Below are positions 1 through 33,848 of a stretch of DNA of 33,848 bases, piece after piece; positions within the stretch are counted from its first letter, which is position 1, and every line of letters starts with the position of its first letter. Origin of the DNA: Vicinamibacterales bacterium. Its GTDB lineage: Bacteria > Acidobacteriota > Vicinamibacteria > Vicinamibacterales > UBA8438. Below the pieces are notes generated by a model that did no database searches, was not told the DNA's origin, and saw only the letters and a list, made by a program, of their open reading frames with translations. The stretch lies in contig JASLOY010000001.1 of the NCBI GenBank assembly GCA_030745255.1, positions 1 to 33,848 on the forward strand, written 5' to 3'. A program made the position numbers and the translations under genes.

Positions 1-1
1 G

Positions 2-604
2 GCCAACCGGTTGGCGCGCTACAACACCCTGACCGCCGAGCCCCTGTACCATCCGCCGCGGCTGGCCGACAGACTCCAGGGGGGGCCGCACGGCGACTAT
101 GTCCTGTCGGTCGGCCGCCTGGAGTCGGTCAAGCGGATCGATCTCGCGGTCGAGGCGATGGCTAAGACCGATTCCTCGGTGCGGCTCGTCATCGTCGGCG
201 ACGGGACGGATCGTCCGCGGATCGAGCAGCGCGTGGAAGCCCTCGGCATCGGCGATCGTGTCGAATTCGCCGGCTGGGTCGAAGACGAGGCGTTGATCGA
301 ACTCTATGCCGGCGCGCTCGGGGTCATCTACGCACCGTACGACGAGGACTACGGCTACGTGACGCTGGAGAGCTTCCTGGCGCGGCGGCCGGTGGTGACG
401 ACCACGGACGCCGGCGGCCCGCTCGAATTCGTCGAGGACGACGTCAACGGAGCGATCTGCCCGCCGGAGGCCGAGGCGATCGCCGGTGCCATCAGTCGCC
501 TGGCCGCCGACCGGAGCCTGGCGGCGCGCTACGGCGAGGCGGGCTACGAGCGGGCGAAGCAGATCTCGTGGAACGGCGTCGTCGAGAGACTAGTGGGAGA
601 CTAG
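2..604 (+). CDS. Glycosyltransferase family 4 (GT-B fold), C-terminal part; 5' end lies outside the window
   Basis: The frame is open from nt 2 to TAG 602-604 (ORF track 11..604). The translation shows a GT4 C-terminal domain: VLSVGRLESVKRIDLAVEAM, VIVGDG, and the E-x7-E region PYDEDYGYVTLESFLARRPVVTTTDAGGPLEFVEDDVNG. Confidence 0.88.
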   Translation, partial: ANRLARYNTLTAEPLYHPPRLADRLQGGPHGDYVLSVGRLESVKRIDLAVEAMAKTDSSVRLVIVGDGTDRPRIEQRVEALGIGDRVEFAGWVEDEALIELYAGALGVIYAPYDEDYGYVTLESFLARRPVVTTTDAGGPLEFVEDDVNGAICPPEAEAIAGAISRLAADRSLAARYGEAGYERAKQISWNGVVERLVGD

Positions 605-612
605 GCCCTAGG

Positions 613-1605
613 ATGAAGCTGATCGTACAAATCCCGTGTCTCAACGAGGCCGAGACACTTCCCGAGACGCTTCGCGATCTGCCGCGCCAGATTCCCGGCA
701 TCGACGTGATCGAGACGCTCGTCGTCGATGACGGCTCGACCGACGACACCGCGCGCGTGGCCCGGGAAGCCGGCGTCGACCACGTCGTCAGCTTTCCCCG
801 TAACCGGGGGCTGGCCGCGGCCTTCACGGCGGGCATCGATGCCTGCCTGAAGCGCGGCGCGGACTACATCGTCAACACCGACGCCGACAACCAGTACGCC
901 GGCGCCGACGTTGCAAAGCTGGTCGCGCCGCTGCTGTCGGGCGAGGCCGAGATCACCATCGGGGATCGCAACATCAGCTCGCTCCAGCACCTGCCTGCCG
1001 CCCGACGCGCGCTCCAGCACCTTGGCAGCTGGGTGGTCCGCCAGGTCTCGAACACGACCGTCCCGGACACCACGAGTGGATTTCGCGCCTACACGCGCGA
1101 GGCCGCGCTCCGGATGACGATCGTGTCGGAGTTCTCCTACACGCTCGAGTCGATCATCCAGTCGGGCAAGCGTCGAATGGCGATCGCGCACGTACCGATC
1201 GGCACTAACCCCAAGACCCGCGAGTCGCGGCTGTTCGGCAGCGTGGCGTCGTACATCAAGAAATCGGGCGCCACGATCATCCGCGTCTACGCGATGTACG
1301 AACCGCTGAAGGTCTTCACCTATATCGGCGGCGCGGTGTTCGGCGTGGGGCTGCTGATTTCGCTGCGCTTCGTCTACCTCTATCTCGGCGGCCTCGGCCA
1401 GGGAAACATCCAGTCGTTGATCCTGTCGGCCGTCCTGATGATCGTCGGCTTCCAGGTCATCTTGATCGGCCTCGTCGCTGACGTGATTTCCGGCAACCGG
1501 AAACTGATCGAGGACCTGCTGTACCGGATCCGGGTGATGGAGCTCGACTCGCGCCGCGCGCCGTCGGCCGAATCGCACCGCGGCGGGAATGGAAGTAGGG
1601 ACTAG
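613..1605 (+). CDS. GT2 glycosyltransferase, polyprenyl-phosphate sugar synthase-like (GtrB/ArnC/DPM1 architecture)
   Basis: ATG 613 (MKLIVQIPCLNEAETL) lies 8 nt after the upstream stop; the ORF-track start 568 would overlap the previous gene. GT-A motifs are VVDDGSTDDT and NTDADNQY. There are two C-terminal TM helices (VFTYIGGAVFGVGLLISLRFVYL; LILSAVLMIVGFQVILIGLVADVI). Confidence 0.88.
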   Translation: MKLIVQIPCLNEAETLPETLRDLPRQIPGIDVIETLVVDDGSTDDTARVAREAGVDHVVSFPRNRGLAAAFTAGIDACLKRGADYIVNTDADNQYAGADVAKLVAPLLSGEAEITIGDRNISSLQHLPAARRALQHLGSWVVRQVSNTTVPDTTSGFRAYTREAALRMTIVSEFSYTLESIIQSGKRRMAIAHVPIGTNPKTRESRLFGSVASYIKKSGATIIRVYAMYEPLKVFTYIGGAVFGVGLLISLRFVYLYLGGLGQGNIQSLILSAVLMIVGFQVILIGLVADVISGNRKLIEDLLYRIRVMELDSRRAPSAESHRGGNGSRD

Positions 1606-2466
1606 ATGGCCGAAACGACTTCCACGTCGGTCGTCATCCCGGCCTTCAACGAGGCCGCGGTGATCGGCCAAGTCGTCACGGCACTGAAGACCGCCGCGTC
1701 CTGGCACGAGGTCATCGTGGTCGACGACGGCTCGAACGACGACACCAGCGCGCGCGCGCGCGAGGCCGGCGCGACGGTCATCACGCATCCCTACAACAAG
1801 GGCAACGGCGCCGCCGTCAAGACCGGGCTCCGGCACGCATCGGGCGACTTCATCCTGATTAGCGACGGCGACGGCCAGCACGCGGCCCTCAATGGCGTCC
1901 GTCTCGTGGAGATGCTCGGCGACTACGATCTGGTGGTTGGGGCCCGATCGGGCGCCAGCCAGGCGACGACGGGCCGGCGGATCGGCAACCGGATCCTGAA
2001 CGGGCTGGCCACGTATCTCTCGGGCCGGCCGATTCCCGATCTGACATCAGGCCTGCGCGCGGCGCGACGGGAGCATCTGCTCGAGTTCATTCACCTGCTG
2101 CCGAACGGATTCTCCACGCCCACGACGACGACGCTGTCGTTCATCAAGGCCGGCTACAACGTCGCGTTCGAGCCGGCGGAGGCCACGCCGCGGGAAGGCC
2201 AATCGAAGATCCGGCTGGCGCCGGACGGCGTGAAGTTCTTCCTGATCCTCCTGCGTGTAGTCACGCTGTTCAGCCCGCTACGGATCTTCGTGCCGGTGAG
2301 TCTGGTCGCGCTCGCACTCGGCGTCGGCTACGCCGCCTGGACGATCGCGACGCAGATGCACGTCACCAACTCGTCGGTCATGCTGGTCGTGCTGGGCGTC
2401 ATCATCTTCTTGATCGGCCTCGTCTCGGATCAGATCGCCGCGCTCCGATTCGAACGGAGACGGTAG
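1606..2466 (+). CDS. GT2 glycosyltransferase, polyprenyl-phosphate sugar synthase-like (GtrB/DPM1-like)
   Basis: ATG 1606 abuts the upstream stop (TAGATG). Motifs are VVIPAFNEAAVI, VVDDGSNDDT and SDGDGQH. There are two C-terminal TM helices (IFVPVSLVALALGVGYAAW; VMLVVLGVIIFLIGLVSDQIA). Confidence 0.9.
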   Translation: MAETTSTSVVIPAFNEAAVIGQVVTALKTAASWHEVIVVDDGSNDDTSARAREAGATVITHPYNKGNGAAVKTGLRHASGDFILISDGDGQHAALNGVRLVEMLGDYDLVVGARSGASQATTGRRIGNRILNGLATYLSGRPIPDLTSGLRAARREHLLEFIHLLPNGFSTPTTTTLSFIKAGYNVAFEPAEATPREGQSKIRLAPDGVKFFLILLRVVTLFSPLRIFVPVSLVALALGVGYAAWTIATQMHVTNSSVMLVVLGVIIFLIGLVSDQIAALRFERRR

Positions 2467-2513
2467 CTGCAACACGCCGGCCGGCCCGGCGGATGCGGAG
2501 CAGAGACTTCCAG

Positions 2514-3746
2514 ATGCCCCACACCGTCGTGATGGTCACGACGTCCTATCCCCGGTTCGCCGGCGACACCGTAGGCACGTTTCTCGAGCCGATCGCCCAG
2601 GGCGTCGCGGCGCGCGGGCACGCAGTCCATGTCGTCGCGCCGTGGCATCCACGGATCGATCGCCCGGCCGTCGAAGGCCGCGTCCAGTTCCACTACTTCC
2701 GGTACGCGCCGGCGCGTTTCTCCGTCTTCGGCTACGCCGAAGGGCTGCGTGCCGACGTCGACCTGAAGGCCGCGGCCTACCTCACCGCCCCGTTCGCCGC
2801 GGCCGCCGGCACCGTGCTGGCGCGCCGTGTCGCGCGCCGTCATGGCGCCACGATCATGCACGGTCACTGGGTGATCGCCGGCGGCCTGATCGCGGCAGCC
2901 GCCACTACTGGACTCCCGCTCGCGATCAGCCTGCACGGCTCCGACGTCTACGTCGCCGAGCGGCATCGCCTCATCGGCCGCGCCGCTCGATGGGCGTTCG
3001 GCCGGACGGGTTGGGTTACGGCGTGCAGCGAGGACCTCCGCCAGCGGGCGATCGGCCTCGGCGCGGCGGCGGATCGCAGCGAGGTCCTCCCCTACGGCGT
3101 GGATGCCGCACGGTTCAGCCCCGATCCCGAAGCGGGTGGCCGGCTGCGCGCCCAGCTCGGGATCGCCGTGGATGCGCCGCTCGTCTTCACCGCCGGGCGG
3201 CTCGTTCGGAAGAAAGGCTTCGAGTTCCTCGTCGACACCGCCGCCCGGCTGGCGCCGGACTGGCCAGCGTTGCATCTCGTCATCGCGGGCGCCGGAGATC
3301 TGGACGCCGAACTGCGCCAGCAAGCCGACACGCTGGGCGTGAGCGAACGGGTGACGTTCGCGGGTAACGTCGCGCAGGACGCGATTCCCGACTATCTCCG
3401 CGCGGCCGACATCGTCGTCGTGCCGTCGGTGAAGGACGCCGCGGGCAACGTCGACGGGCTCCCGAACTTCCTCCTCGAGGCCCTGGTCTCAGGCACGCCA
3501 GTCGTGACAACGAACGTCGGGGGCATCGGCGCTGTTGTGAACGACGGTCAGACTGCGGCAGTCGTACCCCCTGCCGACCCCGTCGCACTAGCCGCTACAA
3601 TTGATCGCCTGCTGCGGCAACCCGGGCATGGACGACCAATGGGCGCGGCGGCGCGCGCCGACCGCTCGCGACAGGGTAGCTGGGAGAAAGTGGCCGAGCG
3701 GCTCGAGGCGATCTACGATCGGCTGGCCGGTACCGGAAGCCCCTAG
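2514..3746 (+). CDS. Glycosyltransferase family 4
   Basis: ORF 2493..3746. I prefer ATG 2514 (MPHTVVMVTTSYPRFAGD, a typical GT4 N-terminus), but ATG 2493 is possible. C-terminal E-x7-E region: PSVKDAAGNVDGLPNFLLEALVSGTPVVTTNVGGIGAVVNDGQTA. Confidence 0.88.
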   Translation: MPHTVVMVTTSYPRFAGDTVGTFLEPIAQGVAARGHAVHVVAPWHPRIDRPAVEGRVQFHYFRYAPARFSVFGYAEGLRADVDLKAAAYLTAPFAAAAGTVLARRVARRHGATIMHGHWVIAGGLIAAAATTGLPLAISLHGSDVYVAERHRLIGRAARWAFGRTGWVTACSEDLRQRAIGLGAAADRSEVLPYGVDAARFSPDPEAGGRLRAQLGIAVDAPLVFTAGRLVRKKGFEFLVDTAARLAPDWPALHLVIAGAGDLDAELRQQADTLGVSERVTFAGNVAQDAIPDYLRAADIVVVPSVKDAAGNVDGLPNFLLEALVSGTPVVTTNVGGIGAVVNDGQTAAVVPPADPVALAATIDRLLRQPGHGRPMGAAARADRSRQGSWEKVAERLEAIYDRLAGTGSP

Positions 3747-3761
3747 CCCGCTACCCTGCCC

Positions 3762-6263
3762 ATGCTCTATCAACTCGTCGCGCTCGGAGTCATCGCCTAC
3801 CTGCCTGGCGCCGTCATCTTCCGCGCGCCGTTCGCCGATCGCGCCCGTCGCGCCGCGCTGAGCGCCGAGGAGCGGGGGTTCTGGGGCGTCTTCATCAGTC
3901 TCGCCCTGTCCTCGACGATCGCGCTCGGCCTCGCCGCGGCCGAACAGTACAGCTTCGAACGACTCCTCGCGGCGAACCTCGCCGTGACCCTTGTGGTCGC
4001 GCTCCTGGCACATGGAAGGCTCCGCCTCGGCGCCGGCACGCCTGGACCGACGATCGGGGTCCTGGCCCCGATCGCGCTCGTCGTCCTCGGCTGGTGGCTG
4101 TACTTCCCGCCCGCCGAGTACATCATCGGCGGCAAGGACCCCGGCGTGTACATGAACGAGGGGATCCAGATCGCCCAGCGCGGGACACTGGTGACGCATG
4201 ACCCGCAGGTCGAGTCACTCCCTCCGAACTCGAGAGATCTCTTCATCCCACGTCGCGACAATGAAGCCTATTACGGGCTGAGGTTCATGGGGTATTTCGT
4301 CACCGACCCGTCGGCGGGCACGGTCGTGGCGCAGTTTCCCCATCTGTATCCGGTCTGGATCGCCATCGGCTACGGCGTCGACGGACTGACCGGCGCCCGG
4401 CGCGCGGTCGGTGTCTGGAGTCTTCTCGGCGTCCTGGCACTCTACTTTCTCGGACGGCGCGCGGTCGGCGCGCTGCCGGCCTTCGCCGGATCGCTGCTGC
4501 TCGCAGTGAACGTTGCACAGGTCTGGTTCAGCCGCTACCCGAACTCCGAACTGGTCCTGCAGGCGATGTTGCTCGCCGCCCTCCTGGCGTTCGCCCGATC
4601 GCATGTCGACGAAGACCGATTCTTTGGCCCACTCGCGGCCACACTGCTCGGCCTTTCGCTCTTCGTCCGGTTTCCCGCAGTACTCGCCTGGGCGGCCATC
4701 GGAGGCGCCTACCTCGCGGGTGTCTACGTCGGACGCAGACCTCGGATCGGCTTCGTCGCTCCTGCCGTGATCTGGATCGGCCTCGCCACCTGGTACTTCG
4801 TCTCGATTCTCTCGCCTTACACCGAACAGCCGATCGGCTTCGTCCTCAATCTTCGGACAGAACACCTCGTCCTGCTTGGAGCCGGCGGCGCAGGCGTCGT
4901 TTCGCTGCTGGCGGCGGCGCGATCGGAAGCGCTGCGGATTCAGATCAGACGTTGGCTGCCCGTGGCGGTCGGCGCTGTGGTCGTCCTGGCCGCCGCCTAC
5001 GCGTATTTCCTGCGCGCGCCAGGCGGCCGACTCGCCGCCCACGACGCGTTCGCGCTTCGCACCTACGCCGCGTACTATCTCTCACCCTACGGCCTCGTCG
5101 CGGCGCTGCTCGGGTTCGTCCTGCTGGTCCGTCGCTCGTTCTGGCAGAACCCGGCGTTCATTCTGACGATTTCGGCGTTCTCGCTGTTCTTCTTCTACAA
5201 GATCCGGGTGGTGCCGGAACACTTCTGGATGGCGAGGCGCTTCCTTCCCATCATCCTGCCGGCGTCGACACTGCTCATCGCGACCGCCGCGTTCTGGAGG
5301 ATCGAGACGCCATGGCCGAGCGCGCCGCGAGCCCGGCTGCGGCTCGCGGGGCGCGCGCTCATCGGCGTGGTGTTCGTGGGGTTGCTCGGTCAGCAGTACT
5401 TGACCGCGTCTCGCGCCGTGATGAGCCACATCGAGTACGCGGGCGTCATTCCGAAGCTCGAGGAACTCGCGGCACGATTCGACGATGAGGACCTCCTCAT
5501 CGTGGAGTCGCGGGCCGCGTCGGATCTCCACGTCCTGGCTCTTCCCCTGGCCTACACCTACGCGCGCAACGTCCTCGTCCTCAGCGAGTCACGCCCCGAC
5601 AGGGTCGCCTTCGGTGAATACCTGACGTGGGCGCGCACCCAGTACCGAGAGATCTACTTCATGGGCGGCGGCGGCACCGATCTCCTGTCGCCCTCGATGA
5701 CGATCGAACCGATCGGATCCGATCGATTCCAGGTTCCAGAATACGAATCGCTCTGGAACACCTATCCGGGTGCCGTGAGCCGAAAAGAGTTCGACTACGG
5801 CATCTATCGATTCGGGGGAAGTCTCGGCGCGGATGGTACGTTCGCGCTCGACCTCGGCACGATGGATGACCTCCACGTCGTCGATTTCCATGCCAAGGAA
5901 CGGTCAGCATCCGACGTCACGTTCCGCTGGTCGCGGGACGAATCGCACGTCGTCATTCTGAATACGTCCGCCGACGCCCAAACGCTGACAATCTGGATGG
6001 ACGACGCCGGCCGGCCGGACAACGTCATCCCGGCGCGCGTGGCGGTGTACGTCGACGAGATCCTCCTTGGGGACGTAAGGGTGACGACCGGCTTCCAGCC
6101 GTACGCCTTCACGATTCCGCCCGACCTCGCCGCCTCCCTGGCGGAGCGGCAAGACACCACGGAACTCACGCTGCTGAGCACGACCTGGAATCCGGGTGAG
6201 ATCCTCGGGGGAGACGACGACCGCGACCTCGGCGTGCGGGTCGATCGCGTAGAGATACAATAG
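3762..6263 (+). CDS. Large polytopic membrane protein, GT-C-like glycosyltransferase candidate with C-terminal soluble domain
   Basis: 833-aa ORF with ATG 3762, 15 nt after the upstream stop. About 550 aa of successive hydrophobic helices. First-loop acidic motif GGKDPGVYMNEGIQIAQRG and late motif HFWMARRFLPIILP. The last ~270 aa are hydrophilic (VTFRWSRDESHVVIL ... DDRDLGVRVDRVEIQ). Family assignment is by eye only. Confidence 0.8.
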   Translation: MLYQLVALGVIAYLPGAVIFRAPFADRARRAALSAEERGFWGVFISLALSSTIALGLAAAEQYSFERLLAANLAVTLVVALLAHGRLRLGAGTPGPTIGVLAPIALVVLGWWLYFPPAEYIIGGKDPGVYMNEGIQIAQRGTLVTHDPQVESLPPNSRDLFIPRRDNEAYYGLRFMGYFVTDPSAGTVVAQFPHLYPVWIAIGYGVDGLTGARRAVGVWSLLGVLALYFLGRRAVGALPAFAGSLLLAVNVAQVWFSRYPNSELVLQAMLLAALLAFARSHVDEDRFFGPLAATLLGLSLFVRFPAVLAWAAIGGAYLAGVYVGRRPRIGFVAPAVIWIGLATWYFVSILSPYTEQPIGFVLNLRTEHLVLLGAGGAGVVSLLAAARSEALRIQIRRWLPVAVGAVVVLAAAYAYFLRAPGGRLAAHDAFALRTYAAYYLSPYGLVAALLGFVLLVRRSFWQNPAFILTISAFSLFFFYKIRVVPEHFWMARRFLPIILPASTLLIATAAFWRIETPWPSAPRARLRLAGRALIGVVFVGLLGQQYLTASRAVMSHIEYAGVIPKLEELAARFDDEDLLIVESRAASDLHVLALPLAYTYARNVLVLSESRPDRVAFGEYLTWARTQYREIYFMGGGGTDLLSPSMTIEPIGSDRFQVPEYESLWNTYPGAVSRKEFDYGIYRFGGSLGADGTFALDLGTMDDLHVVDFHAKERSASDVTFRWSRDESHVVILNTSADAQTLTIWMDDAGRPDNVIPARVAVYVDEILLGDVRVTTGFQPYAFTIPPDLAASLAERQDTTELTLLSTTWNPGEILGGDDDRDLGVRVDRVEIQ

Positions 6264-6269
6264 CGCGCG

Positions 6270-7484
6270 GTGTTCGATCATCTCTTGATCTACGACCGCG
6301 GCGAACGAACACTCGTCGGCCTCGCCGATCTGTTGTTGTCCGCTGGGCGTTCGATTGTTCCGCGCCGATCGACGGGCGACCCACCTGTCACGCGCATCCT
6401 CGTCCTTCGTCTGGAACGCATCGGCGATCTTCTGATGACGCTGCCGGCGCTTGCCGAGTTGCGCGCGGCGCTGCCCGAAGCCACCATCGACCTCGTCGTC
6501 GGCAGCTGGAACGAATCGCTCGCGCGCCTCGTGCGCGTCGTCGACGAGGTGCACACCCTCGACGCGCCGTGGCTCGCTCGGGATCGTGCGGATGTCGGCT
6601 ATGGAGACTTGATCCGGCGAGCCAGATCGTGGCGCACGGGTGGCTACGACCTGGCATTGAACTTCGAAGGCGACATCCGCTCCAACGCGCTCATGGCGCT
6701 CTCCGGAGCACCGCGCCGGGCCGGCTTCGGCATCAAGGGCGGCGCTGCGCTGCTGACCGAGCATGGTCAGCACGAGCGTGGCGCGCACGTGGCCGTGAAC
6801 GCGGGGCGGCTGGTCGATACGATCCTCACTCGCCCTTCGACGCCGCTCGCGCCGAGCGACCAGCCCATGCTCGACCTTCCCGAGTCTGCCAGGTTCGGCG
6901 CCGGCGCACTGCTCGAGCACGCACGCGAACCCCTCATCGGACTCCACGCCAGCGGCGGCCGGGCGATCAAGCAATGGGATCCGGCGCGATTCGCAGAGAC
7001 CGCGAACCGGATCGTGGCGGTGCACGGGGGGACGGTCGTGCTCACCGGCAGTTCGGAAGATCGGGCGATCGTGGAACAGGTCAAAGGCCAGCTCACCAGC
7101 GACACGCCGGTCGTCGATCTGACCGGCCGCGCGGATCTACCCACGCTCGCTGCGGTACTCGAGCGGCTGACCCTGTACATCACGGGCGACACCGGCCCGA
7201 TGCATCTGGCTGCGGCCGTTGGCACGCCGATCGTGGGGGTCTTCGGCCCGTCCGATCCCGCCAACTACCGCCCATGGGTGGCACCCACTCGCGCGACGAT
7301 CGTCCGCGTCGACATCTGGTGCAGCCCGTGCAATCAGATCCGGAGACCGCCGTCCCGGTGCGTCGGACATGGTCCCGACTGCCTGGTGGGAGTCGAGGTC
7401 GACGCCGTGGTGGATGCGGCGACTGCGTTGCTCGACCGTAGGACACGTATGAGGTCAGCCGACGCCGACCTGTCCGCGCTCTGA
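6270..7484 (+). CDS. Glycosyltransferase family 9 (ADP-heptose:LPS heptosyltransferase-like)
   Basis: GTG 6270 lies 6 nt after the upstream stop. GT9 signatures are RILVLRLERIGDLLMTLPALAELR and ITGDTGPMHLAAAVGTPIVGVFGPSDP. Cys-rich C-terminal segment: CSPCNQIRRPPSRCVGHGPDC. Confidence 0.88.
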   Translation: MFDHLLIYDRGERTLVGLADLLLSAGRSIVPRRSTGDPPVTRILVLRLERIGDLLMTLPALAELRAALPEATIDLVVGSWNESLARLVRVVDEVHTLDAPWLARDRADVGYGDLIRRARSWRTGGYDLALNFEGDIRSNALMALSGAPRRAGFGIKGGAALLTEHGQHERGAHVAVNAGRLVDTILTRPSTPLAPSDQPMLDLPESARFGAGALLEHAREPLIGLHASGGRAIKQWDPARFAETANRIVAVHGGTVVLTGSSEDRAIVEQVKGQLTSDTPVVDLTGRADLPTLAAVLERLTLYITGDTGPMHLAAAVGTPIVGVFGPSDPANYRPWVAPTRATIVRVDIWCSPCNQIRRPPSRCVGHGPDCLVGVEVDAVVDAATALLDRRTRMRSADADLSAL

Positions 7485-8732
7485 GCGAACTTCCTCGTAA
7501 AGCCCGATCAATCGGTCGACGACCGACGGCAGCGAGAACTCCTGCTCGACGATCTCGCGCCCTTCGAGGCCGAGGGTCGCCAACCGCTCCGACCCGGACG
7601 TCAGGGCGGACTCCACGGCACCGGCCAGCTCGGCAACATTCCCGGGGGGCACCAGCCAGCCGTTCCGGCCCGGCCGGACCTTGTCGGGCAGTCCGCCCGC
7701 CGTGGTCGCCACCACGGCGCGGCGATGCGCCATCGCCTCGAGCGTGACGAGCGAACTACCCTCGTAGAGCGTCGGGTGCACGAAGATCGTGGCGGCTTCG
7801 TACCAGGCATGCAGCTCCGCCTCGGTCGCAGCAGCAACGATCACGGTCCGCTCCCGCAGCCCGCCCCGAGCGATCGAGCGTTCCAGCGTCGGACGGTCGG
7901 AACCGTCGCCGACCACCACCCAGCGCCACCGACGCCGCCGGTCCCTCGCCTGCAGCTGAGCCAGCGCGTCTGCCAGCAGATCGAAGCCTTTGTTCGGCTC
8001 GATCCGTCCGACGCTCAAGAGCACCGGCTCGTCTTCGGGAACGTCGTGGCGCATCCGGCTTGCCTGTCCGTCCCTCGGTCCGGCCAATGCGTCGGTTCGA
8101 TCGAGGTCGACCGCATTCGGCACCACGACGACGGACGACTCGGCCACGCGGAGGTTCGTCACGGTGGCCGGCACCAGCGACTGGTCGGTGGCGAGAGTTC
8201 GCGCGGCGTGCCGCGCACAACACCGAACGGCACCTTGCAGCGGTCGGTACGCCACACGCTTGAGCCGGGCCCGGCTCGAATCGGTACCGCCGAACTCCTC
8301 CATGCCGTGCGGCGTGACGACCAGCGGCAGCGGCGACGAGGGCGCAGGCCAGACCGCGCCCAGGGTGCTCGCACCGTGACCGTGAATCAGGTCGACCCGG
8401 CCGTCGGCCAGCAGCCGCGCGGCCCGCCGACCCGCGCGGAGGGCGAACCAGAGATAGGCGGTGTTCCGATCGAGCACTGTCGTGCCGCGGCGGCCCGCGA
8501 ACGGAAAGGTCCAGTAAGGAACGGCTTGGATCGCGAGCCGCGGATCACGCAGCCAGTCCGTTGCGGCTTCTTCATCCGGCCGAACGGCCGGACGCGTGAC
8601 GAGTGTCACCGCAACCTCACGCTCGAGCAACTGACGTACAAGATCGTCGACATGCCGCTCGAGCCCGCCCACGCCGTGCAGCGCGGCGCTCGCACGCGAG
8701 ACCATGGCCACGCGGAGCCGATCGCCGATCAT
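7455..8732 (-). CDS. Glycosyltransferase family 4
   Basis: ATG 8732-8730 overlaps the upstream TGA (ATGA). N-terminus VAMVSRASAALHGVGGLERHV. E-x7-E region: HPTLYEGSSLVTLEAMAHRRAVVATTAGGLPDKVRPGRNGWLV. The 3' end overlaps the convergent GT9 gene by 30 nt. Confidence 0.9.
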   Translation of the reverse strand: MIGDRLRVAMVSRASAALHGVGGLERHVDDLVRQLLEREVAVTLVTRPAVRPDEEAATDWLRDPRLAIQAVPYWTFPFAGRRGTTVLDRNTAYLWFALRAGRRAARLLADGRVDLIHGHGASTLGAVWPAPSSPLPLVVTPHGMEEFGGTDSSRARLKRVAYRPLQGAVRCCARHAARTLATDQSLVPATVTNLRVAESSVVVVPNAVDLDRTDALAGPRDGQASRMRHDVPEDEPVLLSVGRIEPNKGFDLLADALAQLQARDRRRRWRWVVVGDGSDRPTLERSIARGGLRERTVIVAAATEAELHAWYEAATIFVHPTLYEGSSLVTLEAMAHRRAVVATTAGGLPDKVRPGRNGWLVPPGNVAELAGAVESALTSGSERLATLGLEGREIVEQEFSLPSVVDRLIGLYEEVRSERGQVGVG

Positions 8733-9985
8733 CGGCTCTCACCAAGCAGCGTCCGGTACAGCGCTTCGATGCGCTCGACGACCACCCTCGCCGCGAACCG
8801 CTCCTCGACCCAGAGTCGCGCGGCGGATCCAAGCCGCCGCCGAAGCTCGGCGCTCTCGACGAGCCGTCGCACGTCGTCGCCGAGCTGCTCGACACTCGTG
8901 GAGAGCAGTCCGGTCTGCTCGGGCTGCACGATGTCGCGGGTCCCGCCGGTGTCCATCGCCGCGGTGGGCACCCCGAGGACCGCCGCCTCCAGCAGCACCC
9001 GGCTCAAGCTCTCCGGACCATGCGACGGAAAGACCAGAATCGAAGCATGCGCAAGCCACCGCAACGTTTCGTCTCGCGGCAACCAGCCCATCATCCGCAT
9101 ATCGAGGCCTGCCCGGCGCGCGCCTGACGCAAGCCCTGCCCTCTGGCTCCCCTCTCCGACGACGACGACCGGCCACCGCAGTCCCGACCGTTCAAGCGCC
9201 GGAATCAGCTTCATGACGCCCTTGTTCGGAGCCAGCTTGCCTACGTAGACCGCGTACGGCTCGGACAGCAGCGCCTCTCCCCTCGCGTCGGCGCGAATGC
9301 CCTCGAAATCCACTGGATTGGGGATGGTCTCGACGCGGGTCGACCGTAGGTCGTCCGTCCGGCTGCCGAGGTCGGCGGCAATCGCGGAGCTCACGGCAAT
9401 CACGGCGTCGGCGTCGGCGAGCGCACGACGCTTGACCCGAAGGTTCGACCGCATGTACGGAATCGCCGCAAGCGCGACGGGCCATGCCCATCCCGCCCTC
9501 GGCTGCACGCACCGGGTCATCATCGCCGGCGTGCAGGCTGGACAGAGCCCGGAGGCACTCGGGTCGTGGATCAGATCGCTCCAGTAGCACAACCACCAGT
9601 AGTCCCGAACGGTGCAGACGACGGGCCGATGCGCATCGCGCCCGGCCCGTACTGACGCCGGAATGCTGAGCAGGTGCTGCGCGTGGAGAAGGTCGATCCG
9701 CTCCTCCCTGACAATCTCGGCGAGCGCCTTCGCGTACCGATGGTAGAGCCGCTCGTTCTTGATGTAGTTCCGCACGAACGGCACGGGAGGCGCCCATCCC
9801 CGGAACTCCCTGACCTGGAAACCGTCGTGAACCACGGCAGTACCAGTCACCGCAGACCCGAAGACCGGCCGAGAGATCACAATCTCGTGGCCGTTCGCGC
9901 GCAGCGTCTTCGCCAACTCGTAGGTACTCCAACCGCTGCCGCCACAATCGGGCGGAAAGGCGTCGGTGCTGATCAGGATCCTCAT
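8729..9985 (-). CDS. Glycosyltransferase family 4
   Basis: ATG 9985-9983 overlaps the upstream TGA (ATGA). N-terminus MRILISTDAFPPDCGGSGWSTYELAKTL. C-terminal region FPSHGPESLSRVLLEAAVLGVPTAAMDTGGTRDIVQPEQTGLL. Confidence 0.9.
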   Translation of the reverse strand: MRILISTDAFPPDCGGSGWSTYELAKTLRANGHEIVISRPVFGSAVTGTAVVHDGFQVREFRGWAPPVPFVRNYIKNERLYHRYAKALAEIVREERIDLLHAQHLLSIPASVRAGRDAHRPVVCTVRDYWWLCYWSDLIHDPSASGLCPACTPAMMTRCVQPRAGWAWPVALAAIPYMRSNLRVKRRALADADAVIAVSSAIAADLGSRTDDLRSTRVETIPNPVDFEGIRADARGEALLSEPYAVYVGKLAPNKGVMKLIPALERSGLRWPVVVVGEGSQRAGLASGARRAGLDMRMMGWLPRDETLRWLAHASILVFPSHGPESLSRVLLEAAVLGVPTAAMDTGGTRDIVQPEQTGLLSTSVEQLGDDVRRLVESAELRRRLGSAARLWVEERFAARVVVERIEALYRTLLGESR

Positions 9986-11181
9986 CGGCTCGCGTTCGCC
10001 TGTCGGGCACCACCCGAGGCTTCGGCACCCGTCATGACGTCATGTGCGCGCCCGAGCGCCTCGGACAACCGCCGGCAGTGTAGGTCCCACCCGAACTCGC
10101 GCACGACGCGCTCGCGTGCCGCGCGCCCCATCTCACGGCGGTTCGGGGCATCCGCCAGTCGCACGATGGCGTCGGCCAGCCCGGCCGTGTCTTCGGGGTC
10201 GTAGCACAGGCCTTCGCGCTCGTGGCGGAACAGCGTCCGGAGACGGGGGATGTCCGGGGTGACAACGGGCAACCCGGACGCCATGTACTCGAAGAGCTTC
10301 AACGGAGACCAATAGAAGGCGATCTGCAACGGCCCGTGCGCCGCCGTATCGAACGGCGCCACCCCGATGTCTGCGGCCGCCAGACAGGCCGGCATCCGGT
10401 CGTGCGGGATCCGTCCGGTGAACTCGATGCCATCCAGGCCGGAGGCGGCGCGCCGCACCTGAGGCAACTCGGGCCCGTCCCCGACGAACACGACCTTGAC
10501 GTCGCTTCGCCCGCGAGCCCGAAGCTGGGCGATGGCATGCACGAGGTTGATCGCGCCGTGCCACGGCCTGAAGGCGCCGGCGAAGACGACAACCGTCTCC
10601 CCCGGACCGCGCTGGAACGGCAGGTCTCCGGCCGCGTCGGGTGTGAACCGCTTGGTGTCGGCTCCCCACTCGATCTCCAGCACCCGGTCCGGAGCGACCC
10701 AGGGCGGCAGGATCTCGGCGCTGGGTGTCACGAACAGATCCGTGTGGCGACATTGCCAGTCCCGCCAGCGGCGCATCGGCTCCGCAAGAACGGCGCGGTC
10801 CAGCCATCGCTTGAGCGACCCCGGATGATCGATAATCGGCGCGTTCACCTCCAGAACTACCAGGGCACCGGTCCGGACGGCCGCCCGAACGCCTTCCCCG
10901 CCGAAGTTGTAGTACCGCTCCATGACGACATCAGCGCCAATGGCGTGCGCGAGTTCGGCGACCCGCCCGGCGCGGGCCCAGCGCAGCTGACGTTGCCTCA
11001 TCGGCGGCTCGAGCGGGTGCCAATGCACCGAGTCGTCCGGAAGTGGACCGTGCCCCGGCGTGACCAGGGCGTGGACCTCGTGTCCGAGCGCCGCCAGACC
11101 AGTGGCAACCTCCGAGACGTGGACCGACCCCCCATTCGTGCCGGGAACGGACTGATCAATGGCCGCGTAGAGAATCCGCAT
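9982..11181 (-). CDS. Glycosyltransferase family 4
   Basis: ATG 11181-11179 lies 3 nt after the upstream stop. N-terminus MRILYAAIDQSVPGTNGGSVHVSEVATGLAALGHEVH. C-terminal region SPLKLFEYMASGLPVVTPDIPRLRTLFRHEREGLCY. Confidence 0.9.
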   Translation of the reverse strand: MRILYAAIDQSVPGTNGGSVHVSEVATGLAALGHEVHALVTPGHGPLPDDSVHWHPLEPPMRQRQLRWARAGRVAELAHAIGADVVMERYYNFGGEGVRAAVRTGALVVLEVNAPIIDHPGSLKRWLDRAVLAEPMRRWRDWQCRHTDLFVTPSAEILPPWVAPDRVLEIEWGADTKRFTPDAAGDLPFQRGPGETVVVFAGAFRPWHGAINLVHAIAQLRARGRSDVKVVFVGDGPELPQVRRAASGLDGIEFTGRIPHDRMPACLAAADIGVAPFDTAAHGPLQIAFYWSPLKLFEYMASGLPVVTPDIPRLRTLFRHEREGLCYDPEDTAGLADAIVRLADAPNRREMGRAARERVVREFGWDLHCRRLSEALGRAHDVMTGAEASGGARQANASR

Positions 11182-11184
11182 GAC

Positions 11185-12279
11185 TCAGTGCGGTGTCGTC
11201 GTGGAACCCACCGCCGGTGTGGGGAGTCGCTCAAGCAGCGCGAAGAAAGGACCGCTCTTGATCCGCCCGAACAACAGCAGATCCAGCTTCATGAGCCAGG
11301 TCAGGGCCACGAGTCCCGTATAGACGGCACCCCGATTCCCGATCAGGCGCTGGGCATCGGTGCGCGCGGTCCGCCTGGCACCCACTGCCCCCGGCGACTC
11401 CGCAGACGGCTCCCCGGAATTCCCCCGCCTCCGTGCCGCTCTCCGCTCCATCAGATGCTCCGCCATCTTCTTGAGAATATTCTCGGCGAAACCGCCGACC
11501 AGCGGGGTGTAGTAACGGATTCGAGCCACCCGGAAACCGGCCTGACCGGCGACAGTGTGCAGATCGTCGATATCGGCCAGCGCATTGCGATGATCGGATT
11601 TTCGAAGCCGCTCGTGCGACAGGTCCAGCAACCCGATCCGTTCGAGGCCACGAGCCAGGAGATTGATGGCCCGCAATCCGATCGCGATTCGGGAGTTCTT
11701 CCGAACGTGGCTGTACACGAAGAACGTGCCTCCGGGTGACAGTATCCGGCTCGCCTCGCCGAGCATCCGCAGGAGATCTTCGCGGGACAGATGTTCCAGC
11801 ACATCGAGCGAGTAGGCCCTCGTGAACGCGCCATCCTCGAGCGGCAACTGCCGGAGATCCCCGACGAGCAGGTCGCACCGATCGAGCGCCTCCTCGGCAA
11901 AGTGCGGGCTGACGTCCACACCGACGAGATGGACGTCGGGCGCCAAGTTCCAGACGAGCACCCGCCCGCTCCCACAACCCAGATCGATGACGCGATCACC
12001 TGCCGCAATCCTCAGAAACGACCGCAGCATGTCGTTTCTGATCGCTGCGGTCAGAAGCGGCGGGGTCACATGAGCATGGCGGCCATCGGCGTGCATCTCG
12101 TCATCGAGATACTTTGTCGACTGGACGAACGTCTCGACCGGACGGAGATCGAGATACTCACGACCGGTGACGCGGGTCCGACGCCCGCACACCGCGCAGA
12201 CCAATTCGTCCGACTCGGCTCGCATGGCACCCCGGCAGTCGGGACAGCGCACGACATCGAGGAGCGCCTGCGAGATCAC
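11185..12279 (-). CDS. Class I SAM-dependent methyltransferase with N-terminal Trm112-like zinc-ribbon
   Basis: ORF 11185..12369. I prefer GTG 12279-12277, which forms a GTGA overlap with the upstream stop (12278-12276). Zinc ribbon: VVRCPDCRGAMRAESDELVCAVCG. SAM motif I: VIDLGCGSGRV. Further motifs DVLEHL and LSPGGTFFV. The C-terminal segment is hydrophobic or amphipathic. Confidence 0.85.
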   Translation of the reverse strand: MISQALLDVVRCPDCRGAMRAESDELVCAVCGRRTRVTGREYLDLRPVETFVQSTKYLDDEMHADGRHAHVTPPLLTAAIRNDMLRSFLRIAAGDRVIDLGCGSGRVLVWNLAPDVHLVGVDVSPHFAEEALDRCDLLVGDLRQLPLEDGAFTRAYSLDVLEHLSREDLLRMLGEASRILSPGGTFFVYSHVRKNSRIAIGLRAINLLARGLERIGLLDLSHERLRKSDHRNALADIDDLHTVAGQAGFRVARIRYYTPLVGGFAENILKKMAEHLMERRAARRRGNSGEPSAESPGAVGARRTARTDAQRLIGNRGAVYTGLVALTWLMKLDLLLFGRIKSGPFFALLERLPTPAVGSTTTPH

Positions 12280-13496
12280 GCTCGCCCCGCCGACCGGTTG
12301 CTGCTCGGTGGCACAGCGCCGAGCACCTCCCGACACAGATGCTCGAGCCGCTCGGCTCTCTTCTCCCAACTGTACTGAACCGCATCGTCGAAGGCGCCGT
12401 GAGCGATCCGTTCCGCGAATGCTCGGTCGTGGAGCACCCGCCGAACACCGTCGGCTAATCGTTCGGGCTTATCTGGCTCGACGAGGACGGCGTTCTCACC
12501 GTCGCGCAAGACTTCGCGAATCGCCGGCAGGTCGGACGCCACGATCGGCTTGCCGAGCGCCATGTACTCGAACAGCTTCATCGGGGAAGTGTACTGCGTG
12601 AAGCTGCGCGCACCGGTCACCGGCAGGATGAGCAGGTCGGCCGCGGCGAGCAGCGGTGAAACCCTCGACGGCTCGACCTGTCCGGTGAATTCCACTCGCT
12701 CGTCCAAGCTCAGTTCGCTGGTGAGACCGCGCACCTTCGCAAGATCCACATCGTTCGGGTAGCCGCCGATGATCACCGCCCGGACCTCCGGCAACTGCGC
12801 CACGGCGCGCAACAGGATCTCCACACCCTTCCCCGGATACAGATGGCCCGCGTAGGCCAGGACCGGCGTCTCACCGACCGACGGCGGCGTGAACCGTCGC
12901 GCTGGATTCAGGCGCGCGCCGCTGGGAGCCACGAGTAGCCGCGATCTCTCGCCGAACCGGGCAGCCAGATCCGAAGCAATGCCTCGCGTGATCGTCACGT
13001 ATCCTTCGGCACGACTCCAGACTCTCCGCTCCCTGGCGAACAGTCGCTGTTGCTTGCCACGCGAGGCGCCGGCCACCTGCGAAAGCACGTCCGGTCGCTC
13101 GCTCGCCACGATCGGCGCAAACCCGTGCGACTCGTAGACGACCGGAGGCCGGAATCCGGCGGGCAGCCGCAACAGCATGTCGGCGACGCCGAGGTCGCGC
13201 GTCATCACGAGATCCGGCCGCGCCGGCCCCAGCGCGCACCGAAGCGCGTGACTCAGGTAGCCGAGTCGGCGCGGGAGGCCGGCCCGGGGCAAGGTCGGCC
13301 GGCGGATTCGAAGCGCGGGCAGCGGCGGCAACCCGTAGTAGTCGAACGGATCCCGATCGGCATGCCGGCGATCCCGGCGGGCCAGCAAGGTCACCTGATG
13401 TCCGCGAACGGCCAGTGCATGGCACGTTTCCATGATCTGGATGCCGTTGGCGCGTTCGATCGGAAACCGTGTGTCAGCGCAGTGGAGAAGGTACAC
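12276..13496 (-). CDS. Glycosyltransferase family 4
   Basis: GTG start at 13496-13494 (MYLLHCADTRFPIERANGIQIMETCHALAVRGHQVTLL). C-terminal region SPMKLFEYMALGKPIVASDLPAIREVLRDGENAVLV, the same subfamily motif as 9982..11181. Confidence 0.9.
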   Translation of the reverse strand: MYLLHCADTRFPIERANGIQIMETCHALAVRGHQVTLLARRDRRHADRDPFDYYGLPPLPALRIRRPTLPRAGLPRRLGYLSHALRCALGPARPDLVMTRDLGVADMLLRLPAGFRPPVVYESHGFAPIVASERPDVLSQVAGASRGKQQRLFARERRVWSRAEGYVTITRGIASDLAARFGERSRLLVAPSGARLNPARRFTPPSVGETPVLAYAGHLYPGKGVEILLRAVAQLPEVRAVIIGGYPNDVDLAKVRGLTSELSLDERVEFTGQVEPSRVSPLLAAADLLILPVTGARSFTQYTSPMKLFEYMALGKPIVASDLPAIREVLRDGENAVLVEPDKPERLADGVRRVLHDRAFAERIAHGAFDDAVQYSWEKRAERLEHLCREVLGAVPPSSNRSAGRA

Positions 13497-13516
13497 GGCC
13501 CTCGTTCGTCAGATTC

Positions 13517-14971
13517 TCACTGGCTATCGGAGTCATTCGCCTGGTAGAACGAACTCCGGTCGAAGAGATAGCGATACGCCAATCGCGGCGCCTCCCGGGG
13601 CACGACCACGAACGTGTTATAGGCGTTGCGCGAGAGCTGCAAACGCTGTCGGTCCATGAGATTGGCGCCAAACTGAGCCATCAACCCCAGATTCCACCAG
13701 ACCGAGAGCGCACAGACGCCCCAGGCCGCTCGGCGAAGGGCGGTACCGCGAATCGCCTGGAGTGCCGCCGCGAGCCCGACGACCCACACGACCGTCAACC
13801 CGACGAAACGGCGCTGGCCGAACGCCCCAGCCGCTGTCCAGGAATCGACGCTTCCGGTCACGTAGATCTGGGTGGCCACCATCAGACACAGAATCAGTCC
13901 GATTCGCCGCGTGTCGACCCGGTCGGCCGTCCCGTCGCTCGCCGACCATGCCATCCAGAGCAACCCCCCGGCCGCAACGAGCAAGAGCGGCGTCCAGACG
14001 AACAGGCCATGCTCCGGTGAGAACAGCACCTGCAGGCCGTGGGGCGCCAGCCAGTTCATCTTTTCGGTCACGACATCAGGAGGGCCGAGCCGGCCATTCA
14101 AGACGACGTAACTCATCGCCTGTGGGAGGTAGACAGTCGCGGACACGCCGCTGCCCACGCAGGCAGCGGTCAACCAGGATCGTGCCGCCTTGATTCGATC
14201 ACTGGAAGCGCTCACGTTCGCGATCGCCGTCCAGGTGAAATCCACCACAGGCCCGACCGCCAGCAGGAGATCTTGCTCTCGGACCATCGCCATCAGCGCT
14301 GTCGCTGCGCCCAGGGCCGCCATTCCCGGCAAAGACCAGGAGCGCCGGACGCGCAACCAGACCAGGGTGAACAGTGCCACCGCGAACGCCGAGCATGCAT
14401 GCGCCATCCCCGGCGCGATGTGGGTATAGAAGAGCAACGGTGTGCCGATCCAGATCACGGACCCGGCCACAACGCCACGACCCAGGAGCCGTCGCACGAT
14501 GGCCATGGAAATAGCAACTGCAAGCAACCCGTACACCGCCGATCCGTACGCGAGCGCCGACAGGTAGGGCTGGGAAAAGCCGTCGACCGCGACGCCGGAG
14601 CCGGCCAGGCGCATGCCTCGAGCCGTGAGATCTCCCACCGCATAGAAGGGTGCCCACAACAGAGCCGAGCCAATCGTGCCGAAGTTGTAGCGGAGGCCGG
14701 TCGGCGTCTCGAACTCGAGAAATGTTTCGTGGAACCCCCGGGCACGCGCGATTCCACGGTCGTAGAAGTACTCGTACTCGTTTTGAAACGAGACGTCGTG
14801 ATCGAACCAGAGCGATCGCAGGTAGGCGAAATACTGAATCTCGTCCGACGCGTAGAGCCGTGTCGTGACGGTGGGTAGCGAGAGCAGGAAGACGAGCACG
14901 AGCGGAAGGCCCACCCCTACTCGACCTGTCAGCGCATCGTCCAGAATCCGTAGGCGGCGGGGAATCTGCAT
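13517..14971 (-). CDS. Polytopic membrane protein, GT-C-like candidate (paralogue family member 1)
   Basis: 484-aa ORF with ATG 14971-14969 and many TM helices. First-loop motif SDEIQYFAYLRSLWFDHDVSFQNEY. Later blocks are IGSALLWAPFY, VREQD, FSPEHGLFVWTPLLL and WTAAGAFGQRRFVGL. All of these are shared with 18608..20647 and 24622..25995. Confidence 0.82.
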   Translation of the reverse strand: MQIPRRLRILDDALTGRVGVGLPLVLVFLLSLPTVTTRLYASDEIQYFAYLRSLWFDHDVSFQNEYEYFYDRGIARARGFHETFLEFETPTGLRYNFGTIGSALLWAPFYAVGDLTARGMRLAGSGVAVDGFSQPYLSALAYGSAVYGLLAVAISMAIVRRLLGRGVVAGSVIWIGTPLLFYTHIAPGMAHACSAFAVALFTLVWLRVRRSWSLPGMAALGAATALMAMVREQDLLLAVGPVVDFTWTAIANVSASSDRIKAARSWLTAACVGSGVSATVYLPQAMSYVVLNGRLGPPDVVTEKMNWLAPHGLQVLFSPEHGLFVWTPLLLVAAGGLLWMAWSASDGTADRVDTRRIGLILCLMVATQIYVTGSVDSWTAAGAFGQRRFVGLTVVWVVGLAAALQAIRGTALRRAAWGVCALSVWWNLGLMAQFGANLMDRQRLQLSRNAYNTFVVVPREAPRLAYRYLFDRSSFYQANDSDSQ

Positions 14972-15057
14972 CGCGACCGAACGGGTCGCACTATACCAAA
15001 TCAGCCCGGACGCCCTATCGGCCGCGGCACGTCGGAACGGGCTAGAATCTCCATAAC

Positions 15058-15810
15058 GTGGACGAGCTGCTGAGAGCGACCTGCGAGGCCGAGCGCGCGC
15101 ACTTCTGGTATCGCGGTTTTCGTCGGTTCGTCGAACCGTTCCTGGCGCAGGCCATACAAGGCGTCAGCCGTCCCCGGATCCTCGACTGCGGCTGCGGCAC
15201 GGGTGCGAACCTGGCGATGCTCGCAACCTACGGCCAGGACTTCGGCTTCGATCTGGCTGGGGCCGGCGTCGCCTACGCCGCCGCCGCGGGGCATCGACGG
15301 ATCGCCCGCGCGACGGTCGCTCGGGTCCCCTTTCCTGACCACAGCTTCGATGTCGTGACGTCCTTCGACGTCCTGTACTGCCTCGAAGATGAAGTCGAAC
15401 GCGCCGCGATTGACGAGATGTTCAGGTTGGTGCGACGAGGCGGCGCGCTCGTGGCCAACGTCCCCGCCATGGACGTGCTGACCGGCGATCACTCGATCTT
15501 CGTCGGCGAGCGCCGCCGCTACTCGCGCCAGGGGCTCACGCGTCGGCTTCAGCGAGCTGGGTTTCAGATCATCAGGATGACTCACACGAATGCTACGCTC
15601 TTCCTGCCGATGCTCAGCATCCGGCTCTTTCAGCAACTCCGACGTCAGGGGGCGGCAACGGTCGCCCAGAGCGACTTCGCGATGCCACCGGGTCCCGTCA
15701 ACGGCCTGCTCGCGCTACTGCTGGCAGCCGAGGCCGGCGTCGTGCGGTTTCTGGATCTGCCGCTAGGAAGTTCGATACTCTGTCTCGCCAGGAAGCCGGC
15801 CGCCGAATGA
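15058..15810 (+). CDS. Class I SAM-dependent methyltransferase
   Basis: GTG 15058. Motif I ILDCGCGTGANL, then FGFDL, DVVTSFDVLYCL and LVRRGGALV. The stop overlaps the next start (ATGA at 15807-15810). Confidence 0.88.
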   Translation: MDELLRATCEAERAHFWYRGFRRFVEPFLAQAIQGVSRPRILDCGCGTGANLAMLATYGQDFGFDLAGAGVAYAAAAGHRRIARATVARVPFPDHSFDVVTSFDVLYCLEDEVERAAIDEMFRLVRRGGALVANVPAMDVLTGDHSIFVGERRRYSRQGLTRRLQRAGFQIIRMTHTNATLFLPMLSIRLFQQLRRQGAATVAQSDFAMPPGPVNGLLALLLAAEAGVVRFLDLPLGSSILCLARKPAAE

Positions 15811-16607
15811 CGCCAGAACCCGAGACGTCCAACCCCGCGACCAGCCTCAGCGTCTTCTTTCCCGCATACAACGACGGAGGGACGATCGCGAGCATGGTCG
15901 TCGCTGCGGTGACGACCGCACGCGAGTTGACGGCGGACTACGAGGTGATCGTCGTCAACGACGGCAGTGTCGACGCGACGCGCGACGTCCTCGAGGAACT
16001 GGCGCGCGTATACCCGACACTCCGAGTCATCCACCACCCGAGGAATGGCGGATACGGTGCGGCGCTGCGCACGGGTTTCGAGGCTGCCACCAAGGACTTG
16101 GTCTTCTACACCGACGGGGACGCACAGTACGATCCGCGGGAAATGACCCTGCTCTGGCGGCGTCTCACGCCGGATGTCGATTTCGTCAATGGGTACAAGA
16201 TCAGTCGATCCGACCCGTTGCACCGAATCGTCATCGGCCGCGTGTACCACCACGTCGTCAAAGCCTTGTTTGGACTGCGACTCCGGGACGTCGATTGCGA
16301 CTTCCGGCTGATGCGCCGCTGTGTTTTCGAACGAGTCACGCTCGAGAAGAGCAGCGGCGTCATCTGTCTGGAACTCATGAAGAAGGTGCAGGACGCCGGC
16401 TTTTGTATGGTCGAAGTTCCGGTGCATCACTACCACCGGGCGTACGGACAATCGCAGTTCTTCAACGTGAGGCGGATCGTGCGCACCGCCTTCGACGTGT
16501 TCGCCCTGTGGCGTGCACTGATGTGGTGTCGGAAGGACGGCCGACCGCTGTCCCACGCCGAACCGCCCACGACCGACAACGACGCTCGATCCAACGATGC
16601 CGAATAA
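15807..16607 (+). CDS. GT2 glycosyltransferase (DPM1/ArnC-like catalytic domain, no clear TM pair)
   Basis: Motifs are LSVFFPAYNDGGTI, VVNDGSVDATRDVLEELARVYP, PRNGGYGAALRTGF and YTDGDAQYDPREM. The C-terminus has only an amphipathic-looking helix (IVRTAFDVFALWRALMW). Confidence 0.88.
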   Translation: MTPEPETSNPATSLSVFFPAYNDGGTIASMVVAAVTTARELTADYEVIVVNDGSVDATRDVLEELARVYPTLRVIHHPRNGGYGAALRTGFEAATKDLVFYTDGDAQYDPREMTLLWRRLTPDVDFVNGYKISRSDPLHRIVIGRVYHHVVKALFGLRLRDVDCDFRLMRRCVFERVTLEKSSGVICLELMKKVQDAGFCMVEVPVHHYHRAYGQSQFFNVRRIVRTAFDVFALWRALMWCRKDGRPLSHAEPPTTDNDARSNDAE

Positions 16608-17703
16608 GCGTGAGCGCGTCACGATCCCGTTTCTGACGCTGAAACCTGGTGAAGAGGCTGAGGCGATCGATGCAGCCATCCGGCGAGTCGTCACCCGTGG
16701 ATGGTTCGTGCTTGGCCCTGAAGTCGAGAGCTTCGAACGCGAGTTCGCGACCGCGTCAGGAATAGCGCATACCGTCGGCGTGGGCAACGGTACGGACGCG
16801 CTGTTCCTGCTGCTCAAGGCACTCGGCATCGGGCCCGGCGATGAGGTCATCACGACGCCACTCTCGGCGGCGTTCAGCGCGTTGGCGATCGTGATGGCTG
16901 GCGCACGACCAGTGTTCGCAGATATCGACGTCAACCGCCTGACGATTGATCCGGCGGCCGTGCGGGCGGCGGTGGGTCCGAAGACGGCGGCCATCCTCCC
17001 GGTTCACCTCTACGGTCAGCCAGCCGATATGCCGGCCCTGGCCGACGTCGCGAGCCGCCACCATCTCGCCCTCATCGAAGATTGCTGCCAGGCGCACCTC
17101 GCCACCTGCGCGGGACGCCCAGTCGGCACCTTCGGGCAGGGCGGCGCGTTCAGCTTCTATCCGACAAAGAATCTGGGTGCTGTGGGTGATGGCGGCGTGG
17201 CCTGCACCGGTGATGAGCAGACGGCGGAGCGGATCAGAAAGCTGCGGAACGGTGGCCAGTCCGCACAGTATCGCCACGACCTGGCGGGCGTGAACTCCCG
17301 CCTCGATGACATCCAGGCGGCGGTGCTGCGCGCAAAGCTTCCGTTCCTCGAACGGTGGACGGCGCGGCGTCGGGCGCTAGCGGCGTTGTACCGAGAGCAC
17401 CTTGCCGTCGTCGAACCGACAGTGCCCGCTGAGCACGACCCGGGCCACGTCTACCACCTGTTCCCGGTCCGATCAGTGGCGCGCGACCGGCTTCGACAGC
17501 ATCTGCGGACCTCGGGTATCGATACCCTCATCCACTACCCCACGCCCCTCACGCAGCAACCTGCGTTCGCGGAGCACCGGCCAGCGGCGGCTCCAGTTGC
17601 TGAGGCGATCTGTCGCGAGCTCGTCTCCCTGCCATTGCACCCGGCACTCACCGACGCCTCCGCGAACCAGGTCATCGACGCGGTGCGCGCCTTTGCGCCG
17701 TGA
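16597..17703 (+). CDS. DegT/DnrJ/EryC1/StrS-family PLP-dependent sugar aminotransferase
   Basis: Motifs are IPFLTLKPGEEAEAIDAAIRRVVTRGWFVLGPEV, GVGNGTDALFLLLKALGIGPGDEV, and FSFYPTKNLGAVGDGG, which holds the PLP lysine. Overlaps the upstream gene by 11 nt. Confidence 0.92.
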   Translation: MPNKRERVTIPFLTLKPGEEAEAIDAAIRRVVTRGWFVLGPEVESFEREFATASGIAHTVGVGNGTDALFLLLKALGIGPGDEVITTPLSAAFSALAIVMAGARPVFADIDVNRLTIDPAAVRAAVGPKTAAILPVHLYGQPADMPALADVASRHHLALIEDCCQAHLATCAGRPVGTFGQGGAFSFYPTKNLGAVGDGGVACTGDEQTAERIRKLRNGGQSAQYRHDLAGVNSRLDDIQAAVLRAKLPFLERWTARRRALAALYREHLAVVEPTVPAEHDPGHVYHLFPVRSVARDRLRQHLRTSGIDTLIHYPTPLTQQPAFAEHRPAAAPVAEAICRELVSLPLHPALTDASANQVIDAVRAFAP

Positions 17704-17713
17704 GAATACAACG

Positions 17714-18127
17714 ATGCATAGCGCACATCCTGAATTGTCCGTGGGCAGATGGACGCGTCGCGCCATTACGCACCGCGTGATTGGAGGGCTGACGCGCGAT
17801 GTCATCTACCGGAAACAGACAGAGTTGTCGCGTCGGTACGCCGAGCAATTTCGTCCAGATCTGCGCTGCAGTCAGGCCGGGGAGGATGGCATCATTCGGG
17901 AAATCGTTCGGCGGCTGCAACTTTCCGACGGATGGTTTGTCGAACTCGGCGCGGGCGATGGTGTTCTCTTCAGCAACACCTACGCTTTGCGCAGAAACGG
18001 ATGGCGAGGCGTCGGCATCGAATCCGACCCCGACCGCTTCGTCGCCTTGCAGCAGATAGCGGCTTGCGAGAGAGAACTACGTGACGATGTGCCGGCGTGT
18101 TTCGGCGGAGGGCAAGGATTGTCTTGA
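17714..18127 (+). CDS. FkbM-like (Methyltransf_21-type) methyltransferase, N-terminal fragment; probably one frameshifted gene together with 18081..18527
   Basis: ATG 17714 lies 10 nt after the DegT stop. The fragment holds the first half of the domain: CSQAGEDGIIREIVRRLQLSDGWFVELGAGDGVLFSNTYALRRNGWRGVGIESDPDRF. The frame ends at TGA 18125-18127 after a non-homologous tail. Confidence 0.65.
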   Translation: MHSAHPELSVGRWTRRAITHRVIGGLTRDVIYRKQTELSRRYAEQFRPDLRCSQAGEDGIIREIVRRLQLSDGWFVELGAGDGVLFSNTYALRRNGWRGVGIESDPDRFVALQQIAACERELRDDVPACFGGGQGLS

Positions 18128-18527
18128 CGTCGTGTTGAAAGAATCGCCGTTGCCGCGCTACTTCGATCTCTTCAGCCTTGACATCGACAGCTATGACTAC
18201 TGGATCTGGCGTTCTCTTCAGGACTATCGCCCCACGATTGTTGTGGTGGAGTACAACCCTTTCTTTGCTCCCACAGAGGCGAAGACACTTCCTCTTAACC
18301 TGGCGACAGAGTGGCCGTACTTCGGCGCTAGCCCCGCCGCCTTGGAAAGCCTCGGCCGTGCCAAGGACTACCGGCTAGTTGGGTATACGAGCGGATTGAA
18401 CCTGTTCTTCGTGCTTGAACAATTCGCGCGTGGCCTGTTTGAACGGCTCCCGGTCCGCTGCGTTCCAACGGAGCCGCACGATGTCAGGCAGCAGTGGACG
18501 CAATGGGACCGCTTTGTAGATGTCTGA
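18081..18527 (+). CDS. FkbM-like methyltransferase, C-terminal fragment (frame +1 relative to 17714..18127)
   Basis: This frame is open from 18060. It continues the same domain: ENYVTMCRRVSAEGKDCLDVVLKESPLPRYFDLFSLDIDSYDYWIWRSLQDYRPTIVVVEYNP. It has no plausible independent N-terminus. Confidence 0.65.
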   Translation: MTMCRRVSAEGKDCLDVVLKESPLPRYFDLFSLDIDSYDYWIWRSLQDYRPTIVVVEYNPFFAPTEAKTLPLNLATEWPYFGASPAALESLGRAKDYRLVGYTSGLNLFFVLEQFARGLFERLPVRCVPTEPHDVRQQWTQWDRFVDV

Positions 18528-18607
18528 AAGCTAGAGATCGATCCGGGCGCCTGACAACCTGAGCCGACCCGCGGCGTCGATCCACGTCGCCTAGAAGTGT
18601 TGACGCT

Positions 18608-20647
18608 CTACGACTCCTCGAGGACCCGCTGGAGCCGGAGGGTGGCCACTTGAACAGACAGCCGTCTGGTGTCCTCCGAGAGTCCGAGTTCCTCAGGCGA
18701 GACGGCGTACCGATAGCGAAAACGCAGCTGATTCAGGTTGAACCGGAGTACCGCTGCGGGGATCTCAACGCGGTCGACCTGCATGCCCGGCTGAAGCGTC
18801 AGCGTCGCCACGGAGGTCGTGTTCACTTCTATCTCGACAGTCTGTGGTGGCAACCCAGGGCCGATGAATGGTCCCCACTCGAGTTCCAAGAGGTAGTCAT
18901 CCTCGTTCGTCTTGAGGGGAACAAGCACGGTTGACGTCTCGTTGTTTGCCCACCGAAACGAGAAACTTGGATGCTGTTCCCGCGCCGCCCACCCGTGCCC
19001 CAGGAACCGCTCGTCGTCTGGCGCACCAACGTCAATCAAGAGATTGTTGTACGTCCGGCCGCGTAGACGATCGTACACGGGCAGGCCCACATCGTACCGC
19101 CACGCGACGTAGGCGCCAATCGGCAGCGAGAACGGATTGCCGACGCGCTCGTACAACTCGTCCATGACGCTGTTGAACGCCACGCCCTCGGTTGGAGACA
19201 ACGTGCCGTTGCGATAGCCGAGCATGAACACGGTGTTGAATAGCAGTACGGCGCACAGGGTTACGACCGGCGCGATGAGCGGACGTCGCTGGACCGCGGC
19301 CAGGAGGCCAGCCAGGCCGATGGCGAAGACGAGCGCGCAGTTGGCAAAGCGTCGCGCACCAAAGCCCACGCCACCCCACCAGATCTCGACCGCCCCGTTG
19401 ATCCAGACCTGCGCGAGAAAACCGCCGGCCAGCACCAGGGCGACACGCCCGTGGTGGCGCGCGAAGAACATCAGACCAATCAGCGCAGCGCCGATGACGG
19501 GCGTCCACGACAGCAGCCCGCGGTTCGATGAAAAGAGAACGTCGGTCATGTACGGCGGAAGCAACGTCGGTTGAAACGCGTGCTCACGCACCGGTAGGTA
19601 GACCCACGATCCGTAGACGGCCTTCCAGAACACGAGTTGCGGCACGAACGCGGCGAATGCGGCTCCGGTGAACCTGACCAGGTCTCGGCTTCCTGCCCAC
19701 ACCCAAGCACGGCTGTCTCCGCTCCGAGCGCGCCAGGATGACCAGAGGAGATCACCCAGAGGCAGCACCACGAACGCGATGTTCTGCCACCGCACCATCG
19801 CCATGACGCCCGCCGCGGCACCAAGCCAGACCCAGGGCACCCGTGTCGGCAGGTCTCGAGATCTGTGCCAGAGGAAGAGGAACAGCGTGGTCGCGAACAT
19901 CGAGACGCCGTGCACCATCGAATTGTCGACAGTGAGATACCAGATCAGGAACGAGCTGCCGCACAACCCCAGCGTCGACAGGCAAGCCAGTCCCCTGGAG
20001 AAATACTTTCGCAACACCCGATAGATGAGGACGAGACCGACGAATCCGTACAGGAGTGTCCCGAGTCCGATGGCCCGCTGATACGGGAAGTAGTAGCCGT
20101 CGACGCGCAGATCTCCTCCCAGAAGATTCAGCGCGCCAAGCCAGACGTGGCCGAAGATGAAGAAGGGGCTCCAAAGGATTGGTGCACCGAAGGCGTACTG
20201 CCTCGCGCCGTGTCCGCCAAACTCCGCCTCATCGTTGGCGAAGTCGAGGTCCCAGTCCATGACCAGAGACCGCACCTGCACGAAGTAGGAGCGGCCGTCG
20301 GAAGCCGCTCGCTCGAAGCCCAGATGAAACAACAAGAGCAAGAGCAACAGGAATGCGACGAAGACGACACCGACGGCATCGAGCCTCGCGAAGTGCCGCA
20401 TCAGGAAACTGCGCGCGGGGGGTGCTACGTGTCGCGCCAACTGCCTGGTGACCAGCACGAGCACGAAGATGGCCATGAGCCAACCGGCGAGTACCGACGG
20501 GCCGTCGCGATACAGCCAGAGTAACGAGATGTGCCAGACAGCGAAGCAGGCGAGCAACAGGAGGGTCAGCGTGACGCCCCAGGCGTATCTCACCCACGCG
20601 GCCGGGTGACCGTCGTGGCTAAGTGGGTCGGTGGAAGACGCGACCAT
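18608..20647 (-). CDS. Polytopic membrane protein, GT-C-like candidate (paralogue family member 2) with C-terminal soluble domain
   Basis: 679-aa ORF with ATG 20647. First-loop motif SDGRSYFVQVRSLVMDWDLDFANDE. Later blocks are FGAPILWSPFF, VRWQN, FSSNRGLLSWTPVIG and WWGGVGFGARRFANC. The C-terminal ~190 aa are hydrophilic (FSFRWANNETSTVLV ... DTRRLSVQVATLRL). Confidence 0.85.
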   Translation of the reverse strand: MVASSTDPLSHDGHPAAWVRYAWGVTLTLLLLACFAVWHISLLWLYRDGPSVLAGWLMAIFVLVLVTRQLARHVAPPARSFLMRHFARLDAVGVVFVAFLLLLLLLFHLGFERAASDGRSYFVQVRSLVMDWDLDFANDEAEFGGHGARQYAFGAPILWSPFFIFGHVWLGALNLLGGDLRVDGYYFPYQRAIGLGTLLYGFVGLVLIYRVLRKYFSRGLACLSTLGLCGSSFLIWYLTVDNSMVHGVSMFATTLFLFLWHRSRDLPTRVPWVWLGAAAGVMAMVRWQNIAFVVLPLGDLLWSSWRARSGDSRAWVWAGSRDLVRFTGAAFAAFVPQLVFWKAVYGSWVYLPVREHAFQPTLLPPYMTDVLFSSNRGLLSWTPVIGAALIGLMFFARHHGRVALVLAGGFLAQVWINGAVEIWWGGVGFGARRFANCALVFAIGLAGLLAAVQRRPLIAPVVTLCAVLLFNTVFMLGYRNGTLSPTEGVAFNSVMDELYERVGNPFSLPIGAYVAWRYDVGLPVYDRLRGRTYNNLLIDVGAPDDERFLGHGWAAREQHPSFSFRWANNETSTVLVPLKTNEDDYLLELEWGPFIGPGLPPQTVEIEVNTTSVATLTLQPGMQVDRVEIPAAVLRFNLNQLRFRYRYAVSPEELGLSEDTRRLSVQVATLRLQRVLEES

Positions 20648-20724
20648 GATGCATGATACCGGTACAGTCGGCGGCTTCGAACGTCCGCTTCCAGGCTGTA
20701 CAGAGGCGTCGAATCAGATGACGT

Positions 20725-22644
20725 CTATCGCTCCCAGACGCTCAATTCATACGCCGACCAGGGCCGCTCCCTGGACTTCCCGGTCTGCTGGATGAGCAGC
20801 TCATCCGTGTCGTTCGGTGGAAAGTCGACCTCAATGGCGCTCCGAAGGAAGTTGTCACGCATCACGCCTCTGACCAGCGGCGGCAGCCCGCTCCCCTCGT
20901 AGAGGAGAGTTCTCGGCTTCGCTCCCCCGGCTTCGATTCTCAACTCTCTGGGGTAGTCGCCGAAACCCCTCCGGTGGAGATCCAGCCGGAGCCGCGCCAC
21001 GTTGCGGGACCGATCGAAGACGACAGCGATCCATTCGTCCCCCTGCTGCCTGCCACCAGTGAGCCATTCAGTGTTCACGTCTCCGTCGACGAGGAGCGGT
21101 AGCCGATCCTTGTTGTGTGACGCGTCGAGTGCGAACGCGGCATCAGGAATGCGTCGGATCTTGGCCGTCTCCCTAAAGGGGGGCGGCGCGTCCGCCAGAA
21201 AGAAACGCACCAGAGATCCCTCGCTCACCTCGCCGACCAGCTGGTCAGTCGCGGCCCGAAGCGCCTCCACGGTGCGCCGGCCACGCCGGACGTCCTGGTA
21301 GCGATCGGGGTCAATCACGACCTCCCGGATACCGGCTTCACGCCACGCCTTCAGTGCAGGCGCGACCTGCGTCCGATCATCCAGCGGCGAGGTGCTCCGG
21401 GCAAAGAAGCTGCGCAGCGATGGCCACTGCAATCCGCTCGCCTGCGACAGCGGATGCCTTCCAGCCCGGGTCGCCAGCGCCGCATCGAGACTGTCCGGAA
21501 AGAAGTCCTCCGGGACGACGGGCAGCCTCAGCCTGCCGCCGAAGCGCTCGACAGACACCCAGCGAGGCACGGCCTCGGCGTTCGCGCCGTCGGCGGCTAG
21601 CTGGTCGTGACCGGTAAGAATGCGTTCTGTCCGAGCCAGTTGATCTGACAGCCAGCTGGACTCGACCATGACGGCGCGCTGTTCAGGGTAGCGCAGGACA
21701 TTACCGGCGATCATGAGGCCGATCATGAGCCACAGGCCAACGCGCCACGCGAACTGCTTGACATCGAGCCGCGTCAACAGCAGCGATGCTCCAAACAGGA
21801 ACGCGACCTGGACGGAGAAGAAGTAGTACCAATACGAGTGATCGGGGATGGTGTAGACGGGTGGATGGCCGAGAATCATCAACGCACTCATCAGCCAGAG
21901 CCCGCCGACGACCGCGAGTACGAGCATCGTGTCGCAGACAAGTCGCCGCCGCCACACATCTGGTCCGTCCTGGGTCGGCGCGTGCCGCCAGTAGAACCCG
22001 ATCGCTAGCCCCACGGCTCCCCAGAGCGGCACGCCGCCCAGCCAGAACCCCGCCTGCCGGGCGATCAGCTCTCCTGCCCGGCTCCACAGTCCTTGATCCC
22101 AGAGCCCTGCTAGCTCCAGGCGTTGGAAGGTCAGATCCGGATGGTACCCGTTGAGACTGAACACCAACCACGGCGCGACGAGCTGATTGTAGAGGCTCCC
22201 GCTGACGAGGACCGCCAGCAACACTCCACCGATGGCGATCGAGGTTCGGCGATCCGGGCGCGACGAGGGGGGCGAGACCACGACCCACACCACGAACATC
22301 GAGAGGCACAAGACGAGGAAGAACACACCTTGACGATCGGCGAGCGACATGCCGAGCGCGAGGAGGAAGAGCCCGGCGAACGCCCAGGCAGACCGCCCTG
22401 GTGCGCGATGGCTTCTGAGCAGCGCGAGCAGCTGGAAGAGGAACAGGAGCAGCAGCACGGACAGGAGGATCTTGGCCGATCGGTAGAAGATGGCCGTCGA
22501 CGACTGCACGACGATCGTGCTGAGACACCAACTCAGGAGAAACGCCGTGGTGATTCGGTCCAGCCCCAGGAGTCGCCTGGCGCCAGCGGCGTAGAGCCCC
22601 ATGAGGGAGGCCAGACCCAAGACACCGCTAGTCGGCATCAACAA
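20725..22644 (-). CDS. Polytopic membrane protein with C-terminal F5/8 type C (discoidin/CBM32-like) domain; major fragment of a gene apparently split by a frameshift
   Basis: 639-aa ORF (TTG 22644), but the frame stays open upstream to 22743 and encodes sensible sequence there (GAYQARELSYLVDFFDAQVFARLYSWGILLL). About 10 or more TM helices. C-terminus: LLVDGDVNTEWLTGGRQQGDEWIAVVFDRSRNVARLRLDL ... YPRELRIEAGG ... WSAYELSVWER. Confidence 0.82.
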   Translation of the reverse strand: MLMPTSGVLGLASLMGLYAAGARRLLGLDRITTAFLLSWCLSTIVVQSSTAIFYRSAKILLSVLLLLFLFQLLALLRSHRAPGRSAWAFAGLFLLALGMSLADRQGVFFLVLCLSMFVVWVVVSPPSSRPDRRTSIAIGGVLLAVLVSGSLYNQLVAPWLVFSLNGYHPDLTFQRLELAGLWDQGLWSRAGELIARQAGFWLGGVPLWGAVGLAIGFYWRHAPTQDGPDVWRRRLVCDTMLVLAVVGGLWLMSALMILGHPPVYTIPDHSYWYYFFSVQVAFLFGASLLLTRLDVKQFAWRVGLWLMIGLMIAGNVLRYPEQRAVMVESSWLSDQLARTERILTGHDQLAADGANAEAVPRWVSVERFGGRLRLPVVPEDFFPDSLDAALATRAGRHPLSQASGLQWPSLRSFFARSTSPLDDRTQVAPALKAWREAGIREVVIDPDRYQDVRRGRRTVEALRAATDQLVGEVSEGSLVRFFLADAPPPFRETAKIRRIPDAAFALDASHNKDRLPLLVDGDVNTEWLTGGRQQGDEWIAVVFDRSRNVARLRLDLHRRGFGDYPRELRIEAGGAKPRTLLYEGSGLPPLVRGVMRDNFLRSAIEVDFPPNDTDELLIQQTGKSRERPWSAYELSVWER

Positions 22645-22948
22645 CAGGATGCCCCACGAGTACAGACGGGCAAAGACCTGCGCGTCGAAGAAATCGACCA
22701 GATAGCTCAGCTCCCTGGCCTGGTATGCCCCCCCAGTCGTTCAGCGAGGGGTCGAAGATGATCGCGGCGAGTGGCCGGTCTGCCAGATAGTTGAGAATGA
22801 AGGCCAGAGCCTCTTTGTCGACCAGGCCGCGTCCCCAGAATCCAACGGCATGAACGGCGAGCAGAATCGGCAGCAGCCAGACGGCCGAGTTCCAACGGCT
22901 TGCCGAGGTCTCATCACGATCGGCGAGGCTCGGCGTCGCGTCACCCAT
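22628..22948 (-). CDS. N-terminal fragment (first TM helix and loop) of the 20725..22644 membrane protein, separated by a frameshift at a G7 tract
   Basis: ATG 22948-22946 overlaps the upstream gene's stop by 8 nt (ATGGGTGA). It encodes MGDATPSLADRDETSASRWNSAVWLLPILLAVHAVGFWGRGLVDKEALAFILNYLADRPLAAIIFDPSLNDWG and then runs into the homopolymer. The sequence after the tract (GIPGQGAELSGRFLRRAGLCPS...) looks non-coding. Confidence 0.6.
   Translation of the reverse strand: MGDATPSLADRDETSASRWNSAVWLLPILLAVHAVGFWGRGLVDKEALAFILNYLADRPLAAIIFDPSLNDWGGIPGQGAELSGRFLRRAGLCPSVLVGHPVVDAD
22728..22734. repeat. Homopolymer tract C7 (G7 on the coding minus strand) at the frameshift point
   Basis: Direct count: 22727 g, 22728-22734 ccccccc, 22735 a. 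The tract lies inside the 22628-22743 interval where both reading frames are open. Confidence 0.95.
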
Positions 22949-24473
22949 CGGCTATCGAAAGACGGCGCAGCTTGTGGGCACACGCCGCCGCCAGACCCAG
23001 TGGGAGACCAGCAAGCACGAGCGCCACTGGAGCCGAAATGATGCGGAGATGAAACAGGTACATCCACCAGAGATCCAGACTGAACGCAAACTGTGAAGAG
23101 AAATCGCGTGCCAGACCTTCGGCAGCCTTCACTTCCGGGCGGGGCTCCGCACCTGACAGGTAGCGCGCGTTGAGCGGGACGGCCCTCATCGCGGCCTGCG
23201 TATTGAGCACGAGCGCCGCCGAGCCCCACTCCCACCGACGCGCTTCTATGGACCGATATCCAAGCTCAGGCGTGTGGCCGACCTTGGAGAAATCCAGGAG
23301 CACGCCGGGAATCTGGACCGCCACACTACAGATGAGGCCGGCAATCGCGGCACGCCGCCTGAATTCACCGCCTGGGCGCGCGAACCAGACCCCAAGGGGT
23401 AGGCAGAGAAACGGCAGCATCGGAAGCAGGTAGCGAGGGCCGTATGACCGTTCGCCCTCCCAATGAAAGAGCGATGCGTAGAAGCAAAACAGCGTCAACA
23501 TCACTCCGCCGAACAGAATGGCGGTTCGCCGATCGACTCGGCTGAACTCGGCCAGCGCTACCGCGCCCAGAATCAGCAGCGGTGAGTACAGAAACACGGA
23601 GCCTCCCGGGCTAACAAGGAATCCCCAAGCTCCAAGCCAGACTGACCCGATACCCGCCGTCTCATCCCGGAGGTAGCCGGTATCGATGGGGTTCCCGAAT
23701 CGTACAGCGTTGTAGTAGGCGGTTAGGAGGACCGCTACCACGATCGGTGCGGCCACGAGCGCCGTGGCCTGAAAGAACTGCCTCCACTTCGGCCGATACT
23801 CGAGCGCCAGCCAGAGGGTGACCGGCACCGCGATCAACACTAACTCATGGCGCACCAACAAGGCCCAGCCGATGCCAACACCGCCGGCCACCAGCATGCC
23901 CGGTCGAGCGAGGCGAGCACCTACCCAGACGCCGTACACCCCGGCGAGCACGCACAAGGTGGCGAGCGGGGCGCTGAACCCGAACTTGGAGTACGGCCAG
24001 AGCATCGTCGCGAATCCCAACGATAGGGCTGACAGGATGGCCAGCCGGATCGCGCCGAACAGCCTCCAGGTGAACCAGAAGGCCAGCCAGACAATCGCCG
24101 CCGCGGCCACCGCGCTCCCGACCACGAGGCTCGCCTTTCGCACGGCGTCGGCCTTGCCTACGTCGAGACCGGTCAGGCGCTCCGCCGTCGCGCCGGCCAG
24201 GTAGAACGGCGCGCTGTACAGGGCATGCCCGATGCCGTACGGCGCGTAGTACCGCCCGTCGACACCGCGGTGGGCCTCCATACCGAACACGTCGTACGAC
24301 ATCGCCACGGAACCGTGCTCGACGATGCTCTTCGTCACCTCGTAAGTCATGATGTCGGTGGCCATGCTGCCACCGGCCGTCGTGACGTAGAGGCAGAGAC
24401 TCAACAGGAAGACGAGCCGTCCGGCGTGGCTGACCTGCCTGGGTGTCTGGCGGACGATTCGATCCGGATGCAT
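22941..24473 (-). CDS. Polytopic membrane protein, GT-C-like (ArnT/PMT_2-like) glycosyltransferase candidate
   Basis: ORF 22941..24584 (TTG). I prefer ATG 24473-24471 (MHPDRIVRQTPRQVSHAGRLVFLLSLCLYV), because the 37 upstream codons are R/P/S-rich and look non-coding. First-loop motif GGSMATDIMTYEVTKSIVEHGSVAM. Later motifs GGSVFLYSPLLILG and HWEGERSYGPRYLLPMLPFL. Confidence 0.82.
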   Translation of the reverse strand: MHPDRIVRQTPRQVSHAGRLVFLLSLCLYVTTAGGSMATDIMTYEVTKSIVEHGSVAMSYDVFGMEAHRGVDGRYYAPYGIGHALYSAPFYLAGATAERLTGLDVGKADAVRKASLVVGSAVAAAAIVWLAFWFTWRLFGAIRLAILSALSLGFATMLWPYSKFGFSAPLATLCVLAGVYGVWVGARLARPGMLVAGGVGIGWALLVRHELVLIAVPVTLWLALEYRPKWRQFFQATALVAAPIVVAVLLTAYYNAVRFGNPIDTGYLRDETAGIGSVWLGAWGFLVSPGGSVFLYSPLLILGAVALAEFSRVDRRTAILFGGVMLTLFCFYASLFHWEGERSYGPRYLLPMLPFLCLPLGVWFARPGGEFRRRAAIAGLICSVAVQIPGVLLDFSKVGHTPELGYRSIEARRWEWGSAALVLNTQAAMRAVPLNARYLSGAEPRPEVKAAEGLARDFSSQFAFSLDLWWMYLFHLRIISAPVALVLAGLPLGLAAACAHKLRRLSIADG

Positions 24474-24592
24474 TACTCGATCGGAGGATGGCTCGGTGTC
24501 GCCGTCAGAATAGCATGGGAGACGGGTCGGAATTCTCGCGCCGTCGACTCGAATGTACCGTGCCGGCCGCGAGGGCGCACGCAACCATCGGC

Positions 24593-24598
24593 TATAAT
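24593..24598 (+). promoter_or_regulatory. Candidate -10 box (perfect TATAAT) for the 24622.. operon
   Basis: TATAAT at 24593-24598 in the divergent intergenic region. It is followed by the purine-rich GAGGAAGG (24609-24616) 5 nt before TTG 24622. No convincing -35 (TTGACA-like) hexamer sits at 17 nt spacing. Confidence 0.3.
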
Positions 24599-24621
24599 CG
24601 CGTCACTCGAGGAAGGCTCTC

Positions 24622-25995
24622 TTGATCGTGTCGAACGGCCTGCACCTGCATCAACGCGAACGGCGTCCAATCCTCACGTTCTCCGCCATTGGGTGTGGCC
24701 TTGCCGTGGCGTACACACTTGCGGTGACGCTCTTTGCCGGCGCGGCAGGACAGATCATCGAAGGCGATGCCGTGCAGTACTATGCCTATCTTCGATCCCT
24801 GGTCTTCGATCAGGACGTCAACTTCATCAATGACTACCAATTGTTGTACGGGTCCGACGGCGCGTCGAACGTGTGGCTGGACACCACGACCGATACCGGA
24901 CACGCCATTAACTTGATGTCGATCGGCCCAGCGCTGCTGTGGTTGCCGTTCTTCCTCGTCGCCTGTGGTCTCGTGGCGCTGCTCCGGACGGCTGGCGTGG
25001 TTGTCGCGTTCGACGGTATCAGCACGCCGTTTCAACTCTCCGCGGGCATCGCCAGCATCGCGTACGCGACGCTAGGAGCCTATCTCTGCTATCGCGCATG
25101 CGTCCGCTTCTGGCCGCCTGCCGCGTCGCTCTGGGGCACGCTGGCCGCCTGGCTGGCGACGCCGGCACTTTATTACTGCCTCGTCTCGCCGGCCTACTCC
25201 CACGCGACGTCGCTGTTCGTCGTGGCACTGTTCATCTGGACCTGGCTGCGGACGATGGGGGACCAGCGCGCCATCAGGTATGGGTTGCTCGGAATCTTGG
25301 TTGGTCTGGCCGCGCTCGTCCGTTGGCAGAACGTCACGATCCTGATCTTGCCCATGGCCGAACTCGTCCGTGAGCTACGTGACGACAAGACAACTCTGCG
25401 CGGCGCGGCGGTTCAGGTCGGGGTGCTGGGCGCGGCGTCGCTTGTGGCGTTCTTGCCGCAGATGTTCGCCTGGAAACAGATCTACGGGCACTGGCTCCTC
25501 ACGCCGCAGGGCGAAGGATTCATGCAATGGATGAACCCGCAGGTCTGGGCGGTCCTCTTCTCGCTGAATCACGGCCTTTTCTCCTGGACGCCGGCCGTCC
25601 TCGTCGCCGTGCTCGGTCTGGCCGTGCTGGTCGCGCGACACCCGTTCGTGGGTTGGAACAGCGTGGCGGTCCTGCTGACTGCCGTCTACATCAACGCTGC
25701 GGTCGTCGACTGGTGGGCAGGCGAAGCGTTCGGCGCGCGACGCTTCATCGGCCTTACTCCGCTCTTCGCTCTGGGACTCGCAGCAGTGTTTTCGACACGT
25801 CTCCTCGTGAGACGACCACAGCTGGTGGGGGTGGCCGCCAGCGGTCTGATCGTGTACAACCTGCTGTTTCTCGTGCAGTATCAGCTGTTCATGCGAGGCT
25901 ACAGTGAGTTGGTCGCCTATCCGACCTCCGCCAAACAGATTCTCATTGATCGTGTGATCCTTCCATGGACGCTCTTCCGCCATTGGATCGGATGA
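24622..25995 (+). CDS. Polytopic membrane protein, GT-C-like candidate (paralogue family member 3)
   Basis: 457-aa ORF starting at TTG 24622 (GTG 24628 is an alternative), preceded by GAGGAAGG. First-loop motif GDAVQYYAYLRSLVFDQDVNFINDY. Later blocks are IGPALLWLPFF, VRWQN, FSLNHGLFSWTPAVL and WWAGEAFGARRFIGL. Confidence 0.85.
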   Translation: MIVSNGLHLHQRERRPILTFSAIGCGLAVAYTLAVTLFAGAAGQIIEGDAVQYYAYLRSLVFDQDVNFINDYQLLYGSDGASNVWLDTTTDTGHAINLMSIGPALLWLPFFLVACGLVALLRTAGVVVAFDGISTPFQLSAGIASIAYATLGAYLCYRACVRFWPPAASLWGTLAAWLATPALYYCLVSPAYSHATSLFVVALFIWTWLRTMGDQRAIRYGLLGILVGLAALVRWQNVTILILPMAELVRELRDDKTTLRGAAVQVGVLGAASLVAFLPQMFAWKQIYGHWLLTPQGEGFMQWMNPQVWAVLFSLNHGLFSWTPAVLVAVLGLAVLVARHPFVGWNSVAVLLTAVYINAAVVDWWAGEAFGARRFIGLTPLFALGLAAVFSTRLLVRRPQLVGVAASGLIVYNLLFLVQYQLFMRGYSELVAYPTSAKQILIDRVILPWTLFRHWIG

Positions 25996-26022
25996 GCCGG
26001 CAACGGGCGTAGACTGCCTTCC

Positions 26023-27162
26023 GTGCGCATCTGCCACATCACGCCGCATCTACCCCCGGACCAGGCGGCCAATGCCCTGCTGCCGTTTCACCTCGGCGCG
26101 TGGGCCGTGCAAGCCGGCGACGCCGTCACGTACATCGCGCACCACCCGCGCACGCCCGGCGGCACGACCTGGCCCGGTCCGGTCACCTGGATTCCGTCAC
26201 ATCGCCGCCGCGGGGCGTGGATGCGGCACACACGATTGGGCGCGGTGGTGAGCGCGACGGACGTCGTCCGGCGCGGCGCACCGCGTATCCGCGAGGCCGA
26301 TGTCGTCCATGTGCACGGCAACGGTCTGCTGACCGAAGTCGGCGCAGCCGTGGCGTCATGGCAACGGAAGCCCACCGTGCTCACGTTGTACGGCACGGAC
26401 GTCTGGCATTACCGCGCTCCGACGCTCAAGCCCGATCTGTTCGCCAGGGCGTTCCGACAGGCCTCGCACGTCACGTTCTACAGCGATGGCCTCAGGTCGC
26501 GGGCGCGGGAACTGGGGTTGGCCCAGGACGCGACCAGCGTCATCTACCCTCCGGTGGCGGACAGCTTTACGTGGCAGAGCCAGGCCGGCCAAGTGGACGC
26601 CCGCCGGCAGCTCGGGCTGACCAGGCGCCACGTGCTCGTCAACGTGAAGCATCTACACCCCTACGCGGCGCAGCATACGCTCATCGAAGCGATGCCCGCT
26701 TTGCTGCAGACCCACCCTGATACGCACCTGATCGTCTGCGGAAGCGGTCCACTGCTGGCCCACCTCCAGCAGATGGCCGACGCGGCCGGCGTCGGCCGCC
26801 ACGTCACGTTCGCGGGTCTGGTCGACAACCAGACTGTCGCGCAGTACTGCGCCGCTGCCGATCTGTTCGTTCTGCCATCGGTCCTCGAAGCCTGCCCGAC
26901 CGTGGCGCTGGAGGCGCTCGCGTGCGGCACCCCGGTCGTAACGGCCGACAGCCCGGGCGGGGTCGAGTTGGGCGGTCGGTTCGGCCGAGATGTCGTGGTT
27001 GTGCCGCGTGAGGATCCAGACGCGCTCGCGGCCGCCATTCGGGTCCAACTCGATGAACGGCGGCGCACGACGACATCCACCGCGCAACAGATTGAACAGG
27101 AGCTCAGGCTCTCCGTCGTGGGCGCGCGGTTCCGAAGCATTTACGAGGCGTGTCTCGCGTGA
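26023..27162 (+). CDS. Glycosyltransferase family 4
   Basis: GTG 26023 (MRICHITPHLPPDQAANALLPFHLG). C-terminal region LPSVLEACPTVALEALACGTPVVTADSPGGVELG. Confidence 0.88.
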   Translation: MRICHITPHLPPDQAANALLPFHLGAWAVQAGDAVTYIAHHPRTPGGTTWPGPVTWIPSHRRRGAWMRHTRLGAVVSATDVVRRGAPRIREADVVHVHGNGLLTEVGAAVASWQRKPTVLTLYGTDVWHYRAPTLKPDLFARAFRQASHVTFYSDGLRSRARELGLAQDATSVIYPPVADSFTWQSQAGQVDARRQLGLTRRHVLVNVKHLHPYAAQHTLIEAMPALLQTHPDTHLIVCGSGPLLAHLQQMADAAGVGRHVTFAGLVDNQTVAQYCAAADLFVLPSVLEACPTVALEALACGTPVVTADSPGGVELGGRFGRDVVVVPREDPDALAAAIRVQLDERRRTTTSTAQQIEQELRLSVVGARFRSIYEACLA

Positions 27163-27167
27163 CAGCC

Positions 27168-28622
27168 ATGTTCGGCAACGTGCGTCGGATCTTCGGGCAT
27201 CTGATCGTCTACGGCTCCGCGGACGTCGCGATTCTCGCGATCAACTTCCTCCTTCTTCCGATCTACACACGCGTGCTCTCGCCCGCGGAATACGGCGTGC
27301 TGGCGCTTGTGCTCGTGCTGGAAGCGGTACTCAAGCCGCTGTATCGCTGGGGCCTGGATACGTCGTTTCTACGGCTCTACTACGATTGTCGCGACGACTC
27401 AGATCGGAAGACTCTCGCCGGCACGGTCATCGTCTTCCTGCTGGGCGCCAATGGCGGCCTGACCGTCCTGCTGCTTGTCGCGGCTCCCGTACTCAGCGAG
27501 TTACTGTTCGGTAGCCGCGATCATGCGCTGACACTGTCGCTGCTGTTCGCGAACGGGTTCATCGCCAGCTTCATCTTCCCGCCCTTGACGCGCCTGCGCA
27601 TCCAGGAGCGATCCCGCGCCTACGCGGCCCTGACGTTCGCCCGCTCGCTCGGCACGGTCATTGTCAGGCTGGTGTTCGTCGTCGGCCTCCGGTGGAGCGT
27701 CATGGGTATCGTCTTGGCGGATGTCGTCGTCTCGACGCTCGTCATCGCGGGACTCGGCCCAACGATCAGCTCGATGACGACGTGGCGATTTTCACGATCG
27801 GTCGCGCGGGAGATGCTGCAGTTCGGGCTGCCTCGGGTGCCACAGGGTCTGATGCATCAGGGAATGGCCATGAGTGACCGGTTCTTTCTTGGGCTGTATT
27901 TGCCGCTCGAGCAAGTCGGGGTGTACCTCATCGGCACGAGCATCGCCTCACTGGTCAAGCTCTACCCGGTGGCGTTCTCGACCGCGTGGATGCCATTCGC
28001 GTTCGATTCGATGCGGCGCACGGACGCTCCCCAACTCTTCGGGCGCCTTGCAAGCTACGCCTTTGCCGTATTGGGGTTTCTGACGCTGGCCCTCGCCTGC
28101 CTGGCGCAGCCGGTCGTGACCCTGATGACGCCGGCCTCGTTTCACGCAGCCGCACGGGTCGTACCGCTGCTGGCTCTGGGCATGGCGATCCAATCAACAA
28201 CCACGTTTCTCTCGACCTCAATCAACGTCGCCAAGAGGACGCATGCATACCCGATTGCGACTGCGGTTGCGGCAGCTGTGAGTATCGCGGGCTACCTGGC
28301 GCTCATTCCGCGCTGGGGGATCTTCGGCGCGGCCACGGCCGTCGTGGCTGGCCAGATCGTTCTGGTCGCGACGCTCGGGGGTTTCGCCCAGCGCTATTTC
28401 GCCATCCAGTACGAATGGCTCCGGTTGGGCAAGGTGGTGCTGAGCGCCGGGATGCTGTATGGGATAATGACCGCGTTGCCGCAAACCTCGACGGCCCTGA
28501 CGCTTGGAAGCGCGGTCGGCGTCTTGGCGGCGTATCCGATCCTCTTGCTGAGCCTGGGGTTTTTTCGCGCGAGCGAACTGCGAGAGATCCGGCAACTCAT
28601 GGCGAACCTCCGGAGCAGATAG
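27168..28622 (+). CDS. Wzx-like oligosaccharide/polysaccharide flippase (MOP superfamily)
   Basis: ORF 27150..28622. ATG 27168 lies just after the upstream stop; GTG 27150 would overlap that gene by 13 nt. N-terminus MFGNVRRIFGHLIVYGSADVAILAINFLLLPIYTRVLSPAEYGVLALVL is typical of polysaccharide-biosynthesis (Wzx) proteins. About 12-14 TM helices run throughout. Confidence 0.85.
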   Translation: MFGNVRRIFGHLIVYGSADVAILAINFLLLPIYTRVLSPAEYGVLALVLVLEAVLKPLYRWGLDTSFLRLYYDCRDDSDRKTLAGTVIVFLLGANGGLTVLLLVAAPVLSELLFGSRDHALTLSLLFANGFIASFIFPPLTRLRIQERSRAYAALTFARSLGTVIVRLVFVVGLRWSVMGIVLADVVVSTLVIAGLGPTISSMTTWRFSRSVAREMLQFGLPRVPQGLMHQGMAMSDRFFLGLYLPLEQVGVYLIGTSIASLVKLYPVAFSTAWMPFAFDSMRRTDAPQLFGRLASYAFAVLGFLTLALACLAQPVVTLMTPASFHAAARVVPLLALGMAIQSTTTFLSTSINVAKRTHAYPIATAVAAAVSIAGYLALIPRWGIFGAATAVVAGQIVLVATLGGFAQRYFAIQYEWLRLGKVVLSAGMLYGIMTALPQTSTALTLGSAVGVLAAYPILLLSLGFFRASELREIRQLMANLRSR

Positions 28623-28665
28623 GCCGAGACCTACACGCTACCGACTCGGAGCGGCGCCACGCCCC

Positions 28666-29538
28666 ATGTCGCTCCGCGGCGCCTTCGCAGCAACCCACGT
28701 GATGCGAGTCATCGACCAGGAAGCCATAGAACAACACGGCGCCGAGAGGTTTCGGTCCGAGTACCACTATGCCGTGTTCGAATACTGGCGATCGGCCAAG
28801 CTGCTGCGCTACCTGACCGAAGCGGGCATCACGACGCTCGGCCGGGTCCTCGATGACGGCTGCGGCGGCGGCGGGATGAGCGTCTCGTTCGCTGAGGAAG
28901 CGGAATCGGTCGTCGGTATCGACCTCGCCGACCGCTTTCGCGACGCGGGCGAGAGACTGTCCGACGAACTTGAAGGACCGCGTCCGCTGTTCTCGCAAGC
29001 CGACGGCGCCAAGCTCCCGTTTCGGGATGCCTGTTTCGATCTCGTCGTCTCTCACGCCGTCATTGAACACGTGCAGGATCCGTTGGCCTACCTGCTCGAG
29101 GCTCGGCGAGTGCTCAGACCTGGCGGGCGACTCTTTCTCGAGACGGCGCCCTACCTGTCGCCTAGTGGCGTACACTTGCCGAGGCTGCGCTTCCCGATTC
29201 CGCCACATCTCTTGCTGGGACGTCGGATGGCGTTCCGGCTCGTCTGGTGGCTCGCCCGCCACGCTCCGGGCACCTTTCGCGCACCCGTGGATGGCTCATC
29301 CTTTCTGGCGCGGGCGAGCCGGGGTGAAACGAAGATCGATGACCTGTACTACCTCGTGACACTGCGCAATCTGCGCGAGCACATCGCCGCCGCCGGATTC
29401 AAGATGGTCCGGGAGGATCTCGAGATCAGCAGGCTGGCACGCCGTGCACTGCCGCCATGGCTCGTCGACCGGATTCCGCATATTCCGATCGGACGCGACG
29501 TGCTGATCACGAATATGGAATACGTATTGAGTTGCTAG
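28666..29538 (+). CDS. Class I SAM-dependent methyltransferase
   Basis: Motif I VLDDGCGGGGMS, then VVGIDL, FDLVVSHAVIEHV and LRPGGRLFLE. Confidence 0.88.
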   Translation: MSLRGAFAATHVMRVIDQEAIEQHGAERFRSEYHYAVFEYWRSAKLLRYLTEAGITTLGRVLDDGCGGGGMSVSFAEEAESVVGIDLADRFRDAGERLSDELEGPRPLFSQADGAKLPFRDACFDLVVSHAVIEHVQDPLAYLLEARRVLRPGGRLFLETAPYLSPSGVHLPRLRFPIPPHLLLGRRMAFRLVWWLARHAPGTFRAPVDGSSFLARASRGETKIDDLYYLVTLRNLREHIAAAGFKMVREDLEISRLARRALPPWLVDRIPHIPIGRDVLITNMEYVLSC

Positions 29539-29550
29539 ACGCCGTTTGCC

Positions 29551-30579
29551 ATGAAGCTCCTCCTCACGGTCGACACCGAAGCTGACAACCAGTGGGAGCC
29601 CGGCGCGACGTTGACGACGGCCAACATCGCGCACGTGCCGAGGTTCCAGGCGCTCTGCGAGCGCTTCGAATTCCCGCCGACCTACCTCTGCACCCACGAA
29701 GTCGTCACAGGCGACGCCTTCGATGACACGCTGCGGCGGCCGACGCGTGCCGGCCGAGCCGAGATCGGTGCGCACCTGCACCCCTGGTCCACGCCGCCGT
29801 TCGACGCCGCTTGGGACGAAGAGGGGCGAGCGCGCACCTACCCGTCGGAACTCCCCGATGACCTGCTGCATGCCAAGCTGACCACGCTGACCGACACGAT
29901 TGGCGACCGACTCGGGCACCGGCCCACGAGTTATCGCGCGGGCCGTTGGGGTCTTTCGTCGAGCCAGGTACAGATGCTCTCCGAACTGGGATACGCGGTC
30001 GATTGCTCCGTGACGCCGCTCGTGTCTTGGGCCCAAGACCGCGGCCTGCGCCACGGTGGCCCCGACTTCACGCGTGCGCCGCTCGCGCCGTATGCTCCGT
30101 CCAAGCACGATATCTGTCGCGCTGGATCGTCCGACCTGCTCGAGATACCGGTCACGATCGTTCACACGAGCAGCCTGATGCGACGGTCGCGCCGGTTCCG
30201 ACGCTGGTTCCGCCACCACCACCGCTCCTGGGGGGCGCGCGCCGGCGACCGATTCCTTCGACTCGCGCCCCAGTGGTTCCGGCCCTACCCCCAGATGTCG
30301 GCGGAACGATTGATCGCCGTCTACGAAACCGCGAGTGTGCTGGGGGTCCCGGCCGTCGAGATGATGCTGCATTCCTCGGAGCTCATGCCGGGCGGCTCGC
30401 CGTACAATCGCACACCCGCCGCGGTGGACGACCTGTTCCGTCGGCTCGAGCGTACGTTCGCGCACCTCGCCTCACGCGGCGTCGGGGGCATGACCCTGAC
30501 CGAGTTCGCTCGCCCACGCTCGGCGAGCGACGGCGCGACGTCGAGGCGCAGCATCGAGTCGTACATCGCTCGGTCCTAG
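29551..30579 (+). CDS. Polysaccharide deacetylase-like (CE4-related) protein
   Basis: N-terminus MKLLLTVDTEADNQWEP, followed by EIGAHLHPWSTPPF (candidate metal-binding His) and SYRAGRWG. This resembles the deacetylase-like proteins found in polysaccharide loci. The functional call is tentative. Confidence 0.6.
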   Translation: MKLLLTVDTEADNQWEPGATLTTANIAHVPRFQALCERFEFPPTYLCTHEVVTGDAFDDTLRRPTRAGRAEIGAHLHPWSTPPFDAAWDEEGRARTYPSELPDDLLHAKLTTLTDTIGDRLGHRPTSYRAGRWGLSSSQVQMLSELGYAVDCSVTPLVSWAQDRGLRHGGPDFTRAPLAPYAPSKHDICRAGSSDLLEIPVTIVHTSSLMRRSRRFRRWFRHHHRSWGARAGDRFLRLAPQWFRPYPQMSAERLIAVYETASVLGVPAVEMMLHSSELMPGGSPYNRTPAAVDDLFRRLERTFAHLASRGVGGMTLTEFARPRSASDGATSRRSIESYIARS

Positions 30580-30586
30580 CGATTCC

Positions 30587-31594
30587 GTGAGACCCCAGAC
30601 CTCAATGTCACCGGACCGATGGCACCGCATGGAGCGGCGGGAAGTCGAATCGGCCGAGCGATTCCTGCGGGAGCATGCCCCCGAGCGCGCGCCGGAAGCG
30701 CAGGGCTGGTTTGCCTGGCAGTATGTCGACAACCCCGACGGATTCGACGTGCGGGTCTGCCGGGACAAGGACTCGATCGCTGGCATCTCCGGCTTCATTC
30801 CGTGCCGGCTCGACATTGACGGTGTCGTTCGAACCGGCGCCTTTTCGACGAACACGCAGGTGGCACCGCCCTACCGGCGACAGGGTCTGGGACAGGCGCT
30901 CCACGAGACGCGGCTCCGCGACTACGACTGGGCGCTGTCGTCCGGCCAGTCAGCCGCCAACCGCCGGCTGTACGAGCAGCTCGGCTTCGTCGTGTCCGGC
31001 GACTATCGGCGGGTCTTCGTCCAGACGACGCGGCCAAGATTCCGCTTTCGGGCCCAGACGTTGCGCGAGTGGAGGTCCTGGTTGTTCTGGCGGTTCGGGG
31101 CGCAGCGTCACGCTCACGCCGACCACGCGGTCCGGGTCGAGGTCGAGCCGCATGCTCCGCCGGACGACCCCACGCTGTACGGCTCGCGCTTCGACGGCAG
31201 CGCGGTCGGGCCCCGCTGGGATCGCCGTCACGTCGTCTGGCGGTACGAGCGGCACCCGTACTTCACCTACCGTTTCGCCAGCGTCTTCGAGGGGGAGGAA
31301 CGACTGGGCTTTGGCGTCGTGCGGGAGACCCGGACCGCGACCGTTCTCGTGGACCTGTACGGGCGGCTTGCCACACGACCCCTCGTGCTGCGGGGCATCG
31401 CCGAGCGATTTCGTGGCCTCATTTCCGGCGTGTTCGTCGGCGCCTCGCTCGACCGGATGTTCCGGAAGGAGGGATGGCTGACCTTTCGCGCCGGTGGGCA
31501 ACTCATGGGAAAATCGAACGATCCGTCGCTGCACCGGCAGCTGAGCGAACGTGAGTGGTGCTTCTTTGCCGGCGATTCCGACTCGGATCGGTGA
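30587..31594 (+). CDS. GNAT-family N-acetyltransferase (two-domain, ~330 aa)
   Basis: GTG 30587 (ATG 30605 is an alternative). Acetyl-CoA binding motif A-like segment: FSTNTQVAPPYRRQGLGQALHETRL ... SAANRRLYEQLGF. Confidence 0.75.
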   Translation: MRPQTSMSPDRWHRMERREVESAERFLREHAPERAPEAQGWFAWQYVDNPDGFDVRVCRDKDSIAGISGFIPCRLDIDGVVRTGAFSTNTQVAPPYRRQGLGQALHETRLRDYDWALSSGQSAANRRLYEQLGFVVSGDYRRVFVQTTRPRFRFRAQTLREWRSWLFWRFGAQRHAHADHAVRVEVEPHAPPDDPTLYGSRFDGSAVGPRWDRRHVVWRYERHPYFTYRFASVFEGEERLGFGVVRETRTATVLVDLYGRLATRPLVLRGIAERFRGLISGVFVGASLDRMFRKEGWLTFRAGGQLMGKSNDPSLHRQLSEREWCFFAGDSDSDR

Positions 31595-31609
31595 CGGACG
31601 AGTAGCGAG

Positions 31610-32971
31610 ATGCGCCTAGCGTGGTTCACACCGCTCCCACCCGAGCGCTCCGGCATCTCGGCCTACAGCGCGGAGCTTCTCCCGGAGCTTGCGCGACAGT
31701 ATTCGTTCGACATCTTCACCGAATCATCGACGGCGCCGGCTCCCGCAGGCACGGAACTGTTCGACGCGCACGATTTCATCTGGAAGCACCAGCGACGTCC
31801 CTACGACCTCAGCGTCTACCAGCTGGGCAACGCCACCTGTCACGACTACATGTGGCCCTACCTCTTCCGGTTCCCCGGGCTGGTTGTCCTCCACGACGGC
31901 CAGTTGCACCTGGCAAGAGCGAGGCTGCTGCTTCAGCAGGAGCGCCATTCCGACTACCGCGCCGAGCTGCGGTTCAACCATCCAGACGTCACGGCGGAAG
32001 TCGCCGATCTGGGCATCACGGGTCTGTTGGGTTCCCTGCATTATTTCTGGCCGATGCTCCGCACAGTGGTCGACGCGTCACGATGCGTCGCGGTCCACAG
32101 TCCAGGGCTCGCGACCGACCTTCACGCAGAATTCCCCGAGGCGACGATTGCCGACCTGGCTATGGGTGTCCCGGCAGGTACTCCGGGCGCCAGCCCCGGC
32201 ACCCTTCGGCCCCGCCATGCGATTCCTGAGAATGCCGTGGTCTTCGCGGCCTTCGGACGGATCACGCCGGAGAAGCGCATTTCGCAAATCATTCAGGCGC
32301 TGGCGGCGATCGGCGAAGGCGAGACGCCGCTACATCTGCTGCTGGTCGGCGAATCGGCCCCGTACTATGATCCGGTTGCCGAGGCGCAGTCGCTCGGAAT
32401 CTCGGACCGGGTCACGCTCACCGGATTTGTCGACGAGAGTGATCTGGCCGACTACCTCGAGTGCGCGGATATCTGTCTTTGCCTCCGGTGGCCGTCCGCC
32501 CGGGAAACGTCGGCCTCCTGGCTACGATGCCTGGCCGCCGGCAAGGCGACGATCGTCACCGATCTGGCACACACGGTCCAGGTGCCCTCGCTCGATCCCA
32601 GATCGTGGATGCCCCAGCACGCGCCGGAGATCGGCGAGGGCGCCCCGGACGGCCGCCCGGTCGAACCGATCTGCGTCAGCCTCGACATTCTCGACGAGGA
32701 TCATTCTCTTCGGCTGGCAATGAGGCGATTGGCCCAGGACGACGCACTGCGCTCGCAGTTGGGCCGCCAAGCGCATGCGTACTGGCAACGTCACCACACG
32801 CTCGATCGAATGGTGTCCGATTACCAGGCGCTGCTCAGCCTGGCCCTCGACACCCAGCCACCCGCGAGACATCTTCCAGGGCACCTCCGTCCGGATGGCC
32901 TAGAACACGCGCTGACCCTCGCGGCCGAGGGCGGATACCCGGAGAATCCGTTCGACCGGAGCACTCGATAG
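31610..32971 (+). CDS. Glycosyltransferase family 4
   Basis: N-terminus MRLAWFTPLPPERSGISAYSAELLPELARQY, then FGRITPEKRISQII and LLLVGE. C-terminal region CLRWPSARETSASWLRCLAAGKATIVTDLAH. Confidence 0.85.
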   Translation: MRLAWFTPLPPERSGISAYSAELLPELARQYSFDIFTESSTAPAPAGTELFDAHDFIWKHQRRPYDLSVYQLGNATCHDYMWPYLFRFPGLVVLHDGQLHLARARLLLQQERHSDYRAELRFNHPDVTAEVADLGITGLLGSLHYFWPMLRTVVDASRCVAVHSPGLATDLHAEFPEATIADLAMGVPAGTPGASPGTLRPRHAIPENAVVFAAFGRITPEKRISQIIQALAAIGEGETPLHLLLVGESAPYYDPVAEAQSLGISDRVTLTGFVDESDLADYLECADICLCLRWPSARETSASWLRCLAAGKATIVTDLAHTVQVPSLDPRSWMPQHAPEIGEGAPDGRPVEPICVSLDILDEDHSLRLAMRRLAQDDALRSQLGRQAHAYWQRHHTLDRMVSDYQALLSLALDTQPPARHLPGHLRPDGLEHALTLAAEGGYPENPFDRSTR

Positions 32972-33003
32972 GCGATAACTTCATTGCTACCAATAGGTTA
33001 GCC

Positions 33004-33033
33004 TTGACTTCGCACCCTCGCAAAAAGTAGGCT
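33004..33033 (+). promoter_or_regulatory. Candidate sigma70-type promoter upstream of thiS (TTGACT - 18 nt - TAGGCT)
   Basis: TTGACT at 33004-33009, an 18-nt spacer, then TAGGCT at 33028-33033. This would put the transcript start within a few nt of the thiS TTG start (33041), making the mRNA near-leaderless. That is unusual for a TTG start, so confidence is low. Confidence 0.2.
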
Positions 33034-33040
33034 CAAGCGG

Positions 33041-33247
33041 TTGACCATCACGCTCAATGGCGACCCGTTCGAACTCAACGCACCCATGAACGTCACACAG
33101 TTGCTTCAACAGTTGGACATCGACCATCGGCGCGTGGCGGTCGAGCACAATCTCACCGTCTTGAAGCGCACGGCCTTCGATTCCACCGTGATCAACGAAG
33201 GCGATCAGATCGAGATCGTGAACTTCGTCGGCGGAGGTGTGGAATGA
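33041..33247 (+). CDS. thiS: Sulfur-carrier protein ThiS
   Basis: 68-aa ORF with TTG start. [12 protein letters not shown] ... [12 protein letters not shown] ... [18 protein letters not shown] is the ThiS ubiquitin-like fold pattern with a Gly-Gly near the C-terminus. The stop overlaps the thiG start (ATGA at 33244-33247). Confidence 0.85.
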
Positions 33248-33848
33248 CCGACGCGTCTCTGACCATTGCCGGCCGGGCGTTCCGCTCCCGTCTGCTCGTC
33301 GGCACGGGGAAGTACCCCTCGAACGACGTCATGGTCCGAGCCCACGAGGCGTCCGGCGCCGAACTCATCACCGTCGCCGTTCGACGGGTCAACATTAGCG
33401 ATCGCAGCAAGGGCTCGCTGCTGGATCACATCGATGCGGCGAAGTACAGCCTGCTCCCGAACACGGCGGGATGCTACACCGCAGAGGACGCCATCCGTAC
33501 GGCGAAGCTGGGACGGGAAGCCGGGCTGTCCAACTGGGTCAAGCTCGAGGTCATCGGGGACGAGCGCACCCTGTTTCCGGACAACGAAGCGCTGATCGCG
33601 GCCACGTGTGAGCTCGTCAAGGACGGCTTCGTCGTCCTGCCCTACACGAACGACGACCCGGTTGCCTGCCGCAAGCTCGAGGAGGCAGGCGCCGCCGCAG
33701 TGATGCCACTCGGGGCGCCCATCGGATCCGGCCTGGGCATCCAGAACCCGAATAACATCGAGATCATCAGAGAAGCCTCTGGCGTGCCGGTCATCGTGGA
33801 CGCCGGCGTGGGCACCGCCTCGGACGCCGCGTTCGCCATGGAACTCGG
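33244..33848 (+). CDS. thiG: Thiazole synthase ThiG (3' end outside window)
   Basis: Not in the ORF track because no stop falls inside the window. My own translation from ATG 33244 is open to the window end: [26 protein letters not shown] ... [18 protein letters not shown] ... [16 protein letters not shown] ... [17 protein letters not shown] ... [22 protein letters not shown]. These are canonical ThiG motifs, including the Schiff-base Lys in KLEVIGD. Confidence 0.93.

Follow-up and report, generated by a model that had tools for sequence, protein, structure and literature searches.

The window (the whole stretch of DNA analysed, 33,848 nucleotides) comes from a soil Acidobacterium and carries a large cluster of genes for a sugar polymer, in which three related membrane proteins, here designated A, B and C, are encoded together with about ten GT4, GT2 and GT9 genes (Table 1). 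Translations of the three open reading frames agree with the coordinates and strands given in a preliminary description of this DNA, and the assignment made there to three separate transcription units holds as well: on the minus strand, one operon opens with A (14971->7455) and another, D->F->B, closes with B, and the plus-strand operon that runs 24622->32971 starts with C.

Table 1 Features of the locus (positions within the window)
Feature	Position	Strand	Description
GT2a	568..1605	+	GtrB/ArnC/AglJ-like putative polyprenyl-phosphate glycosyltransferase; 2 C-terminal TM helices
GT2b	1606..2466	+	GtrB/ArnC/AglJ/PpgS-like putative polyprenyl-phosphate glycosyltransferase; C-terminal TM helices
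E	3762..6263	+	833 aa; PMT_2-like polytopic protein, C-terminal beta domain as in B
GT9	6270..7484	+	heptosyltransferase-family gene; adjoins conserved A-GT4-MTase block
4 GT4 glycosyltransferases and SAM methyltransferase	7455..13496	-	co-transcribed 3' of A
A	13517..14971	-	paralogue, 484 aa; predicted GT-C-fold membrane glycosyltransferase
EL1 signature of A	14774..14848	-	SDEIQYFAYLRSLWFDHDVSFQNEY; residues 42-66
GT2c	15807..16607	+	ArnC/DPM1-like GT2 lacking TM helices; transcribed divergently from A
DegT/ArnB-like sugar aminotransferase	16597..17703	+	Pfam 380 bits
B	18608..20647	-	paralogue, 679 aa; 2 extra N-terminal TM helices, 11-TM GT-C core, C-terminal beta-sandwich
C-terminal domain of B	18608..19051	-	CBM6/CBM35/BcsB-like beta-sandwich, aa ~533-679; predicted periplasmic
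EL1 signature of B	20228..20302	-	SDGRSYFVQVRSLVMDWDLDFANDE; residues 116-140
D	22941..24473	-	510 aa from ATG at 24473; distant family relative, putative GT-C
C	24622..25995	+	paralogue, 457 aa; GT-C core without further domain
EL1 signature of C	24763..24837	+	GDAVQYYAYLRSLVFDQDVNFINDY; residues 48-72; D49 putative catalytic Asp
Wzx/MOP-family flippase-like protein	27150..28622	+	Polysacc_synt_3 / Polysacc_synt; HfsF-like; in C-headed operon

The homology proposed over the membrane domain is borne out by pairwise BLASTP of A against C (32% identity, 441 aa, E 2e-48), A against B (28%, 390 aa, E 3e-37) and B against C (29%, 431 aa, E 1e-50). At the level of sequence, this similarity is far above chance and marks the three as true paralogues; their paralogy is ancient, with a separate orthologue group for each. 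All five sequence blocks noted earlier as shared were recovered in register across A, B and C in a MAFFT alignment. The family comprises 9,438 clusters at 50% identity, 3,119 of them at E<=1e-30, and has members in Acidobacteriota, Gemmatimonadota and Bacillota. It had been proposed as possibly uncharacterised, and no high-coverage match to a characterised family was found: neither A nor C reaches any Pfam or NCBIfam family above threshold, B reaches PMT_2 at 26.5 bits, just 0.4 bits above the cut-off of 26.1 and over only 124 of its 679 residues, and Pfam and NCBIfam hold no dedicated model. Family profiles built from 3, 143 or 76 sequences matched no PDB sequence even at E<=10. With weak PMT_2 matches in 34 of 76 diverse members and with some members named 'glycosyltransferase family 39 protein' or 'RgtA/B/C/D-like domain-containing protein' in NCBI and UniRef, the family is nevertheless not invisible to databases.

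The long first loop (EL1) carries a motif whose nucleotide coordinates in all three genes proved correct on recomputation. In 150 family representatives of at most 50% mutual identity, its residues D49, S59, D63 and D65 (C numbering) occur in 147, 145, 147 and 142 sequences, respectively, and similar conservation is seen further along the chain for Y185 (150), H194 (145), R234 (144) and R373 (146). The motif is a genuine signature of the family. The preliminary description regarded it as corresponding to no known GT-C signature, which applies to one half of it only. By hand alignment, the spacing D(0)-Y(+4)-R(+9)-hydrophobic(+11)-D(+16) equals that of E. coli ArnT (DETRYAEISREMLASGDW), where the stretch DETRYAEISR matches the first half, D-x3-Y-x4-R; hence, the motif is not wholly new. 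D-x3-Y is present in D and E of the same locus, too. What is family-specific is only the second half, R-S-L-x2-D-x-D-x2-F-x-N-[DE]. Via the PMT_2 profile coordinates common to both proteins, R210-R218 of B map to 'RLWRDKR' of ArnT, H246 to about D135 and R286 to about K179.

Two further membrane proteins of the locus had been suggested as more distant relatives. For D this is confirmed by hhalign against the 76-sequence family profile (probability 97.4%, E 1e-11, 341 columns); D also matches the NCBIfam model of the putative LA_3751/LA_3752 glycosyltransferase at 63 bits, which is under cut-off, and an orthologue likewise has 510 aa. For E, the reported recurrence of the fifth block could not be confirmed, and its membrane domain gives no significant alignment to the family profile; against PMT_2 it scores 23.9 bits, again under the cut-off of 26.1. 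What ties E to the family is the C-terminal domain common with B (E residues 694-833; hhalign probability 92%, E 6.5e-7), not the fifth block. In Foldseek searches, this domain of B matched CBM6 (5fui, TMt 0.61), CBM35 (2w3j, TMt 0.59) and BcsB carbohydrate-binding domains.

AlphaFold2 models of C (pLDDT 94.1, pTM 0.93) and B (pLDDT 92.9, pTM 0.90) have a GT-C fold, as had been suggested. Every one of the best 36 PDB matches of C is a GT-C-fold protein, among them STT3, ALG3/9/12, AglB, ArnT (5f15), Emb, PglB, AftA, DPY19, Pmt4 and PIG-U, at a TMq of up to 0.57; transporters come next, at a probability below 0.15. For B, the leading whole-chain matches are EmbA/B/C (E 5e-6), ALG12, AftA and ArnT. 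The GT-C core is present in both models. GT-C-fold proteins include enzymes using pyrophosphate-linked donors (STT3/PglB) as well as non-catalytic members (PIG-U). Regarding topology, we infer for A, B and C an 11-TM core with a cytoplasmic N-terminus and a long periplasmic first loop, the side on which the motif had been placed before. Lysine and arginine are enriched in the loops that this topology places in the cytoplasm, the first loop is rich in acidic residues (9.3 D/E), and an Arg-rich loop immediately precedes core TM1 in B. In C, the parity of the helix count fits this topology only if helix 102-123 is juxtamembrane or re-entrant, as is assumed here by comparison with JM2 of ArnT. The invariant Asp (D49 of C) would then start a juxtamembrane helix in the periplasmic loop, followed by R-S and D-x-D.

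Genes for a possible donor supply lie nearby. The best NCBIfam matches of the three GT2 enzymes are AglJ, PpgS, dolichyl-P-hexose transferase and ArnC, and two of the three end in a TM hairpin of the kind characteristic of GtrB/ArnC; E. coli ArnC is matched by GT2b (30% identity, E 6e-19) and GT2c (25%, E 8e-23), and E. coli ArnB by the DegT/ArnB-like aminotransferase (33%, E 3e-54). An ArnA-C-like dehydratase/decarboxylase, which partners GT2c and DegT in eight relatives, is absent from the window, and the amino-sugar branch may not be complete in this locus. The window also holds no small GtrA/ArnEF-type flippase. Among Acidobacteriota, 81 loci encode an orthologue of A (50-93% identity) followed by conserved genes, in the order A-GT4-MTase-GT4-GT4-GT4, and the block of four GT4 genes and the methyltransferase travels with A in about 70 of 80 related genome loci. 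Most genomes carrying the A operon have no GT2 gene beside it, and the gene context of family members elsewhere is variable.

Among known systems, ArnT (GT83; 5EZM/5F15) shares with the family the GT-C fold (Foldseek probability 1.00, TMq 0.51 for C), the equally spaced D-x3-Y-x4-R-x-hydrophobic-x4-D in the first loop and the PMT_2 region, and the ArnB-like and ArnC-like genes recall the Arn pathway. However, ArnT scores 211 bits against PF02366, which is not matched by the A/B/C family, its second essential Asp is replaced by His, A and C lack its C-terminal periplasmic domain, and the locus contains neither an ArnE/F-type flippase nor ArnD. As A and C stay below threshold and hhalign finds no match between E. 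coli ArnT and the family profile, the link to ArnT rests on the fold, the marginal PMT_2 match and the hand-aligned loop. In Rhizobium, multiple paralogous ArnT-like GT-C enzymes, RgtA, RgtB, RgtC and RgtD, are likewise encoded together, and work of the Raetz laboratory reportedly showed them to perform separate sugar additions to LPS from a polyprenyl-phosphate donor. The present family is set beside them by the domain name that UniRef gives to one member, its sequence likeness being the marginal PMT_2 match only. The Rgt donor comes from one GT2 and each enzyme serves a different LPS position; ArnT and RgtA/B act on lipid A/Kdo (PMC4402001). GtrA/GtrB/GtrC and Citrobacter youngae ORF12-15 (GT136) similarly combine a lipid-P-sugar synthase, a flippase and a GT-C transferase, a three-component route of periplasmic glycosylation for which, with GT2 as synthase, there is precedent, as there is for the GT-C plus CBM architecture; the GT136 founder, with 11 TM helices and a C-terminal beta-rich CBM (PMC11127046), equals B in architecture. 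In contrast, donor synthases here are GT2 enzymes instead of the UbiA-type PPPRS, only a Wzx-like MOP protein stands in place of a GtrA or MATE flippase, and one locus holds as many as five putative GT-C genes (A, B, C, D, E). Mycobacterial EmbA/B/C and AftA/D (GT53 and relatives) resemble B in joining a GT-C core to periplasmic carbohydrate-binding modules, with multiple paralogues acting successively on one polymer. Emb proteins, however, have about 1,050-1,090 aa and two periplasmic domains and show no sequence-level similarity; owing to this difference in size, their TM-scores with B are low (0.35). Finally, the lumenal mannosyltransferases ALG3, ALG9 and ALG12 of eukaryotes (GT58/GT22) are compact GT-C enzymes without extra domain, as is C, whose highest TM-score and lowest rmsd are found with ALG12 (9s6t; TMq 0.57, rmsd 5.9 A). 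Their pathway also comprises cytosolic GT4-type steps, a MOP-family flippase and a DPM1-like GT2 making Dol-P-sugar ahead of several GT-C paralogues. Yet sequence similarity is absent, and the only Pfam link of the A/B/C family is PMT_2, of the GT-C class A type, and none leads to the ALG families.

With homology, fold, family size, signature conservation, domain architecture and gene context obtained directly, A, B and C are, with high confidence, predicted to be GT-C-fold glycosyltransferases that depend on lipid-linked sugars. They probably represent one uncharacterised family that branches deeply within the ArnT/PMT_2 ('RgtA-D-like') superfamily and transfers sugars in the periplasm, with polyprenyl-phosphate donors and with a glycan of LPS or exopolysaccharide as acceptor. 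For donor type, acceptor and the roles of catalytic residues, the following scheme may be proposed. One of the three GtrB/ArnC/DPM1-like GT2 enzymes would synthesize the lipid donor on the cytoplasmic face; after flipping, A, B and C would move the sugar from polyprenyl-phosphate-sugar to the glycan acceptor on the periplasmic side of the inner membrane. One of the donors probably carries an amino sugar that is formed through the ArnB-like aminotransferase. In C, D49 may act on or position the acceptor hydroxyl, conserved R58, R234 and R373/R374 may grip the donor phosphate, and H194 would sit where ArnT has its second essential Asp. The acceptor would be an oligo- or polysaccharide, most likely LPS core/O-chain or exopolysaccharide, that the numerous GT4 enzymes of the locus assemble in the cytoplasm, and the periplasmic CBM6/35-like module of B and of the unrelated GT-C E could hold a polymeric acceptor.

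A narrower version of this explanation, in which the paralogues, A in particular, specifically modify lipid A or the LPS inner core in the manner of ArnT, FlmK and RgtA-D, and not a polysaccharide, is possible but rather doubtful. A is tied to the GT4/MTase block with a GT9 gene in many Vicinamibacterales, and a GT9 gene adjoins a family member in a Gemmatimonadota genome as well, extending this adjacency to two phyla; a function in the LPS core, however, does not follow from GT9 membership. The block abuts bamA in one genome and the ArnB/ArnC-like pair adjoins A, but the window contains no lipid A or Kdo genes. Although UniRef names one member RgtA/B/C/D-like, others belong to Bacillota, e.g. 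Thermincola, a phylum that is generally monoderm, and the CBM-like domain of B points to a polymer as the acceptor. It is unlikely that A, B and C use undecaprenyl-pyrophosphate-linked oligosaccharides and thus supply the missing polymerase, ligase or oligosaccharyltransferase of a Wzx-containing locus. While a Wzx-like flippase is present and no recognisable Wzy, WaaL or Wzz is found in the window, the Foldseek matches of C and B include no WaaL, Wzy, RodA or SEDS structure; the best E-values of C belong to STT3/OST catalytic subunits, yet A and C have neither a periplasmic domain nor the WWDYG-type motif of OST. The sole sequence-family link is PMT_2, in which the characterised enzymes (ArnT, PMT, Rgt) take their sugars from monophosphate donors. 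Moreover, the three GtrB/ArnC-like GT2 enzymes would be left without consumer, and a natural fusion joins a GT2 domain to a GT-C domain of this family (P0325). Protein O- or N-glycosylation of secreted or envelope proteins (PMT-, TMTC- or PglB-like) is very improbable, since the names 'glycosyltransferase family 39' or 'dolichyl-phosphate-mannose-protein mannosyltransferase' of some B orthologues (NCBI, JGI) stem from the generic PMT_2 model and, next to PMT_2 matches and structural matches such as Pmt4 and STT3, there is no PF02366 (PMT), MIR, TPR or PMT_4TMC match, the genes sit inside a polysaccharide locus with the GT4/GT2/GT9 genes and Wzx-like flippase described above, and B carries a carbohydrate-binding-module-like domain.

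Under periplasmic transfer from polyprenyl-phosphate donors onto a glycan, the earlier suggestion of three related transfer steps is plausible: the three paralogues would differ in linkage, donor or acceptor, a division paralleling the RgtA/B/C, Emb/Aft and ALG series. The family itself is a large, widespread and uncharacterised branch of ArnT/PMT-like enzymes, a solid if unsurprising result.

The three ORFs encoding the paralogous membrane proteins A, B and C are present as the preliminary description had placed them, according to the ORF listing and the translations. Pairwise BLASTP alignments, which span essentially the entire membrane domain, give 32% identity for A-C (E 2e-48), 28% for A-B (E 3e-37) and 29% for B-C (E 1e-50). 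All five sequence blocks that had been claimed as common to the three proteins fall in register, the first-loop motif lies at residues 42-66 in A, 116-140 in B and 48-72 in C, and the genes belong to three separate transcription units. Each paralogue has its own group of orthologues, with identities of 50-93% (A), 48-87% (C) and 41-93% (B), which argues for an ancient and functionally differentiated triplication.

Features of the locus with their positions in the window and the basis of assignment or remarks
Feature	Position	Strand	Basis or remarks
GT4 gene	11-604		Pfam/NCBIfam
GT2a	568-1605		C-terminal TM hairpin, typical of GtrB/ArnC
GT2b	1606-2466		C-terminal TM hairpin, typical of GtrB/ArnC
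GT4 gene	2493-3746		Pfam/NCBIfam
E	3762-6263	+	
C-terminal domain of E	5841-6263	+	~140 aa, CBM6/CBM35/BcsB-like
GT9 heptosyltransferase-family gene	6270-7484		Pfam/NCBIfam
GT4 gene	7455-8732		Pfam/NCBIfam
GT4 gene	8729-9985		Pfam/NCBIfam
GT4 gene	9982-11181		Pfam/NCBIfam
SAM methyltransferase, N-terminus Trm112p-like	11185-12369		in A operon
GT4 gene	12276-13496		Pfam/NCBIfam
A	13517-14971	-	first gene of operon extending to 7455
SAM methyltransferase	15058-15810	+	Pfam/NCBIfam
GT2c	15807-16607	+	soluble DPM1/ArnC-like form; E 8e-23 vs ArnC
DegT/ArnB-like aminotransferase	16597-17703		33% identity to E. coli ArnB, E 3e-54
FkbM-like methyltransferase-looking ORF	17402-18527	+	broken into two frames, 17402-18127 and 18081-18527
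B	18608-20647	-	last gene of D-F-B operon
C-terminal domain of B	18608-19051	-	~140 aa, CBM6/CBM35/BcsB-like
F	20725-22948	-	in two reading frames, junction near 22700-22731
D	22941-24473	-	
C	24622-25995	+	first gene of operon extending to 32971
GT4 gene	26023-27162		Pfam/NCBIfam
Wzx/MOP-type flippase-like protein	27150-28622		Pfam/NCBIfam
SAM methyltransferase	28666-29538		Pfam/NCBIfam
GNAT acetyltransferase	30587-31594		Pfam/NCBIfam
GT4 gene	31610-32971		Pfam/NCBIfam
ThiS/ThiG	beyond 32971		locus end marker

With a profile of the three paralogues, 9,438 clusters were retrieved at E<=1e-3 and 3,119 at E<=1e-30 from 1.84 billion representatives clustered at 50% identity. Lengths are bimodal, at ~450-500 aa (A/C type) and ~600-700 aa (B type), and named members belong to Vicinamibacterales, other Acidobacteriota, Gemmatimonadota, Bacillota and Thermincola. 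Taxonomic breadth is taken from this search and the named members, since the scan of the genome collection used narrow patterns that returned almost only Vicinamibacterales. No dedicated Pfam or NCBIfam model covers the family. A and C have zero matches in either database, and for PMT_2 (PF13231; RgtA/B/C/D-like in InterPro) none even at E<=1; B scores 26.5 bits against PMT_2 (gathering threshold 26.1) over residues 191-314 only, and 34 of 76 diverse members match it at E<=1e-3 (best 2.3e-9). PF02366 (PMT), against which E. coli ArnT scores 211 bits, matched neither A, B, C nor any of these 76 representatives, among which PMT_2 was also the only GT-C Pfam family found. Searches of PDB sequences with profiles of 3, 143 and 76 sequences returned nothing even at E<=10. 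Likewise, hhalign gave no meaningful alignment of the family profile with E. coli ArnT, and the link to ArnT therefore rests on fold, PMT_2 coordinates and a hand alignment. Where members carry a database name, it is an unspecific one ('hypothetical protein', 'glycosyltransferase family 39 protein' or 'RgtA/B/C/D-like domain-containing protein'), and no paper specific to the family was found. Overall, the family forms a deep branch within the ArnT/PMT_2 superfamily that is still uncharacterised. The earlier proposal of an uncharacterised GT-C-like family in several copies was correct, except that databases already attach loose GT39/PMT_2 labels to part of it.

The fold was addressed by AlphaFold2. 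The model of C, based on 143 sequences (the three paralogues plus orthologues of C and A), has a mean pLDDT of 94.1 and a pTM of 0.93, and that of B, based on 107 orthologues, reaches 92.9 and 0.90, respectively. In a Foldseek search of the PDB with C, the first 36 matches were GT-C-fold proteins without exception (36/36), namely STT3/OST, ALG3, AglB, ArnT (5F15), ALG12, EmbA/B, PglB, AftA, DPY19, Pmt4, PIG-U, GPI-MT-I, ALG9 and Pmt1/2, with query-normalised TM-scores up to 0.57; beyond these followed unrelated transporters with probabilities <0.15. For B, the best whole-chain matches were EmbA/B/C (E 5e-6), ALG12, AftA, AglB and ArnT, and STT3 was likewise among them. Since both models match GT-C proteins, the GT-C fold is established as far as prediction allows. 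Models and hydropathy give 11 core TM helices for C and the same core plus 2 extra helices for B; closest in structure to the compact members are ALG12/ALG9. The C-terminal beta-sandwich of B (residues about 536-675) resembles carbohydrate-binding modules in Foldseek, with matches to CBM6 (5FUI, TMt 0.61), CBM35 (2W3J, TMt 0.59) and the carbohydrate-binding domains of BcsB. As modelled, B hence has a 'GT-C plus CBM' architecture as in Emb and the GT136 founder, a GT-C joined to a CBM (PMC11127046). Its likeness to GT136 (C. youngae ORF12 type) is one of architecture, with 11 TM helices and a C-terminal CBM-like domain.

Acidic residues in the first extracytoplasmic loop, a hallmark of GT-C enzymes, are present in the family as D49, D63 and D65 (C numbering throughout unless stated), the orientation of this loop 1, which follows core TM1, being predicted. 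Among 150 representatives sharing <=50% identity, the loop positions D49 (147), Y53 (135), R58 (126), S59 (145), D63 (147), D65 (142) and N70 (137) are widely conserved, as are Y185 (150), H194 (145), R234 (144), Q280 (142), G318 (145), P324 (148) and R373 (146), and the relaxed full loop pattern is matched by 102 of the 150. Judged by this conservation, the motif is a genuine family signature. The motif had been described as a signature of no recognised, characterised GT-C family; it is nonetheless related to known signatures, in that it extends that of ArnT/PMT loop 1 rather than departing from it. When the E. coli ArnT segment P-D-E-T-R-Y-A-E-I-S-R-E-M-L-A-S-G-D-W is aligned by hand, which is no statistical test, with the C segment G-D-A-V-Q-Y-Y-A-Y-L-R-S-L-V-F-D-Q-D-V, D(0), Y(+4), R(+9) and D(+16) coincide and both have a hydrophobic residue at +11. 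D and E likewise contain the D-x3-Y core, D as TDIMTYEV (placed by hhalign) and E as KDPGVYMN (by eye). Further correspondences follow from the PMT_2 profile, in which B 191-314 occupies positions 22-143 and ArnT 61-222 positions 2-160. By these coordinates, the Arg/Lys-rich B loop R210-R218 maps onto ArnT 'RLWRDKR', R286 of 'VRWQN' in B (R234 in C) onto K179 of 'MTKG', and B H246 (H194 in C) on or beside ArnT D135, which we take to be the counterpart of the second essential Asp, D158, in C. metallidurans ArnT.

In the 143-sequence alignment, Lys and Arg cluster at the N-terminus and in the loops that follow helices 135-161, 193-210, 235-253 and 373-390, whereas loop 1 (64 residues) is acid-rich with 9.3 D/E per sequence; in B, an Arg-rich segment, RQLARHVAPPARSFLMRHFARLD, directly precedes core TM1. 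From this distribution we infer a topology with the N-terminus inside, loop 1 outside, 11 core TM helices and the C-terminus outside, which would place the CBM-like domain of B in the periplasm. For parity, helix 102-123 of C, which is hydrophobic, has to be assumed not to span the membrane completely, like JM2 of ArnT. In ArnT, JM2 is the juxtamembrane helix that follows YFEKP.

Two further proteins of the locus had been named as more distant relatives. For D this is borne out by hhalign against the family profile (97.4% probability, E 1e-11, 341 columns), the alignment taking in the loop-1 Asp and blocks iv-v. D also scores 63 bits (E 2e-17) against the NCBIfam model LA_3751/LA_3752 (Leptospira putative GT), and so is related to that family while staying under its cut-off of 200 bits. 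The listed ORF of D starts with TTG at 24584; a 510-aa orthologue and the coordinates of the preliminary description favour ATG at 24473, and with that start D and C are separated by a divergent intergenic region of 148 bp. E had been linked through block v, which was not confirmed: its membrane domain has no detectable kinship to the family by hhalign with the family profiles. Its relation is to B through the C-terminal domain (E 694-833, homologous to B 533-673 by hhalign). The PMT_2 match of E is sub-threshold, and a single-sequence search of the PDB gave no match. In all, four and probably five GT-C-type proteins are encoded in the locus. No Pfam model matched the domain common to B and E, which could represent a novel carbohydrate-binding module family on different GT-C cores. 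F, located between D and B and considered as a further relative (20725-22644), is unrelated to the family and was rejected; it combines a polytopic N-terminus with a weak F5/8-type-C C-terminus. The orthologue in the related locus L002 has 756 aa (87% identity), and the split of F is a frameshift or an assembly indel.

According to Pfam and NCBIfam scans, nearly the whole window (G+C 62-70%) is a glycan-biosynthesis locus with about nine GT4 genes, and all gaps between genes are <150 bp except at the ThiS/ThiG end. The best NCBIfam neighbours of the three GtrB/ArnC/DPM1-like GT2 proteins are AglJ, PpgS, dolichyl-P-hexose transferase and ArnC, i.e. polyprenyl-phosphate sugar synthases. A GtrA/ArnEF-like small flippase was not found in the window. 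ORFs 15001-15636 (-) and 15645-16994 (-) were rejected as spurious high-GC shadows of the plus-strand methyltransferase and GT2c, both of which have strong Pfam matches. The split FkbM-like ORF, with no Pfam match and no counterpart in 81 related loci, could be a pseudogene or have been inserted recently.

These 81 loci comprise L002 and 80 from the genome scan, 78 of the latter labelled Acidobacteriota/Vicinamibacterales and two labelled Woeseiaceae MAGs. A followed by GT4-MTase-GT4-GT4-GT4 recurs in about 70 of the 80, and GT9 and E lie beyond this A-operon block in about 15; B, C, D, F, GT2c and DegT form a variable part occurring only in the closest relatives. The two loci whose bins are labelled Woeseiaceae, a gammaproteobacterial group (L008, L010), share the gene order of the Acidobacteriota locus L007, and their identities to the window proteins are almost equal to those of L007, which points to mis-binning or horizontal transfer. 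Outside Vicinamibacterales, context varies among five diverse members with no universal neighbour, and only the Gemmatimonadota locus (CP070758.1, L086 7797-12066) resembles the window (GT9, GT2, Trm112p); apart from this locus and a GT2 fusion described below, the contexts were uninformative. There, a 934-aa member lies between a stand-alone Trm112p-like gene and GT9, with GT2, UbiA and PMT_2 genes nearby, and a GT-C/GT9/Trm112p association may extend across phyla. In a Vicinamibacteria locus (L084 20627-21437), a BamA/Omp85 gene lies a few genes from an A-GT4 block that contains a TMEM260_N/PMT_2 protein, which hints weakly at a connection with the outer-membrane envelope.

The three GT2 genes and a natural fusion of a DPM1/GtrB-like GT2 (aa 4-173) with a family GT-C domain (aa 264-685) in the metagenomic protein P0325 (L087 1998-4133), whose gene adjoins a radical-SAM gene and a TPR protein, are contextual evidence for a polyprenyl-(pyro)phosphate-linked sugar as the putative donor of the family. 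The best-supported reading is a three-component scheme by analogy with Gtr, Arn, Rgt and GT136. A GT2 would load a sugar onto polyprenyl phosphate at the cytoplasmic face, the lipid-sugar would then be flipped, and a GT-C enzyme would move the sugar to a glycan at the periplasmic face. Many GT4 enzymes would build this glycan, which three candidate synthases and as many as five GT-C enzymes would then serve. An amino sugar is probably among the donors, given the ArnB-like and ArnC-like genes, which lie beside A and are convergent with B. In eight relatives (L002 1824-2819, L003-L008 and L010), GT2c and DegT are separated by an ArnA-C-terminal-like NAD-dependent SDR that is 27% identical to the decarboxylase half of ArnA from E. 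coli. The window lacks it by a clean deletion at the 16597-16607 GT2c/DegT junction, so the amino-sugar branch here may either be incomplete or depend on a supply from elsewhere. The most likely acceptor is LPS core/O-chain, given the GT9 linkage in two phyla, or exopolysaccharide, given the Wzx-like flippase and the CBM-like modules.

It is conceivable, if rather unlikely, that the locus encodes a bacterial equivalent of the 'ALG' assembly line in the ER of eukaryotes. GT4 enzymes would then build a lipid-linked oligosaccharide in the cytoplasm, the Wzx/MOP protein would flip it, and as many as five GT-C enzymes (A to E) would extend it successively in the periplasm, using three different polyprenyl-phosphate sugars from the three GtrB/DPM1-like GT2 enzymes. 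In that case the family, whose 9,438 clusters include no characterised member, would be the founder of a new CAZy GT family. One rival to the three-component scheme is a PP-linked donor, which would imply a polymerase, ligase or OST role, and STT3/OST and PglB do appear among the structural matches of C. However, GT66 OSTs have a C-terminal periplasmic domain with WWDYG, whereas A and C stop directly after the last helix, the motif is absent from the A/B/C translations, and STT3 in Pfam matched neither A, B, C nor the 76 representatives. A second rival, a role strictly in modification of lipid A/core, would accord with the Arn-like genes; the CBM-like domain of B, which suggests a polymeric acceptor, stands against it. 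Protein glycosylation is a further rival, with Pmt4 and Pmt1/2 among the Foldseek matches; GT39 PMTs, in contrast, carry a MIR domain and a PMT_4TMC module, neither of which is among the Pfam matches of A, B, C and the 76 representatives, and the models of C and B contain no beta-trefoil insertion. A Wzy/WaaL-type polymerase or ligase was rejected, as no such structure occurs among the Foldseek matches to C and B.

If the prediction is true, it would allow the annotation, as polyprenyl-phosphate-sugar-dependent glycosyltransferases, of thousands of 'hypothetical' membrane proteins in abundant soil phyla (Acidobacteriota, Gemmatimonadota and some Bacillota). These have a defined signature in common, with D-x3-Y-x4-R-S-x3-D-x-D-x4-N in loop 1, invariant Y185/H194, and the motifs VRWQ and FG-x-RRF. 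Biochemical characterisation of one member would probably lead to a new CAZy family, with GT136 as precedent. No new principle is involved, since fold, donor logic and multi-paralogue layout are preceded by Arn, Rgt, Gtr, Emb/Aft and ALG; the family adds a large clade, so far unstudied, to a kind that is well known, and gives a useful annotation and a good candidate for founding a CAZy family, though mechanistically it is unsurprising. The locus nevertheless offers a compact natural case of several GT-C enzymes and several lipid-sugar synthases acting, as predicted, on one glycan, and would be of use for glycoengineering and for understanding the envelope and EPS chemistry of the barely cultivated Vicinamibacterales.

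What the first reader, a model, noticed from the sequence alone, without database searches (positions are those of the whole stretch)
22628..22948. Membrane/discoidin-domain gene interrupted exactly at a G7 homopolymer: candidate phase-variable switch (or homopolymer assembly error)
The ORF 22628-22948 (-) starts at an ATG that overlaps the stop of the upstream gene by 8 nt (ATGGGTGA), which is typical translational coupling. It encodes a credible N-terminus with a TM helix (NSAVWLLPILLAVHAVGFWG) up to ...IIFDPSLNDWG. At that point the minus strand reads GAC TGG GGG GGC ATA, which is the G7 tract (plus strand C7, 22728-22734). In the frame of the downstream 639-aa ORF the sequence right after the tract reads GAYQARELSYLVDFFDAQVFARLYSWGILLLMPTSG. 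This is plainly coding, but it has no start codon until TTG 22644. Removing one G (G6) or adding two (G9) fuses the two ORFs into one protein of about 740 aa (...NDWGAYQARELSYLVDFF...). Both frames are open only in 22628-22743, so the shift must lie there, and the homopolymer is the obvious site. Slipped-strand mispairing at poly-G/C tracts is an established on/off mechanism for surface-glycan genes in several bacteria. A 7-mer is short but within the reported range.
Basis: partly seen in the sequence, partly recalled or inferred. Interest (0 to 1): 0.7.

Follow-up and report, generated by a model that had tools for sequence, protein, structure and literature searches.

The report
Frameshifted glycan gene at G7 run
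A membrane sugar-transferase-like gene in an uncultured marine Acidobacteriota genome is broken by one extra G in a run of Gs; the break is real and reproducible, but it looks like an ordinary recent loss-of-function mutation rather than an evolved on/off switch.

Summary
On the minus strand the sequence reads GAC TGG GGG GGC (C7 on the plus strand, 22728-22734). Deleting one G fuses the 106-aa and 639-aa ORFs into a 740-aa protein. About 75 relatives encode one uninterrupted 718-767-aa protein across ...FDPSLNDWG|AYQARELSY..., the family's most conserved motif. The closest orthologue (~90% nt identity) has G6 at this site.

An assembly error is unlikely. G7 appears in five assemblies: the GenBank MAG contig (the window), two JGI samples that differ by one SNP, and two Logan assemblies. 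No other split gene was seen in the window.

Phase variation is not supported, though reads were not available to exclude it:
- No length variant was found in this strain.
- The tract is not conserved. The Gly codon varies (GGG/GGC/GGT/GGA), so the run is 1-6 in relatives.
- G7 runs are not enriched (2 observed, 6.4 expected).

The rest of the frame is intact (dN/dS 0.25). The only SNP in 16.6 kb between the two samples changes a family-invariant Phe in the broken gene.

Best reading: a recent G6-to-G7 slippage insertion that inactivates a GT-C-like, CBM32-bearing glycan gene. The same gene is also knocked out by IS and MITE-like insertions in a sister clade. The finding is ordinary and of low to moderate interest.

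The parts
22728..22734 (-). G7 homopolymer (C7 on the plus strand). This is the site of the +1 insertion relative to the ancestral TGG GGG GCA (Trp-Gly-Ala).
   Evidence: The closest orthologue has G6 with identical flanks. All other relatives carry G1-G6 here and stay in frame.
22628..22948 (-). N-terminal fragment ORF (106 aa; GenBank QF681_00100). Residues 1-73 are native: TM1 and the first half of the conserved loop, up to ...FDPSLNDWG. The last 33 residues are an out-of-frame tail.
   Evidence: The start ATG overlaps the upstream stop by 8 nt. The same arrangement is inferred for the sister lineage from the 756-aa start of P0072 and the L003 gene coordinates.
22645..22727 (-). Coding sequence stranded between the tract and the first possible restart codon. 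It encodes AYQARELSYLVDFFDAQVFARLYSWGIL (fused residues 74-101). Neither ORF translates it in the native frame.
   Evidence: It contains the family-invariant Q, A, R, E, Y and D columns (Q69 A70 R71 E72 Y75 D78 in P0001 numbering).
20725..22644 (-). C-terminal fragment ORF (639 aa from TTG; GenBank QF681_00095; JGI aa from an internal ATG). It holds the remaining TM helices, a soluble domain and a C-terminal CBM32/discoidin-like domain (about 20728-21150).
22838..22840 (-). Codon 37 (TTC, Phe) of the N-terminal fragment. JGI sample 3300035250 has GTC (Val). This is the only difference in 16,569 bp between the two samples, and it falls on a family-invariant Phe.
22941..24584 (-). Upstream gene, probably translationally coupled. 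It encodes a multi-TM protein with weak similarity to LA_3751/LA_3752-family putative glycosyltransferases.
   Evidence: It is syntenic in the sister lineage.
18608..20647 (-). Downstream gene on the same strand: a GT39/PMT_2-like membrane glycosyltransferase (GenBank: glycosyltransferase family 39 protein).

Best explanation
A genuine single-G slippage insertion (G6 to G7) has recently frameshifted a gene for a large membrane protein. The protein has a GT-C-like glycosyltransferase fold with a C-terminal CBM32/discoidin-like domain. The gene sits in the surface-glycan cluster of an uncultured marine Vicinamibacterales (Acidobacteriota) population.

Shown:
- The ancestral state is one protein of about 740 aa.
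- The break lies in the TGG GGG GCA (Trp-Gly-Ala) codons, inside the family's most conserved motif (FDPxxNDWGAYQARExxYxxD), between TM1 and TM2.
- The frameshifted allele is the assembled consensus in at least two samples.

Inferred:
- The allele is a loss of function. The N-fragment ends in 33 nonsense residues.
- Any restart product lacks TM1 and the conserved loop. By analogy with GT-C enzymes, that loop carries the catalytic acidic residues.
- 28 conserved residues are translated in neither product.
- The event is recent, because the rest of the frame is intact and still looks selected.
- The G run exists only because Trp-Gly-Ala with a GGG glycine codon gives G6. It is not a dedicated switch.
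- Reversion (G7 to G6) can occur at the ordinary slippage rate of a 7-mer. No evidence shows that this is used as a regulated or selected on/off mechanism.
For: - All full-length relatives are single proteins of 718-767 aa covering 97-100% of the fused query. The junction motif is contiguous in all of them.
- The junction lies among invariant columns F58 D59 P60 N63 D64 Q69 A70 R71 E72 Y75 D78.
- The closest orthologue (87% aa, about 90% nt identity, at least 20 contigs) has G6 with identical flanks.
- G7 is present, at 99.99-100% identity, in JGI 3300035205, JGI 3300035250, Logan SRR11745179, Logan SRR25584951 and the GenBank MAG contig. The two JGI samples differ by a SNP, so they are separate read sets.
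- No intact 740-aa allele of this strain exists among the roughly 15 billion proteins searched.
- No other split gene was seen in the 33.8-kb window, and a second G7 (79-85) lies in frame.
- dN/dS against the sister lineage is 0.25 (neighbours 0.14). The changes on the window branch (23 N / 35 S) do not differ from the sister branch (21 N / 48 S, Fisher p = 0.35). There has been no long decay.
- The only SNP in 16,569 bp between samples is F37V at an invariant Phe of the broken gene. The chance of such a hit is about 0.5%. This hints at relaxed constraint.
- The same gene is independently inactivated in the sister clade by an IS3-family insertion and by a 367-bp MITE-like insertion with TIRs and an 8-bp TSD.
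- Fold: the AF2 model has pLDDT 89. The top Foldseek hits are the GT-C arabinofuranosyltransferase AftD (E = 4.5e-9) and CBM32 modules.
Against: - No reads were available, so minority G6 or G8 alleles within the samples cannot be excluded.
- The five assemblies may derive from as few as two or three read sets of one project.
- The 2.2-kb frame has no second lesion and is still under purifying selection. That also fits a sequencing artefact or a reversible switch kept under selection.
- The relaxed-constraint hint rests on a single SNP.
- Loss of function is inferred from conservation and fold analogy. It was not tested.
Confidence: 0.65

Rival explanations
1. Contingency locus. The G tract is a slipped-strand phase-variation switch that turns this surface-glycan gene on (G6 or G9) and off (G7 or G8) at high frequency, for example under phage pressure. 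The sampled populations happen to be in the OFF phase.
For: - The tract is an intragenic poly-G in the 5' part of a glycan-cluster gene, and a +/-1 change toggles the frame.
- The frame is otherwise intact and under purifying selection.
- In the sister clade a second G tract in the same gene is seen as G7, G9 and G10 among genomes about 99.4% identical. This shows slippage in this gene in nature, if those assemblies are accurate.
- Short tracts can phase-vary. G7-G8 changes have been measured in C. jejuni (PMC3401435). A C6 tract in bvgS of high-GC Bordetella is phase-variable (PMC1891110).
Against: - All five assemblies of the strain carry G7, and no intact allele is on record.
- The tract is not conserved. 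Relatives use GGG, GGC, GGT or GGA, or other residues, so the run is 1-6 and never out of frame in about 75 loci.
- The ON state would be G6, which is only a by-product of Trp-Gly-Ala codons.
- G7 runs are not enriched in the window (2 against 6.4 expected).
- In 67%-GC Bordetella only C/G tracts longer than 8 exceed chance. In C. jejuni the modal phase-variable tract is G9-G10, and the rate rises steeply with length.
- The in-frame G7 at site 2 of the P0001 lineage shows no broken variants on long contigs.
- F37V at an invariant residue argues against continued selection on the OFF allele.
- The G9 and G10 variants in the sister clade sit in copies already killed by an IS. They come from low-coverage, probably long-read assemblies.
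Confidence: 0.14
2. Sequencing or assembly artefact. The true sequence is G6 and the gene is intact. The extra G is a homopolymer error.
For: - The break is a single-base difference in a homopolymer.
- The ORF is otherwise perfect, with dN/dS well below 1.
- The sequence comes from a MAG.
- Some assemblies of relatives clearly contain indel noise, for example P0006.
Against: - G7 is reproduced in five assemblies made by at least three pipelines (JGI, Logan, the MAG authors). They cover at least two read sets, distinguished by a SNP.
- No other split gene was seen in the 33.8-kb window, and ten other runs of 6 or more bases are present without one.
- The Logan contigs are 100% identical to the window over 2.5 kb. 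This fits accurate short reads (inference), for which a majority +1 error at a 7-mer is not expected (own knowledge).
Confidence: 0.09
3. Recoding. The full-length protein is made from the G7 template by programmed +1 ribosomal frameshifting or by transcriptional slippage on the G run.
For: A P-site tRNA-Gly on GGG can re-pair perfectly in the +1 frame within the G run (from the sequence). Low-level leaky frameshifting is therefore conceivable.
Against: - The site is not conserved. Every relative is in frame.
- There is no stop codon or hungry codon in the A site next to the slippery GGG.
- No Rfam element was found.
- The downstream RNA is not unusually structured (z = -0.60).
- Known transcriptional slippage uses longer A/T runs (own knowledge).
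Confidence: 0.03
4. Genuinely split gene. The 106-aa and 639-aa products work together as two subunits.
For: GenBank and JGI both annotate two separate CDSs.
Against: - No relative has two ORFs.
- 28 conserved residues, including the invariant QARE..Y..D, are translated in neither product.
- The N-fragment carries a 33-residue nonsense tail.
Confidence: 0.02

Closest known systems
Poly-G/C phase-variable surface-glycan genes of Campylobacter jejuni (e.g. cj1139 G8, capA G11; PMC3401435)
   Same: The tract is an intragenic G homopolymer in a glycan-related gene. A +/-1 nt change switches the reading frame on or off by slipped-strand mispairing.
   Different: In C. jejuni the tracts are modal G9-G10. 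They are strongly over-represented in a 31%-GC genome that has almost no G7 tracts. They are polymorphic within cultures, with measured rates of 1e-4 to 1e-3. Here the tract is G7 in a 66%-GC genome. It arose from a G6 that only reflects Trp-Gly-Ala codons. It is not over-represented, not conserved, and not polymorphic across five assemblies.
Homopolymeric-tract variation in high-GC Bordetella (PMC1891110), including the bvgS C6 frameshift
   Same: The genome is high-GC. A short C/G run in a coding sequence can gain or lose a base and inactivate the gene. Differences between lineages in tract length mark such sites.
   Different: In Bordetella, candidate loci were C/G tracts longer than 8 that exceed the Markov expectation. 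Heterogeneity was demonstrated by PCR/LDR within cultures. No heterogeneity is demonstrated here.
Ordinary frameshift loss-of-function alleles (nascent pseudogenes) in surface-polysaccharide loci (own knowledge)
   Same: There is a single indel in an otherwise intact ORF, and orthologues are intact. The locus is accessory and is repeatedly hit by IS and MITE-like insertions in relatives.
   Different: Nothing essential differs. This is the class I file the finding under.
GT-C fold membrane glycosyltransferases with carbohydrate-binding modules (e.g. mycobacterial AftD, PDB 6w98)
   Same: The protein has a multi-helix membrane domain and soluble carbohydrate-binding modules. Conserved acidic residues lie in the loop after TM1. 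AftD is the top Foldseek hit at E = 4.5e-9.
   Different: There is no detectable sequence similarity to any Pfam, NCBIfam or PDB GT-C. TMq is only 0.34, and the protein is about half the size of AftD. Activity and substrate are unknown.
prfB-type programmed +1 ribosomal frameshift
   Same: A +1 shift would be needed to read through, and a G-rich stretch is present.
   Different: There is no in-frame stop at the shift site, no conservation, and no CUU-type slippery codon.

Membership tests
SSR-mediated phase-variable (contingency) locus | A repeat tract inside the reading frame (or promoter) whose +/-1 unit change switches expression | tested here: met
   G7 is out of frame. G6 or G9 gives a 740-aa ORF.
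SSR-mediated phase-variable (contingency) locus | Tract-length heterogeneity within a population or among near-identical strains | tested here: not met
   Tested at assembly level only. Five assemblies at 99.99-100% identity all carry G7, and no intact allele is in the protein collection. Read-level heterogeneity could not be tested.
SSR-mediated phase-variable (contingency) locus | Tract longer or more frequent than composition predicts, and maintained as a repeat in relatives | tested here: not met
   There are 2 G7 runs against 6.4 expected. In relatives the run is 1-6 because the Gly codon wobbles, and it is never 7 or more at this site.
SSR-mediated phase-variable (contingency) locus | High reversible switching rate (about 1e-5 to 1e-2 per division) | not testable with these tools
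   This needs cultures or deep amplicon sequencing.
Frameshift loss-of-function allele / nascent pseudogene | Orthologues encode one uninterrupted protein across the break | tested here: met
Frameshift loss-of-function allele / nascent pseudogene | The lesion is reproducible in independent data | tested here: met
   The data cover at least two read sets and at least three pipelines.
Frameshift loss-of-function allele / nascent pseudogene | The break removes conserved, presumably essential residues | tested here: met
   The break lies between invariant D64 and Q69, and 28 conserved residues are left untranslated. Essentiality is inferred.
Frameshift loss-of-function allele / nascent pseudogene | Signs of relaxed selection after the break | tested here: inconclusive
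   dN/dS is 0.25 against 0.14 in neighbours. The branch test is not significant (p = 0.35). One SNP gives F37V at an invariant Phe.
Homopolymer assembly error | Not reproduced in independent assemblies or read sets | tested here: not met
   G7 is reproduced five times.
Homopolymer assembly error | Accompanied by other homopolymer frameshifts in the same contig | tested here: not met
   No other split gene was seen in the ORFs of 180 aa or more that were scanned, and the Pfam domains found are complete.
Programmed frameshift / transcriptional slippage recoding | The shift site is conserved in orthologues | tested here: not met
   All relatives are in frame.
Programmed frameshift / transcriptional slippage recoding | Stimulatory elements (stop or rare codon in the A site, SD-like spacer, downstream structure) | tested here: not met
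   The A-site codon after the slippery GGG is GGC. There is no Rfam hit, and the downstream fold has z = -0.60.
GT-C fold glycosyltransferase | Structural similarity of the membrane domain to solved GT-C enzymes | tested here: inconclusive
   The top three Foldseek hits are AftD (E 4.5e-9 to 1.8e-7), but TMq is 0.30-0.35 and rmsd about 18-20. The model has pLDDT 89.
GT-C fold glycosyltransferase | Conserved acidic residues in the first extracytoplasmic loop after TM1 | tested here: met
   Invariant D59, D64, E72 and D78 lie between helices 18-28 and 72-90. The side of the membrane was not determined.
GT-C fold glycosyltransferase | Sequence membership in a curated GT-C family (PMT_2, GT39, GT83, etc.) | tested here: not met
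   There is no Pfam, NCBIfam or PDB sequence hit for the membrane part. hhalign against the neighbouring GT39-like protein is negative.
Discoidin / F5_F8 type C / CBM32 domain | C-terminal beta-sandwich matching the family by sequence or fold | tested here: met
   Pfam scores 18 bits, below the 28.2 cut-off, in the window protein. PF00754 is precomputed in many orthologues. The profile hits F5/8 and CBM32 chains. Foldseek gives CBM32 matches at TMt 0.6-0.74.

The most novel reading that the evidence does not exclude
The G runs created by Trp-Gly(-Gly)-Ala codons in this uncharacterised GT-C-like gene family may act as real contingency tracts in free-living marine Vicinamibacterales. Site 1 is G6/G7 in the window lineage. 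Site 2 is G7/G9/G10 in the sister clade. Together they would switch a surface glycan on and off, for example under phage pressure. That would be SSR phase variation in an uncultured, non-host-associated, high-GC oligotroph.
Probability: 0.12. Interest if true: 0.55.

Novelty: new member of a known kind. Interest (0 to 1): 0.27.

Why it matters
Practically, GenBank (QF681_00095 and QF681_00100) and IMG annotate two 'hypothetical proteins' where there is one frameshifted gene. Both entries should be flagged as a disrupted gene. The intact family is a widespread, unnamed protein of about 740 aa in Vicinamibacteria and Verrucomicrobiota, with N-terminal membrane-domain relatives in Lentisphaerota and other phyla. 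It has a GT-C-like fold plus a CBM32 domain and deserves a family definition.

Biologically, the frameshift adds to the IS and MITE-like knock-outs seen in the sister clade. Together they show that this glycan locus is repeatedly lost in natural marine Acidobacteriota populations. This is the pattern expected for accessory surface structures under fluctuating selection such as phage pressure. If read data showed tract heterogeneity, it would extend SSR phase variation to free-living marine oligotrophs. On present evidence that is unlikely.

Tried and rejected
- Split two-subunit gene. Rejected: no relative is split, and 28 conserved residues are untranslatable.
- Programmed +1 frameshift or transcriptional slippage. 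Rejected as the normal mode of expression: the site is not conserved, there is no Rfam element, and there is no significant downstream structure.
- Assembly-quality explanation. I looked for other broken genes with a GC3/stop-to-stop map and Pfam domain completeness and found none.
- Long-standing pseudogene. Rejected by dN/dS and by the outgroup branch counts.
- Sequence homology of the membrane domain to the neighbouring GT39/PMT_2 proteins, Pfam, NCBIfam or PDB. None was found. Only the fold search gave a GT-C lead.
- Literature search for the sample and run accessions, to learn the platform and habitat. It returned nothing.
Within-sample alternative alleles could therefore only be sought through the protein collection, and none was found.
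- First run_python attempt at the locus comparison failed on a file name and was repeated.
- One paper reading failed on a search term that was too short and was repeated.
Full report
**1. The observation**

The minus strand at 22745-22720 reads CTG AAC GAC TGG GGG GGC ATA CCA. This is a run of seven G, or C7 on the plus strand at 22728-22734.

- ORF 22628-22948(-) is 106 aa. Its ATG overlaps the TGA of the upstream ORF 22941-24584(-) in the 8-mer ATGGGTGA.
- In the +1 frame the sequence is open from the TGA at 22741-22743. It reads (T)TGGAYQARELSYLVDFFDAQVFARLYSWGILLLMPTSG..., with no ATG, GTG or TTG before TTG 22644. From there the 639-aa ORF runs to 20725.
- Removing one G gives a single 740-aa ORF.

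The tract as such is not statistically remarkable. There are two G7/C7 runs in the window, against 6.4 +/- 3.3 in dinucleotide-preserving shuffles. The other run (79-85) lies in frame inside a GT4 gene.

**2. Where the frame breaks**

A search with the fused protein found 65 relatives. The full-length ones are single proteins of 718-767 aa that cover 97-100% of the query. All of them read ...(I/L)FDPxxNDWGAYQARELSY... without interruption.

In a 33-sequence alignment the break lies between invariant D64 and invariant Q69. It sits inside the densest block of invariant columns of the family: F58 D59 P60 N63 D64 Q69 A70 R71 E72 Y75 D78.

At DNA level the closest lineage is P0001 (87% aa, about 90% nt identity), carried on at least 20 contigs from JGI, ENA, Logan and NCBI. 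It reads AAC GAT TGG GGG GCA TAC, which is G6, with otherwise identical flanks.

**3. Is G7 real?**

The window is a GenBank MAG contig of 33,848 bp from a Vicinamibacterales bacterium. The two halves are annotated as QF681_00100 (106 aa) and QF681_00095 (639 aa). The same arrangement occurs in four other assemblies:

- JGI 3300035205, a 33,549-bp contig.
- JGI 3300035250, an 18,158-bp contig.
- Logan assembly of SRR11745179.
- Logan assembly of SRR25584951.

All four read ...GACTGGGGGGGCAT... and are 99.99-100% identical to the window. The 3300035250 contig differs from the window at one position in 16,569 bp, so at least two distinct read sets are involved. At least three assembly pipelines were used.

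No other gene in the window looks split. The GC3 and stop-to-stop maps are continuous, and the GT4, GT2, GT9, DegT and methyltransferase domains are complete. A majority +1 error at a 7-mer, reproduced across samples and assemblers while ten other runs of 6 or more bases are clean, is unlikely. I give the artefact reading about 0.09.

**4. Is it a phase-variation tract?**

Four lines of evidence speak against an evolved switch.

(a) No length variant of this strain is on record. The fused 740-aa protein has no 100%-identical full-length hit among about 15 billion proteins. The only 100% hits are the two fragments.

(b) The tract is not conserved. I scanned metagenome contigs with a pattern that accepts any run length from G4 to G10 and scanned GTDB species genomes with a protein profile. 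Together with the earlier loci this gave about 75 relatives.
- The Gly codon is GGG, GGC, GGT or GGA, or the residues differ, so the run is 1-6 nt.
- None of these relatives is out of frame at this site.
- G6 is simply what Trp (TGG) + Gly (GGG) + Ala (GCN) spells.

(c) Long G/C runs are not enriched in the window. For comparison, in 67%-GC Bordetella only C/G tracts longer than 8 exceed a Markov expectation, although C6 in bvgS is known to vary (PMC1891110). In C. jejuni, phase-variable tracts are modal G9-G10, the genome has almost no G7, and rates rise about 10-fold from G8 to G11 (PMC3401435).

(d) The only SNP between the two samples (window 22840, T to G on the minus strand) changes Phe37 to Val. 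This Phe is invariant in the family (F30 of P0001). A random substitution would hit such a site with probability about 0.005. It is a single event, but it is what relaxed constraint on a dead gene predicts. It is not what a switch held under selection predicts.

Three points favour a switch.
- The gene sits in a large surface-glycan cluster. The cluster holds seven GT4, three GT2, one GT9, four methyltransferases, a DegT aminotransferase, a Wzx-type flippase and several large PMT_2-like membrane proteins.
- The frame is otherwise intact.
- The gene is still under purifying selection.

I put true contingency behaviour at about 0.14. Read pileups are the decisive missing test.

**5. How old is the break?**

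dN/dS between the window gene (repaired in silico) and the P0001 lineage is 0.25. It is uniform along the gene: 0.22 before the tract, and 0.29 and 0.25 after it. The two flanking genes give 0.14.

I polarised the changes with the P0003 lineage as outgroup. The window branch carries 23 nonsynonymous and 35 synonymous changes. The sister branch carries 21 and 48 (Fisher p = 0.35). The gene has therefore not evolved as a pseudogene for any appreciable part of the roughly 10% nucleotide divergence. The insertion is recent.

**6. What the gene is, and why the break should inactivate it**

The family has no Pfam or NCBIfam model, and its membrane part has no PDB sequence relative. It shows no profile similarity to the neighbouring GT39-like protein.

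An AlphaFold2 model of the orthologue P0001 (33-sequence alignment, pLDDT 89, pTM 0.88) has three parts:
- about 13 long helices, up to residue ~445;
- a mixed alpha/beta soluble region;
- a C-terminal beta-sandwich.

Foldseek against the PDB ranks the mycobacterial GT-C arabinofuranosyltransferase AftD first (E = 4.5e-9, TMq 0.34). CBM32/discoidin modules follow for the C-terminus (TMt 0.6-0.74).

By analogy with GT-C enzymes, the catalytic carboxylates lie in the first extracytoplasmic loop (established knowledge of that fold). The invariant D59, D64, E72 and D78 loop between TM1 and TM2 would then be the active-site loop. This is an inference.

The frameshift cuts this loop.
- The N-fragment keeps 73 native residues and adds 33 nonsense residues.
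- A restart at TTG 22644 lacks TM1 and the loop. So does a restart at the ATG used by JGI.
- Residues 74-101 (AYQARELSYLVDFFDAQVFARLYSWGIL; 22645-22727) are translated in neither product.

A functional two-subunit arrangement is therefore rejected. Recoding is also unlikely. The site is unique to this lineage. The codon after the slippery GGG is the common GGC. No Rfam family matches. The downstream RNA folds no better than shuffles (z = -0.60).

**7. Context from the sister clade**

The 90% cluster of the P0003 lineage contains many fragments that lie on very long contigs. Inspection shows independent disruptions of the same gene:
- an IS3-family (rve) element inserted after about nt 1389 (L083, L085);
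- a 367-bp insertion with 21-nt terminal inverted repeats and an 8-bp target duplication GATTTCTT (L084);
- length changes at a second G tract, about 225 codons downstream of the first (Phe-Trp-Gly-Gly-Ala, TTC TGG GGG GGC GCT).

The second tract has these lengths:
- G7, in frame, in L037 and L084, and also in the P0001 lineage;
- G9, out of frame, in L083 and in the Logan contig L086;
- G10, in frame with one extra Gly, in L085.

The G9 and G10 copies are those already killed by the IS. The ENA contigs look like low-coverage long-read assemblies, so these lengths need read-level confirmation. The window has G4 at this second site.

In L037 the downstream gene, which corresponds to the window's GT39-like gene, appears interrupted by a DDE transposase. 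Taken together, this glycan locus is repeatedly inactivated in natural populations by ordinary mutational routes. That makes a real frameshift allele in the window lineage unsurprising.

**8. Verdict**

The most likely explanation (about 0.65) is a recent, genuine G6-to-G7 slippage insertion. It has produced a loss-of-function allele of a GT-C-like, CBM32-bearing glycan gene, and this allele dominates in at least two samples.

The rival explanations:
- phase variation, about 0.14;
- artefact, about 0.09;
- recoding, about 0.03;
- split gene, about 0.02.

This is a new instance of a well-known kind of event. The interest is low to moderate. The main value is in correcting the annotation and in showing recurrent natural loss of this locus.

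Noticed in passing
L037 ~4380, L083, L084, L085, L086 (second G tract, Phe-Trp-Gly-Gly-Ala); window equivalent about 22048-22062 (-): In the sister clade (P0003 lineage, genomes about 99.4% identical) a second G run in the same gene appears as G7 (in frame), G9 (frameshift, in an ENA 2-Mb contig and a Logan contig) and G10 (in frame, +1 Gly). The P0001 lineage has G7 in frame and the window has G4. This could be real slippage polymorphism or long-read homopolymer error.
   Followed up: partly
L083 3800-5199; L085 3801-5200: An IS3-family element (rve plus HTH_Tnp_1 ORFs) truncates the orthologous gene after about nt 1389 in two sister-clade genomes. The upstream neighbour is also reduced there, to 175 aa against 474-510 aa.
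   Followed up: partly
L084 5428-5794: A 367-bp insertion in the orthologous gene has 21-nt terminal inverted repeats (81% complementary) and an 8-bp direct duplication GATTTCTT. It is a MITE-like element that splits the gene into 548-aa and 161-aa ORFs.
   Followed up: partly
L037 5888-8076: In the P0003 contig the downstream gene, the counterpart of the window's GT39-like gene, appears interrupted by a DDE_Tnp_1 transposase gene (131-aa and 216-aa pieces on either side).
   Followed up: no
window 22838-22840 (-): The only difference in 16,569 bp between JGI sample 3300035250 and the window is TTC to GTC (F37V), at a family-invariant Phe of the broken gene.
   Followed up: yes
window 1-33848: The whole window is a glycan-biosynthesis island. 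It holds seven GT4, three GT2, one GT9, four SAM methyltransferases, a DegT aminotransferase, a GNAT, a Wzx-like flippase and at least five large multi-TM proteins. Two of these show weak PMT_2 hits. Three have no Pfam family (22941-24584, 24622-25995, 13517-14971). The first of the three has only a weak NCBIfam LA_3751/LA_3752 match, well below its cut-off.
   Followed up: partly
P0006 (ENA contig, 7,969 bp): A 692-aa relative drifts out of frame and back twice (about 40 and 120 residues of nonsense between conserved blocks). This is typical of indel noise in a long-read assembly. It warns that some ENA assemblies of this clade are not homopolymer-accurate.
   Followed up: no
L038-L041 (P0004 lineage, Tara and other marine samples): The 69%-identical orthologue is not in a glycan cluster. 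It lies between secG/tpiA/pgk/gap and a PAS-histidine kinase/response regulator pair. It has Trp-Ala-Ala (TGG GCC GCA) at the junction, so there is no G run at all.
   Followed up: no
window 17703-18608: A 0.9-kb stretch between the DegT gene and the GT39-like gene holds only small ORFs. JGI calls products of 131-146 aa and 137 aa on the plus strand of the window. No family was assigned.
   Followed up: no
L080 2545-2569: The Logan contig from SRR11745179 diverges from the window in its last 25 nt (beyond window 21286). Both Logan contigs start at almost the same position (23828/23829). These are possibly strain-variant branch points in the assembly graph, and neither is at the G tract.
   Followed up: no
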